From a virus, in the IMG/VR virus record IMGVR_UViG_3300027710_000002, positions 1 to 42,906 of that record: a stretch of 42,906 nucleotides of DNA, one strand, 5' to 3'. This document shows, in pieces, positions 1 through 42,906 of this stretch; the stretch's first letter is position 1; the number at the start of each line of letters is the position of its first letter. A program made the translations under genes and the position numbers. The notes beneath the pieces are model-generated. The model worked only from the letters and a program-made list of their open reading frames with translations, was not told where the DNA came from and searched no databases.

Positions 1-127
1 TCGACCACACCTCCTTCAAACATTGCTTTAAGAATATTGTTCGAGCCTCTTGGAAGATTTAGTTTATAGACTGAAGCTTCAAGTTTTTTAGGGTCAACTG
101 TAGCTTCCTTGTGATCGAAATCAAACA
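1..127. repeat. Terminal overlap identical to 42780..42906 (circular closure of the contig)
   Basis: Direct comparison of the two window ends gives 127/127 identical bases. A minus-strand ORF reads in frame across the join. Confidence 0.95.
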
Positions 128-503
128 GTGCTGTGTAGGAATCCAATGCTTTACGTGCGGATTCTTCGTTTCCTTTTTTCAAGGCCATTTGGTAGAGATT
201 CCAATAATTCTCTACTAATACCATTCTTTCTGCAGCTAAATTTATTTTGTCGATAGAGCCAAATAGCTCCATTGATAATGAATAGTCGCGATAAGCAGTC
301 GCTTGAGAGACGCTGTGGTCTCTCATAATTATTTTTATAGATTGTGCCGGTGAATATTTATTGTTGAGTCTTAGACTCCAAATGTGAACGAGTCTGTCTT
401 TTCGCAGAATTTCTTCAGGTGTTAGCTTCACCGAATCTTCATCGATGTACCAGGCTTTAATTCTTTGAAATGTGTTGTCTTTGGTAAATTTTACAATATC
501 CAT
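1..503 (-). CDS. terS: Terminase small subunit candidate, N-terminal part. The ORF wraps the circular junction and ends at TAA 42701..42703 (193 aa in total).
   Basis: ATG at 501-503 (rc) and open to the window edge. It continues in frame in the right-end copy. It has an HTH-like segment HSVSQATAYRDY. Its stop overlaps the terL ATG and it sits directly upstream of terL. Confidence 0.55.
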   Translation of the reverse strand, partial: MDIVKFTKDNTFQRIKAWYIDEDSVKLTPEEILRKDRLVHIWSLRLNNKYSPAQSIKIIMRDHSVSQATAYRDYSLSMELFGSIDKINLAAERMVLVENYWNLYQMALKKGNEESARKALDSYTALFDFDHKEATVDPKKLEASVYKLNLPRGSNNILKAMFEGGVV

Positions 504-546
504 GACAGCGAAAATATCATCTCAAGTCAGGTGAATAAAGGACATG

Positions 547-572
547 AAAAAGCCTGACATTAGTCAGGCTTT
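547..572 (-). terminator. Intrinsic terminator after the 641..964 ORF
   Basis: 10-bp stem AAAGCCTGAC/GTCAGGCTTT with a 4-nt loop, followed by a U-run on the minus strand. Near-identical to the hairpin at 1922..1948. Confidence 0.7.
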
Positions 573-640
573 ACTGTGTAAATAATTGAATTTAAACTTG
601 CAACAGCAAATTTATAGTGTTATCTTAGACATGGTCTCTT

Positions 641-964
641 CTAGTTAAGACCAGCCGTTTCTGTGATTTTTATGTGATTTTCTTTTATCAAATCCTCTAC
701 AAATTCTGTTACTGAATTTGCTCTGATATTTTCATCATTTGTCAAAACTGCTCGACGGGAATAGTTTATCATAAATTCTTCAATCGTTTTTTCTTTTTGA
801 AATGAATTCTGCCAAAGAAAAAGCACGATATCATAATTTGATATTGCTGTAAATTCTTTGTTGTCGTTGATAATCTTTACCCTCATAATATGAGGGTAAA
901 GGTAGTCATTTTTCCTATGCAAGCGAAAGCTCTCTGTCTTCAAAAAATTCCTGTAAATTTTCAT
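641..964 (-). CDS. Hypothetical protein, downstream partner of the amidoligase (alternative ATG at 886 gives 82 aa)
   Basis: The ATG at 964 overlaps the amidoligase 3' end by 50 nt. The second in-frame ATG at 884-886 lies in the hairpin at 875..901. No recognisable motif. Confidence 0.45.
   Translation of the reverse strand: MKIYRNFLKTESFRLHRKNDYLYPHIMRVKIINDNKEFTAISNYDIVLFLWQNSFQKEKTIEEFMINYSRRAVLTNDENIRANSVTEFVEDLIKENHIKITETAGLN
875..901 (-). promoter_or_regulatory. Perfect 11-bp-stem hairpin (CTTTACCCTCA-TAATA-TGAGGGTAAAG) just after the amidoligase stop, containing an ATG
   Basis: Inverted repeat read directly from the sequence. There is no U-tract, so it is not a classical terminator. 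Confidence 0.5.
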
Positions 965-1838
965 CTAGTATTTGGTTTAAGTCGGTTATTAAAATATTTT
1001 GCTTAGAAAATTCTACAAGCCTAGCGCAAATCAAAATCCAATTTTTTATTTTTAAAAAATTAGTGCTTGCACCGTGTTGTCTAAATTCTACCGTTCCGTG
1101 TCTCTGAAAGCTTTGTAAATTTAATTTATAATATCTGCTTCCGAAATACTGAGCCATTTGGTTTACCGTTTGGCAGTTGTCTATTTTTGAAAAAAGCGTT
1201 GTTCTTCCAAGGCTTTTAAATCCTTTGCAGTATCTGTTGGCGTTCGCTCTTCTGCTTGATGGCATTATTTTGTCGATTTGCTCCTCAATAAAAAATTGAT
1301 TCTTAACCAGTGTTCTAAAATTTTCTATCGAATAATCATTTGCGTCTAGGTGAACGTGAACTCCGCAAGTTGTATTTACTTGTGCGTTGCTTAGTCTTAA
1401 AGCTTTGCAGGCTTTTCTGAAATCCGTTAAACCTTCTTTTCCCTGTAAAATTGGGCTTACCATTTCTTGAGCGCTGATTCCTCTTATTGAAGCGTCCGAT
1501 ACAAATTTCCAGTGTGGTCTGCTTGAGTGGTTGTAGCTTTCGGTTCTTGCTTCAAGGCCTGAGTTTCTAAAGTTTTGCGTTAGGCTTGGATTTGCTCCGA
1601 AAAATTCAATTTCTACTCCAAATTTTCTTGTAAATTCAAATTCAAAATTTATCGGAGCAGTCGGTTGTGGGTTGGTAGTTCTTGCTTCATTCCATTTTTT
1701 CCAAATGTTGTAAGAAAAGCCTCGGTTTCCGTTACAAATTAAATCAGCAACCTGAAGTCTGGTGAAACCTAAGTCGAATAATGCTTCTCCTTTTTTCGTT
1801 TTTGTCCAGTTGCTGTTTAAAATTTCTTCGCGTGTCAT
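915..1838 (-). CDS. Glutamine-synthetase-fold amidoligase (Pfam Amidoligase_2-like) with a roughly 55-aa N-terminal extension
   Basis: Motifs FGVEIEF, WKFVSDASI..EMVSPIL, CGVHVHLD, RYCKGF and YYKLNL..HGTVEFRQHGAST match the family signature as I recall it. Confidence 0.8.
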   Translation of the reverse strand: MTREEILNSNWTKTKKGEALFDLGFTRLQVADLICNGNRGFSYNIWKKWNEARTTNPQPTAPINFEFEFTRKFGVEIEFFGANPSLTQNFRNSGLEARTESYNHSSRPHWKFVSDASIRGISAQEMVSPILQGKEGLTDFRKACKALRLSNAQVNTTCGVHVHLDANDYSIENFRTLVKNQFFIEEQIDKIMPSSRRANANRYCKGFKSLGRTTLFSKIDNCQTVNQMAQYFGSRYYKLNLQSFQRHGTVEFRQHGASTNFLKIKNWILICARLVEFSKQNILITDLNQILDENLQEFFEDRELSLA

Positions 1839-1921
1839 ATCGTATTGTTTTCTAATTATTTACAAGTCTAAGTACGCTCTAAACCGTCAAACACGCAAGT
1901 CATAAGTGCTTTATTTTCAAT

Positions 1922-1948
1922 AAAAAAGCCTGACTAATGTCAGACTTT
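1922..1948 (-). terminator. Intrinsic terminator overlapping the C5-MTase stop codon
   Basis: Stem AAAGTCTGAC/GTCAGGCTTT on the minus strand (one G-U pair), followed by UUUUUU. Same stem sequence as 547..572. Confidence 0.7.
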
Positions 1949-2983
1949 AAACCATTGCTCTCTCATTTTCATTGCTATATTTGCCGTCATGAGCGGAGGC
2001 ACACTCATGCCACAAACATACCTGGCATCAAAACCACAAAAATTGAAATCTAAAGGAAATGTTTGCATACGTCTGTACTCAGTTTCATTTGGGCTCCTCT
2101 GCTCAGTATAATACACTGATGCTCCAGAACTGACTAATGTTCCCGGAACTTCATTATCGTAATAAATTAAAGTAGAAAAAAAAGCATTAAACGTTTTGAT
2201 TCCACGATATTTAGCATCCGCAAATTTTAAATTTTGATCTCCAAATTCAACGAATGGAAGTCTTATTTTTATTGATGGCCACAGTTCTTTTGCTTTACCC
2301 GTTTTACAATCTTTATCTACAATTTCTCCAAATGTGATTGGCTTATTAAAAAATTCCAATTTCAAAGCAGGAAAATTTAAATCTTTACGTCTTGCAATAA
2401 AAAATATTCTTTCTCTAGCTTGTGGAACTCCCATTGTTGCAGAATTTAAACTAAAAATTTGCACATTATAGCCATAATCATTCAACAATTGATAAATCTT
2501 GATTGAATATTCTTTTGCTTTACCGGCAATTATTCCCGGTACATTTTCAAGGATAGCTGTTTTGGGTTTGAGTTTATTAATTGTCTCACAAAAAACAAAA
2601 ACCAAATCATCTAAGGTTTGAATTTTTTGACCTTCATTATATCTGCGAACCTTACCCCAATCAGATTCTCTATTTCCACACATTGAAAATGTTGTACATG
2701 GAGGTGAGCCGTCAAGAATATCTAAATCATAAAGTTCTTCAGGTAAATCATCTCTTTTGTTAAAATCTCTAATATCCTCTGTATAAAGGTATTCTGGGCT
2801 GTGATTTACAGTGTAGATTTTACTCATTTTCGGATCAATTTCTACACCGCCTAGATGTTGATATCCTGCAAGTTTATAGCCCATTGTAGAGCCACCACCA
2901 CAAACAAATGTTCCAAAAACTTTTAGGTTTGTTGGTTTAGGATAATCCTCTTGTTTTTGCCAGTCTAAGCTTATATTTCTCAT
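1940..2983 (-). CDS. DNA (cytosine-5)-methyltransferase
   Basis: Motif I FVCGGGSTMGY, motif IV GSPPCTTFS, motif VI ENVPG, motif VIII QARERIFFIA, motif X GMSVPP. Confidence 0.9.
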   Translation of the reverse strand: MRNISLDWQKQEDYPKPTNLKVFGTFVCGGGSTMGYKLAGYQHLGGVEIDPKMSKIYTVNHSPEYLYTEDIRDFNKRDDLPEELYDLDILDGSPPCTTFSMCGNRESDWGKVRRYNEGQKIQTLDDLVFVFCETINKLKPKTAILENVPGIIAGKAKEYSIKIYQLLNDYGYNVQIFSLNSATMGVPQARERIFFIARRKDLNFPALKLEFFNKPITFGEIVDKDCKTGKAKELWPSIKIRLPFVEFGDQNLKFADAKYRGIKTFNAFFSTLIYYDNEVPGTLVSSGASVYYTEQRSPNETEYRRMQTFPLDFNFCGFDARYVCGMSVPPLMTANIAMKMREQWFKV

Positions 2984-3055
2984 AATCTTTTTTTAAATCT
3001 TCAATTAATATTTCTCTATTTTTGAAAGCTTTTTGATTTTTTCTTTTTTTCTGTA

Positions 3056-4399
3056 TCATATTTTTTCAATCCATTTTGTACATTCTTCTTTTGATAACTT
3101 TTGACCATTCTTTACTACATTAAATTCTAGATTGTTATCACACATATATTTTATCCATCTTTTTGCAATAACATCAGCAAATCTGGGATCTAGTTCAATT
3201 CCTCGGCATTCTCTCCAGGTTATTTCGCAGGCAATCAAAGTCGATCCGGATCCAAGGAAAGAATCTCCGACGATATCCTTTTGTTTTGATGAATTTTTAA
3301 TGAGATAGCTTACTATATCCAAAGGCTTCATTGTCGGATGATCAGCATTGCGCAGTGGCTTATTAAATTCCAAGATTGTAGATTGTTTTCGGTCCGAAAA
3401 CCATGGATGCGAGGCACCTTCTTTCCAACCGTAAAGAATTGGCTCATGCTTCCAATGATAATCCTGACGACCCATCACGATTGAATTTTTAGCCCAAATC
3501 AAACATTGAGATAATTTGTACCCAGATTGCTTCAGGGCGTTTCGGAAATTTGCTCCTTCAGAATCTGCGTGAAATACATAAATAGGCGCTCCGAGCTCAG
3601 CGTTAATAAAACATTCTTGGTAGAAAAGATATAAGAAACTGAAGAACTCATCATTCGACATATTATCATTTTTAATTTTCAGCTTATCCTTTGTACCACC
3701 TTCGTAATTTACGTTGTACGGTGGATCAGTAACAATAAGGTTGAATTTTTGATCTCCTAAAATTTTCTTGTAATTTTCTGAAAGTGTAGAGTCTCCGCAT
3801 GTGAAAACGTGCTTAATTCCTTTTTGAATTGATATCAGTTCATAGACATCACCTTCCACGGTTTTCGGAACTGCAGGTGGTTCCGGATCAAAGTCTTGTT
3901 CCTCTTCATCCGGAACAAATGCATTGTCTTTTAAAAATTCTTCAAAAGCTCCTAAATCCATACCTATATCTTCCAGATCAATTTCCTGAAAAAACTCTTC
4001 AATCTTACTCCAGTCAAATTCACCATTATGAATATTTGATCTAAGCATGTATTCTTTGAATTCCTCTTCAGATAATTTTCGGTTGGGAACTCTCACATCG
4101 ATCAATTCTTCGCCTCTTTCCAGGATAAATAAAGCTGCTACTCGCTGATGTCCGGCGAGCAAAATATTATCGAAATCAATAACCGGTATTTCAACTAGGT
4201 TAAATTTCTCCAGGCTTTTTTTAAGCCGTAATAACTCCTCTTCAGATATTTGCCTTGGATTAAAATCACAAGGGATTAATTCGGACACCTTTCTTTGCAC
4301 GGTGTACCATTCTAACGGGGATGAAATAATATTTTCATCACTTAATTTGTCAGTTCTCATTTTATAACTAAATTTGCTTATCTCACTTTTCAAATACAC
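3056..4399 (-). CDS. ParB-like nuclease domain fused to a beta-class N6-adenine/N4-cytosine DNA methyltransferase
   Basis: The N-terminus has ParB/Srx-like ...NPRQ...LLAGHQRVAAL. The MTase has motif IV IVTDPPYNV before motif I VGDSFLGSGST. The codon at 4399 is GTG and the first ATG is at 4360. Confidence 0.85.
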   Translation of the reverse strand: MYLKSEISKFSYKMRTDKLSDENIISSPLEWYTVQRKVSELIPCDFNPRQISEEELLRLKKSLEKFNLVEIPVIDFDNILLAGHQRVAALFILERGEELIDVRVPNRKLSEEEFKEYMLRSNIHNGEFDWSKIEEFFQEIDLEDIGMDLGAFEEFLKDNAFVPDEEEQDFDPEPPAVPKTVEGDVYELISIQKGIKHVFTCGDSTLSENYKKILGDQKFNLIVTDPPYNVNYEGGTKDKLKIKNDNMSNDEFFSFLYLFYQECFINAELGAPIYVFHADSEGANFRNALKQSGYKLSQCLIWAKNSIVMGRQDYHWKHEPILYGWKEGASHPWFSDRKQSTILEFNKPLRNADHPTMKPLDIVSYLIKNSSKQKDIVGDSFLGSGSTLIACEITWRECRGIELDPRFADVIAKRWIKYMCDNNLEFNVVKNGQKLSKEECTKWIEKI

Positions 4400-4426
4400 A
4401 AAGCCCCCAAACAGAAGACTTTTATA

Positions 4427-4503
4427 GTCCTCCGCATGGGGTCTTTGTACTCAATATTTGAAAGGTGAGATTTTTGAATTTTGCGGAGGACGTTTTTTCC
4501 TCC
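4427..4503 (-). promoter_or_regulatory. Structured leader upstream of the ParB-MTase gene, with mutually exclusive helices
   Basis: Perfect 10-bp pairing GTCCTCCGCA (4427-4436) with TGCGGAGGAC (4482-4491). An alternative helix pairs GGAGG (4485-4489) with CCTCC (4499-4503). A third pairs CCCCA (4405-4409) with TGGGG (4437-4441). Confidence 0.4.
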
Positions 4504-4575
4504 TTGAGAATTTGTTCAAATAAAGTGAGATCTGCACACTGGGTAAAGGACAAAAAAAACTCTCAACAATGTCTG

Positions 4576-5283
4576 CTAATCAGACAACAATTTTTGAATA
4601 TTTTCTTGATCTAAAATATATTCCTGGAGCTGCTCAATTTTCCTTTGAACTGCAGCAACTTTTTTTCGATAATTCTGATCATCATCTGGAGGTAAATCGT
4701 TCTGCATTTTAGCAATGGTTTGTTTCCTTCTGCAGATAAGAGATTCTAGATTTTTGTATTTATGGTCGAGCTGTACAATATTTAAATTTGAAAAATCATT
4801 TTTGCTCTTCATTGGTAAAACTCGCTTATGCTCCAGATAATAATCTAAAATATATTTATGCTTATCAAATTTCTTCATCACCTCCAAAATCTCCATCTGT
4901 ACTTCATAAGCATCCGCTTCCTGATCTGCAGGAACTGAGTTAAGCTCAAGCTTCAGCTCGCAGAACTCAAACCACAAAGAATCTACTTCCTGATAAGTTC
5001 GGTGCAGTTCCGGAGGATACTGAGCAATCACACCTATAAACTTTGGTCTTTCTCTTTTAAGTGCTTCTGCAGGTTTCGGTTTTTGAATCTTAAGCTCTGG
5101 AGAAGTTATTGGAGAATTTTCAGGATCTCTTGGAGAATTGGAAATCGCAATATTTGGCAACTGTGAAATTAGATATGCAATCTTTGCTCGGTTTTCTAAA
5201 TTCGGAGCTTTGTATCTAATTGCTAGTTTTGGATCTCCTCCGGATGCAAGATAAATTTGTAAATTTTGAGTGTGCTTTTCCAT
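4576..5283 (-). CDS. Hypothetical protein (235 aa)
   Basis: ATG start and a long open frame. No motif recognised. Confidence 0.6.
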   Translation of the reverse strand: MEKHTQNLQIYLASGGDPKLAIRYKAPNLENRAKIAYLISQLPNIAISNSPRDPENSPITSPELKIQKPKPAEALKRERPKFIGVIAQYPPELHRTYQEVDSLWFEFCELKLELNSVPADQEADAYEVQMEILEVMKKFDKHKYILDYYLEHKRVLPMKSKNDFSNLNIVQLDHKYKNLESLICRRKQTIAKMQNDLPPDDDQNYRKKVAAVQRKIEQLQEYILDQENIQKLLSD

Positions 5284-5288
5284 ATTTT

Positions 5289-5315
5289 AAAAAAGCTCCT
5301 ATTTCTAGGAGCTTT
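5289..5315 (-). terminator. Intrinsic terminator at the end of the head module
   Basis: 9-bp stem AAAGCTCCT/AGGAGCTTT with a 6-nt loop and a U-run on the minus strand, ending 6 nt before the next ATG. Confidence 0.65.
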
Positions 5316-5358
5316 GAAAATAAAATTTTAAATAATATATATGAAAAGAAATTATGGG

Positions 5359-5667
5359 CTATTTTGTGACGGACGGTTTTTCCGCTGCAGGTTTCTTTGG
5401 TTGTGCTTTCAGCAATGTTTTTAAAAGCTCCAGTTCCGCCTTAAAATTGATCGGAGTTCTAACTTCAATTAGTTTTTGAATTTTTTCTTTTGAATAATCC
5501 TTCAGCAATTCTACACCGCCTTTTCTCAAACAAAGAGTGTGACTTCCAGATTCCCAAAGTTGCAAAGCATTTTTAGGAATCTCAGTCAGTTTTGTTTGGG
5601 AATTGTTGGATCCAATGATAATGGATCCAACAGCGACTGTCAATAAAAAATTATCGTTATTTATCAT
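5359..5667 (-). CDS. Hypothetical protein (102 aa)
   Basis: ATG start, 2-nt spacing to the upstream gene. Confidence 0.55.
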   Translation of the reverse strand: MINNDNFLLTVAVGSIIIGSNNSQTKLTEIPKNALQLWESGSHTLCLRKGGVELLKDYSKEKIQKLIEVRTPINFKAELELLKTLLKAQPKKPAAEKPSVTK

Positions 5668-5669
5668 TT

Positions 5670-6248
5670 TTAAGGTGTTACTGGAGTTGGAGCTGTATCT
5701 GGAGCTACAACAATTTCTCCGTCGAAAGCATAAAGACCGCTACGAGCTGTAACATTGAAAGCAGTACCTGCGTTTTCCTCATACTTCTTTGCCGTAGTAG
5801 CATCTGCTTTTGTCATATAAGCATCTAGAACGACCCATTTTTGACCTGTACTGTCAACGACAACGTAACACATTGGTGTATTTTTATGCCTCTTAATGAA
5901 CCCAACATTCTTTTTAATGAAGTTTGGAAGCATTCCGTCGAATTGTGCCTGATCTTTCATGTTCCCTACGGGTCCGACAAGATTATTCTTTAATTCATTT
6001 TCATCAATCATACACGTAGTTTTTTTAAAACCTTTACCAACAACAGGAACTAATGCCACAAGCGTAATTCCATCTGCGTATGATGTATTTTCATTTACAA
6101 CAGGCTTCGTGACTGTCTGTAGCTGATCCATAGGAGTGTAGTAAATGTCGGCTTTTACACCGCCAACAATCTCTTGGTTTGGGCAATATCCCATATTTTC
6201 AGTTCTTACTGTTTTGAAAGAACATCCTTCGTCGATTTCGTCTGCCAT
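5670..6248 (-). CDS. Virion structural protein candidate, paralogue of 37587..38171
   Basis: Shares the blocks IDENELK, GF(I/L)xRxKNxP, D(S/T)(T/S)GQxW and KKY with the 194-aa ORF. Located in the head module. Confidence 0.55.
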   Translation of the reverse strand: MADEIDEGCSFKTVRTENMGYCPNQEIVGGVKADIYYTPMDQLQTVTKPVVNENTSYADGITLVALVPVVGKGFKKTTCMIDENELKNNLVGPVGNMKDQAQFDGMLPNFIKKNVGFIKRHKNTPMCYVVVDSTGQKWVVLDAYMTKADATTAKKYEENAGTAFNVTARSGLYAFDGEIVVAPDTAPTPVTP

Positions 6249-6252
6249 TACT

Positions 6253-6576
6253 TTATTTTTTTAAGATTAAACCACTGTTACCTCCAATAAGAGCAAGAGC
6301 GAGATTTTCATCTGCAGCAATCTCCTTTTGGGTGTAACCTTTACCGTCTATTAAGATTTTTTTTGGAGCTTCATCTGTAAATTGATAATTTTCACCATCA
6401 AACTTAAAAGATAAACCTGGCTCAGGTTTTGAACTTTTCGGAGAAATCTCTTTTTGAGAAATAGCAGCTTCTCTTTCTTGAAGATTTTCCTCTCTTTCTT
6501 GCAGTTCAACTGCCTTTTTTTGAAGTTCCTCCGCTGATAAATCAGAGAAGGAAACTTTTATGTCTTTTTTTTCCAT
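6253..6576 (-). CDS. Hypothetical head-module protein (107 aa)
   Basis: Follows the capsid gene. The N-terminal half is acidic and coiled-coil-like. Confidence 0.5.
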   Translation of the reverse strand: MEKKDIKVSFSDLSAEELQKKAVELQEREENLQEREAAISQKEISPKSSKPEPGLSFKFDGENYQFTDEAPKKILIDGKGYTQKEIAADENLALALIGGNSGLILKK

Positions 6577-6599
6577 GTAATTTTATTGAAAAATTGTTT

Positions 6600-7616
6600 T
6601 TAAGCGACCAAACCCTTCTCTGATGCGTAATACAACTGATTCAATTCAGCGTTATTAAGACCTCTATTTTTAGTTGCATCCGGCGTATGTACAAAAGTTA
6701 ATTCGTTAATTGCAAATTCATAACCCAAAGTAAATTCACCTAAAATATCCAGTTCTCTTCCAACTTCCTGAACTTGAGTAATAGTAGCAGGATTGTCGAT
6801 AGCATCAACCATTTTTACAAAACCATTGTCAACTGTTGAAATTATAGTTCCTTTGGTTAATCCGTCAAGACCAATAATCTCTCTCTTTCCAAGTCTAGTA
6901 ACTAGTTTGTCCCCATCTTTGTAGATCGTATTCTTACCAAATTGATCTTCATAAGCAATTGCATAATCTTCAGCATCTGTAACAGAAGTGAAAATTTTCT
7001 TTACTTTTGATTTCATCAATTCAGGGAGCTGTCTTTCGTATTTTGTGAAAACATCAACAATATTTGATTGCGTAATTGCATCTCCTGGCATAAGGAATGC
7101 CGGGTTTTCTTCATTTAGCAAAAGCTTTCTGATAATCTCATTAAGACCATCCATAGAAAAGCCAAATTCAGGACTATTTAGACCTACTTTTGCAGCATTA
7201 TAAACGCCTTGAATTGAAAGAATATTTACGTCATCGATGATCTTGCTTAATAACAGATCAATTGAAAGCTTTGAGATTGACTTATCCTTAAGTCCTTTAC
7301 CTTCGTCGTACATTTCCTGAAGAACGGTACCTATAATCTCAGCAGGATTTAATCTGAAGTCGAACTTTTGATGATAGTTCTTCATTGTTTTTTTTCTAAA
7401 CTGTACTTCTCCGAAAGGAGTAACTTTTTTAGAATCAAAGCCTTGAACTACGTGACCGATTAATGAGTGTAGAGATGGATATTCCCCTCTAACTTTTGTA
7501 ATTGTAGTGGCATGAGCATTAAGAGCGATGGAAGAAGACAAGACAGCAGCTTGTAAAACTTTTGGATTCTTCTGTAAATATCTCCAAACCTCGATTTTGA
7601 TTTCGTCAATTTTCAT
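6600..7616 (-). CDS. Major capsid protein candidate
   Basis: 338 aa, directly after the protease and scaffold genes. Assigned on position and size only. Confidence 0.6.
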   Translation of the reverse strand: MKIDEIKIEVWRYLQKNPKVLQAAVLSSSIALNAHATTITKVRGEYPSLHSLIGHVVQGFDSKKVTPFGEVQFRKKTMKNYHQKFDFRLNPAEIIGTVLQEMYDEGKGLKDKSISKLSIDLLLSKIIDDVNILSIQGVYNAAKVGLNSPEFGFSMDGLNEIIRKLLLNEENPAFLMPGDAITQSNIVDVFTKYERQLPELMKSKVKKIFTSVTDAEDYAIAYEDQFGKNTIYKDGDKLVTRLGKREIIGLDGLTKGTIISTVDNGFVKMVDAIDNPATITQVQEVGRELDILGEFTLGYEFAINELTFVHTPDATKNRGLNNAELNQLYYASEKGLVA

Positions 7617-7618
7617 TT

Positions 7619-8065
7619 TTAAGAAAATAATTTTGTTAATAATTTATTGTGCTCAGCATTTGGATCGATGTATCCTTCTATCAATGTTTCAGGATCCTTT
7701 CCATTATTCTTTATAAAAGAGTGAGTATTAACAGATTCACCGTATTTTTTACAAGTTGCTGATAAAGTTGAGATTGCATCTACAGCAGAAGTTCCTTCAG
7801 GAAGTTCAATTCCGTTTGCTGTAAAAGCTGAAGCAATAGCAGTATCTATGGAACCTAGAGTAGCCGTATTTTCTGCAACTGTTGTAGTAAGATTTGTGAT
7901 CTGAGTATTCAGACCGCTAACATCATTGGCAGCCAAAGAAGATTCTATTGAATCTAATTGTTCCTCAGTAAGACGAACGTGTGATTTTGCAAAAGGATTT
8001 ACACCTGAATGAGTTTCCAAAACGGTCACTCCTAAAACGCCTAGAATTGCGGTATGTTTATTCAT
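7619..8065 (-). CDS. Scaffolding protein candidate
   Basis: 148 aa, Ala/Thr/Ser-rich and predicted helical, between the protease and capsid genes. Confidence 0.45.
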   Translation of the reverse strand: MNKHTAILGVLGVTVLETHSGVNPFAKSHVRLTEEQLDSIESSLAANDVSGLNTQITNLTTTVAENTATLGSIDTAIASAFTANGIELPEGTSAVDAISTLSATCKKYGESVNTHSFIKNNGKDPETLIEGYIDPNAEHNKLLTKLFS

Positions 8066-8067
8066 AA

Positions 8068-8877
8068 TTAAAATTTTAATAAGGCTTGTTCCAGAGTCAT
8101 TATTTCGTCCACCAAGCCAATTTTTAGGGCTTCTGTAGCGTTGTATGTCTTTCCTTTGAATACATGACCGTCATCCGAGAGTTTGTCGCCATAATTGGCT
8201 TTGATGGTCGATATAAATTCGTCTGTAATTATTTTAAGGCGCTCTTTGTAAGGCGCTTCGTTACCGCTGATCAATTCTTTGATGTCGGCATTTTTTTCTG
8301 TGGATTGTGGAGCATAGATTTCATAAATCTTTGCACCCCATTTTTCGAACATTGCTGAAAAGTCCTGAAATGATAAGTAAGTTCCAATAGAACCAATATG
8401 ACTTGCAAACGGACTGGCAATTTTCATGTTACATGCTGAAGCGATCCATTCAGCAGCTGAACATTGCATTTCTGATGTAAATGCAATTGTAGGTTTCTTC
8501 ATATTTTTGATGAAGTCTGCAAACTCAGCAGTTCCGGACACTTGACCGCCTCCGGAGTCGATATTAAATAGAACTCCGGAGATGTTTGGATTAGCATCAA
8601 TATTTCTGAGAATATTTTGCATGTCCAAGGTTCCGAGAGTATTGTATGTTGAATACTTTACAATCGGACCGATAATATTAAAAACAACTGGATATTTGCT
8701 CGCACCATTAGAATTGGCGCTCATCTGAAGATCAAGGGACTTAATAAATTTTTCCTGCACTTTTTCTGCAGAAACAAGAGTATTGGTTTTGAAGCCGATA
8801 ATCATTTCAGTTAAAAATGACATTAGATAATTTTTATCTATTGCCAGAGGAGTATTAAAAAAATTAAGTCCGTTCAT
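8068..8877 (-). CDS. Head maturation protease, S49 (SppA/ClpP-like) family
   Basis: Motif NIDSGGGQVSG and overall S49-like layout, upstream of the scaffold and capsid genes. Confidence 0.75.
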   Translation of the reverse strand: MNGLNFFNTPLAIDKNYLMSFLTEMIIGFKTNTLVSAEKVQEKFIKSLDLQMSANSNGASKYPVVFNIIGPIVKYSTYNTLGTLDMQNILRNIDANPNISGVLFNIDSGGGQVSGTAEFADFIKNMKKPTIAFTSEMQCSAAEWIASACNMKIASPFASHIGSIGTYLSFQDFSAMFEKWGAKIYEIYAPQSTEKNADIKELISGNEAPYKERLKIITDEFISTIKANYGDKLSDDGHVFKGKTYNATEALKIGLVDEIMTLEQALLKF

Positions 8878-8938
8878 CTTCTTGATTTCACGGACAAAAT
8901 TGTTTTAATTTCGAAGGTTAGTAAAGGACAGAAATTGT

Positions 8939-9394
8939 TTACAAATTCCTAATTTTGGGTTTAATAATAGTCTCTCCGGAGATCGCAATGGTGTATTCAT
9001 CATCTCCTGAATTATTATTGAGTCGATTATCTATGAAGTCGATTTGTAGAGGTTCCCGGCTATTTCCATAAAGTATTTTATCAGTATTGGTTACCTCAAT
9101 GATAACAAAACCTTTACGGTTAAAGTATTCTTCACATTTTTTGATGCTCTCCGGAGATAAATCTAATAAAGGAAAACTTATATCAATTTCAGTATAATCG
9201 TTTTTAAGCCTTCTTTTTGAATTTACACTCCGGGATAGTGTCTCCGGAACTATGTTAAAAATATACAAAGCTTTTTTGCGATCCGGAAATACTCCATTAA
9301 AAACATTAATGTAAGAAACATCGGACGCACGGTAAATTTCTAACGACCTTATCTCTCTAAAAAAAGACTCAGATTGGTTTATAAACTCTTCCAT
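8939..9394 (-). CDS. Hypothetical protein (151 aa)
   Basis: The ATG is preceded by the conserved 33-nt element also found at 39104..39136. Confidence 0.55.
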   Translation of the reverse strand: MEEFINQSESFFREIRSLEIYRASDVSYINVFNGVFPDRKKALYIFNIVPETLSRSVNSKRRLKNDYTEIDISFPLLDLSPESIKKCEEYFNRKGFVIIEVTNTDKILYGNSREPLQIDFIDNRLNNNSGDDEYTIAISGETIIKPKIRNL

Positions 9395-9423
9395 ATTTTC
9401 GGCGCAATTTTACACATAAATTT
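9391..9423 (-). repeat. Conserved 33-nt 5'-UTR/start-codon element, copy A (copy B at 39104..39136)
   Basis: 29/33 identity, including the 16-nt block CCATATTTTCGGCGCA. Both copies abut an ATG-GAA start. Confidence 0.8.
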
Positions 9424-9880
9424 ATTTGAATTTATGTAGGTTTTTTAATTTATAACGGTTAAAATCCTTTCTCAGAGTTTCGTAGGATAATTCCTCCTCT
9501 GTGATGTCATACATTGCAATAAAATCAAGAATCGTTGTCTGAAATTCAATTCCGTAATTGAGTTGATTAAAAATACAAGTGTTGTAAAGCTCCTCCCTGA
9601 TATTTCTTTCAATCAGGTGCGACAATTGGAAAGCTCGTTTTTGACCATGTTGGAAACCATTTCTTTGAGCCTTATCTAATCCTAACGTCATGGTAAAATA
9701 ATCGCTTTGACTTTGCATTTTGTTGAACGTATATCTTCGGTCCGACTTTTTTTGCAATGTGTTGATCACAACCATTCCAAACAACGTTGTTTCTTTGGCT
9801 TGATAATCTTTTCCGTATTTGATCTCTAAAATTTTTTTAAGGTACCGAGGAACCGGTAGGTGGAAAGTAATTTTTTGCAT
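9422..9880 (-). CDS. Hypothetical protein, first gene after the repeat-rich control region
   Basis: ATG start, 152 aa, no motif recognised. Confidence 0.55.
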   Translation of the reverse strand: MQKITFHLPVPRYLKKILEIKYGKDYQAKETTLFGMVVINTLQKKSDRRYTFNKMQSQSDYFTMTLGLDKAQRNGFQHGQKRAFQLSHLIERNIREELYNTCIFNQLNYGIEFQTTILDFIAMYDITEEELSYETLRKDFNRYKLKNLHKFK

Positions 9881-9980
9881 TCAGTTGATTAATAAGCTGC
9901 AAATAAATAATAAATCTGCTTACAATGAGAGTACAATTTTAGAAAAATATGCCTTAAAATATAGAAGTGATTTTGTAATT

Positions 9981-10127
9981 GTGTAAACCCATCATCAATA
10001 AAGGATTTACAGAGATTTTGTAAAGTGTAATGAGATTTTAACCCTTTTTTTTAAAGTGTAAACCCTTATTTTATTACAGATAATTCTGTAATTCTTTTAC
10101 TAGTTACACTTTAAAAAAAAAAGTGTA
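9981..10127. promoter_or_regulatory. Repeat/palindrome cluster, candidate late-operon control region or replication origin
   Basis: AAAGTGTAA occurs at 10022-10030, 10053-10061 and 10119-10127, with an inverted copy at 10104-10112. GTGTAAACCC occurs at 9981-9990 and 10056-10065. There is a perfect palindrome ATTACAGA-TAAT-TCTGTAAT at 10073-10092. Confidence 0.55.
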
Positions 10128-10238
10128 ATAAATATAAAATCAAACCTTTGCCAATACTATTACAGAATTACATCTTCAAAAACTATTTTAAAAAGTGGTG
10201 GAGAGGAGAGGGTGTTGCGAAATTCCCCCGGGTAATAT

Positions 10239-10272
10239 AAAAAAGGAATCCCCGGTGCTTTCGCCCGGGGAT
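10239..10272 (-). terminator. Intrinsic terminator ending the early/replication operon
   Basis: 8-bp GC-rich stem ATCCCCGG/CCGGGGAT with a 9-nt loop, then UCC-UUUUUU on the minus strand. Confidence 0.7.
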
Positions 10273-10414
10273 GACCTATTTATTTTTTTCTGTAAGTATG
10301 TAAGGGCGGTTGATTGGCTAAAGTGCCTGAGAATCGCCTAAAAATTTTTTTTCCTGATTGAGAACTGTATATGCTATTATGGACTAATGCACATGTCAGT
10401 GTAACAGTGTAACT

Positions 10415-10624
10415 TTAATTATTAATCCAATCTGTTAATGCTTCTACAACTTCTTGTAGGTTGCATTCTATATCTTCCAGTTCAGCCGTTTTCTCTTGAT
10501 ATTTTATTCCGGCATCGCTTTCTTGCCATTTTTCTGAACGACTCTCAAAGGTCTCTTCTCTCTTTTCAACTATTTCAGCAATTTTCTCAAATTCTGCATT
10601 TAATTTTTCAAGCGTTTTATTCAT
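10415..10624 (-). CDS. Hypothetical acidic coiled-coil protein (69 aa)
   Basis: ATG start, last gene before the terminator. Confidence 0.5.
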   Translation of the reverse strand: MNKTLEKLNAEFEKIAEIVEKREETFESRSEKWQESDAGIKYQEKTAELEDIECNLQEVVEALTDWINN

Positions 10625-10645
10625 GATTTTTTTTTTGTAAAATTA

Positions 10646-11125
10646 TTATTTTTTTTGAATAACATGAGTATTTTCATTATGTCCAATCTGTACGAAATTT
10701 TCAGCAAGGCTTTCATGATAAGCAGCTCTATCTTTAAACTTTTGAACATAATAGTTTATGTTTGCCTTGTCTTCAGGAAGTAAAACATTGGCATAAACCA
10801 ACTGATCTTCTAAAGACATACCTTCGCCTTCATATAAGAATCCTAGGCGCTTATTTGCCCTATAAATACCGTATAACCATTGATTGCTTTTCTTCATGCG
10901 GACTGCGATAATATCGAGTCCGGAGAATGCAATATTAAGCGTCAGAGGCTCTTCATTATAAGAAAGGATCTGCATTGGAATTTCCTTCAGTGTTGAATCT
11001 GAAATTGGATTGTTTTGGCTCAGCTTCTGCATTAAGTCTAATGATTTTAATATGCTCAGTTGTTTTCTTTTTTGTTCTTCCATTTTCGTCCGTTTTGATA
11101 TTTCCGTTTTCATCTCTTTCATCAA
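10646..11125 (-). CDS. Hypothetical protein. The likely true start is ATG 10975 (110 aa).
   Basis: The long version overlaps the primase-helicase 3' end by 170 nt in another frame. The internal ATG at 10973-10975 reduces the overlap to 20 nt. Confidence 0.5.
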   Translation of the reverse strand: MMKEMKTEISKRTKMEEQKRKQLSILKSLDLMQKLSQNNPISDSTLKEIPMQILSYNEEPLTLNIAFSGLDIIAVRMKKSNQWLYGIYRANKRLGFLYEGEGMSLEDQLVYANVLLPEDKANINYYVQKFKDRAAYHESLAENFVQIGHNENTHVIQKK

Positions 11126-13919
11126 GATTCTCCATTATTCTATCTTCAAACTCATATCCATTAACCTTGCACCAAATATTTGTTTTCTTTTTGAAAGCAT
11201 TAGAAGTCATATTGCCGAGATACTTGAAATTTTTCTGTTTTGCTTTTCCCAGAACATCATCCTTAATCATTTTCTGACCAATGATATTTGGATAAAACTC
11301 ATCAGCCCATTCTTTGAACCATTGTCCCATCTCAGTTAAATAAGCTCTCATTTTAATATTTCCGTCCGGAGCTTCTATCTTTGAATCTTGTTGCATGTAA
11401 AAAACTGTTGATTGAAAGACAAAATTTAAAAATTTAAACCATTGATCGGTTTTCCAGTCCAGGAATAAAGAATTATTAAAATCATCTTTCGGATCTCGTT
11501 TTTCTCTTTCGTCATTGGACGCATGGTAATAATCAGAAAAGCCCATAACCAACCTTCTACGGGTTGATGATCCGCGCTGATCTTTGATTGAATAGTTTGT
11601 TGAAACACCGAATTTTGGAGAATTCCTGTAAGCCAGATTAACTTTAGCTTCAAACTTTTCATTTACCGTCAACTTTGATGTGATAACAGAAAAGAAGCTC
11701 TCAAGGTTGAAATTCCGACGAACGTCGTCAAAAAGAATAAAATCTGTATGCTGGTTTACTCCTTCAAATAAGAATTTATCATTCTCAATATCGCCTTTGC
11801 CATCTATATCGTGTCGATTCATGAAATATCTCATTGCTTCAAAAAATAAAGATTTACCAGCTCCTCCTTCTGCAACATCGTCTTCAATTACGGCATTATC
11901 GGCAGCGAAAAGTACCCAAGGTTTGGTTGGATCCTTAAATCTATGTCCGGAATAACCAAAGGCAAAAATTTTATTGATTAAATGCTGTTTTTGCTCAGTA
12001 TTTTCTATGTCTGATAAAAATTTACTGGTAATTTCAAAAAGAGTTTTATCATAAAAGTCCTCTTCTTTATATCCAGCATCAATAAAATTTCCTCTTTCTT
12101 TTTCCCAGTGAATTCTTGATACCTGAACTAAATAATTTAAGAAATCACATTCTTTTGTTAGAATTTCTATATCGTAAAGACCATCGCCGGTTTTCCAAAT
12201 TTTAAAGTAAGGATTGTCAACTTTGAATTTTTTAATCTCTTTTGCAGTAATTTCGTGATCAGTTTCTTCTTTAATTAAATTATCTATTAATTGAGACTGC
12301 AGAACATAATTCTTAAAGTGAGGTTCCTGATCAATCCCGGCTTCTTTAATTCCATCTGCAGAAACATTAAACGCTCGATCCCCTAAAAAGAAATATTGCT
12401 TAGAAGGTGTGAAGTCAGTAAAATCTAAAGTCCGGTTGTGCATGTTTGCCAAATGTCCATCAGTGATTTTCTGAGAAGTAATAAGCATGTTTAAAAGTGC
12501 ATAAGGAATTTCTCTTACTCCAAGCTGATCTTGTTTCTCCAGGAGAAAGTTCCTGAAGAAATCTTTTATTGACTGTGTAGTCTTCAGTTCTTCAACAACA
12601 TGACCATGTACTCGTGCAAAGTAATATCCATCTTTTCTGGAGTGATCATCAATTCTGCAGAATCCGTTTAGTCTTAAAAAATAAAAGGCATACATGTGAT
12701 GAAAATTATATGTGGTTCTACCTTTTTCAGAAACCGATGCCTCCCAGAACTGAGCGGGCATTGCAAGACTTAACATCTTTTTAAGTTCATACCTGAGCTG
12801 ATCGATAGTTTTGCGCTGATTCGAACGTACAAAGTCTTTAATATCTTTTTGCCCGGCGAATTTGAAATATTTATCAAGCCATAAAGTTTTCATTGCCAGG
12901 AACTGAAGTGCGAGCTCTTTACCTTCACGTTTTCCTGTAGTGTCTGCATCCGGAATATAAACTACGTCATGAGCCATGTTCATCAATTCTTTCATCAAAA
13001 ATTTATCTACATTTTCCGTTTCAGAATTAAACCATATAACGTATTCTCCCAAGCTTAATAAGTTTAATCCATCACTTCCGCCGGTGGCGATACAGATTCT
13101 TTCAAGTTTGAAGTTTACATCTTTTGTAGGTATATCTTCAACTTTTTTCTTTTCCTTATCTGCAATTCTTTGTCTTTCCTCTTCAAACTTCTCTGCATAT
13201 ATTTTCCGTATACGATCTATTCCAAAGACAAAACCTTTAGGTCGACCACCAACGTGTCTAAAACGTCGGTCTTTTTTGTCATCTGAATACTTTTTACTGC
13301 CTTTCGGCATATATATTTTAAGCCATTGACCAATTTGCTTATCTGTGTTTATATATGCTAAAATTGGAAATTTGTCTGTGGCAATAAATCTGAAAACTTT
13401 CTTTTTTTCTTCATTGAAATAACTGTATTCTGACAGTGAATAAAGCTTTACTTCGGAACAATTTTCTTCTGTAACATGAGGTCCCAATATATCAAGCTCG
13501 TATTCACTAAAGTCCTTAGTTTCAAAATGAAATTTCTTTTCGTTTAAGTCATTAGGCGAATCCTCCAAATCATATTCCCTGAATTCATATTTATAAAAAG
13601 TTCTAGATTCTTCAAAAATTTCGATTCCTCTAGAGTTTTGTAGTTCCCGACCAATCTCTAGAATTGCTTCAGAATATGAAATGTTGTTTTCTAAAGAATA
13701 TAGTCCGAAGCAGTCTTGAGATTTGACGTCGCCACCCCAATCAGTAAGTCTATATCTGTCTTCGACTAATTTTAGCGATGCAGAAGCAGTTCTGTCATCA
13801 TTCCTGATTCTGAAATTTTTTCTTGTATCAGCTTCAGGGTATATTTTTAAAATTTCATCAAGACCGCCATTCGTAGCATTGAGAATTTTAATTGCGGAAT
13901 TTTTTAATGAATCGCTCAT
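10956..13919 (-). CDS. DNA primase / SF3 (P4-D5-type) helicase fusion
   Basis: Central Toprim-like region IATGGSDGLN ... YIPDADTTGKREG. The C-terminus has Walker A AEGGAGKS and Walker B ILFDDV. Confidence 0.75.
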   Translation of the reverse strand: MSDSLKNSAIKILNATNGGLDEILKIYPEADTRKNFRIRNDDRTASASLKLVEDRYRLTDWGGDVKSQDCFGLYSLENNISYSEAILEIGRELQNSRGIEIFEESRTFYKYEFREYDLEDSPNDLNEKKFHFETKDFSEYELDILGPHVTEENCSEVKLYSLSEYSYFNEEKKKVFRFIATDKFPILAYINTDKQIGQWLKIYMPKGSKKYSDDKKDRRFRHVGGRPKGFVFGIDRIRKIYAEKFEEERQRIADKEKKKVEDIPTKDVNFKLERICIATGGSDGLNLLSLGEYVIWFNSETENVDKFLMKELMNMAHDVVYIPDADTTGKREGKELALQFLAMKTLWLDKYFKFAGQKDIKDFVRSNQRKTIDQLRYELKKMLSLAMPAQFWEASVSEKGRTTYNFHHMYAFYFLRLNGFCRIDDHSRKDGYYFARVHGHVVEELKTTQSIKDFFRNFLLEKQDQLGVREIPYALLNMLITSQKITDGHLANMHNRTLDFTDFTPSKQYFFLGDRAFNVSADGIKEAGIDQEPHFKNYVLQSQLIDNLIKEETDHEITAKEIKKFKVDNPYFKIWKTGDGLYDIEILTKECDFLNYLVQVSRIHWEKERGNFIDAGYKEEDFYDKTLFEITSKFLSDIENTEQKQHLINKIFAFGYSGHRFKDPTKPWVLFAADNAVIEDDVAEGGAGKSLFFEAMRYFMNRHDIDGKGDIENDKFLFEGVNQHTDFILFDDVRRNFNLESFFSVITSKLTVNEKFEAKVNLAYRNSPKFGVSTNYSIKDQRGSSTRRRLVMGFSDYYHASNDEREKRDPKDDFNNSLFLDWKTDQWFKFLNFVFQSTVFYMQQDSKIEAPDGNIKMRAYLTEMGQWFKEWADEFYPNIIGQKMIKDDVLGKAKQKNFKYLGNMTSNAFKKKTNIWCKVNGYEFEDRIMENLDERDENGNIKTDENGRTKKKTTEHIKIIRLNAEAEPKQSNFRFNTEGNSNADPFL

Positions 13920-14329
13920 TTTTGATTTTCGTTATTATCTTCAGGTTCTGCTGAAGTTTGACTATTTTCATTTTTTACAACCTTGATCAGTTTGTTGTGA
14001 ACCGTTATATATCCGAGCTCTACCATCCGGTCTCGATACCAGGTTGTATTGACATTAAATTTGTCTCGGAGCAGCTGATAAAATTCTTTTTGGCTGATAA
14101 ATTTTCTATTACCTTGGAAAACTTCATTTATGAATTTTTTATAAAGCTTATTCTGATCAACTGGTCTCCGGTTTTTTTTATCTTTCAGATAATTATTGCT
14201 TTTGCTCAGGGATTTTTCATCTATCAATCTTTGCCGTTCCTCAAGTGTTTTTTTACCGTCATTTGGTATCCAGGTGTAACCATTAATTTTTTTATAACTC
14301 ATGTTATTCATCGGGTTTGAATTCATCAA
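13916..14329 (-). CDS. Hypothetical basic protein, possible DNA-binding replication accessory
   Basis: The codon at 14329 is TTG. ATGs occur at 14326 and 14302. Lys/Arg-rich. Confidence 0.5.
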   Translation of the reverse strand: MMNSNPMNNMSYKKINGYTWIPNDGKKTLEERQRLIDEKSLSKSNNYLKDKKNRRPVDQNKLYKKFINEVFQGNRKFISQKEFYQLLRDKFNVNTTWYRDRMVELGYITVHNKLIKVVKNENSQTSAEPEDNNENQK

Positions 14330-14570
14330 GGGCTAAAAGAAATAATCCAATCATAAGAAGTTCGCCTGGATTAACAGTTTCAATATTAACTGAACTCTCA
14401 AGTTTGCTTTTCCACTCTTCAAAATTGCTTTTTGGATTAAGTGAGATATATTCTCTAAAATTTAATTTGTGTCTATCCACTCCTTTAGTAATTTCTTTTT
14501 CTAAAGTTCCACCAGGGAAATCTGTTAAAATTTTTTCTTTTAGTTGAGATTTGAATTTTTCAAGTTCCAT
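14304..14570 (-). CDS. Hypothetical protein (88 aa)
   Basis: ATG start, co-directional with tight packing. Confidence 0.5.
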   Translation of the reverse strand: MELEKFKSQLKEKILTDFPGGTLEKEITKGVDRHKLNFREYISLNPKSNFEEWKSKLESSVNIETVNPGELLMIGLFLLALDEFKPDE

Positions 14571-14629
14571 GATTACCAGTTTTTTTTAAAATTCTATAAT
14601 TTGAAAATAGAAGGCAGATTTTTATTAAT

Positions 14630-14878
14630 TTATTCTTCATCCGGAATAACATTTTTTTTACACCAATTCTCTGCTGATTCCTGACTAAAGTCTCGAATAA
14701 AAGACTTTGCAGAATCAGTATTTTCAAAAGAAATATTTTCTTCCATCATACAATCATATCCACCGTCATCAATGTAGTAACTGTAAATTTTTACTATAGG
14801 ATTACTTGTTTCACTATCTACATCTCGAAAAACTAGTAATTGCAGATTAATTTTAAGTTGAAAAGCTTTGTAATTCAT
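14630..14878 (-). CDS. Hypothetical protein (82 aa)
   Basis: The ATG overlaps the stop of an upstream small ORF (ATGA). Confidence 0.5.
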   Translation of the reverse strand: MNYKAFQLKINLQLLVFRDVDSETSNPIVKIYSYYIDDGGYDCMMEENISFENTDSAKSFIRDFSQESAENWCKKNVIPDEE

Positions 14879-15054
14879 TTTTTTGTTTTTTCTAAATGAC
14901 TATAAGGTTTGTTTTCTAAGCATAACTGAAGCTTTTTTTTTGCAATTTCCGGCGAGCTTCCTCCCATCGTGATTATGCCCTTTATATTTCCCGGTATCAT
15001 GCACCAGGCAAGATGTATATTTCCATTTTTTCGAGTTTTAATATCTATGCTCAT
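14875..15054 (-). CDS. Small ORF (59 aa), not in the supplied track
   Basis: My own translation is MSIDIKTRKNGNIHLAWCMIPGNIKG...EKTKK. It fills an otherwise empty gap and has ATGA coupling to the next gene. Confidence 0.45.
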   Translation of the reverse strand: MSIDIKTRKNGNIHLAWCMIPGNIKGIITMGGSSPEIAKKKLQLCLENKPYSHLEKTKK

Positions 15055-15065
15055 TTTTATTGAAT

Positions 15066-15323
15066 TTATTTAAAAACAGTTGTAAAAGCTTCCGTTTTAT
15101 GAGTGGCTTGTGATTTTCCAGAATTCCTTGTTTCTTTATATTCTATTTTACCGGCACAATTTGCCCAATAAACATATTCACCATCATAAAACCGATAGAC
15201 TTTACATCCGTCTTTCTCAAACAAATATTCTAAATCGAAGTTTCCTGTTTTTTCAGTTGTTTTTCCTTCTCTTTTACAACTTGTTACAAGAACTGCAGAT
15301 AAAATGATAATAAATTTTTTCAT
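15066..15323 (-). CDS. Small lipoprotein (85 aa) in the early region
   Basis: Signal peptide plus lipobox MKKFIIILSAVLVTSC. Confidence 0.65.
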   Translation of the reverse strand: MKKFIIILSAVLVTSCKREGKTTEKTGNFDLEYLFEKDGCKVYRFYDGEYVYWANCAGKIEYKETRNSGKSQATHKTEAFTTVFK

Positions 15324-15330
15324 ATAATTT

Positions 15331-15570
15331 TTATTGATTTCTTGTTATAGATTTTATTTCGACTGTAATCTTTCGACTTATTTTAAGAACCGGATTTTTC
15401 TGAAAATCTGTAGGTTTTCCTTTATCCAGGATTACGAATTTGTTTTGGATAAATGTGCTGCCAAAAATTTCATTAAATAAAACATTAGCGTCAACCATGC
15501 ATCCTTTTTCAAAAGTGATTAATTTCCCGCTTTCTGTATCCTGAAAGCTATATTTACCGTTGTCTTTCAT
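15331..15570 (-). CDS. Hypothetical protein (79 aa)
   Basis: ATG start, tight packing. Confidence 0.5.
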   Translation of the reverse strand: MKDNGKYSFQDTESGKLITFEKGCMVDANVLFNEIFGSTFIQNKFVILDKGKPTDFQKNPVLKISRKITVEIKSITRNQ

Positions 15571-15572
15571 AA

Positions 15573-15770
15573 TTAGTCTTCGATAAAATTTTCAAGCTGA
15601 AGAACTTCTGACATCTTTCTATTTAGAGAGGCTTTTGTTTTAAAAACTTCGAGTGTTTTCCAAGACAGTTCATCAGTTTTACACTTGATTTTAAGATTTG
15701 AATAGTCCCTGCGCAGAATCATAAATCCTTTATTGATAAGCTTTTTAGCGTCATTGTCACTTAATGCCAT
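15573..15770 (-). CDS. Hypothetical protein (65 aa)
   Basis: ATG start, tight packing. Confidence 0.45.
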   Translation of the reverse strand: MALSDNDAKKLINKGFMILRRDYSNLKIKCKTDELSWKTLEVFKTKASLNRKMSEVLQLENFIED

Positions 15771-15790
15771 ATTTAAATTTTAAAATGTTT

Positions 15791-15826
15791 TAAAAACAAA
15801 ACCCGGAGCGAAGAATCGTTCCGGGT
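15791..15826 (-). terminator. Strong intrinsic terminator downstream of the tRNA-like gene
   Basis: 11-bp stem ACCCGGAGCGA/TCGTTCCGGGT (one G-U pair) with tetraloop AGAA, followed by UUUGUUUUU on the minus strand. Confidence 0.75.
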
Positions 15827-15910
15827 AAAAAAACTAATAACCATGAAAACTCAATTAAACATGAGAATCACTAATACGAGCGCAATTTCCTGTAGCTTAA
15901 CCCCTTATTG

Positions 15911-16053
15911 TGTAGAAGTCAGGATTCGAACCTGAACGAGAGTAGTCCTGCATATAGCTCCAAACTTGTTTATCCTCTCTTACTTTGGTTAGTTTACGGA
16001 CTCTTACGATGCTTTGATCTGCCGTCAGCGTCTGCCAGTTCCGCCACTTCTAC
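15911..16053 (-). tRNA. Non-canonical tRNA-like gene (143 nt). The acceptor, D and T arms are class-II (Leu-like), but the anticodon/variable region is replaced or interrupted by about 58 extra nt.
   Basis: Perfect 7-bp acceptor GTAGAAG/CTTCTAC. The D arm TGGCGGAACTGGCAGACGC is Leu-like. The T arm is TCAGG-TTCGAAT-CCTGA. I could fold no 5-bp/7-nt anticodon arm. Confidence 0.5.
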
Positions 16054-16160
16054 GATAAAAGCACTATTTTGAACATCTGCTCTGATCAGGGTGATTTGAA
16101 AAAAAATAACGATTCTAACTATTACTTTTTCAAGCCCCTTTCCTGTAGTGCTTTATTTTT

Positions 16161-16496
16161 TTATTTCTTCATTCCTGCTAAAAAGCCATCTAAGAATGAT
16201 CTTATATCTTCTTTTGTAAAATCAGAGAACATTGTCTTGTGTTTTCTTGACTCTTCGAATAAATCATGAATCCGATTATCAACTTTAAGTACTTGATGAA
16301 GCATAAAGAGTAAATCTCCTTTAGTTCCTGAGAGACTTGCTACGGTCATACCTTTATTACGATCTATTTCGGTTGAGCAAATTGTTACTAAAGAAACGCC
16401 GTGAGGAACATTTTCAACCAATTTGATCATTTGTTCTCTCCATTCTTCTACTTTAAAATTCGGACCTTTTCCTAGATTTTCATTGTGTACACACAT
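16161..16496 (-). CDS. Hypothetical early protein (111 aa)
   Basis: ATG start, no motif recognised. Confidence 0.55.
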   Translation of the reverse strand: MCVHNENLGKGPNFKVEEWREQMIKLVENVPHGVSLVTICSTEIDRNKGMTVASLSGTKGDLLFMLHQVLKVDNRIHDLFEESRKHKTMFSDFTKEDIRSFLDGFLAGMKK

Positions 16497-16609
16497 AATT
16501 TTCAGTTTTAATATTAATATTTTTTTAAATTTTTTGTAAAATAAAACGGCGTTGCATTCCTTCTGAACTGGTTCAACCCTTCACACCGCTTTGAGAATAA
16601 ATACATCGG

Positions 16610-16933
16610 CTATTTTGCCGGTTGTTCTGTTGTTAAAATATTTTCTGAAGTATATCCTTCTGATTCAAAAAAATTAACAGCAGCCATTTTTGTGAATGTT
16701 GAATTTCCGAAAGGCTGTTCATTATATTTTTTTGCAGTGTTTGAAACAGCACGCTCACCAACACCTAGCGCTAAAGCTAATCCTAATCGAAAATTAGAGT
16801 CTTCTAAAATTCTTCTGATTATATCAAAGTTTAAATAATACATCATCATTGTATAATTATTCGTAGATTTGTTTGAACATTTATACAGCAAATATATAAA
16901 ATAGTTCGGCAACAATTGCAAAAAGTTCGGCAA
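16610..16933 (-). CDS. Cro/excisionase-like HTH protein. The likely true start is ATG 16849 (80 aa).
   Basis: HTH-like LALALGVGERAVSNTAKK, divergent from the repressor gene. The N-terminal extension would cover the operator repeats. Confidence 0.55.
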   Translation of the reverse strand: MPNFLQLLPNYFIYLLYKCSNKSTNNYTMMMYYLNFDIIRRILEDSNFRLGLALALGVGERAVSNTAKKYNEQPFGNSTFTKMAAVNFFESEGYTSENILTTEQPAK

Positions 16934-16934
16934 C
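16864..16934. promoter_or_regulatory. Divergent switch region with candidate -7 boxes and two direct operator repeats
   Basis: TAGATTTG on the plus strand (16864-16871) and TATATTTG on the minus strand (16889-16896) both fit the Bacteroidota TAnnTTTG consensus. AGTTCGGCAAC occurs at 16903-16913 and 16924-16934. Confidence 0.45.
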
Positions 16935-16953
16935 TTTTTTAAAATTACTTGTT

Positions 16954-17385
16954 ATGCAGAGAAAAGCGACTGATAATCAAAACGATAAAACACAAATTTT
17001 AGACGGAATTATTAAGAAAGTGGAAGAATTTCACCTGACTCCTTATGAAATTTCTAAAAATACGGGGCTTTCCGATACTGGAGTTCGGAAATTATTAGGA
17101 GGAAAAACTAAAAATCCTAGCATTGATACTCTGAATAGAATTTCAAAATATCTAGATTCTATAGAAAACAGTCCAGAAAAATGCAACGAAAAAACAATCG
17201 ATTTAGAACTGATCAACAATAAATTAGATTTTGTTATAGAAAAATTGGAAAAGATGGAGATTAGAATGGGAAGTAATGAATTGTTGCAAGAAATAATGTT
17301 TGAGCTACAAAAAAATTCTTCCAGTCCGGAAGAATTAAAAAAAATAGAGAAAGATATTTTAAAAAAGCAACAAGCTAGTTCATAG
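16954..17385 (+). CDS. CI-like (XRE-family HTH) repressor
   Basis: HTH LTPYEISKNTGLSDTGVRKLLGG. Plus-strand gene divergent from the early operon. Confidence 0.7.
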   Translation: MQRKATDNQNDKTQILDGIIKKVEEFHLTPYEISKNTGLSDTGVRKLLGGKTKNPSIDTLNRISKYLDSIENSPEKCNEKTIDLELINNKLDFVIEKLEKMEIRMGSNELLQEIMFELQKNSSSPEELKKIEKDILKKQQASS

Positions 17386-17656
17386 CAAGCACAAAATTTA
17401 TTGTTTCTTTAATGTTTATTTCAAGAACAGGTTTCTTAAGTTCTTTAATTATAAAATCTTTTTTATCGAATCCAGCTTCTAGAAGTCGGATTTTTTCTTT
17501 TACTAAAAGCAAAGTTTCAAAGTATTCTTCTCTTTGGATTCTTCCGGCATAGAATTGTTGTTTAGCTATCCGGAATAAATCATCACAAATCTGTAGCTGT
17601 TCCCTTGTCATTATTTTGTTTTTGGAGGTTTTTGATTTCGTACTCAACCTTATCAT
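17375..17656 (-). CDS. Hypothetical protein (93 aa; alternative ATG at 17611)
   Basis: Convergent with the repressor, with an 11-nt overlap. Last gene of the lipoprotein/membrane-protein unit. Confidence 0.45.
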   Translation of the reverse strand: MIRLSTKSKTSKNKIMTREQLQICDDLFRIAKQQFYAGRIQREEYFETLLLVKEKIRLLEAGFDKKDFIIKELKKPVLEINIKETINFVLAMN

Positions 17657-18188
17657 CTAAAATTAAAACTTTAAAATATCTATGAAGATATTTTGATAGA
17701 ATTAATAAGACTAAACTGAGACCTAAAGCCACTAACCTAAAAATCCAATCAGAGTCAATGTTCAAATTTATATCCAATAAAAAGAAGCCTAAAAACATAC
17801 TTATATATACATACATCGGTATGATGTAAGACATCCAATGAGGCTTTAATTTGGAAACGTATAATATTAGAAGAGGTGAGATACAAACAGAATAAGACCA
17901 AATCATTGCTGCTAAATTCGGAAATCTATGTCCAACAACAATTTCATCTGTGTCAATAAAGAAATTTAAAAAAAAATCTGTGTAAGGGATTGATGAAACA
18001 AAAATCATCAAAATGGTAGGAGTTATTTTTCTTATACTCCTACCATATTTTTTGAAAAAAGGATATTGATTAAAATTAACGTCTAGGCGGTGTAATATCT
18101 TTTGGATCCAAACCTTCAATCGTTTCCGTTCCTGAGGTAAAAGTTCTACCTTCTGTAGAGTCAGCTTCTTTTTTGTAATAGTTTTCAT
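17583..18188 (-). CDS. Multi-pass inner-membrane protein (201 aa)
   Basis: Four or more hydrophobic segments after a Lys/Arg-rich N-terminus. The ATG at 18188 overlaps the lipoprotein ORF by 113 nt. The next ATG is at 18008. Confidence 0.55.
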   Translation of the reverse strand: MKTITKKKLTLQKVELLPQERKRLKVWIQKILHRLDVNFNQYPFFKKYGRSIRKITPTILMIFVSSIPYTDFFLNFFIDTDEIVVGHRFPNLAAMIWSYSVCISPLLILYVSKLKPHWMSYIIPMYVYISMFLGFFLLDINLNIDSDWIFRLVALGLSLVLLILSKYLHRYFKVLILDDKVEYEIKNLQKQNNDKGTATDL

Positions 18189-18291
18189 TAGTTAATACTT
18201 CTTGTTCATTTGGTTCAGCAACTGTTCCGTCATTTCGCTCGCATGATACAATACTTAATACTGTTAAAGCTAATAAGATAAATTTTCTCAT
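18076..18291 (-). CDS. Small lipoprotein (71 aa)
   Basis: MRKFILLALTVLSIVSC signal peptide plus lipobox. Confidence 0.65.
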   Translation of the reverse strand: MRKFILLALTVLSIVSCERNDGTVAEPNEQEVLTNENYYKKEADSTEGRTFTSGTETIEGLDPKDITPPRR

Positions 18292-18363
18292 TGTATAAAA
18301 TTTTGAATGTTAAATTAGACATCAAATATCTTACAAATTTTAAAACTTATCAAAGGACTTAAT

Positions 18364-18396
18364 AGTTGCCGAACAAAGATACAAATTACCGAACAA
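18364..18396. promoter_or_regulatory. Operator-like copies of the switch repeat, overlapping a candidate -7 box for the lipoprotein operon
   Basis: AGTTGCCGAACA (18364-18375) is the reverse complement of the AGTTCGGCAAC repeat. There is a degenerate copy ATTACCGAACA at 18386-18396. TATCTTTG lies on the minus strand at 18374-18381. Confidence 0.4.
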
Positions 18397-18470
18397 TTGT
18401 ACGAATTTTTGTACACGTAATTATGAAGTAGTAGTTTTGAAATAATAAAAAATAGTTTAAAATCGTTGAT

Positions 18471-18488
18471 TGTCACGATTTTGTCACT
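18471..18488. repeat. GTCAC(G) direct repeats left of the tRNA array, candidate integrase arm-type sites
   Basis: TGTCACG at 18471-18477 and TGTCACT at 18482-18488. The same motif recurs at 18890-18927. Confidence 0.4.
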
Positions 18489-18570
18489 TAAAAAAAAAAT
18501 TCACGCTCTTTGAAATGCTGTAATTAATTGATAATGCGTTAGGTGTAAAATCTTAAAAACATAGGTAATT

Positions 18571-18589
18571 AGTCCGGTTCCCGCTACTA
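18571..18589 (+). pseudogene. Remnant of a tRNA-fMet 3' end (third, partial unit of the array)
   Basis: AGTCCGGTTCCCGCTACTA compared with the tRNA 3' end AGTCGTGTCCCCGCTACTA gives 16/19 identical. Confidence 0.55.
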
Positions 18590-18618
18590 CGGAGCTTTTT
18601 AAGCTCAAAATAATATAT

Positions 18619-18691
<73 letters not shown>

Positions 18692-18729
18692 CTAGGAAAA
18701 ATGTCTTCGGTAGACATCCAAAAATACAC

Positions 18730-18802
<73 letters not shown>

Positions 18803-18889
18803 CTTTTTTTTTAAGAGAATAAATACATTTACGCTATTAAGATTTGCTTCAAAACAATTTTGATTAGAAATGTGTCTATTCTTTTTTTT

Positions 18890-18927
18890 TGTCACGAATC
18901 TCGTCACGTTAAAAAAAAAGTCGTGAC
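18890..18927. repeat. GTCACG repeats right of the tRNA array, candidate integrase arm-type sites
   Basis: TGTCACG at 18890-18896, CGTCACG at 18902-18908, inverted CGTGAC at 18922-18927. Confidence 0.4.
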
Positions 18928-19015
18928 GGCCGGTTATAAATTTCTAATTATGATCGGACAAAATCAATTATTACCATTTATTAAGAGCAAAGATGTTAAC
19001 AACATATTTGCACCT

Positions 19016-20125
19016 ATGGATTATACATTTTATTTAAAAAATGAACCTGATAAGCGAGGGAGAAAACCTGTTTATATTAACATTAATGTAGGAGGTAGAA
19101 GAAAGAGAATTCCTGCAGCAGTAAAAATTGAGGAGAAATATTGGGATTCAAAAAACATGAGAATTCTTGATACTCCAGAAAGCCGGGATCAACATCTGTT
19201 ATTAAAGCAGATTGATGCAAAGATCACTTCAATTAGAATGAAGCATCGCCTTTCTGAAGTTCCATTGACTTTACAGTCTTTTCTTGATCAACTAAAAACA
19301 GCTCCGTCGACCGTTGATTTCGGACAATTTTATAAAAGTATCAGGGACATTCAACCAATGAAACCCAATACATTAGCAAAACATGATTCCGTTTTTGAAA
19401 AATTAAAAGATTTTAGATCGCTCGTAGCGTTTCAAGATATAAATTATAAGTTTATTGATGAATTCAGATCGCATTTAAAGACAAAATTTAAAAATGCTCA
19501 GTCTACAATAAATTCAAACATTGCTGTTTTAAAAAAGTATCTTTCACTTGCTGAGAAGTACGGAATAAAGCTGGGATTTGATTTGGATGATATTCAGGTT
19601 GGCGATACAGGTGGAAGAATAATCTGGCTTGATGAAAAGGAAATTAGTAAATTACATGAATATTATTTTTCGAGTTTCATTCCAGATAATTATAAACTTT
19701 CCCTTGGATATTTTTTAATTGCATGTTACACCGGATTAAGAATATCAGATGTAAAAGCAAGAAAGAGAGAAGAGATGCTAGAGGAGTTTCTCCGAGTGGT
19801 TTCATTTAAAGGAGGTAAAGATTTAACGCTTTACCTTATTCCAAAAGTTCATGATATCATAAATTCGAATCCGGATCTTTTCATCACGCTATGGACAGAG
19901 GTAACAATGAATAAGCATTTAAAGAAGATATCCAATACTTGTGGAATAAGGAAACGTCTTTATTTTCATGTTGGCAGGCATTCTTTCGCGACAAATTATC
20001 TAATTAAAGGTGGACAAATAGAGAACCTGCAGACAATTTTAGGTCACACCAAAATTATGACAACTATGAAATATGTACATGTTGCAAAAGATACTGCAGC
20101 ACGAAGTATGATGTTAATGCAATGA
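19016..20125 (+). CDS. int: Tyrosine recombinase / phage integrase
   Basis: Catalytic motifs GLRISDV, HVGRHSFAT and LGHTKIMTTMKYVH. The start was chosen at MDYTFYLK. The track ORF begins at 18860 but would cover the repeat region. Confidence 0.85.
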   Translation: MDYTFYLKNEPDKRGRKPVYININVGGRRKRIPAAVKIEEKYWDSKNMRILDTPESRDQHLLLKQIDAKITSIRMKHRLSEVPLTLQSFLDQLKTAPSTVDFGQFYKSIRDIQPMKPNTLAKHDSVFEKLKDFRSLVAFQDINYKFIDEFRSHLKTKFKNAQSTINSNIAVLKKYLSLAEKYGIKLGFDLDDIQVGDTGGRIIWLDEKEISKLHEYYFSSFIPDNYKLSLGYFLIACYTGLRISDVKARKREEMLEEFLRVVSFKGGKDLTLYLIPKVHDIINSNPDLFITLWTEVTMNKHLKKISNTCGIRKRLYFHVGRHSFATNYLIKGGQIENLQTILGHTKIMTTMKYVHVAKDTAARSMMLMQ

Positions 20126-20127
20126 AA

Positions 20128-20151
20128 AACGGAGACTAATAAGTCTCCGTT
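20128..20151. terminator. Bidirectional hairpin between the convergent integrase and tail genes
   Basis: 10-bp stem AACGGAGACT/AGTCTCCGTT with a 4-nt loop. Includes the stop codon of the 615-aa ORF. Confidence 0.6.
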
Positions 20152-21983
20152 TCAATGTCTACCATATAATATTGATCAGATTCAGAATTCTTTACCCAGG
20201 ACTTAATCCAATGCTTTTTATTATACGCGAAAATTTCGGACCTGATATTATATTTTCTAAGTTTTGATTTCAATATTTTGAAAGACCACTTGAAAGTCCA
20301 ATTTCTTAATCTATTCAAAAACCAATCCTTTACGCTTTCTGCAAAAGCAATTCCGTGAAGCCCGTCCGGGTTTTTTGCATGATTATCTCCATTGTTATCC
20401 AGGCCATCATAATATACGAGCATAAAGGAATTTGTCTCAGTCAGTGCTTTAGCAGTTCTGACTGCTCTAAAATCAACTAACGGAAGGCAGAATCCATTTA
20501 TTTGAATTTCGGTAGTATCTTTCGGAACAACCAATCGATTAAGCTCGTAACCATTCTCATCAAAAAAAACAGATGGTAAATCAACGCCTTCAACTTCCGG
20601 AAATTTAATATTAAAATAAGTTTTGTCATTTCTATTTCGATCAGGATCTTCGACTTCAGTTTCTCGAAAATCTTCAGGTTCTTTTGTTTTGTCAATAATG
20701 ATCCTATTCATTACTGCAGTATTATTTTCAAATGATAAATCGTAATTTCTTACATTTTTAATGAAATTTACAAGCTCTCCGAAAGTCATATCCGGAACAG
20801 CTCTTTTAAGATCAACCCGGTTAAAATTAAATACAAAAGGAATTGCATCTCCATCAGCTGTATTTTGTCTCATTGGATTAATTTTAATATCAGCTACACC
20901 TGTGTTGACACCTTCAGCATCAATCAGATCATAGGATACACGTCCGAAAAATTCTAGGGTTATCTCAGGTTTATCTTCAGCATCATCAATTCCTACCTCG
21001 ATAACTTGATCAAAATTTAAAAAAGCCTGTGTAGTTCCGCTTCCAATTGTACTTAAAATAGCCCCATCTCTTTTTATAGTTAACACACTATTTCCGTCAT
21101 TATTAGTGAAGCAACGACCAATTATTCTATACTTTCCCGGAGCATCAATTTTAAATTTTTTAATCCAACGCCCGAATATATTACCAGCAACCACTTCATT
21201 ATCATAAAATTCATTGACAAAAACTAAGCTCTTCTGATAATTCTGCTCACCAGTAGTATAATATTGTTCTGCAGAAAATAAGAGTCTTTGCTTGAGAACC
21301 GGATCCTCTAAAATATCCCCTGTTAAAATAAAACCGGCATCCTGAAAACCTACTTTTAAAACATGTAGTAAATAGGGAAGAGGGTGCAGAATATTTCTGT
21401 TTACGACATCCCATCCATTAGAGTTTTCTTGAATCTCATTTTTTGGAAATTCTTTTGTATTTGTGGCAGGATTTAATTTTCTTTCATTTATAAATGAGTT
21501 AAAATACTTCCAAGCTTCACTCTCCAGGTCAAATTCTGAAGTGTACAACTTTGGAAAATTATAATTCGTCTCCGGATATTTTTTCGATACAATTTCATTG
21601 GCGTGTGCATAAATATCATTTACCATTTTAAATTCAAGAGGAAGCTCTTTAATTTTCTTTTCAAAATTTGGAAGTTCCTCAAATCCTGAATCAATCTGAA
21701 TAACAGCATATTTTTTCTTAATATCAGTAAATTGCAATTCTCCTTTCATTATTTTTCCTTCGAACACATGCGAGCACTTATATTTTTTCTCTAGATCAGC
21801 ACTTATTATTGAAGAATAATGCCCAGCTGTGCTTAAAAAATTTCTATCATAAAAAAACTTAAATGGTAGAGTGTATTTTGTCCAAATGCTATCTTTAAAC
21901 CTTGGATTTTCTTCAGTGAAATTAGTTTCGACTCCGGATAATGGAATTTCAAAATTTTCGGTTACAACTTTATCTTTCATCAT
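20136..21983 (-). CDS. Distal tail / receptor-binding protein candidate (615 aa)
   Basis: Last gene of the tail operon. Assigned on size and position only. Confidence 0.4.
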   Translation of the reverse strand: MMKDKVVTENFEIPLSGVETNFTEENPRFKDSIWTKYTLPFKFFYDRNFLSTAGHYSSIISADLEKKYKCSHVFEGKIMKGELQFTDIKKKYAVIQIDSGFEELPNFEKKIKELPLEFKMVNDIYAHANEIVSKKYPETNYNFPKLYTSEFDLESEAWKYFNSFINERKLNPATNTKEFPKNEIQENSNGWDVVNRNILHPLPYLLHVLKVGFQDAGFILTGDILEDPVLKQRLLFSAEQYYTTGEQNYQKSLVFVNEFYDNEVVAGNIFGRWIKKFKIDAPGKYRIIGRCFTNNDGNSVLTIKRDGAILSTIGSGTTQAFLNFDQVIEVGIDDAEDKPEITLEFFGRVSYDLIDAEGVNTGVADIKINPMRQNTADGDAIPFVFNFNRVDLKRAVPDMTFGELVNFIKNVRNYDLSFENNTAVMNRIIIDKTKEPEDFRETEVEDPDRNRNDKTYFNIKFPEVEGVDLPSVFFDENGYELNRLVVPKDTTEIQINGFCLPLVDFRAVRTAKALTETNSFMLVYYDGLDNNGDNHAKNPDGLHGIAFAESVKDWFLNRLRNWTFKWSFKILKSKLRKYNIRSEIFAYNKKHWIKSWVKNSESDQYYMVDIETETY

Positions 21984-24015
21984 CTAAAATTTTAAATTCT
22001 AGTTCCATACATAAAGTATTATCTTCACCTTTAAGTTCATTTTTTTTACCAATTGGAAAGGCTTTGAAACGCTTTCCTTCAGAATAAATAAAACAAAGTC
22101 TACTAGATAAAATATCATCTATTAATGGAATTTCTTCTTTTAAGATCCAACCCGTATTCACAGTCAAAGGTCTTGATCTATCTGTGTCAAACTTTTCTTC
22201 AGAAAATTCTTTTGATTCGCCAACAAGATGCTCGAGTTCTGTAGCAGGATTAAGATATCCTGATGCACTAAACCATTCGAAAACTAAATTTTGATTCTCC
22301 CATTCAATATGAATAGTATTTTCTGGATCTGGCAGAGGAATGAAAGTCATTTCATTCGCTTCAATTAAATTTGTTTTTAGTATATCTTTAAATTCACTTC
22401 TGAGAAAAGTAAATTGATCAACTGTCAATTTTGTTAGATTGACAGGTTTTGGAGTTTTATATTGTTGAAACAGCTTATTAATGACATCTTTATCACTCAT
22501 TCTATCTACATTAAGTTTTAAAATACTGTCTGAATAAGTAGATCGAATATTATGATCAGTAAACAGAGGGAAAAACTTTGGTTTCCTGCCTGGAGCAAAA
22601 TAAATATTATTGACAGTAAATGTAGAAATAAGCTGATCCTGATCATTTAATTCTTCAAAGCTCATATTGACTAGAGCTAAGTCATACTGATAAATCGGAT
22701 CCAAAGAATTAACTAAATTTTTAGCCTTAATAAAAAAATCGTTTATTTCATCCCCTGGATAGAACTCAGTTTTTCCCTTAAAAAAAGGAATTGTATATTT
22801 TTGATTTTCTTGATAAGTTTCACCAAAGCCTTTCATATACATATCCAAAGTCATTCTTACATAAGTTGAATTTGCAACTGTTTTAGTAATTGTAACTTTA
22901 TTTTTATCTTTAGCAAAATAGTACAAAGAGCCCGTAAAGTCATGTTTTATAGACTCAATCACGCTAATACTTACAAGCACTTTTTTTATTACCATTCCAG
23001 ATGTTATTAAAACTTCCCCGGAATAGTTACCAATTGAAAGCGTTGATGCATTTACAGTTGTTATTTTCAAATTTCCATTTAAAATAACTGCTGATTCAAT
23101 GAAAGAAGGAATTGTATCTACTGAAATAACTAAATTGTTAGGATTTGAAATATCAACTTCGAAAGATTTTACTTCAGATAAATTTTTTTGTAGCGAGAAA
23201 TTTAATGATGTTGGATTTATATAAAACTGTGTTGCATCATTAATTACCGTTAGATTCACGGCTACATTTTTTGTATATGAACCAATCTGTAAAGTCACAG
23301 TTGCGGAGTAATTACCAACTGCTTTACTCTGAAGAACTGAGTTATTCTGAAAAGTTAAATGTCGCTGAGAATTCACAGACTCCTGCAGTATATTTAAAAA
23401 AGGCTCAGAAGCTGTTACGATTAATGGATCATTTACAAAAGCAATAATTTTTAAATCTCCAGACAATGATTGATCTGCTTTATTATAGTTTAAATTATAA
23501 AGAGTTTTATCCGTTGGAATACCTGTACCTGCCTGAACTGTAATTGATATTTCAGTATAAAATGACTCTAAAAAATTTTCCAGGTTATTTTCTAAACCAT
23601 AAGCTTCAATTACCACAGGAATTACATGAGTCCCTGCAGATAAATTATCCAAGTTCTGGAAATTGCAAAATATCCTTTCAGTAATTAAATTTGTTTGGTT
23701 AAATGTGTCACCTACTAGTTTGTTAGAAGAAATACTTGCGAAATCGATAGAATTTATATTTTTCTTAAGTTTAAAACGAAAATCCGTGTAATTACTATAA
23801 ACAAACTCTAGCTCGGGAAATGTGATATCCTGAAATAATTGTCCCGGTGCAACTGTACCCATTTGCCATACTTTATTTAATTGAGAAGGAGTAATTTTCC
23901 AGTCCCTTATGGGAACCTCTGTTTGCGCAGAAATAAGACTACACAATGAGCCTCCACCTTGACCTGGAGGACAAACGGTATAATATTGAGTTACAGTTTT
24001 GGTTCTGATTGGCAT
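21970..24015 (-). CDS. Distal tail / baseplate protein candidate (681 aa)
   Basis: Downstream of the tape measure gene, beta-rich and repetitive. Assigned on position. Confidence 0.4.
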   Translation of the reverse strand: MPIRTKTVTQYYTVCPPGQGGGSLCSLISAQTEVPIRDWKITPSQLNKVWQMGTVAPGQLFQDITFPELEFVYSNYTDFRFKLKKNINSIDFASISSNKLVGDTFNQTNLITERIFCNFQNLDNLSAGTHVIPVVIEAYGLENNLENFLESFYTEISITVQAGTGIPTDKTLYNLNYNKADQSLSGDLKIIAFVNDPLIVTASEPFLNILQESVNSQRHLTFQNNSVLQSKAVGNYSATVTLQIGSYTKNVAVNLTVINDATQFYINPTSLNFSLQKNLSEVKSFEVDISNPNNLVISVDTIPSFIESAVILNGNLKITTVNASTLSIGNYSGEVLITSGMVIKKVLVSISVIESIKHDFTGSLYYFAKDKNKVTITKTVANSTYVRMTLDMYMKGFGETYQENQKYTIPFFKGKTEFYPGDEINDFFIKAKNLVNSLDPIYQYDLALVNMSFEELNDQDQLISTFTVNNIYFAPGRKPKFFPLFTDHNIRSTYSDSILKLNVDRMSDKDVINKLFQQYKTPKPVNLTKLTVDQFTFLRSEFKDILKTNLIEANEMTFIPLPDPENTIHIEWENQNLVFEWFSASGYLNPATELEHLVGESKEFSEEKFDTDRSRPLTVNTGWILKEEIPLIDDILSSRLCFIYSEGKRFKAFPIGKKNELKGEDNTLCMELEFKILDDER

Positions 24016-24389
24016 AAGTATGGGATTTTGTTTTTGTATAATTTTTTAGTTTTGTCGGTATTCCTTTCCATATAGTTCCAAATTTCAATAGCAAAATTTT
24101 GGAGGTAAATAATAAGTCTCTCGGGTCGTTCCTCTATGGTTTTAGCCATCGGTAATAAAATATCCTTATTTCTGATGAGTTTTTGAAAACCAAGCATTGA
24201 GATTATAAAATCTATATCTTTAATTTTGTATTCCTCAGTAAGATCACCATTAAGTATTTTTGAAACTGATCCTACCAGATAGAGATTTTCGCCAGTGATT
24301 TCTTTGACATTTTCAACCAGGATATCACAATACTCGTTTAATACCGGCACTTCAAAAATCTCGAGTTTTTTAAAGTTATTTTCGTGCAT
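23991..24389 (-). CDS. Minimal nucleotidyltransferase-fold protein (132 aa)
   Basis: The hGS-x16-DxD pattern LVGSVS...IKDIDFI plus a later acidic strand AIEIW. Overlaps both neighbours (14 and 25 nt). Confidence 0.5.
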   Translation of the reverse strand: MHENNFKKLEIFEVPVLNEYCDILVENVKEITGENLYLVGSVSKILNGDLTEEYKIKDIDFIISMLGFQKLIRNKDILLPMAKTIEERPERLIIYLQNFAIEIWNYMERNTDKTKKLYKNKIPYLCQSEPKL

Positions 24390-27300
24390 TTCTACTTTCT
24401 ATTTGATCGCTTTTTTTAACAGCAGTTTTTATTAATTTTCCATTCTTTTCATTAGCGATCATGTAGGCGATAATTCCTTCATCATCTAATTTTTTAAGCA
24501 AAACCAAAAGTTCCTGAAGCACATTATTGTTTTGCATCATGTATTCTGAGTTTTGAGTATTAGGAGTGATGGAAACTGTATCAGTTGTTGTATTTTTTAC
24601 AAGTCCACCTTCAGCATAACCTTTATTATTACCTTGTCTGACGCTTTCCAAATAGTCAATTACTTTAGCATGTCGAGGATGTTCTACCATCCATTGTGGA
24701 GCAACCCATTCCTTAGCATGAACTACACCTGCAGGAACAGCTCCGGTTTCATCTGGAGAACCGAAGCCGGTTCCAGTGTGGCCACCTTTAAAAAAGCTCG
24801 GCTTATCAGGAAGAGGAGTACTCATTACTGTTCCTAACTGGATTGCTCCTAAAGTCCCGATTACAACAGCAGCTATTGTTCCTCCAATCGGACCAAGTTG
24901 ACTGTAAGCTTGCATAATTGCCAATGATGTACTTGCTACAATTTCAGCAACTTTGAGAGCTCTCTCAACTTTTGCTTGTTTGTATGATATTTCAGCTTTT
25001 TTATTCGCGGTTTCCGCCTCAATTAATTGAACTTTTTTATTATATTCAGTCTGACTAATAATACCTTCATTTAATTGTCTTAGAAGCTCTTTTTTCTTGT
25101 TTGAATTATCCTTCTCAAATTTTGACATTTCACGATTAGCAAGATTCTGCTGCAGTTGGGAAAAACTTTGAAAAGCGCTTGATAGAGCCTGTACAACCAT
25201 TTTTACAGCCTCAATTTTTCCTTTTGTTGTATCAAGATTTTTCCAAGCGGTTTCCCAATCTTTGGCAGAAAATCCTAGAATATCTACTTTTTCTTTTTCG
25301 GAATTATTCTCTTCAGTAACCTTCTTTTTATCAGCTTCATCGCCGCCCTTCATTGCCGATTTAACTGCAGTGATTCTGATATTTAATTCATCAAGATCTT
25401 TCTTTAGTTTTGCAGTAGCTTCTGAAGATAGTGAGGGATCATTAATAAGCTGATTTAGAAGTTTTTTTTGCTCATCCAGCATTTTCATCTGGGAATCTAA
25501 GTAAGCTCGGTCAGCATTTTCTCTAAGAGCCTTTTTAGCATCTTCTAACGTTGTTATGCTCTTTAATTCAAGTTCTGTAAGCTTAAGATAATGCATCTGA
25601 GATAACGCCTCTTTCGCCTGATCCATTGAAGAAATATTATTGATCATTTCTTCAGATGAATTCCTTTCAAGATCTATCTTTGACTGTAATTTTTCTACCT
25701 TTTTTTCAAAGCTTAAAGTCTCCCATTTTTCTTCTATGCGAAGCAGATTAAAGCCATGAGTTTGCCATATTTGATCTTCTATTTCCGCATTAATATTTAT
25801 TAGATTCTGCCTTTTTTTGTTGGTAGTATTTAATTCAGATATAGCGCTATCAAATATTTTTGTAGCTTCTGGTGATTTTGTTTCTTTTTTATCTCGCTGA
25901 AGCTTTTTGATTTCATCTTCAGATTTTTGAATTTGATTTTTGATTTCAGTGTTTTGTTGAGAAATTTCAGACTTTCTGTTTTCGTAATCTTGAAGTTCTA
26001 AATTCCACTCTTTCTCTTTACTTTCCTGAAGTATTTTGAATTCTTCGTCTTTTTTAGTTTTTTCGAGCTCTAAAAATTTTTTATCTGCTTCAGCTTTTGC
26101 TTCAAGCGATTTATTGTAAGCTTCACGAGCTTTTTCTAAATCATCATCTTTTTTCTTCTCAAGATTTTTATCTTTTTTCGCTTCAGGAACAACAATATTT
26201 TGAGGTACAATATTTCCAGTCGGAGTTTCAGCCGTTGATAATTTTACAATCTCATCACTTAGTTCCTTAGCATCATCGTTAAGACTTTGGATTGCCTCCA
26301 TTCTTTTTTCATAGACATATCCAAAACTTTCCATCATGCTTTTTGCATATTCATCACCACCTTTTCTACGCCATATTTCGAATTGCTTTCTCTGACTTTT
26401 ATCGAGTTTTTTTATTTCCGAAGGTGTTAAAAATGACATATTTCGATCAACCCAATTACCATTTGTTTTAACAAAATCTTTTATAGGAGTATCTTCTGTA
26501 TCAATAATTTTTTCTTGTATTTCATCAAGTTTTTTATTTAAAACCTTAATTCTCGAATTTCTAATTAATGCATCCGTATATGCTTTTATCGCGTTGGTAG
26601 CTTCTTGTGTTTTGATATTTTCAAGCGTCAAATTGCCTAAATATTCAGGAGAAAGGGCATTTAATTTTTTGATTGCGTTCGCTTTTACTTCCTTAGAATA
26701 ATTATCATTTCTAGCTATCTCAACTAAATTATTTAGTTCGTTTTTTTGAGAAATGATGCCTTTTTCAGATTCTTTGTTGATATCATTCAGCATTTTTTGT
26801 TTATCAGCTGCTTTATCAACCTCTTTTGAGAACATCGCGATGGCTACGACTGCTGCAGTAATAACCGCGACAAAAAGACCAATAAGATTAGATTTTGTTG
26901 CTATATTAAAAGCTCTCATAGCAATTGTAGCTCTAACAGTATTTCCCGTTACCAGAGCCTGAGCTGCAGCATATAAAAGTGATGCTGCTCTAGCTGTTGT
27001 GTCCCAAAATACTTTTGCTTTCTGAACTAAATTGTATATTAAAGTCTCACGAGTTACATTTTTAGTCGTCAAAACTAAAATTAAGAGAGCTGCGTTATAG
27101 CCAATTACAGCAGAAATAGCAACAATAAAAAGTTTGTAAAGAACTGATAATCGCTCTTTAAATATAATAATACCATCACCGGACTCGTCGGTCACACCAG
27201 TTAGCCAACCTACAGCTTGGATGAGACTTTCAAACTTATTGATTACGTTTGTTGAAGTGAACATATCACCGAACGCATTCTTGATTTTTTCAAGAATTGC

Positions 27301-28539
27301 CGGTGCATTATTATTTTTTTTATTGAATTCATCAGTTAAAGAGGTCATTTTATTCATCTCATCTCCGGCGGTCTCCATCGATTTTCTAAAGTCGTCAGTT
27401 CTATTAGCGGCAGCACCTATCACTTTTTGAACTTCCAATGAATTCAATTTTAAACTTTCGAAGATTTTAGAAGTCTCAGTTCCGGATACGCCTTTCATTC
27501 CGGCTGCAAATCGCAAGAAAAATTCTTCAGGTTTAGTGTTTAATAGTTTCGTAGCTTCAGAAACTGACATTTGCATTGAAATTGCAAAACCTTCAATATT
27601 TCCTCCAGCTGTAGTCAAAAAATTAGATACACCTGAAGAAGCGATTTGAGCATCAATACCTGATTCTTCGAAAGCAGCACCTAAACCTAAAACTTTATCA
27701 ATTGCAGGTCGTAGTGCTTCCGGTAAATTTCCTAATCTTAGTGTGAAATTTGCGATGTTTCCTTCGCTAGCGGTTCCCTGAGCAGCCAAAGTATTAAGAG
27801 CAGAACCAACCTTATTAATTGCGTCTGCGTACGTTAATTCCTTTGTTCCGTTGAATAGCCCCTTAATTTTACCAAGCTGATCGACTACACCCTCAAGACC
27901 ACCGTCGAAACTATCTCCTAAAGCGACATAAGCTTTGTCGACTTCCTGGACAAAATCTTTCATTTCCTCCAGAGGAACTCCCAAACGACCTCCAACTTCA
28001 GCAATTTTTAAACGCTCAAGCTTCGTTGTTCTGGTGTCCATCTCGTCAAATTGATTCCAAAGATTTTTTACCTGATCTGTAGACATCCCAGTAGTTTTTT
28101 CTACATCGGTCATTGCATCAGCTATTTTCAGAAGTTGATCTACAGTTTCTTTACCTTTTGAAATCATATTTTCAAAAAACATTGAAGCAGTATTCGCACT
28201 GAATACCTCTCTGAAGGTTTCACCAAAACTTAATAACCCATTACGAAATAAACCTAAAAAACCTCTTGATCTGTTAAGAGCGCCATCAAGATTATTGATT
28301 TCATTTCTTACTTCTGCAAAACGAGCTCTAGCTCTACTTAGTTGTTCTGCAGTCGCGTTAAATTCTCTAGTACCAACTGGAAGACGGCGAAGATCACGCT
28401 CTAAACTTCGAGTGATTCGCTGAACATTCTGAAATGTATTTTGAACTTGATTTCCGTTGATATATAGAACTCCGGTTGTGGAGATTGTGTTTCCTGCCAT
28501 CTTGCTGTAAGAATTTGATGCAAGATGTAACTGGAGCAT
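24376..28539 (-). CDS. Tail tape measure protein
   Basis: 1387 aa with long coiled-coil Lys/Glu-rich segments and hydrophobic helices in the middle and near the C-terminus. Confidence 0.85.
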   Translation of the reverse strand: MLQLHLASNSYSKMAGNTISTTGVLYINGNQVQNTFQNVQRITRSLERDLRRLPVGTREFNATAEQLSRARARFAEVRNEINNLDGALNRSRGFLGLFRNGLLSFGETFREVFSANTASMFFENMISKGKETVDQLLKIADAMTDVEKTTGMSTDQVKNLWNQFDEMDTRTTKLERLKIAEVGGRLGVPLEEMKDFVQEVDKAYVALGDSFDGGLEGVVDQLGKIKGLFNGTKELTYADAINKVGSALNTLAAQGTASEGNIANFTLRLGNLPEALRPAIDKVLGLGAAFEESGIDAQIASSGVSNFLTTAGGNIEGFAISMQMSVSEATKLLNTKPEEFFLRFAAGMKGVSGTETSKIFESLKLNSLEVQKVIGAAANRTDDFRKSMETAGDEMNKMTSLTDEFNKKNNNAPAILEKIKNAFGDMFTSTNVINKFESLIQAVGWLTGVTDESGDGIIIFKERLSVLYKLFIVAISAVIGYNAALLILVLTTKNVTRETLIYNLVQKAKVFWDTTARAASLLYAAAQALVTGNTVRATIAMRAFNIATKSNLIGLFVAVITAAVVAIAMFSKEVDKAADKQKMLNDINKESEKGIISQKNELNNLVEIARNDNYSKEVKANAIKKLNALSPEYLGNLTLENIKTQEATNAIKAYTDALIRNSRIKVLNKKLDEIQEKIIDTEDTPIKDFVKTNGNWVDRNMSFLTPSEIKKLDKSQRKQFEIWRRKGGDEYAKSMMESFGYVYEKRMEAIQSLNDDAKELSDEIVKLSTAETPTGNIVPQNIVVPEAKKDKNLEKKKDDDLEKAREAYNKSLEAKAEADKKFLELEKTKKDEEFKILQESKEKEWNLELQDYENRKSEISQQNTEIKNQIQKSEDEIKKLQRDKKETKSPEATKIFDSAISELNTTNKKRQNLININAEIEDQIWQTHGFNLLRIEEKWETLSFEKKVEKLQSKIDLERNSSEEMINNISSMDQAKEALSQMHYLKLTELELKSITTLEDAKKALRENADRAYLDSQMKMLDEQKKLLNQLINDPSLSSEATAKLKKDLDELNIRITAVKSAMKGGDEADKKKVTEENNSEKEKVDILGFSAKDWETAWKNLDTTKGKIEAVKMVVQALSSAFQSFSQLQQNLANREMSKFEKDNSNKKKELLRQLNEGIISQTEYNKKVQLIEAETANKKAEISYKQAKVERALKVAEIVASTSLAIMQAYSQLGPIGGTIAAVVIGTLGAIQLGTVMSTPLPDKPSFFKGGHTGTGFGSPDETGAVPAGVVHAKEWVAPQWMVEHPRHAKVIDYLESVRQGNNKGYAEGGLVKNTTTDTVSITPNTQNSEYMMQNNNVLQELLVLLKKLDDEGIIAYMIANEKNGKLIKTAVKKSDQIESRNARK

Positions 28540-28556
28540 ATTTTTTGAAAGGACAT

Positions 28557-28581
28557 AAAAAAAGCACTAAATTTTAGTGCT
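28557..28581 (-). terminator. Hairpin plus U-run between the 152-aa gene and the tape measure gene
   Basis: 7-bp stem AGCACTA/TAGTGCT, with A7 on the plus strand (U7 on the minus strand). Confidence 0.5.
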
Positions 28582-29038
28582 AAATATTTTCTATTATTCT
28601 TCTAATATCAACCATAATCGCTTCTGATCTTATTCTTACAATTTCGTTCATCACAAATTCTTTAACGCCTGAAGCTTCAATGGCATCATCAATGAAGGGT
28701 TGTGCAGGCATTTTCATGACATGAGATTTAAAATTGTAAGTTGTCTCCTGGGGACTATGCCGGGTTCTGGTTCCGGCATCTCTCACCCCATCGACACCGA
28801 AATTTTGAATAAAGCCATGCTTTGCCATTTTAATACCTAAACTTCGCATGAAAAATTTTTGATTTCCAGATCTCAATGTGCCGTATTTTTTCAGTTTTGC
28901 TACCGATGTAGCATCTTTCAGGGAAGCTTCATCTTCTTTTCTGTTTACATGATCGGCAAATGATGATGTTTTACTTCTGAGTGCAGACTCTAACATTTGT
29001 TCAGCTTTATCAGCGACTTCACTTTCGTTATTATACAT
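28580..29038 (-). CDS. Tail-module protein (152 aa), function unknown
   Basis: Located immediately upstream of the tape measure gene. Confidence 0.5.
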   Translation of the reverse strand: MYNNESEVADKAEQMLESALRSKTSSFADHVNRKEDEASLKDATSVAKLKKYGTLRSGNQKFFMRSLGIKMAKHGFIQNFGVDGVRDAGTRTRHSPQETTYNFKSHVMKMPAQPFIDDAIEASGVKEFVMNEIVRIRSEAIMVDIRRIIENI

Positions 29039-29056
29039 ATATTGAATTTTGCACTA

Positions 29057-29096
29057 AAATAAAAACTCCGGAAAATCCTGTAAAGGACTCCGGAGT
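29057..29096 (-). terminator. Extended hairpin plus U-run just upstream of the 152-aa gene
   Basis: ACTCCGGA/TCCGGAGT outer stem and TCCT/AGGA inner stem, followed by UUUUUAUUUU on the minus strand. Confidence 0.6.
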
Positions 29097-29198
29097 AGGA
29101 ATTGTTTTGTAACACTGTAAACCATTTGGTTTTTAATTTATTACAAACTTTTTGAAAAATGTAACATCTGAAAATAACATTTGAATAAAAGTGTAAAG

Positions 29199-29516
29199 CT
29201 AGAAATCTGCTATTCTTTCGTATAAATTCCAGACTAAAATACGCCCAATTTCTTTTTCTTCATATTCGGGTAAAATACCTCTTAACTTATTTCCTTTAAC
29301 CGTTTGAATGGTTTCTGTCAAAATTTTCTGAGAGTGCTTAAAGCTTTGTTCTTTCAGAACATCAAACACATCATGTTCGGTGATGGGTTGGTTTGGAATT
29401 ATGCCCTTGAACCAGCTAAGAACCTGTGAAGTCTGCATCTGAATATTACTTCCTTCTGGAGTAGGAGAGTAATAGTGTAAAATCAGATCAATCATTGTTT
29501 GTTTATAATCATCCAT
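29199..29516 (-). CDS. Hypothetical tail-module protein (105 aa)
   Basis: ATG start, 8-nt overlap with the upstream gene. Confidence 0.5.
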   Translation of the reverse strand: MDDYKQTMIDLILHYYSPTPEGSNIQMQTSQVLSWFKGIIPNQPITEHDVFDVLKEQSFKHSQKILTETIQTVKGNKLRGILPEYEEKEIGRILVWNLYERIADF

Positions 29517-29775
29517 GCGCTTCAGGTTTTAAAATTTCCATTAAAGATTTAAATTTAGTTGGATTTCTATTAATTACATGATACAAAGAGACAAGATTTG
29601 TAAGATGATTTTTTATTAATTTTTCATGATTCTCAACAATGTCATTGTCGATTCCTAAGTTAACAATTACTTCATTCAAATCAGCTCTTAATTCTGCACT
29701 TGAATTCATAATGTCATAAAAATCCTCTAACCAGTATGCGAAGGCTGCATTAAATTGCTTTGCCATGACCTTCAT
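29509..29775 (-). CDS. Hypothetical tail-module protein (88 aa)
   Basis: ATG start, overlaps its neighbours. Confidence 0.5.
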   Translation of the reverse strand: MKVMAKQFNAAFAYWLEDFYDIMNSSAELRADLNEVIVNLGIDNDIVENHEKLIKNHLTNLVSLYHVINRNPTKFKSLMEILKPEAHG

Positions 29776-30046
29776 ATTTTTCGTTAAATTTTTTGATCAT
29801 GTTCACATAAGCGAGGTCGAAAGTAGGACCGAAAGCGAAAGCTTTTCTTTTAGTGGTGTAAGAACTGAATGTGCATTTTACAATACCGGCTTCCATGTAA
29901 GTGGAGGAGACTGTGCCATTATTCTGTTTAAGAAAATCAAAATTCTTTGCTAGAACTGGTTTTTCAGTTAATATTCTGGATTTTCTTCTTTGCCCTAAAA
30001 ACATACTGAAGCTTCTGTTTTTAGTTGTTTTGATTGGGTTTCGCAT
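29750..30046 (-). CDS. Hypothetical tail-module protein (98 aa)
   Basis: ATG start, first gene after the structured intergenic region. Confidence 0.5.
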   Translation of the reverse strand: MRNPIKTTKNRSFSMFLGQRRKSRILTEKPVLAKNFDFLKQNNGTVSSTYMEAGIVKCTFSSYTTKRKAFAFGPTFDLAYVNMIKKFNEKYEGHGKAI

Positions 30047-30115
30047 TTTATATTTATTTAAAAATTGTTTTCAAATAAACCAAGTAAAAAAAAAGTCTTG
30101 ATTTTCTTGGTAGTC

Positions 30116-30232
30116 GCGAAACCCAATCATCCGAAGAAGATATCCAATACTCATCAAGACCTAAGTCTTATTTTTATCGTAAAAAAGTTAGTTGAAGATT
30201 TTTAGGACTTCTTCAGGTCAACTGGGTTTCGC
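30116..30232. ncRNA. Candidate structured RNA / long imperfect hairpin (about 117 nt) in a 245-bp intergenic region
   Basis: Perfect 10-bp closing helix GCGAAACCCA (30116-30125) with TGGGTTTCGC (30223-30232). A second helix pairs CCGAAGAAG (30131-30139) with CTTCTTCAGG (30208-30217), with one bulge. There is an inner hairpin AAGAC-CTAA-GTCTT. Confidence 0.35.
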
Positions 30233-30248
30233 TGTAGCAAAGATATAT

Positions 30249-30279
30249 AAAAAAAACAATCTGCAAAATTTATTGCAGA
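30249..30279 (-). terminator. Intrinsic terminator after the secreted-protein gene
   Basis: Stem TCTGCAA/TTGCAGA with a U8-type run on the minus strand. Confidence 0.65.
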
Positions 30280-30291
30280 CTGTTTTTAATT

Positions 30292-30837
30292 TTACCAATC
30301 TTCTTTTGTCAAAATAGGCTTTTCCATCGAAGATTTTAATTCTTGAATCAATGGCTTTATTCGTTCATCAATTGAATTTCTTAACTCATTTGTGACTTTA
30401 ATTTTATAGCTTTTCGGACCTCCCGCTAAAAGACCAGTCATGGTCGGAAGAGTTTCTTCATTCGTAATTAAACCATAATTTACAGTATTGCCAGAATGTG
30501 TGAAATTGGTAATGTCATATTTATACCTTCCATCTTTACAAGCAATTGTAATATCAAAAGTAATATAACCTTCACGAGCTGCAGAGCCTGAGAATATTTT
30601 GCTTTTGTAGGGCATATTTCCTCTTCCTACTAAAATATTATTTTCCGAATCATCCAAAATTATAACTTCTTTTGGATTTTTAAAAGAGTGAGTAAACCAC
30701 ATTTTCGCACTTGCAAAGAGTGATTTAGGAGATTTTTGTGAATCCTCTACTTTTACAACTTCAGAAAAAGTATATGTTTCTTGAGCTTTTACAATTGTTG
30801 TCAGAGCTAGAAATAAAATTAAGAATAGTGTTTTCAT
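30292..30837 (-). CDS. Secreted protein (181 aa) with a cleavable signal peptide, DUF4468-like by feel
   Basis: MKTLFLILFLALTTIVKAQ signal peptide. ATGA coupling to the upstream ORF and its own terminator. Confidence 0.6.
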   Translation of the reverse strand: MKTLFLILFLALTTIVKAQETYTFSEVVKVEDSQKSPKSLFASAKMWFTHSFKNPKEVIILDDSENNILVGRGNMPYKSKIFSGSAAREGYITFDITIACKDGRYKYDITNFTHSGNTVNYGLITNEETLPTMTGLLAGGPKSYKIKVTNELRNSIDERIKPLIQELKSSMEKPILTKEDW

Positions 30838-31121
30838 GATTTTTTATATTTTGAGAGATATACGGCTGAAATTGTAGCCATTTTTTTTACATCGATAGAT
30901 GTGTCTCCGGCTTCTATGATGTGCTTTAAAATTGCAAGTTCTTTGACAGAGTGAGCCCTTTTTAAAGTAATTAAAGCTGTACCGATCTGGTGTAGATTGT
31001 CATCACTTTCTGACAGTTTATATTTACTTAAAACCATTCTCATTAATGGTTTTATTTCATTCTTGGAAGGGAAACCATCGAACTCGGTAGACATTAATGT
31101 ATATGGATCTACTTTAATCAT
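30834..31121 (-). CDS. Hypothetical protein (95 aa)
   Basis: ATG start, translationally coupled to the secreted protein gene. Confidence 0.5.
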   Translation of the reverse strand: MIKVDPYTLMSTEFDGFPSKNEIKPLMRMVLSKYKLSESDDNLHQIGTALITLKRAHSVKELAILKHIIEAGDTSIDVKKMATISAVYLSKYKKS

Positions 31122-31176
31122 ATTAATATTTTGGGCAAAGATAATTATTTAGAATTGTTTAATTTTACGGTTTTCC

Positions 31177-31677
31177 TTATTCACAAGATTCTAAATCTTT
31201 CCAGTCTGCAAAATCTACCTTCAAAGGCTGCTTATTTTTTAAATTAAATAAAACATCAACTCCAAAATCACCAGCAGATAATTCTACCGGCTTAATCTCG
31301 ACAGAATCTTTCAGAAATGCATTGTATAAAAAGTGATCTGAATTAAACGATTCATATCTCATTCTTGCTAATATTTTCACAGCTAATTGTTCAGCATCAT
31401 GAATTGCCTGATATTGTGCATCAAGATCTCCAGGTTTAATTTTATTGAACATGATAGCAAAACCGATTTTTCTTACAGCAACTGAGTTTTCATTTTGTCC
31501 ATCAAAACCTAATGTATATCGAAAAAGTGCCAAAACCGGCGACTTCAATCCTTTTACGGATGATTTTTTAGAACTCCATTCTCTTTCAAAAAATCCAACA
31601 AAATCATTAAGAAATGTTGATTGCATTACTAAGTTTTCAAAGTAATTCTTTACTTGTAGGTAACTATTTTCGTTCAT
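31177..31677 (-). CDS. Hypothetical tail/connector-module protein (166 aa)
   Basis: Position only. Confidence 0.5.
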   Translation of the reverse strand: MNENSYLQVKNYFENLVMQSTFLNDFVGFFEREWSSKKSSVKGLKSPVLALFRYTLGFDGQNENSVAVRKIGFAIMFNKIKPGDLDAQYQAIHDAEQLAVKILARMRYESFNSDHFLYNAFLKDSVEIKPVELSAGDFGVDVLFNLKNKQPLKVDFADWKDLESCE

Positions 31678-32440
31678 TTGCTTGTGCTTTGGCTCTGTGA
31701 TATAAAATACTTTCTGATAATACGCTTAAAAACTCGTAAACACGAACTTTATTGACATCTTGTTTTTTTCCTAAAGGCTGAAGTTCATCCATAGACATCC
31801 CGATAATTATTTTATCGAATGGAATAAACTGATCATCTTTTTTAGTGAAAACAGGCTGCAGTTTTTTTTCTTCAGATTCTTTTTTTGCTTTTGGAAAAAC
31901 AACAGGAAATGTCTTTGAAATTTCATTCCGGGTAAACAAATAAGCAAGAGCAATCGCTTCCATCTGCTTTACCGGAATTTTTCTTGTGATGGCATCCACA
32001 GCTGAGATATCTAAATCATCATAGTCTTCCTTGATCCTGTACAATGAAGCAACAAGACGCTTTAAATTAAGCTTTGTTCGATCTTTATTCCAAAAATAAA
32101 AGTAGGTGTCAATTGCATTGAATTGTCTAACAGTAATGTCTCCAATTGCATCAGCAGGTTTTATAAGCCCTGGTATTTCTGGGAAAGAAAAATAATCTGC
32201 AGTATCTTTGATGAAAGTGGTATATTTTCCTAATTCCGATATCGGAACGTTTCTCCGGAGTTTATCCCACTTATAAATATCAGAACTTAAATTTGATTTT
32301 TGATAGATGATTATAATCATCTGAAAGTAAGCTTCTGAGAAGTTTTCAACTGGAGTATTTAAATATAGGTGAGCAATCTCCTGAAGCTGCCAATCGTTAA
32401 GATCATTCCAGGATTTTGCAATTTCAATATATTCTGCCAT
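31664..32440 (-). CDS. Hypothetical tail/connector-module protein (258 aa)
   Basis: Position only. Divergent from the 74-aa plus-strand ORF. Confidence 0.5.
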   Translation of the reverse strand: MAEYIEIAKSWNDLNDWQLQEIAHLYLNTPVENFSEAYFQMIIIIYQKSNLSSDIYKWDKLRRNVPISELGKYTTFIKDTADYFSFPEIPGLIKPADAIGDITVRQFNAIDTYFYFWNKDRTKLNLKRLVASLYRIKEDYDDLDISAVDAITRKIPVKQMEAIALAYLFTRNEISKTFPVVFPKAKKESEEKKLQPVFTKKDDQFIPFDKIIIGMSMDELQPLGKKQDVNKVRVYEFLSVLSESILYHRAKAQANERK

Positions 32441-32479
32441 TGCATTATTTTTGCTGCAATATGAATTAAAATTTATGTT

Positions 32480-32704
32480 ATGAAAAGGACAATAAAGTTA
32501 GTATATGAACCAATTGAAGAACGGTATTTAGTAATTTACGCGACTGATAATTTATGTTATTGCTACAAAATTGATAACGTTAATCCTCCAATGTTATCCA
32601 GGGTTTTTGAAGTTGGCTACAACCCTTTTAAAAAAGAGATTATAATTGATGAGATGAGCGTATTTGCTAAAGAAGAGATGAAAAAGCTTAACGGTGGATT
32701 TTAA
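32480..32704 (+). CDS. Opposite-strand moron (74 aa)
   Basis: ATG start. The only plus-strand ORF inside the late region. Followed by a bidirectional terminator. Confidence 0.5.
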   Translation: MKRTIKLVYEPIEERYLVIYATDNLCYCYKIDNVNPPMLSRVFEVGYNPFKKEIIIDEMSVFAKEEMKKLNGGF

Positions 32705-32734
32705 TAAAAAAAGTCCTGATAATTCAGGACTTTT
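32705..32734. terminator. Bidirectional intrinsic terminator
   Basis: 9-bp stem AAGTCCTGA/TCAGGACTT with a 4-nt loop, A6 upstream and T-run downstream. Confidence 0.7.
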
Positions 32735-32921
32735 GAGCTATAATATATCCTAAGTGGAAAAGGGTATTTGCACCATGCAATTCCCGTATTATTTTAATTT
32801 TTTTTTCTACAGAGCTCAAACTATTTGGCTTAACATTTAATAGTTTAAGTTTTTCAGAGATTTCTTTTTGGTTGAAACCTTTTTTTAAGTTCTCAATAAT
32901 AAAGTCATTTACATTTTCCAT
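32724..32921 (-). CDS. Small HTH protein (65 aa), candidate regulator
   Basis: LuxR/sigma-region-4-like segment FNQKEISEKLKLLNVKPNSLSSVEKK. Confidence 0.45.
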   Translation of the reverse strand: MENVNDFIIENLKKGFNQKEISEKLKLLNVKPNSLSSVEKKIKIIRELHGANTLFHLGYIIAQKS

Positions 32922-32984
32922 ATTCCAAAAGTAGAAACGGAATTTTAACTTTAAAAAAGGATTCCCATAAAATGAAGAATTAGA

Positions 32985-33548
32985 TTAAAATAAATCATCA
33001 TACTTTTTCAGAATTTTGGCGAGACCCTTTCCAATAATTTCTTTTTTATTTACAATATTTTCAACAGCTCCAGTTCCTGTGATGAAATCAACTTCAACCA
33101 AAACCGAAATTCCAGATCCAAGATTTAGAATTCCAATTCGGGAATGCTGAGAGTTATTTTCTGGCTTTACTCCACGATTTTTTATTCCTAAAGTTTGAGA
33201 TAAAAATTCATTAACCTCATTCGCCATTTTGTAAGAGCAAGAATTTTTGTCTGCAAAATCTTTTTTATTGACATAACATTCAACGCCACGCGTTGTATTA
33301 TTTACTGCAGCATTCAAATGAATATCAAAAATAACGGAGCCCGAAGCCGGTTTTATCCTAGTTTGATACTGTTTATTTGTTTCCCAGTCTTTATCTACAA
33401 TAATGTCTTTGTCCGCACTTTGATTAACGATAGAATCACGTATAATTCTAGTAATATCAGCTTCTTTGTAGCCATTAGATACAGCTCCCGGATCTTCATT
33501 ATTATGTCCTGCAGAAACGTACGTTCTTAACGGTGAAAATTGTATCAT
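32985..33548 (-). CDS. Endolysin, N-acetylmuramoyl-L-alanine amidase (Amidase_3 type)
   Basis: Motifs SAGHNNEDPGA, IFDIHLNA and VEVDFIT. Confidence 0.85.
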   Translation of the reverse strand: MIQFSPLRTYVSAGHNNEDPGAVSNGYKEADITRIIRDSIVNQSADKDIIVDKDWETNKQYQTRIKPASGSVIFDIHLNAAVNNTTRGVECYVNKKDFADKNSCSYKMANEVNEFLSQTLGIKNRGVKPENNSQHSRIGILNLGSGISVLVEVDFITGTGAVENIVNKKEIIGKGLAKILKKYDDLF

Positions 33549-33550
33549 TC

Positions 33551-33715
33551 TTATTTGTCAAAAATTGATTTTACAGCCCACATCTTTGCGGTTTCTAAAT
33601 TTGTGATAGCTACAGCTCTCGATCTTGGATCTAGATCAGTGTCATCATTCAGATCTTTCTTAAGCTCTTCGAATTTCCTTTCAAATTCAGCTTTTCTTTC
33701 TAATAGTGATTTCAT
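33551..33715 (-). CDS. Small ORF (54 aa) inside the lysis cassette, not in the supplied track
   Basis: My own translation is MKSLLERKAEFERKFEELKKDLNDDTDLDPRSRAVAITNLETAKMWAVKSIFDK. It fills the gap between the lipoprotein and amidase genes. Confidence 0.5.
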   Translation of the reverse strand: MKSLLERKAEFERKFEELKKDLNDDTDLDPRSRAVAITNLETAKMWAVKSIFDK

Positions 33716-33719
33716 TCTT

Positions 33720-34253
33720 TTATTGTTTGTTAATTATACTTAAATACCAATTACTTTTTTTTAACCAGTTCCAAAGCCACCGCAATATTTCCCGGATCAT
33801 AAACCCGGCAAATAAAATAGAATACCAGGGATAAGCATCTTTATGCTTATCAGAATATCTGGTAACTGATTTATAAGTAGTTTGTGATTTATAAGTTACA
33901 TGAGACCAATAGGTAGTAATGATATTGGTTTCAATTTTTCTTACAACTTCTTTCTTTTCCGATTTCTTTTCAAAATTTAGTTCCGCATTCGTAGTTCCGT
34001 GAAAGAGCTGCCCATCTGAAGTAAAATTGAAAAATGAATTTTGCCCATTTACCGGTTTAACAGAAATATTGTATCCATCATTAACGATCCGGATTGAAGC
34101 ATTTTCAAAAGTCCGGATGTTCGAATTTCCTCCGGAAGATTCTTTAAGATCTGTTTTTTCAGTATCTTCAGAAGTTGAAGTCAATTTGTTTTTTTTCATT
34201 GATCCACATGAGATCAGTAAAAAACTAAGCAGCGCTGTTAAGATCGTTTTCAT
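33720..34253 (-). CDS. Unimolecular-spanin-like lipoprotein (177 aa)
   Basis: N-terminal lipobox LLISC plus a C-terminal hydrophobic helix YPWYSILFAGFMIREILRWLWNWL. Located between the holin and endolysin genes. Confidence 0.5.
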   Translation of the reverse strand: MKTILTALLSFLLISCGSMKKNKLTSTSEDTEKTDLKESSGGNSNIRTFENASIRIVNDGYNISVKPVNGQNSFFNFTSDGQLFHGTTNAELNFEKKSEKKEVVRKIETNIITTYWSHVTYKSQTTYKSVTRYSDKHKDAYPWYSILFAGFMIREILRWLWNWLKKSNWYLSIINKQ

Positions 34254-34791
34254 CGTTTAATTTTTCGATTTTTTTAATTTTCATGTTTAAAATTTTCGTC
34301 AGCGTAACAGCTGCGGGGATTTCCATTTTTGCCATATTTTCAGCGATGCTCAAAAGAATAAAGATTCCAATTGTGAGGACAAAAGTGTAGTGTATTGCTG
34401 CTACAGTTCCGACAGCCATGTCTTTTATCCATTCTGGAGTGATCGCTGAAGTTTCCAGTCCTCTCTTAAAAGTATTGGTAAGGAAGATCACGGAGAACAT
34501 CACAAATGGTTTAAAGATTCCTCTGAAGAACCGGTCACTTTCAAACTTTCCATCGAGATAGACAAGATTTGCGTACAGACCTACTAGCAGATCGATCAAA
34601 CTTCCGGCTGCAAAGAATACCCACAGCAACATCGAAATGCCACTGTGAGTTTCAATAAATCCCGAGAAGATTCCGAAAGTAAGTGAGCTTGCAAAAATAC
34701 TTCCGAATAATGGATGGTACTTTCCAAAAAAATCTTCAATATTCAGGAATCCCATTAGTTGAAGAATATATTTTATTGTTATGTTGTTCAT
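34225..34791 (-). CDS. Holin (phage_holin_4_1-like)
   Basis: Four hydrophobic helices and the C-terminal signature SIAENMAKMEIP. Confidence 0.65.
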   Translation of the reverse strand: MNNITIKYILQLMGFLNIEDFFGKYHPLFGSIFASSLTFGIFSGFIETHSGISMLLWVFFAAGSLIDLLVGLYANLVYLDGKFESDRFFRGIFKPFVMFSVIFLTNTFKRGLETSAITPEWIKDMAVGTVAAIHYTFVLTIGIFILLSIAENMAKMEIPAAVTLTKILNMKIKKIEKLNDENDLNSAA

Positions 34792-34797
34792 TTTAAA

Positions 34798-37584
34798 TTA
34801 TAATTTCCAAATAGAATCTAAATAAGTGATTCTTTGTGTTAATATCTCCATAATTCTGTCAGTATTGTGCAAACCTGTGTTTGTATAAGGAAAGGCATTG
34901 ACTCCCCAAAGTGTCAATTGATTTTTATAGTTTGTTTCCCCAATAGTTCCAGGAATCTCACTATATATCGAATAGAGATTGTTTAGATCGATAATTCCAA
35001 TATTCCTTAACTCTGTGTACCGTGTGCGTATACGTGAAAGTAACGCAGGATAAATCTTTGTGGGAAAAAAAGTACCTCGCCAATTCAATGCGCCGTTACC
35101 TCCATAGGCGCCGTTACCTAGACCCGCCGTGTTATCTAAATCCGTCACGCCAAGGCTCCATTTGCTTCCCCAGAAGAATAAGTTTAAATTGTTCATATAG
35201 TAGTCCCAATTACTCACGACCTGATTTAATATGATAACATCTACCCAATTCTCTATGTTAATTATGTTAGGGGCTGTTGCCTCGAAGTTTATAGACCCAT
35301 CATTAATACCTGTGCACCAATTAAAGAAATTGTTAATGTGACTCATTACAGTAGCATCGTTTATCACGCCGTTTTCCTGATAGCCTGAAATTTTTGGGCT
35401 TTTTAGCTCCCAATATTGAGGGTCAAAGCCTGTGTGTATTGAATACTCAACACTATTGGAATTAGCGAGATAGATATTTGTTTTTAGAGCGTCATTCATT
35501 CGGAAATTTCCGTTTTCTCTCCTTTGTCGCCATATATATAAGCCAAAGAAACTACCATTTCTGTTTAATTGGATTGGAAAACCTCTTAACGTCATGTTTG
35601 CGTCCTCGCCAAAATTAGACGTGTTGGAATCGCTTGTGGCATTGTATTGTGGGAAATCTGAAACTAAAGATTTCGGGAAAGGTCGAGATTTGAAAATCTG
35701 ACTTAACAAATTAGCCGCAGAAATATCTCTCGATACAATTACCGCATCACTTGAACCGTAGCCTTTTAAATGAAAGCTACTATCTAAATTCCAATCACCT
35801 ATTTTTATTTTAAGTGTCGAACCAGCATCATTTATAAATTTAACCGCATAATTTAGCTTATTAGCATTTACACTGCTACTGCCTTGTATCTTGCATTCGA
35901 TATTACATTTAAAAATAAGTACCGAGCCGTTATACATTTCTAAAACCATATCGGTTTTTGCGCGTGCAGGCGATATATCTGTCGGTAAAGTACCGATTAA
36001 ATTTACTACTGGTAAAAAATCTTTCGGTTTTTCAAGATAAATTACGGTCTGATTACCTATAGGCTTAACAGTACTTACGCTATTGATAGCGCTAAGTACA
36101 GAATCTTCCGATACTCCTACTTCTTTAATTAATTGAACTGAAGCGGTTGAGTTTTCAAAATTTTCAAAATTCGACCACCCTATTAAGGCTGTTTTTGAGT
36201 TAGGCGGCAGATCAAAAAATTCAGACGTGAAGGCGTGAGGTGCAGACGTGTGCTCGTTAGCTAATAAACTCACATAACTATTATCTGTTTTTTTAATTAA
36301 AATTGACGAATACAGGGAAGGATCTGCCGCGACTGCTCGAGCCGCCATATACTTTAATTTATCATACCCGACTACCGATATTTCAGAATATCTCGATTCT
36401 GTTCCAGCCTGTATAGTCCCATCGTTTTTTATAAATCCAAATTGAGTATTAGGTAAATTAACATTCTCAACGTCGTAACCTTTCGCAAAGCTATAAAGAA
36501 CATTATTCAAAGTCTCTAAGGATTGCAAATCAGCCGTTACTACTCTTTTAAATACATTTACTTTTCCGTAAACCTCCATCGAGATATTACCGTTTATTTC
36601 TGTGCCGGAGATATTGTAGTATCTCCCTCCCGTACCATCTTTGAAAAAAAGCGTAGCCGTAGAGTTTAAAGTGCTAAAACCTATTAGATCATTTGGCAAC
36701 ATATCAAAATCAACATCTATATCATTCCAACCTGCAACTAAAGATGTACTAATTATGTTTGATACCGCGTCATTTCGCATATAAGTAAACACTCCAGTAC
36801 CAGCACTTTGCGCTTTAAACCTAATTTTTAAAAGTTTTTCTAATTTTTCGGCTTTATATGTAAATACACTTACGCCGTCACCTGATGGGATGAATTGCGA
36901 AAAGTCAATACCTGTAAGGTCGTCAGAAAGTATATCCGTGCCAGTTTGAGGATATACTTCAGCTTTGTTATTAAATTCATCTTCACTAAAGTCTGTGCCG
37001 CCAATTTTGACCCATTTGTCACTTACGCCGGGTACATCGGTTGAAGTAGCCGTTTGACCATCGGTGACAATCCAGTGAATGTTATTGTCAATGCATTGTG
37101 TTCCCTCCAACGCAGGAAATAGTAAATCTTCAAAGAATGGTATATTTCCATCAGAGCCATTTTTCACTTCGAAAGTAGTTGATAGAGATCCATCAGTAAA
37201 GCTAATTGTATAAGTATCTATTAATCCTGCAGATGAAGTTTTTTGTATACTGTCAATTGATTTGAACGGAAACGAAATTTCAGATTTTTCCCAGTTAATT
37301 CCATCATACGACAAAATATTCAAGTTTTTAGGTTCGAAAATAAAACCTCCATTATTAGTATATTCACCAGCAGAAGCAATAAACCATCTACCTATTCCAG
37401 GAGTAACGGAGATTGTATCATTAGGATTTACCACTCCTCCATAGGATGAAGTAAGCTTCGTGTCGTCAGGAATAATATTAGCAATTGATGTCAAAATCAA
37501 ATTCATGACTTGACCGGTAATTTCTTGCACGCCATTTGTAGTTATATACTCGTTAATAGCTGCAATAAGTTGTTGTTTATCCAT
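34798..37584 (-). CDS. Large virion protein (928 aa) with a CotH-kinase-like C-terminal domain (about aa 515-928, nt 34798..36042)
   Basis: CotH-like blocks LPVVNL, KIQGSSSVNANKLNYAVKF, NRNGSFFGLYIW, SNWDYYMNNLNLFFW and VTDLDNTAG. The N-terminus resembles Bacteroidota phage fibre anchors. Confidence 0.65.
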   Translation of the reverse strand: MDKQQLIAAINEYITTNGVQEITGQVMNLILTSIANIIPDDTKLTSSYGGVVNPNDTISVTPGIGRWFIASAGEYTNNGGFIFEPKNLNILSYDGINWEKSEISFPFKSIDSIQKTSSAGLIDTYTISFTDGSLSTTFEVKNGSDGNIPFFEDLLFPALEGTQCIDNNIHWIVTDGQTATSTDVPGVSDKWVKIGGTDFSEDEFNNKAEVYPQTGTDILSDDLTGIDFSQFIPSGDGVSVFTYKAEKLEKLLKIRFKAQSAGTGVFTYMRNDAVSNIISTSLVAGWNDIDVDFDMLPNDLIGFSTLNSTATLFFKDGTGGRYYNISGTEINGNISMEVYGKVNVFKRVVTADLQSLETLNNVLYSFAKGYDVENVNLPNTQFGFIKNDGTIQAGTESRYSEISVVGYDKLKYMAARAVAADPSLYSSILIKKTDNSYVSLLANEHTSAPHAFTSEFFDLPPNSKTALIGWSNFENFENSTASVQLIKEVGVSEDSVLSAINSVSTVKPIGNQTVIYLEKPKDFLPVVNLIGTLPTDISPARAKTDMVLEMYNGSVLIFKCNIECKIQGSSSVNANKLNYAVKFINDAGSTLKIKIGDWNLDSSFHLKGYGSSDAVIVSRDISAANLLSQIFKSRPFPKSLVSDFPQYNATSDSNTSNFGEDANMTLRGFPIQLNRNGSFFGLYIWRQRRENGNFRMNDALKTNIYLANSNSVEYSIHTGFDPQYWELKSPKISGYQENGVINDATVMSHINNFFNWCTGINDGSINFEATAPNIINIENWVDVIILNQVVSNWDYYMNNLNLFFWGSKWSLGVTDLDNTAGLGNGAYGGNGALNWRGTFFPTKIYPALLSRIRTRYTELRNIGIIDLNNLYSIYSEIPGTIGETNYKNQLTLWGVNAFPYTNTGLHNTDRIMEILTQRITYLDSIWKL

Positions 37585-37586
37585 TT

Positions 37587-38171
37587 TTAAGGTGAGAGTT
37601 TATTTTTAAAAAAATCGTTGTTAAAATCGTTGTTGAAATCTCCAGGCTGAGCTAAATGATTAATTGATGAATTGTACAAAAAGACCGGTGAATTGCAATT
37701 TATACCAATAGCAGCTCCGGAAATATCTGCATACTTTTTTCCTGTACCTGTCTCAGATGTATCTATAAAAGCTCTATTGCGTCTGTGACCAATTTGCCAG
37801 TTCTGGCCAGATGTATCTTGAATAAAAAATACAAAAGGAATATTTTTTCCTCTTTCAAGAAATCCTAGAATTGCTGGTAAAAAACCTAATATATATATCG
37901 AAAGATTTGTTTTCGTCTTTTTTCGACCTGCATTTCCTGCGATCACAGCTTTTAATTCATTTTCGTCTATCAAAATATCTATGTAACTAAGCTTCCTGTT
38001 TTTTCGCATCAGAATCTCATCTTTTATAATTATTTCTGATTCAAAACTTCCTGAAGGAATAGGAAGTGGAGTAGTAAAAAAGAATTCTTCCGGAGCATAA
38101 AATAATTTACATTTTACTCCAGAATTGTATTCGCGTAAATACGAATATTTTATGTCTTGAAAGTTAACCAT
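37587..38171 (-). CDS. Virion structural protein candidate, paralogue of 5670..6248
   Basis: Shared IDENELK / GFxxRxKNxP / DTSGQNW / KKY blocks. Confidence 0.55.
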   Translation of the reverse strand: MVNFQDIKYSYLREYNSGVKCKLFYAPEEFFFTTPLPIPSGSFESEIIIKDEILMRKNRKLSYIDILIDENELKAVIAGNAGRKKTKTNLSIYILGFLPAILGFLERGKNIPFVFFIQDTSGQNWQIGHRRNRAFIDTSETGTGKKYADISGAAIGINCNSPVFLYNSSINHLAQPGDFNNDFNNDFFKNKLSP

Positions 38172-38179
38172 TACTCCAC

Positions 38180-38204
38180 AAAAAAACCGATATCTCTATC
38201 GGTT
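38180..38204 (-). terminator. Hairpin plus U7 immediately upstream of the 194-aa gene
   Basis: 8-bp stem AACCGATA/TATCGGTT with a 4-nt loop. Confidence 0.6.
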
Positions 38205-38216
38205 CAAAAGGACGTC

Positions 38217-39107
38217 TTATGTTAAATAAATTCCTGAAGATTTTGCCTGAATTTTACGATCTGCTATCGGTCCAGAATAACATGGAAATTCGTCAATATG
38301 ATTTTTTATGTAATCGGTGATCACTTTTACAGTTGAATCTCCAAGCTTTAAAAATTGTTTTCCGGACATCGCTTTCTCATCTAAGCTCAGAACCTGGGAT
38401 TTTTGCCATGGTAATTCCTCGTATTGTATTGCTACAGCATTTTGAAGAAAAACGAAATTAGGCAGTAATGAGGCATAGTAAAGTGAATAATAAACGTTCG
38501 CTTGTTTTAAAACTTTGTATAAATTAGGTTTTGTTTTAATCTGAGCTAAACAATCTGGCTGAATTTTATCTAAAATGTTTAGTGCATAGGCTTGTTCTAA
38601 AAAACTCTGCAGTAATGAAAAAACTTTTGGCGAATTTTTTATAGAATAAATATTTTCAAATTCATTGGGAGTTTTAATATCGCCAGAAACATTTTCAAAA
38701 AAAGGAATCCTCTGTTTTAACGCTTCTAAAAACGAAAGTTTAGTGATTGCTTCAGAAAATAATTTATCGGCAAATTTCAGCAACGACAAGCCCAAATCCC
38801 GAACGTCCCACCATGGTGCAGACTTTGTTTTATCTTCATTAATTAGTTGAACACCATAATTGGTGATATGAACTTTAATTTTTGGTATTGAAAAAACGAA
38901 AGAGTAGTGTGTAGCTGCTTTCGTAAGTAATCTGAAAATTTCTTTTTCCATTTCTAACTCAGATTCTTTTAAATCCAAATAAACATCAATTGGGATAATT
39001 TCAAATATTTCTCCAAATCCAAGTTCTTGATCAACGAGATCCCAATCAAAATTTTGTGGTAAAATAAAATAATTTTGAATCTCATCTTTTGAAATATAAT
39101 GTTCCAT
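38217..39107 (-). CDS. Hypothetical head/connector protein (296 aa)
   Basis: Follows the portal candidate. The ATG is preceded by copy B of the conserved 33-nt element. Confidence 0.5.
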   Translation of the reverse strand: MEHYISKDEIQNYFILPQNFDWDLVDQELGFGEIFEIIPIDVYLDLKESELEMEKEIFRLLTKAATHYSFVFSIPKIKVHITNYGVQLINEDKTKSAPWWDVRDLGLSLLKFADKLFSEAITKLSFLEALKQRIPFFENVSGDIKTPNEFENIYSIKNSPKVFSLLQSFLEQAYALNILDKIQPDCLAQIKTKPNLYKVLKQANVYYSLYYASLLPNFVFLQNAVAIQYEELPWQKSQVLSLDEKAMSGKQFLKLGDSTVKVITDYIKNHIDEFPCYSGPIADRKIQAKSSGIYLT

Positions 39108-39136
39108 ATTTTCGGCGCAGTTTTCTGCATAAGTTT
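39104..39136 (-). repeat. Conserved 33-nt 5'-UTR/start-codon element, copy B
   Basis: 29/33 identical to 9391..9423. Confidence 0.8.
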
Positions 39137-39140
39137 TTTG

Positions 39141-40472
39141 TTAATTAACTACTTTTTCTTGTCCGTTTTTATTTTTATCCAATGTGGTGAGATTGATGTT
39201 AGGAAATTTTCCAAAAACAGTAGGATCCCATGAGTTCCAAAACTTAATGTTTTCAAAAATCTGAAGCGTTCTGATTTGTTTGATTGGAAGTTTTGCGCAA
39301 AGAATTGTCCAGGCTTCACGTTTATCGGATCCGGAACCGGATAATGTCTTTCCTCCGAATGCTCCACCCGTGATAAGACACGGATCAACACCCATTGCTG
39401 TTAGAAGTTCATAGTTCGCTGCCGAACTGTCAAGAAGAAAATCTCCATTACCCTGAGGCTGCTTAATCTCATCGATCTGAATACCTTTAATCTCTTTTCC
39501 GTTTTCATCCCGAAAGAATGGAGAAATGATTGATTTTCCACCGCCTTTAGAACCTTTCAATTCAGAATCAATTAAGTCAACAAGTTCTTGACGTTTTTTT
39601 TGTTTTTCATCGGCGGAAAAAGCGTCCCAGTCTTCCTGATAAATGTGTTTAAAGTAATCGTCTGCAACATGAATCAGATATTTTACACTGAGTTGCTGCT
39701 CAAACATTGCTTTTTTAAAGGCAGGAATCGCCAGAACTACATCAACCCATCCATTTTTAAATGAAGCGTGCCATCCAACAGACGGATATGATTTTTCAAT
39801 TAAAAGAGTGTCGATAACAGGAATTGTAAATCTGACAATTCCTGTTAGTTTACAAAAAGTTTTGATTTCATCGATTGGAATATTTGCTCCAAAGCATGGA
39901 ATTACTGCAGTATTTTCTGCCTTGTAATTTCCCCAGTCAGTATTAACACCGATATTATTCATTACCCCATTATTGTCAGGAACCTGAAAACGAACTTCAG
40001 CAGCTTTTAATCTTCGTACTGAAATAATCTTATCTCCGTTAGGCGATAACAAATACTCCGGAAAAGCTATTCTAAACGTTTCATAATCTGTGACAATTTC
40101 AGAGTTAAATATGTCAAATTTTGTACGGTAATAAAAAGCGGAAATCTCTGGAAAAGAGCTCACTAATCTTTCTTTAAAAATTATTGCCTCCTCTGTTTCC
40201 TGACCTTGATACAATCTAAAGCCAGTGCCAAAGTGAGCTGCTGTCAAAACTTCAAGACCACCTACTGCAACGCCGGTCATTTTTAATTTTGCAGCGAACT
40301 CTTGCGGATACAAATTATTATCACCCCAGGGCAACCATTGATTATCAATAAGGCTTTCCGTATTGGTGATTTTAAGATTTGAATGTTGCGGTTCGCCTTT
40401 TACTTTATTAAAAAATATTGCCGTCTGATTAGAGCGCCCTCCAACGGAATAAATTCCCTGAGAAATTTCCAT
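39141..40472 (-). CDS. Portal protein candidate
   Basis: 443 aa, second gene downstream of terL. Assigned on size and position only. Confidence 0.55.
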   Translation of the reverse strand: MEISQGIYSVGGRSNQTAIFFNKVKGEPQHSNLKITNTESLIDNQWLPWGDNNLYPQEFAAKLKMTGVAVGGLEVLTAAHFGTGFRLYQGQETEEAIIFKERLVSSFPEISAFYYRTKFDIFNSEIVTDYETFRIAFPEYLLSPNGDKIISVRRLKAAEVRFQVPDNNGVMNNIGVNTDWGNYKAENTAVIPCFGANIPIDEIKTFCKLTGIVRFTIPVIDTLLIEKSYPSVGWHASFKNGWVDVVLAIPAFKKAMFEQQLSVKYLIHVADDYFKHIYQEDWDAFSADEKQKKRQELVDLIDSELKGSKGGGKSIISPFFRDENGKEIKGIQIDEIKQPQGNGDFLLDSSAANYELLTAMGVDPCLITGGAFGGKTLSGSGSDKREAWTILCAKLPIKQIRTLQIFENIKFWNSWDPTVFGKFPNINLTTLDKNKNGQEKVVN

Positions 40473-40474
40473 AG

Positions 40475-40837
40475 TTAAACGACATCAACGCCGTTGAATT
40501 TAATGATGAATAAAATGTGAATTTTCTTTATACCTTCATTCGTTTTAAGATTCCGGGTACGGTTTGCAAAATGATTAGGATTTTTAAAATCAGTATTTTG
40601 AGATAAGCGAATAAGCCCAGGCTTTTTTGGGGGTTGCATAAGTACAGCATTTTCATAAGTGATTAATCGACCACCGGATTTATTTTGACTGTTGTAGGTT
40701 CTGACAGTAATATCGAAAGGAATGGGATTTTTGTGTTCATCCAATTTCTTCATTTCCGTGAGAACATCACTCAAAAGCATCTCATTTTGCATACTGCGAA
40801 TATGAAGCTGCAGCATGACGAAATAAAGGACATACAT
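40475..40837 (-). CDS. Hypothetical protein (120 aa; alternative starts at 40816 and 40792)
   Basis: Coupled to the portal gene by a 2-nt gap. Confidence 0.5.
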   Translation of the reverse strand: MYVLYFVMLQLHIRSMQNEMLLSDVLTEMKKLDEHKNPIPFDITVRTYNSQNKSGGRLITYENAVLMQPPKKPGLIRLSQNTDFKNPNHFANRTRNLKTNEGIKKIHILFIIKFNGVDVV

Positions 40838-41094
40838 TCGTAGCGGTTTTTTACATATCCGTTTCTCATGCTAAAAAAAATAAGACGTTGAAATTCAGTT
40901 TTTTGACTTTTGAGATTAATCGTAATTTCTCATATTCTGAGGTTGACCCACACAGTCGCCTTATACCTTTCTACAATTGCAGTTTACGATTTTTACGAAA
41001 TATGCCAGGGCAAAATATTGAAAATACCCCTCACAGGTCGTATAAAGCCGATTTTGCTGAACACCTTAGTATTAAGTATCAGGGGTGCTTTGGT

Positions 41095-41122
41095 ATGTCA
41101 CCGACATCGATGCCGGTGACAT
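41095..41122. repeat. 28-bp near-perfect palindrome centred on ATCGAT
   Basis: ATGTCACCGACATCGATGCCGGTGACAT, with one mismatched pair. It abuts the terL terminator. Confidence 0.8.
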
Positions 41123-41144
41123 AAAAAAACCTGCATTGTGCAGG
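41123..41144 (-). terminator. Intrinsic terminator directly after terL
   Basis: GC-rich 5-bp stem CCTGC/GCAGG with a 5-nt loop and U7 on the minus strand. Confidence 0.65.
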
Positions 41145-41145
41145 C

Positions 41146-42708
41146 TTATTTTAGTATTAGGTTGGTAACAGGGAATGATGAATGTCTACGAAGGTCAATC
41201 AAATGCCAGAACTGCCAGAATAAACAGTAGTCAAGTGTATCACTGAAGTGAGTTGCATGTTCCTGAAGAGTAGTGGTGCTTCGCTCAGAGCCTTTATCTT
41301 TTTCAAATGCATCATTACCTTTCAGAGGTGCATTCTCCATTGAGATAATAAGGTTAGGACAGTTATCACTATTGATTCTTACAGATGGCAGCATCACATT
41401 TGTTTCAGATAAGATCGCATTGATAAGCTTATACTTGTCAGCATGAGCTGGGTTGTTTTTGTTTGGTGTTTTATTAATTACTTTCCATCCGGCCTTTCGT
41501 AGCTTATTCATAACATCCTCGGCCAATGTGGTCTTGGAGTTGGCCTCCTTCTTATTTCCATACTTATCGTAGTACATGTGGATTTCGTTACAGCTAGACT
41601 TATGATGTTCATAGTAGTCAATAAAGTCTTGCACTAACTCATCCAGGATATCCGGATTCTTCCGGAAGAATTCTTTGATGAAGTTGATCCGGTTCATAGA
41701 CTTAAGATACTGCGATACAGTAAGACAGTTAATCTTTCCTCCAAAGTCTAAGTTCACCTGCAATGGTTGACCACGGACTAGATCGTCATCATATCTTGAG
41801 CTAGGCTTGAATGTTTCAGTTAATTCCAGACCAACTAACTTGATATTATATTTGTAATTATAATAATGAATAGTCGGCTTCAGCTGAGCATAAAATCCAT
41901 CCTGCACACCAATCGGATCTATATTAAGAATCTCGGCTTTAAACAATGTTTTAGATAAAGCTTCTTTCTCCATATCATCAATCCAACCATCTTTCAAGTT
42001 CTGAGCATTGACATAAGCATTAGCTTTGATAAACAAATGTTTTTTCAGATGAACCGGAATATTGTTTCTGCATTCTTCCAGATGAAGTTTCTCTCTATGA
42101 TGGATCCACTCACCCCTTTTTGTCATTGGAACAGACGTTACAAATATTTGCGCGTGTAACATCGGTCTGTTTTCGAATATAGCCTTCTTTGCTCTGTTTG
42201 TAGTGATAACGTTATTGTAGAGACGCTCATAAGTTAGTAGCGCGGCTTCATCACCGATTACCCAATATGCATTGATACCACGCCCTGAATCTTTGTTGTC
42301 CAGTGATACCATAACTGCAATTGTACCATTGCTGAAGTGGATGACATTTCCCCATGAGTCTGGAGCCTGGAAGGGCATCTCGAATCCTAAGTCTTTACCA
42401 CATCGGCCTACAACGTAATCAATACCTTCGTACAGACCAAACATCTCCATTCCTTCTTTGGTAGATGGAAGAGTTCTTGTCTTGATCTGCACAAAGGTTT
42501 CACCCACAATTACGCCGGTTGAGCGCGGCAACCATTTTACTGCAGTCTTGATAGCATCTCCTAAAATTGTAGACTTTCCGGTTCCCCTGGCCGCCTTGAC
42601 CGTGATGTTTGGAATCTTGTAAGTGTTGATAGCAAGATCAACAGCTCCCTGCATTAAATTAAGTTCAATCTCCCGGATTGGAAGATTGTATTTTGAAAAA
42701 TTACTCAT
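41146..42708 (-). CDS. terL: Terminase large subunit
   Basis: Walker A AARGTGKST and Walker B-like WVIGDEAA. 520 aa, with the start overlapping the terS stop. Confidence 0.85.
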   Translation of the reverse strand: MSNFSKYNLPIREIELNLMQGAVDLAINTYKIPNITVKAARGTGKSTILGDAIKTAVKWLPRSTGVIVGETFVQIKTRTLPSTKEGMEMFGLYEGIDYVVGRCGKDLGFEMPFQAPDSWGNVIHFSNGTIAVMVSLDNKDSGRGINAYWVIGDEAALLTYERLYNNVITTNRAKKAIFENRPMLHAQIFVTSVPMTKRGEWIHHREKLHLEECRNNIPVHLKKHLFIKANAYVNAQNLKDGWIDDMEKEALSKTLFKAEILNIDPIGVQDGFYAQLKPTIHYYNYKYNIKLVGLELTETFKPSSRYDDDLVRGQPLQVNLDFGGKINCLTVSQYLKSMNRINFIKEFFRKNPDILDELVQDFIDYYEHHKSSCNEIHMYYDKYGNKKEANSKTTLAEDVMNKLRKAGWKVINKTPNKNNPAHADKYKLINAILSETNVMLPSVRINSDNCPNLIISMENAPLKGNDAFEKDKGSERSTTTLQEHATHFSDTLDYCLFWQFWHLIDLRRHSSFPVTNLILK

Positions 42709-42906
42709 CCTGTTCGGCTTCTTCTACATTTTCATTAACATCTTTCCAAGTCACATCTTCTGGTCCGATTTTATTAAAATCGACCACACCTCCTTCAAAC
42801 ATTGCTTTAAGAATATTGTTCGAGCCTCTTGGAAGATTTAGTTTATAGACTGAAGCTTCAAGTTTTTTAGGGTCAACTGTAGCTTCCTTGTGATCGAAAT
42901 CAAACA
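42701..42906 (-). CDS. terS: Terminase small subunit candidate, C-terminal part (42780..42906 duplicates 1..127)
   Basis: In-frame continuation of the ORF starting at 503. Acidic tail ...ENVEEAEQDE, then TAA at 42701-42703. Confidence 0.55.
   Translation of the reverse strand, partial: FDFDHKEATVDPKKLEASVYKLNLPRGSNNILKAMFEGGVVDFNKIGPEDVTWKDVNENVEEAEQDE

Follow-up and report, generated by a model that had tools for sequence, protein, structure and literature searches.

The window (the whole stretch of 42,906 nucleotides analyzed here) has an exact terminal repeat of 127 bp and is circular, representing the 42.8-kb genome of a temperate, Chryseobacterium-type phage. No known phage was matched to the region by megablast, and the Bacteroidota host proposed in an earlier note on this DNA agrees with a 98% identical protein from Chryseobacterium. 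The locus described here is a cassette of two genes, encoding an amidoligase and a small acidic protein that we call the partner (Table 1). It lies where the earlier note had placed it, between the head genes, the DNA methylases, and the terminase: the head protease and probable capsid genes stand farther upstream, and because the window is circular, the gene in the terS position (503 to 1, wrapping across the junction) and TerL come directly after the cassette. The terS-position gene had no family match, its identity as a small terminase gene being given by position only; its homolog in another locus (L025:6279-6917) stands immediately before TerL. The absence of a glutamine-amidotransferase-like (GATase) or AIG2-like cyclotransferase (GGCT) gene, which had also been pointed out, was seen again when the 54 ORFs of the window (7 in the cassette region and 47 further) were searched with Pfam at E <= 0.01.

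Table 1. Cassette genes, protein domains, putative expression signals, and neighboring genes in the window
Feature	Position	Strand	Details
Amidoligase_2 gene, 307 aa	915..1838	(-)	PF12224, PHROG 2443; core = residues 70-307 (nt 915-1631, including the stop codon)
Basic four-helix N-terminal domain, ~54 aa	1677..1838	(-)	Ligase residues 1-54; AlphaFold2 model, conservation
Predicted disordered linker	1632-1676	(-)	Ligase residues 55-69; AlphaFold2
Partner gene, 81 aa, acidic	641..886	(-)	Predicted beta-beta-alpha-alpha-alpha-beta; homolog alignments, AlphaFold2
RNA hairpin, putative coupling type	873..903	(-)	3' arm holds the partner AUG (886-884), 28 nt past the ligase stop codon
Promoter-like element	1863..1900	(-)	TTG(C) block at ~1898-1895; TAnnTTTG-like elements at ~1874-1863
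Intrinsic-terminator-like hairpin and T-run	1923..1948	(-)	Ends the methylase operon, directly 5' of the cassette
Intrinsic-terminator-like hairpin and T-run	547..572	(-)	Ends the cassette; dG -17.4 kcal/mol, z = -4.8
C5 cytosine DNA methyltransferase gene	1940..2983	(-)	PF00145, E = 8.8e-39; PHROG 116; context neighbor
ParB-N + N6/N4 DNA methyltransferase gene	3056..4399	(-)	PF01555, E = 4.9e-24; PHROG 498, ParB-like PHROGs; context neighbor
terS-position gene	1..503, across the circular junction to about 42700	(-)	3' of the cassette, abuts TerL
TerL gene	41146..42708		PHROG 2 match

The ligase and its N-terminal domain

Amidoligase_2 proteins are minimal glutamine synthetase (GS)-fold enzymes in which ATP activates a carboxylate that is then joined to an amine. 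The earlier note had assigned the larger ORF to this family from four signature blocks, and profile searches gave the same assignment. The translation matched PF12224 with E = 1.9e-39 and a score of 136.5 bits (the Pfam cutoff is 22), residues 70 to 275 aligning over the full length of the profile (positions 2 to 245 of 245), and it matched PHROG 2443, annotated as "amidoligase enzyme," with E = 1.5e-41. No Pfam family other than Amidoligase_2 was matched. All four motifs are present, namely GVEIEF (residues 74 to 79), EMVSP (125 to 129), CGVHVHLD (158 to 165), and GTVEFRQHG (248 to 256). In 36 homologs with 40 to 86% identity, E76, E78, E125, H161, H163, E185, and D189 were invariant, as were R196, R235, K238, N240, E251, R253, and H255, so that the Glu, His, and Arg residues previously taken to be catalytic are retained. 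We take the pattern of invariant E-x-E, E, H-x-H, R, and E-x-R to be consistent with a GS-type metal/ATP site. Judged from its sequence, the product is an Amidoligase_2 member and is apparently catalytically intact.

The proposed GS fold was recovered when the AlphaFold2 model of the ligase (pLDDT 90.6) was compared with the PDB using Foldseek. The only matches at E <= 0.001 were GS type III and YbdK, and the remainder of the list was GS-family throughout; the best E value was 1.9e-4 with a probability of ~1.0, while TM-scores were low (0.35 to 0.41) and sequence identity was 8 to 13%. The only structural neighbors of the model are thus GS, YbdK (GCS2), and the gamma-glutamyl-amine synthetases. 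Compared with GS, the ligase is much smaller, with a core of ~240 residues, and it lacks the N-terminal beta-grasp domain. Sequence searches of the PDB with the ligase, the partner, or the N-terminal domain found nothing significant, and the PADLOC and NCBIfam models matched neither the ligase nor the partner apart from a spurious subthreshold hit to cdhB. The lack of a PADLOC match is neutral at best, since that library covers defense systems and not antidefense genes. A Klebsiella fimbrial "amidoligase" that was considered is an unrelated ATP-grasp protein. The literature searched contained no experimental characterization of any PF12224 member, either biochemical or genetic, and the substrate, the product, and the direction of benefit discussed below are therefore all inferred.

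An extension of roughly 55 residues beyond the catalytic core had been noticed earlier. The Pfam match indeed begins at residue 70, and AlphaFold2 models residues 3 to 54 as a separate four-helix domain (helices at residues 3 to 8, 13 to 22, 27 to 34, and 39 to 54), with pLDDT falling below 50 at residues 55 to 60. This N-domain is basic (pI 8.9 to 10.1), and its conserved residues are K13, K16, L20, G24, T26, R27, V30, A31, G40, and N44. It was found in 79/79 genome loci of the clade described below, and in all of the best 80 viral loci the query match started at residues 1 to 6; it was not detected in seven ligase loci from non-Bacteroidota phages. The earlier note had also sensed a helix-turn-helix character in the extension, which stays a tentative reading; matches to such families were scattered and all subthreshold: HTH_23 matched 4 of 24 members (best E = 0.003), and HTH_7, HTH_58, and HTH_Crp_2 matched two to three members each. 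The PDB profile search returned only an mTERF repeat (E ~0.004). A database search with the N-domain by itself returned only pieces of 45 to 98 residues from split or truncated ligases. Many ligase "fragments" reflect truncation at contig ends.

The partner protein and the spread of the clade

The earlier note had named an ORF of 82 or 107 residues as the only cassette partner of the ligase. Its role as partner stands, but the longer length does not: the 107-residue form is a gene-caller artifact arising from an upstream in-frame ATG at 964, and the true length is 81 residues because homologs align from the internal methionine. AlphaFold2 folds the partner with a pLDDT of 91.4. It has no structural neighbor in the PDB (best E = 0.83), its BFVD matches are uncharacterized viral proteins only, and it matches no Pfam family, although homologs are numerous (1,287 representative clusters). 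Its pI of 4.5 to 5.6 is complementary to that of the basic N-domain. The invariant residues lie mainly in the hydrophobic core, together with R45 and D65, both within predicted helices, and there is no conserved lysine. The C-termini vary (LN, K, AD, Q, AS), are predicted with low confidence and as disordered, and carry no conserved terminal Glu, Gln, or Gly.

Within the clade of ligases carrying the N-domain, linkage to the partner is close to strict. The partner gene lies immediately downstream, in the same operon, in all 76 of the informative IMG/VR loci, and in species-representative genomes it is present in 78/79 and directly downstream in 75/79; the other four comprise two with the order ligase-GGACT-partner (GGACT being an AIG2-like cyclotransferase), one with a divergent partner, and one in which the partner is apparently frameshifted. 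In the reverse direction, searches that started with three abundant partner clusters led every time to a ligase gene upstream. With no fewer than 585 viral contigs and 197 genome hits at the species level, the clade is defined by the basic helical N-domain of ~55 residues plus the near-obligate acidic partner of ~77 to 81 residues. Its members come from the phages of Bacteroidota and from their conjugative elements, while outliers occur in Kapaibacteria/Ignavibacteria and in gut Opitutales. The clade is abundant in the conjugative elements of gut Bacteroidales as well as in Bacteroidota phages of oral, environmental, and clinical origin.

Departures from the two-gene pattern exist. Degraded or split ligase genes occur next to an intact partner (L191 and L194), and L022 has no ligase; the reverse, an intact ligase with a degraded partner, has one apparent case (L180). 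One Hymenobacter-like phage lineage has no ligase but has the partner domain in fusion with a different domain, and the partner therefore has some function of its own. A 199-residue gene 5' of the ligase-less partner in L022 is not related to the ligase (hhalign probability 0.6%). Partner "fusions" of 134 to 170 residues, one with ACT-like Pfam domains, were set aside as read-through, frameshift, or chimeric artifacts with low-complexity tails. Only three fusions look genuine (P0332, P0339, and P0350, the last with tandem partner domains), and none of them offers a Pfam clue.

The family was said earlier to be paired normally with a GATase or an AIG2-like protein. Iyer et al. reportedly described in 2009 phage COOH-NH2 ligase cassettes with GATase-like and/or AIG2/GGCT partners, and examples include those of Arthrobacter phages Kovu and Ottawa, Bacillus phages 055SW001 and vB_BceS-M2, and Dorea phage NatCom_31361. 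The statement holds for six annotated ligase loci of non-Bacteroidota phages, which have GGCT and/or GATase genes instead of the partner; the partner was not detected in the seven non-Bacteroidota phage loci mentioned above. These classical cassettes share the ligase family and its motifs with the window (27 to 37% identity over the core) and are likewise phage-borne accessory genes, the Dorea phage cassette even occupying the same spot just upstream of terS. In contrast to them, the clade adds the N-domain, a partner of ~77 residues, and an occurrence in conjugative elements. A GGACT/AIG2-like cyclotransferase is still found within the operon in five clade loci (L080, L150, L187, L168, and L185), as in the classical cassettes, whereas the window has neither GATase nor GGCT. 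From these five loci we infer that the ligase chemistry is of a gamma-glutamyl type.

Putative expression signals and genomic neighborhoods

The hairpin that spans the ligase-partner junction folds with a dG of -17.7 kcal/mol (z = -4.7), and 0 of 200 shuffled sequences folded as well. It is kept in six lineage members, with 13 predicted pairs, three of which show compensatory double changes. We read it as a putative translational-coupling element that would sequester the partner AUG. In many other lineages, the ligase stop codon and the partner start codon share a 4-nt overlap.

Upstream of the ligase, the blocks of the promoter-like element are conserved across eight lineage members whose proteins share only ~50 to 58% identity. 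About 20 nt past the TTTGC, L007 and L009 carry TATCTTTG and L010 carries TACCTTTG. The pattern TTTG-N-TAnnYTTG matches at 1863-1891 but is not enriched genome-wide (8 matches versus 5.5 expected), and a sigma-70 promoter scan is uninformative for Bacteroidota; the promoter call thus rests on cross-lineage conservation. Presumably, the element corresponds to the Bacteroidota sigma-A consensus. On either side of the two genes, a 26-nt pattern, AAAGYCTGACNNNNGTCAGGCTTTTT, matches both terminator-like hairpins and no other locus in the window (0 expected). No riboswitch or other RNA was found 5' of the cassette in the window or in six other loci. In part on what is observed and in part by extrapolation, we regard the ligase and partner genes, with their own promoter and terminator, as an autonomous unit that travels from one mobile element to another.

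DNA methyltransferase genes are the commonest neighbors of the cassette, and in phages it often stands beside orphan DNA methylases or terminase genes. The adjacency of two methylases reported for the window is real, but a conserved functional partnership is not borne out, since both flank the cassette in only about 10/35 sequence clusters, mainly from one syntenic lineage. Homologs of the ParB-N/N6/N4 methylase were near the cassette in 10/35 clusters, in three gene arrangements. Methylases were not seen in the retrieved flanks of a Hymenobacter prophage, of Porphyromonas phage 018a, or of most conjugative-element loci; the few context markers used left 43/79 genome contexts unclassified. Lysis enzymes adjoin the cassette in several loci, and HicAB adjoins it in Porphyromonas phage 018a.

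In Bacteroidales conjugative elements, the cassette occupies the space between the tra operon and a divergent mob operon (MobC_2, relaxase, and coupling protein). It stands opposite the relaxase operon and is transcribed away from it, and in some elements it is followed by HU and Hc1 genes. CTnDOT has such a mob-tra layout (PMC3809561). The leading regions of conjugative plasmids are enriched in antidefense genes, orphan methylases, toxin-antitoxin genes, and genes without known function (Samuel et al. 2024, PMC11541004), and the main text of that paper does not mention the ligase family. By gene layout, the cassette may be likened to these leading-region antidefense islands and to the orphan-methylase islands of phages, as it occurs with orphan DNA methylases and, beside a relaxase operon, points away from it.

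Possible roles of the ligase and its partner

The explanation that we consider best, and that we would back about as readily as doubt, is that the apparently intact ligase and its partner form a unit which uses amide-bond chemistry in the conflict of mobile elements with their hosts. The two proteins would work as a complex. ATP would turn a glutamate-type carboxylate into an acyl-phosphate, as in GS, YbdK/GCS2, and PafA, and the activated carboxylate would then be joined to an amine of a protein or metabolite of the host or the element. The partner may be not a tag but a noncovalent subunit that confers specificity or regulates the ligase, and the N-domain may dock the partner or a nucleic-acid-bound target. 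The unit would serve the mobile element against the host, and we lean toward establishment or antidefense because the cassette has orphan methylases and terminase genes as neighbors in phages and occupies the mob-tra gap of conjugative elements. A conflict or establishment role via amide-bond modification is a plausible candidate drawn from association only, and a host-protective gene expressed in the lysogen fits the autonomous unit of a temperate phage equally well.

A more specific version is tentative, and we hold it to be possible but doubtful. The pair would be a new class of enzymatic establishment or antidefense effector of Bacteroidota elements, with a promoter of its own that would be active soon after the DNA enters the cell. 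Its complex would use ATP to place a gamma-glutamyl-type amide adduct on a host immune or nucleoid-associated protein, or would neutralize an immune metabolite, with the partner or the N-domain recognizing the target.

It is also conceivable, though we are inclined to doubt it, that the ligase acts on precursors in the cytoplasm, for example by amidating or lengthening a peptidoglycan stem peptide or some other metabolite with a carboxylate. Its gene would be a lysogenic-conversion gene, expressed from the prophage or the conjugative element, and would bring about superinfection exclusion or reprogram the host. GS-fold enzymes classically use small molecules, and the GGACT enzymes found in some operons use free gamma-glutamyl amines. 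The promoter-terminator autonomy is typical of accessory genes expressed in lysogens, the adjoining lysis enzymes fit as well, and modification of the cell envelope or of metabolites has been predicted in print for phage pairs of Amidoligase_2 and GATase (cited in PMC11318856 and PMC10580990). However, the window has neither an amidotransferase as ammonia donor nor an envelope-related partner, an enzyme for small molecules would not usually have a basic N-domain and a protein partner of its own, and neither the mob-tra gap position nor the association with methylases would be explained.

PafA/Pup is a precedent of a GS-fold protein ligase, and the cassette resembles that system in that a GS-fold ligase and a small acidic protein are genetically paired. 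This likeness, the strict co-occurrence and apparent translational coupling with a protein of ~80 residues, and the tandem partner domains of P0350 speak for the partner as a covalent substrate, whether a Pup-like tag, a LysW-like amino-group carrier, or a RiPP-like scaffold, a reading that may include the tagging of virion proteins suggested in the earlier note. We consider it improbable. The disordered Pup has a conserved GGQ/E at its C-terminus, whereas the partner is confidently folded with a variable C-terminus; a Pup-like tag, including the Pup-like form of a virion tag, was rejected on these grounds, and the partner is probably not a tag. Furthermore, it has no invariant lysine, its invariant R45 and D65 lie inside predicted helices, and it persists in a lineage that has no ligase. 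The ligase itself differs from PafA in matching Amidoligase_2 and no other Pfam family.

Little credence can be given to a toxin-antitoxin-like or abortive-infection module, in which a growth-arresting ligase would be held in check by the acidic partner and would stabilize the element or defend the lysogen. An autonomous two-gene unit in the accessory regions of prophages and conjugative elements would suit such a module, as would the neighboring HicAB, the enrichment of leading regions in toxin-antitoxin genes (PMC11541004), and the excess of degraded or absent ligases beside intact partners over the one apparent reverse case. Against it stand the missing PADLOC match, a partner with no recognizable DNA-binding antitoxin fold, and the contig-end origin of many ligase fragments. 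In addition, the active-site residues are intact across a very wide diversity of ligases and GGACT has joined some of the operons, which suggests a metabolic or modification pathway.

Hypermodification of DNA, in which the ligase would place an amide-linked adduct on a phage base together with the adjacent methylases, is distinctly unlikely. It would account for the methyltransferases as most frequent neighbors, for a basic and weakly HTH-like N-domain, and for the HU and Hc1 genes that follow some cassettes, and in viral metagenomes, amidoligase and amidotransferase genes do occur in association with thymidine-hypermodification clusters (PMC8989533). When the defining genes of such thymidine/base hypermodification clusters were taken from that study and sought among the window ORFs with Pfam models at E <= 0.01, which sets the sensitivity of the scan, no 5-hmdU kinase, aGPT-Pplase, dUMP hydroxymethylase, TET/JBP, or deazaguanine gene was found. 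The DNA base adduct envisaged in the earlier note thus has no detected route in the window by which DNA would acquire a carboxylate or amine handle, and 5-methylcytosine and N6/N4-methyl bases provide none. Several loci of phages and conjugative elements also have the cassette but no visible methylase, and its universal partner is a small protein and not a DNA enzyme.

Amidoligase_2 genes are common in phages, and their present annotations repeat the 2009 prediction. A large, coherent subfamily is now defined by a ligase, an N-domain, and a partner of 77 residues, which makes it specific and testable. If the conflict role is false, the cassette would be an ordinary accessory gene pair; if it is true, covalent amide-bond modification would join the counterdefense chemistry of mobile elements.

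An Amidoligase_2 ligase in a temperate phage genome

An exact 127-bp direct terminal repeat (window positions 1-127 and 42780-42906) shows the window to be a genome, circularly closed or permuted, with 42,779 unique bp. The ORF cut at the left edge runs on across the junction and abuts TerL. The phage is temperate and siphovirus-like; its closest protein match (98% identity) is from Chryseobacterium, and no nucleotide-level match was found among deposited phages. The minus-strand gene order is head genes, ParB-N6/N4 methylase, C5 methylase, ligase, small ORF, terS-position gene, and TerL. A relation of the tandem tRNA-Met genes to the attachment site is a possibility. A 928-aa ORF flanked by the portal/DUF6712 genes and the holin has, at residues 665-860, a CotH kinase-like domain (PF08757, E = 2.7e-8), which seems odd for a phage structural region.

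Features of the phage genome and of the ligase-partner cassette
Feature	Position	Strand	Remarks
terS-position gene	503..1, wrapping	-	
Hairpin + T-run	572-547	-	downstream bracket of cassette; 26-nt pattern
Partner gene	641-886	-	81 aa; homologues align from internal Met
Ligase gene	915..1838	-	307 aa; Pfam PF12224 Amidoligase_2
Hairpin + T-run	1948-1923	-	upstream bracket of cassette; same 26-nt pattern
C5 methylase	1940-2983	-	
ParB-N6/N4 methylase	3056-4399	-	
S49 head protease	8068-8877		
CI-like HTH repressor	16954-17385		
Tandem tRNA-Met (CAT) genes	18619-18692 and 18730-18803	+	immediately upstream of integrase, near CI-like repressor
Integrase	18860-20125	+	
Tape-measure protein	24376-28539		
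Endolysin	32985-33548		
CotH-like ORF	34798-37584	-	928 aa
Portal candidate	39141-40472		
TerL	41146-42708		
Holin			present in window

The earlier note had read the ORF at 915-1838 as an amidoligase with four signature motifs, and these are present in its translation exactly as given (GVEIEF, EMVSP, CGVHVHLD, and GTVEFRQHG). An HMM search bore out the family assignment: the match to PF12224 (E = 1.9e-39; 136.5 bits, gathering score 22) spans all but the first of the 245 profile positions (2-245), and PHROG 2443, "amidoligase enzyme," was matched at E = 1.5e-41. The AlphaFold2 model, built on 36 homologues (mean pLDDT 90.6), resembled only glutamine synthetases, gamma-glutamyl-amine synthetases, and YbdK in the PDB (best E 1.9e-4, probabilities near 1, TM-scores only 0.35-0.41), and the predicted structure is consistent with a minimal GS-like fold. 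Score, coverage, motifs, and fold all make the ligase a member of Amidoligase_2. The Glu, His, and Arg residues held to be conserved are all kept across homologues of 40-86% identity, in which E76, E78, E125, H161, H163, E185, D189, R196, R235, K238, N240, E251, R253, and H255 are invariant. Because the signature residues are invariant, the ligase looks catalytically intact, and the window appears from its sequence to encode an intact enzyme of the family.

The classical system joins an Amidoligase_2 protein to a GATase-like peptidase and/or AIG2/GGCT, and this genome is not an instance of it. As had been proposed, the classical partners are absent at Pfam sensitivity: no GATase or GGCT/AIG2 gene was found in a scan of 47 further ORFs and the 7 around the cassette, that is, the ligase with the small ORF downstream (the partner).

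A near-obligate partner and a clade-specific N-terminal domain

At least 585 IMG/VR contigs and 197 of 185,579 species-representative genomes encode relatives of the ligase. They fall mostly in Bacteroidota (Flavobacteriales, Cytophagales, Chitinophagales, Bacteroidales, and Saprospiraceae), with Kapaibacteria/Ignavibacteria and gut Opitutales besides; a few oddly labeled metagenome bins are probably mis-binned. The partner is directly downstream of the ligase in 76 of the best 80 IMG/VR loci, and in the other four the contig ends 0-181 nt from the ligase stop codon. The same holds for 75 of 79 loci from the representative genomes, the remainder having the order ligase-GGACT-partner (two loci), a divergent partner copy overlapping the ligase stop by 4 nt (one), or an apparently frameshifted copy (one). 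In a reverse test from three abundant partner clusters, a ligase was found upstream every time. The linkage suspected for the small ORF is thus close to absolute within the clade of ligases bearing a ~55-aa basic N-terminal domain (N-domain), the exception being one Hymenobacter-like phage lineage. In this lineage (loci L022, 6001-6621, L023, and L024) the partner domain continues into a fused C-terminal extension of ~130 aa, and an unrelated 199-aa gene occupies the slot held by the ligase in the syntenic Hymenobacter prophage L008. Because of this substitution, the partner domain can function without the ligase.

The partner is near-obligate, co-translated, folded, and acidic. The ORF had been called at 82/107 aa; its existence stands, and the length of 107 aa gives way to 81 aa, since the homologue alignment starts at an internal Met. 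The model (pLDDT 91.4) has a beta-beta-alpha-alpha-alpha-beta topology with no significant structural neighbor in the PDB (best E 0.83); the viral structure library holds only uncharacterized proteins related to it (TM 0.82-0.84), and no family was matched in Pfam, NCBIfam, or PADLOC. An exhaustive profile search recovered 1,287 representative clusters, nearly all of stand-alone proteins of 70-110 aa.

The basic N-domain is clade-specific and was found in 79/79 genome loci. It is modeled as a separate four-helix domain (residues 3-54) followed by a disordered linker, with conserved K13, K16, L20, G24, T26, R27, V30, A31, G40, and N44. Matches to HTH families were scattered and subthreshold (HTH_23 in only 4/24 members), and the best PDB profile match was an mTERF repeat (E ~0.004). 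The N-domain is basic throughout (pI 8.9-10.1), the partner acidic throughout (pI 4.5-5.6). Seven ligase loci from Bacillus, Arthrobacter, Dorea, and other phages had neither an N-domain (best E 0.13) nor a partner (best E 0.86), and the six annotated loci among them had GGCT and/or GATase instead. Since the N-domain and partner travel together and were undetected in these seven loci, the clade is a distinct variant in which they usually occupy the place of the classical partners. The swap is incomplete, as a GGACT/AIG2-like gene is present in the cassette operon in five loci (L080, L150, L187, L168, and L185), which links the clade with the gamma-glutamyl-type chemistry that has been inferred for the family at large.

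A mobile, self-contained transcription unit

The cassette is an autonomous unit, mobile between phages and conjugative elements. The 26-nt hairpin pattern matched two loci in the genome, both flanking the cassette, against 0 expected; the two terminator hairpins are near-identical copies found nowhere else in the genome, and could mark a recombination-delimited insertion. Eight lineage members, with proteins no more than ~50-58% identical, share a conserved ~100-nt gap 5' of the ligase. Within this gap are a TTG(C) block and, ~20 nt downstream, TAnnTTTG (TATCTTTG in the related loci L007 and L009, TACCTTTG in L010, and TACTTAGA in the window), in agreement with the Bacteroidota sigma-A promoter consensus. 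At the ligase-partner junction is a perfect 12-bp hairpin (dG -17.7 kcal/mol, z = -4.7) with noncoding sequence in its 5' arm and the partner AUG, 28 nt past the ligase stop codon, in its 3' arm; six lineage members retain it, and compensatory changes have occurred at three of its pairs. The ligase stop and partner start overlap by 4 nt in Bacteroidales and Cytophagales, which implies the same translational coupling. Together, the terminators, upstream blocks, hairpin, and overlap indicate a self-contained unit making both proteins in a fixed ratio. One IMG/VR contig (L061) has two identical inverted copies of the whole cassette, at 1623-2805 (+) and 5888-7070 (-), either an inverted duplication or an assembly artifact.

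With a limited marker set, the 79 genome loci were classified as 25 phage, 11 conjugative-element, and 43 unclassified contexts. In a census of the genes flanking 32 dereplicated cassettes, two per side, N6/N4 DNA methylases (8) were followed by DUF5053 as the second most frequent family (5), with about 5 family matches to lysis enzymes, 4 C5 methylases, 4 TerL, 3 ParA-type genes, and 1 each of D12 methylase, HicA toxin, and GGACT. The best E for the DUF5053 neighbors was 6e-31 (our alignment A9). The two DNA methylases singled out as neighbors do adjoin the cassette in the window; among relatives, ParB-methylase homologues are near it in 10/35 clusters, in three arrangements (methylase-ligase-partner-terS-terL; methylase ... 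TerL-ligase-partner; ligase-partner-methylase). One further element unites a D12 methylase, a C5 methylase, the cassette, and an integrase. The association is real but partial, and the methylases and cassette look like co-residents of an accessory island rather than enzymatically coupled.

In the Dorea phage NatCom_31361 (L109, 3016-5325), a Firmicutes phage, a distant ligase with no detected N-domain or partner directly precedes the small terminase, together with a GGCT gene. The window's ligase occupies the same slot, which suggests that the pre-terminase position is a general accessory-gene hotspot. An Rfam c4-2 RNA of the c4 sRNA clan was matched in viral contig L093 (8320-8396, plus strand; 52 bits, gathering score 41), ~2 kb past the cassette on its downstream side.

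Bacteroidales conjugative elements carry the cassette in the gap, where oriT is presumably situated, between divergent mob (MobC_2, relaxase, coupling protein) and tra (ParA-like traA, DUF3408, traE/F/G) operons. Its transcription leads away from mob, and ~0.6-1.3 kb of noncoding DNA lies in front of it. In one family of gut Bacteroidales elements (L018-L021, about 6355-6872), HU-like (Bac_DNA_binding) and Hc1 histone-like genes and an 8xMP protein directly follow the cassette, before traA. The divergent mob/tra layout has been described for CTnDOT (PMC3809561). Leading regions of conjugative plasmids are enriched in anti-defense genes, orphan methylases, toxin-antitoxin genes, and unknown families (PMC11541004, the main text of which refers to neither a ligase nor Bacteroidota).

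Possible role of the cassette

We propose that ligase and partner would be joined in one complex. By analogy with all characterized GS-fold ligases, and given the occasional in-operon GGACT, ATP would activate a glutamate-type carboxylate and an amide would then be formed with an amine. The partner would be a specificity or regulatory subunit rather than a covalent tag, because neither a terminal residue nor a Lys is conserved in it and, R45 and D65 apart, the invariant positions are mostly hydrophobic ones of the core; the cassette is not a Pup-like system.

The cassette may act in element-host conflict, and the methylase and mob-tra associations lead us to lean toward a role in establishment or anti-defense. 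The architecture of an autonomous unit fits equally well with an exclusion or metabolic function expressed in the lysogen, and the narrower form of the establishment or anti-defense role, an enzymatic effector amidating a host protein, strikes us as rather improbable. Of the options first raised, DNA hypermodification ranks as least likely, since the conserved companion is a small protein and not a DNA enzyme, and the Pfam scan of the 47 + 7 window ORFs found nothing creating a carboxylate or amine handle on DNA (no 5-hmdU kinase, aGPT-Pplase, TET/JBP, or deazaguanine genes), which counts against a DNA base adduct as the product; nor is the cassette part of a thymidine-hypermodification cluster.

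Published statements on Amidoligase_2 go back to the comparative analysis of Iyer et al. 2009, as cited in PMC11318856 and PMC10580990. No experimental study of a PF12224 protein was found in the literature searched, nor any account of the N-domain/partner variant or of its occurrence in conjugative elements, either of which Iyer et al. 2009 may have noted. The interpretation in the earlier note is partly supported and its observation of the ORF confirmed. The enzyme family is known, if uncharacterized; the finding is not categorically new, and the mechanism is inferential. The near-obligate partner is newly delineated, and the genomic placement is suggestive.

Follow-up and report, generated by a model that had tools for sequence, protein, structure and literature searches.

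A CotH-family kinase-fold domain in an exchangeable slot of a phage fibre-type protein

[quoted passage not shown] CotH genes and a polyphosphate polymerase gene are also neighbours of Pel exopolysaccharide loci (PMC7112168), and SIR_1594, a secreted CotH-FN3 protein, has an effect on Pel production (PMC12345266). CotH domains within large phage proteins have been noted previously (PMC8008677, PMC5758913, bioRxiv 10.1101/2020.04.01.020958, 10.1101/2024.11.15.621889), and the phage proteins are without experimental study (PMC8008677). Some of them are DGR-diversified: the CotH/C-type-lectin giants of category f1 of Wu et al. 2018 (PMC5758913), PC_00012 of Roux et al. (bioRxiv 10.1101/2020.04.01.020958), and domain group 3 of Bacteroides (bioRxiv 10.1101/2024.11.15.621889).

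The annotated phage CotH proteins comprise phrog_27151, A0A8S5SI55, gp353 of Bacillus phage G, proteins of the crAss-like phages cr124_1 and cr52_1, which carry the labels 'spore coat protein-like' and 'internalin-like', and a protein of 'Acinetobacter phage MD-2021a'. They resemble the protein described here in having a CotH domain within a large protein. A CotH gene adjoins a 'host specificity protein' gene (MD-2021a; locus L022), and CotH genes occur in phage contexts in loci L017 and L023. To our knowledge, no function has been published for any annotated phage CotH protein.

The stretch of viral DNA analysed here (the window, 42,906 nucleotides) encodes a 928-residue protein that ends in a CotH domain. 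The protein matches phrog_27151 in PHROGs with an E-value of 1e-44, its best match in BFVD is the 'CotH kinase protein' A0A8S5SI55 of Siphoviridae sp. ctHAs12 (E 8.5e-21, TM-score 0.75), and a tblastn match to an annotated phage CotH protein has 27.5% identity. A first-pass annotation of the window, made from the letters alone, stated that no characterised example was known. None has indeed been characterised, but phage CotH is already present in the literature, PHROGs and BFVD, which makes the feature less novel than that annotation implied.

CotH-family domain and its active site

The gene (34798..37584, minus strand), delineated by its open reading frame, domains and locus comparison, encodes a modular protein of the fibre or tailspike type. 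The CotH kinase-fold domain forms the extreme C-terminus, residues 505–928 (34801..36072, minus strand), as delimited by Pfam, profile search, and AlphaFold2 and Foldseek. The CotH-like C-terminus claimed in the first-pass annotation, which had drawn it at 34798-36042, corresponding to residues 515–928, is real, and all the motif blocks quoted there (LPVVNL, KIQGSSS..KLNYAVKF, NRNGSFFGLYIW, SNWDYYMNNLNLFFW and VTDLDNTAG) are found in the translation. The Pfam CotH profile PF08757 matches with an E-value of 2.7e-8 and 34.1 bits, above the cut-off of 23.8; the match is partial and aligns residues 665–860 with positions 65–264 of the 322 in the profile. Searches of the PDB with single sequences, either the whole protein or the C-terminal domain, returned no CotH entry, and a profile of relatives was required. 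With a profile of 20 relatives, the only PDB sequence match is CotH of Bacillus cereus (5jd9_A, E 0.02), in an alignment that spans exactly the NWD..NN and DLD blocks. The AlphaFold2 model of residues 505–928 has a pLDDT of 85 and a pTM of 0.88. Its best Foldseek matches are the Bacillus CotH structures 5JDA/5JD9 (E 6e-13, probability 1.0, TM-score 0.56/0.65), and PI3-kinases follow far behind with E-values of at least 3e-4. By profile and predicted structure, the C-terminal ~420 residues are confirmed as a CotH-family atypical-kinase-fold domain in which the catalytic aspartates are kept.

The acidic residues of the NWD and DLD blocks had been reported as retained, and the alignments identify them as D794, D815 and D817, together with N799. 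The catalytic loop D794-Y-Y-M-N-N799 (D-x4-N; 35188..35205, minus strand) aligns with D-G-F-V-H-N of B. cereus CotH, and the metal-binding motif D815-L-D817 (35134..35142, minus strand) aligns with D-Y-D; both were located by alignment to 5jd9 and to relatives. The B. cereus aspartates aligned with D794 and D815 are 23 residues apart, and mutation of D228 and D251, which have the same spacing, inactivates CotH of Bacillus subtilis (PMC7821199). Because the spacing is shared, D794 and D815 are likely to be equivalent to D228 and D251. Alignment of relatives also places N-lobe elements at Q567-G568 (the IQG loop), K576 and H605-x-K607 (35764..35886, minus strand), among which K607 is a candidate nucleotide-binding lysine. 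In a set of 136 sequences, each representing a cluster at 50% identity, K607, D794, N799 and D815 are invariant (136/136), and G568 (135/136), D817 (133/136), Q567 (129/136) and K576 (126/136) are nearly so. That the catalytic residues do not vary across these representatives argues that the active site is under selection and that it matters to the function of the domain.

An exhaustive search of representative sequences found 838 clusters at 50% identity that match the domain at E<=1e-3; word-indexed searches, with the C-terminal domain alone or with a profile, recovered very few proteins. In 118 of 134 full-domain matches, the domain ends within 15 residues of the protein C-terminus. Visual inspection of 70 N-termini of the relatives revealed nothing like a signal peptide, and in several of them the same motif, 'ITGxxLNxxL', is present. 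The N-terminus of the 928-residue protein itself, on inspection of its sequence, has neither a signal peptide nor a transmembrane segment. A secreted bacterial CotH protein was rejected as an identity, since the protein lacks a signal peptide and has a phage anchor.

The duplication of GCGCCGTTACCT pointed out in the first-pass annotation is genuine, with copies at 35090 and 35108. It merely encodes GNGA..GNGA directly after the DLD motif, near a drop in the confidence of the AlphaFold2 model (10-residue block mean pLDDT 69, domain residues 321–330). The local GC enrichment described with it is not unusual: the region has 36.3% GC and the genome 33.9%, and 18% of equal-sized windows reach or exceed the value of the region. 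A foreign GC-rich island was rejected, as the GC content of the region lies less than 1 SD from the genome mean.

Gene neighbourhood, anchor and exchangeable slot

The gene is part of the late operon. It is located between head-completion genes and the holin, as previously described: its neighbours are the portal, a DUF6712 adaptor and a 194-residue gene in one direction and the holin in the opposite one. It starts 2 nt past the stop of the 194-residue partner gene p194 (37587..38171, minus strand) and ends 6 nt ahead of the holin start. The DUF6712 protein has 296 residues (38217..39107, minus strand). Directly downstream of the fibre gene is the lysis cassette (32985..34791, minus strand), composed of the holin (PF05105; 34225..34791, minus strand), a 177-residue lipoprotein (33720..34253, minus strand) and an Amidase_3 endolysin (32985..33548, minus strand). 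The tail-tip genes are located away from the fibre gene, at 20136..24389. Nothing informative was returned for p194 by Pfam, NCBIfam and PDB profile searches, for the DUF6712 protein by the NCBIfam scan, or for the putative capsid protein by Pfam and NCBIfam scans. A 192-residue open reading frame at 5670..6248 is a paralogue of p194. In the locus comparison, p194 co-varies with the type of the fibre N-terminal anchor, and it is probably a docking or adaptor protein of the fibre.

The anchor, defined by comparison with sibling phages, comprises residues 1–106 (37267..37584, minus strand) and consists of two helices and then a small beta domain. Its identity among sibling phages is 48–78%, and past the anchor the proteins are wholly different. 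It is followed by one copy of the unit 'KTSxxGLxDTYTIxFTDG..FxVxNG' (residues 108–146; 37147..37263, minus strand), recognised by sequence comparison, which is repeated in tandem in unrelated long fibre-like proteins (P0011-P0014). Residues 192–350 (36535..37011, minus strand) form, according to the model and sequence comparison, a beta-sandwich or jelly-roll module with 43% identity to the GH43-like slot protein P0006; this module is modelled confidently at residues ~220–340 (10-residue block mean pLDDT 81–96). Residues 351–504 (36073..36534, minus strand), a low-confidence beta region with a predicted long helix (344–367) in the model, are common to P0002 only among the loci compared. The monomer model of residues 1–504 has a pLDDT of 70 and a pTM of 0.38, with confident beta-sandwiches at residues ~50–100 and 220–340 and moderate confidence overall. 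Foldseek matches of this half are generic beta-sandwiches, including a chain of the phi812 baseplate, with TM-scores of 0.1–0.2.

In four sibling loci (L005, L006, L007 and L018), TerL, portal, DUF6712 and holin are 89–99% identical to those of the window, and p166 is 93–95% identical where the locus covers it. The similarity of their fibres to that of the window ends at residue ~105. At the nucleotide level, the replaced block spans 34799-37275, with sharp breakpoints at 37268-37276, where homology with L005/L006/L007 ends, and at 34780-34798. The slot holds SGNH/GDSL esterase-like modules (P0008, P0009, L007 and L020), GH43-like modules (P0004 and P0006) and further C-termini that match no assigned family; the GH43 assignments and some of the SGNH assignments are below Pfam thresholds. 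O-acyltransferase accessory genes adjoin the slot in L002 and L003, pointing to a surface polysaccharide as the receptor. The CotH module is 80% identical in P0002, which is encoded on an unrelated phage backbone (L001), and L004 has a second CotH domain, with an identity of only 25%, on the same anchor type. By sequence identity, the CotH module is one that moves between phages. The N-terminus had been suggested to be a phage fibre or virion anchor; the pattern of a conserved anchor with exchangeable C-terminal parts supports that assignment.

A search of the genome collection with TerL led to Chryseobacterium prophages, and a scan of the same collection with the anchor alignment gave no match. 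In tblastn searches against cultured phages, the anchor had no match, and p194 had a weak match in Leef_1 only. Polaribacter phage Leef_1 is a cultured siphovirus (PMC8776804). It has the gene order of portal, DUF6712 adaptor, slot, lysis genes and tape-measure protein in common with the window; gp07 of Leef_1 belongs to the DUF6712 family and is annotated as a head-to-tail adaptor, and its slot gene, gp08 (979 residues), carries the unverified annotation 'tail spike protein'.

The vicinity of holin, lipoprotein and endolysin genes, found in both the window and L001, and the distance from the tape-measure and tail-tip genes could also be expected if the protein were not part of the virion, but a secreted or lysis-released accessory, such as a lysogenic-conversion or superinfection-exclusion factor, that merely lies beside the lysis cassette. 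This is very improbable. The N-terminus without export or membrane features, the conserved anchor with a swappable C-terminus and a co-varying structural paralogue p194, the repeat unit common to long fibre-like proteins, and the position shared with the annotated tail spike gene of a cultured siphovirus all argue against it.

Proposed role of the CotH tip

The best reading of the locus is a receptor-binding or envelope-acting role. On balance, the 928-residue protein appears to serve a temperate, Helgolandviridae-related Chryseobacterium siphophage as an exchangeable fibre or tailspike-type protein for receptor binding, with a CotH tip that acts at the host surface. Its presence in the virion, its attachment point (at the tail tip, neck or capsid), its action at the cell surface, and its chemistry and substrate are what we infer from the comparisons above. 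The first ~105 residues would anchor the protein to the virion, probably via the co-varying 194-residue neighbour, and the shaft would be a string of beta-sandwich modules. The distal, host-facing module would be the CotH-family atypical-kinase-fold domain with its complete and strongly conserved active site. Most likely, the domain would engage a host cell-surface component at adsorption via its metal- and phosphate-binding catalytic cleft. Two modes are conceivable: enzymatic transfer or cleavage of a phosphoryl group on a glycan or polymer of the surface, or binding of a phosphorylated ligand in the cleft. The tip is probably enzymatic. The use of a kinase fold as a surface-acting, host-range module is argued from the fact that the same anchor carries CotH, esterase-like and GH43-like tips in near-identical genomes.

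For the known CotH enzymes, protein phosphorylation takes place within the mother cell, and a kinase reaction at the surface is chemically awkward, as there is no obvious ATP supply outside the cell. The protein might instead be a true protein kinase that works late inside the infected cell, where ATP is available, and phosphorylates phage structural or host proteins, the link to a virion anchor being secondary. The catalytic residues of the CotH family are complete and invariant, the gene belongs to a late operon next to lysis genes, the CotH enzymes characterised so far are all Ser/Thr protein kinases of structural coat proteins (PMC7821199), and host takeover by other phages involves protein kinases of their own (PMC8008677). 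Nevertheless, an intracellular kinase is unlikely: the esterase-like and glycosidase-like modules that siblings carry on the same anchor in this slot are the signature of a host-range determinant, and the divergent CotH versions (25% and 80% identity), on the same or different anchors, resemble the diversification of receptor-binding domains.

The absence of ATP outside the cell would be of no consequence if the CotH fold were only a non-catalytic adhesin that recognises a host receptor without chemistry, as has been proposed for Mucorales CotH3 and GRP78. Extracellular fungal CotH adhesins and invasins have been described (PMC9973265), the domain occupies an exchangeable receptor-binding slot, and L008 and L010 have short, lectin-like, non-enzymatic alternatives in it. 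The four residues that are invariant over the 136 divergent cluster representatives speak against a purely adhesive domain. Variation is the norm for pure binding surfaces, and loss of the catalytic residues is usual in pseudokinases. A purely adhesive role by analogy with the fungal proteins is thus rather doubtful, if less so than an intracellular kinase, and it would merge with the surface-acting tip preferred here if the cleft itself were the ligand pocket.

A surface-acting CotH tip could be extended, tentatively and with low confidence, to the proposal that CotH-tipped fibres make up a class of enzymatic receptor-binding proteins that is large and has gone unrecognised, and that they perform phosphoryl chemistry on the host envelope at adsorption. 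The targets would be phosphate or phosphodiester groups of capsule, LPS or teichoic-acid-like polymers, which the fibre might add, remove or cleave, and a molecule other than ATP may be the donor. If so, this would be a third chemistry beside those of glycan depolymerases and deacetylases.

About 840 clusters match the domain, yet no phage CotH protein has a known function. The locus offers an unusually clean comparison, in which one anchor is combined with CotH, esterase-like, GH43-like and unassigned tips in near-identical phage genomes. If the tip does act at the surface, the repertoire of phage receptor-binding enzymes would be wider, and a Chryseobacterium prophage with domain swaps from its siblings would be a tractable system for the extracellular function of CotH, a question that is the same for secreted bacterial CotH proteins near Pel loci and for fungal CotH invasins. 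Should the domain prove to do no more than adhere, or to be a kinase inside the cell, the result would be an ordinary annotation.

Comparison with known systems

The phage domain shares with Bacillus CotH (PF08757; 5JD9/5JDA) the atypical protein-kinase-like fold, the D-x4-N loop and the D-x-D metal-binding motif, whereas the identity between the two is only ~14%. Unlike Bacillus CotH, it is fused to the C-terminus of a 500-residue fibre scaffold, and it is probably exposed on the virion, in contrast to the location of the Bacillus enzyme in the mother-cell cytoplasm. The annotated phage CotH proteins have other N-terminal scaffolds, and their identity to the phage domain is low, at 13–27%.

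Like the protein described here, the DGR-diversified giants are encoded by phages, in their case those of Bacteroidota and the gut, and have CotH inside a large presumed structural or host-interaction protein. However, the giants are ~2000 residues or longer, compared with 928 residues, and beyond their CotH domain come carbohydrate-binding or LRR modules and then a C-terminal variable C-type lectin region rewritten by the DGR. The CotH domain of the window runs to the last residue, 928, and no C-type lectin variable region lies downstream. In a blastn search with a word size of 7, every part of the gene is present once only in the 42.8-kb genome, and no reverse transcriptase was found among the open reading frames scanned against PHROGs and Pfam, which included only some of the small ones. 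The gene was rejected as a DGR target for want of a template repeat.

We know of no characterised receptor-binding protein with a kinase-fold tip. In its architecture, the protein is similar to modular tailspikes and fibres with enzymatic tips, such as SGNH esterases and glycosidase or lyase depolymerases: a conserved anchor is combined with horizontally exchanged distal modules, the recombination breakpoints are sharp, and siblings have esterase-like and GH43-like tips in the same slot. It differs from them in that its gene adjoins the portal and adaptor genes and the lysis cassette, rather than tail-tip genes, and in that the place of a hydrolase, lyase or lectin tip is taken by a kinase-fold domain.

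Genome organization and the putative tailspike slot

The window has an exact terminal direct repeat of 127 bp (positions 1-127 and 42780-42906), showing that it is a closed circular phage genome whose unit measures 42,779 bp. As to the host, its TerL has 93% identity to a prophage gene of Chryseobacterium sp. BGARF1; for a prophage gene of Chryseobacterium sp. NFX27 the figure is 74%. Almost all of the genes are on the minus strand, an exception being the plus-strand integrase gene, which is the last in transcription order. The order starts with a 987-residue primase/helicase-like protein, an S49/ClpP-type prohead protease (8068..8877), a putative capsid protein of 338 residues (6600..7616), and small structural ORFs including one of 192 residues (5670..6248). 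Just upstream of the terminase, three consecutive modification-type genes (915-4399) encode a ParB-like N6/N4 DNA methyltransferase (3056-4399), a C5 cytosine methyltransferase (1940-2983), and an Amidoligase_2 protein (915-1838). At the nucleotide level, the sibling phages L005, L006, and L018 lack the region of the C5 methylase (~1948-3128). The position of the protease and putative capsid genes (region 4576-9880) upstream of the methylases and terminase is unusual.

A TerS-like ORF of 193 residues spans the junction of the circle, running on the minus strand from 503 down to 42701 in unit coordinates, and its end lies within the start of TerL (41146..42708). TerL is followed by the portal (39141..40472), a DUF6712 protein (38217..39107), and p194, a 194-residue protein (37587..38171). 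The gene of the 928-residue protein (34798..37584, minus strand), which ends in the CotH domain, starts 2 nt after the p194 stop codon, and the holin gene (34225..34791, minus strand) begins 6 nt past its end; these gaps place it within a tightly packed late operon. The lysis cassette (32985-34791), in which the holin is followed by a lipoprotein and an Amidase_3 endolysin, is embedded among structural genes. Small structural ORFs, the tape-measure protein (24376..28539), and three tail-tip ORFs (20136..24389) come next. Near the fibre and lysis slot, where sibling phages have accessory genes, the window contains only two small ORFs (32480-32704, plus strand; 32724-32921, minus strand). A gene placed after the structural ORFs and before the tape-measure region (30292-30837) encodes a 181-residue protein that matches DUF4468, with a TBP-like fold, and phrog_4002; it may be a variable insert, because the nucleotide alignment with L006 is broken at 30289-30840.

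The nearest cultured phage is Polaribacter phage Leef_1 (TerL 41% identical), a siphovirus of the Helgolandviridae (PMC8776804). As in the window, the protease and capsid genes of Leef_1 are upstream of the terminase and are followed by the portal gp06 and by gp07, an annotated adaptor with a DUF6712 domain (E 1.6e-19) like that of the protein encoded at 38217..39107. The 979-residue gp08, labelled a tail spike protein by annotation only, lies between gp07 and the lysis genes, which also stand among structural genes. They are followed by a neck protein, a tape-measure protein, a BACON-domain protein, and an integrase. The common layout suggests that the 928-residue protein is encoded where this group of phages has its tailspike gene.

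The CotH domain and its active site

The 928-residue protein ends in a module that has the CotH kinase fold and whose active site is invariant. The first-pass annotation had assigned positions 34798-36042 to a CotH-kinase-like domain; the span corresponds to residues 515-928, and every motif quoted for it is found in the translation. The Pfam CotH family PF08757 matches residues 665-860 with 34.1 bits (gathering score 23.8, E 2.7e-8), and in PHROGs residues 510-927 fall into phrog_27151 (E 1e-44), which has no assigned function. An exhaustive search with residues 505-928 recovered relatives in 838 clusters at 50% identity (E<=1e-3). When an alignment of 20 of the relatives was compared as a profile with PDB sequences, the sole match was Bacillus cereus CotH 5jd9 (E 0.02), with '..NWDsngnN..' opposite 'NFDGFVHN' and 'yDlDltlG' opposite 'WDYDATWG'. 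An AlphaFold2 model from the same alignment (pLDDT 85, pTM 0.88) has 5JDA/5JD9 as its best Foldseek matches among solved structures (E 6e-13, probability 1.0, TM-score 0.56/0.65), followed by PI3-kinases at E>=3e-4. Thus, both family search and structural comparison bear out the assignment, and the CotH domain is real.

The catalytic loop D794-YYMN-N799 is encoded at 35188-35205 and the metal-binding motif D815-L-D817 at 35134-35142, both on the minus strand. Conservation was counted over 136 representatives, each from a different 50%-identity cluster. K607, D794, N799, and D815 are kept in all of them, G568 in 135, D817 in 133, Q567 in 129, and K576 in 126. The first-pass annotation had read the acidic residues of the NWD and DLD blocks as retained, and neither D794 nor D815 is replaced in any representative. 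The aspartates of B. cereus CotH aligned to these two residues stand 23 positions apart. The D228Q and D251A mutants of Bacillus subtilis CotH are catalytically dead (PMC7821199), and the equal 23-residue spacing suggests that D794 and D815 correspond to D228 and D251. At the level of sequence, the conservation pattern is that of an enzyme and not of a degenerate pseudokinase. A purely non-catalytic adhesin, the reading in which the domain would only bind, is rather unlikely.

Two compositional features pointed out in the first-pass annotation were rejected as notable. The GC content of the region (36.3%; genome 33.9%) is reached or exceeded by 18% of equal-sized windows, which is normal variation. 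The duplication of GCGCCGTTACCT exists (12 nt, copies 18 nt apart, 35090-35119); it is trivial, encoding GNGA-YG-GNGA just past the DLD motif, at a dip in model confidence, and is probably the product of replication slippage, of no functional weight.

Exchange of modules in the slot

Module borders were derived from the first homology search and pairwise BLAST. Residues 1-106, the anchor, are common to the homologues P0003-P0010 (56-75% identity), in which the sequence beyond is wholly different. Residues 108-146 (37147-37263) are a single copy of a ~37-residue unit repeated in tandem in P0011-P0014, and residues 192-350 are 43% identical to P0006, whose C-terminus is GH43-like. The unit reads 'I.KTS..GL.DTYTI.FTDG....F.V.NG'; P0011-P0014 are unrelated long fibre-like proteins with many copies, some of them also with collagen-like GXY runs. 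Only P0002 is colinear over residues 46-928, at 63% identity in total and 80% within the CotH module. For residues 1-504 the monomer model is moderately good (pLDDT 70, pTM 0.38) and has two N-terminal helices, confident beta-sandwiches at about residues 50-100 and 220-340, and a long helix at 344-367. Foldseek found only generic beta-sandwich or lectin-like matches for this half: Cry toxin domains, a phi812 baseplate chain, PBSX XepA, and CBM-bearing glycosidases. The model is compatible with a fibre shaft, without proving one.

Alternative C-terminal parts of slot proteins are Lipase_GDSL/SGNH domains (P0008 and P0009, with weaker matches in L007 and L020) and Glyco_hydro_43 (P0004, and below threshold in P0006); the remaining ones belong to no recognisable family. 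P0006, P0007, P0008, and P0010 sit in phages with the gene order of the window. Four loci, L005, L006, L007, and L018, share TerL (93-99% identity), portal (93-94%), DUF6712 protein (89-95%), and holin (91-93%) with the window, and the three of them that extend to p166 have it at 93-95% identity, whereas protein comparison detects no similarity in their fibres beyond the anchor. Nucleotide homology with L005, L006, and L007 reaches 37268-37276 and restarts at 34780-34798, so the replacement covers exactly the part of the fibre gene that follows the first ~103-105 codons. In L018, the BGARF1 prophage (TerL 93%), the slot protein (751 residues, 15414-17669) has a completely different N-terminus, indicating that at least two anchor types circulate on this backbone; its C-terminal domain is weakly SdrD_B/CarboxypepD_reg-like. 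Accessory genes of sibling phages around the fibre and lysis slot are Acyl_transf_3 O-acyltransferases beside the slot (L002 12372-13472, L003 13506-14543), an ORF on the opposite strand that has an N-terminus of lipoprotein type and looks SGNH-like by eye (L020 19172-19939), and a 54-residue Acb2/Tad1-hairpin gene of anti-CBASS/Thoeris type (L005 13230-13394).

The CotH module itself recurs in other settings. In P0002 its DNA is 70% identical over 34778-36742 (80% as protein); P0002 has a different N-terminus and is again encoded just upstream of a lysis cassette, in a locus, L001, whose terminase, portal, and holin have no detectable similarity to those of the window. In L004, the same anchor bears a second CotH domain that is only 25% identical (P0005). 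Standalone or short CotH genes follow the portal-DUF6712 genes in the phage contigs L017 and L023, and the CotH gene of 'Acinetobacter phage MD-2021a' adjoins genes for an NlpC/P60 tail peptidase and a 'host specificity protein'. The domain ends at most 15 residues from the C-terminus in 118 of 134 full-domain relatives. Among 70 N-termini of relatives read by eye, none resembled a signal peptide, and several share an 'ITGxxLNxxL' anchor motif.

p194 is 57-89% identical where the anchor is present (79-89% in four loci with a near-identical backbone) and only 44% and 39% identical in L018 and L019, where the anchor is replaced too. The genes on either side of p194 in L018 are still ~90% identical, and nucleotide homology breaks off at 38170, where the p194 gene ends. 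This co-variation suggests that p194 and the anchor are interaction partners. p194 had no match in family or structure searches; it is paralogous to the 192-residue ORF of the head/neck module (5670..6248; 25% identity, E 1e-18). Given the pairing and the paralogue, p194 is probably a structural docking protein; it may have arisen by duplication of a structural gene and now provide the site at which the fibre docks.

Possible function and known CotH proteins of phages

Comparison of sequences gives the 928-residue protein all the hallmarks of an exchangeable receptor-binding protein, and a role outside the virion is very improbable. The esterase- and glycosidase-like siblings in the slot and the adjoining O-acyltransferases of L002 and L003 suggest a polysaccharide receptor. 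The CotH domain would be displayed on the virion, and its metal- and phosphate-binding cleft would be used on a component of the host surface, either to catalyse phosphoryl chemistry or to hold a phosphorylated ligand. The main difficulty is the lack of ATP in the extracellular space, and we therefore give a catalytic reaction at the surface only about an even chance. An intracellular, late-acting protein kinase is quite unlikely. Analogous cases of extracellular CotH proteins tied to polysaccharide and phosphate metabolism have been described: CotH genes and a polyphosphate polymerase adjoin Pel loci (PMC7112168), and the secreted CotH-FN3 protein SIR_1594 influences Pel-dependent aggregation (PMC12345266).

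CotH kinase domains have been noted in phages before, and the kind is known but uncharacterised. BFVD contains ~15 viral proteins with this fold, some of them named 'CotH kinase protein'. What this locus adds is comparative evidence that the CotH domain is exchanged as a host-range module and that its active site is conserved. CotH regions are also present in DGR target proteins of at least ~2000 residues (Wu et al., PMC5758913; Roux et al., bioRxiv 10.1101/2020.04.01.020958; Macadangdang et al., bioRxiv 10.1101/2024.11.15.621889). The 42,779-bp genome contains no template repeat for the 928-residue gene. In contrast to the DGR targets, the protein does not carry a C-type lectin variable region, is only 928 residues long, and has the CotH domain itself as its C-terminus.
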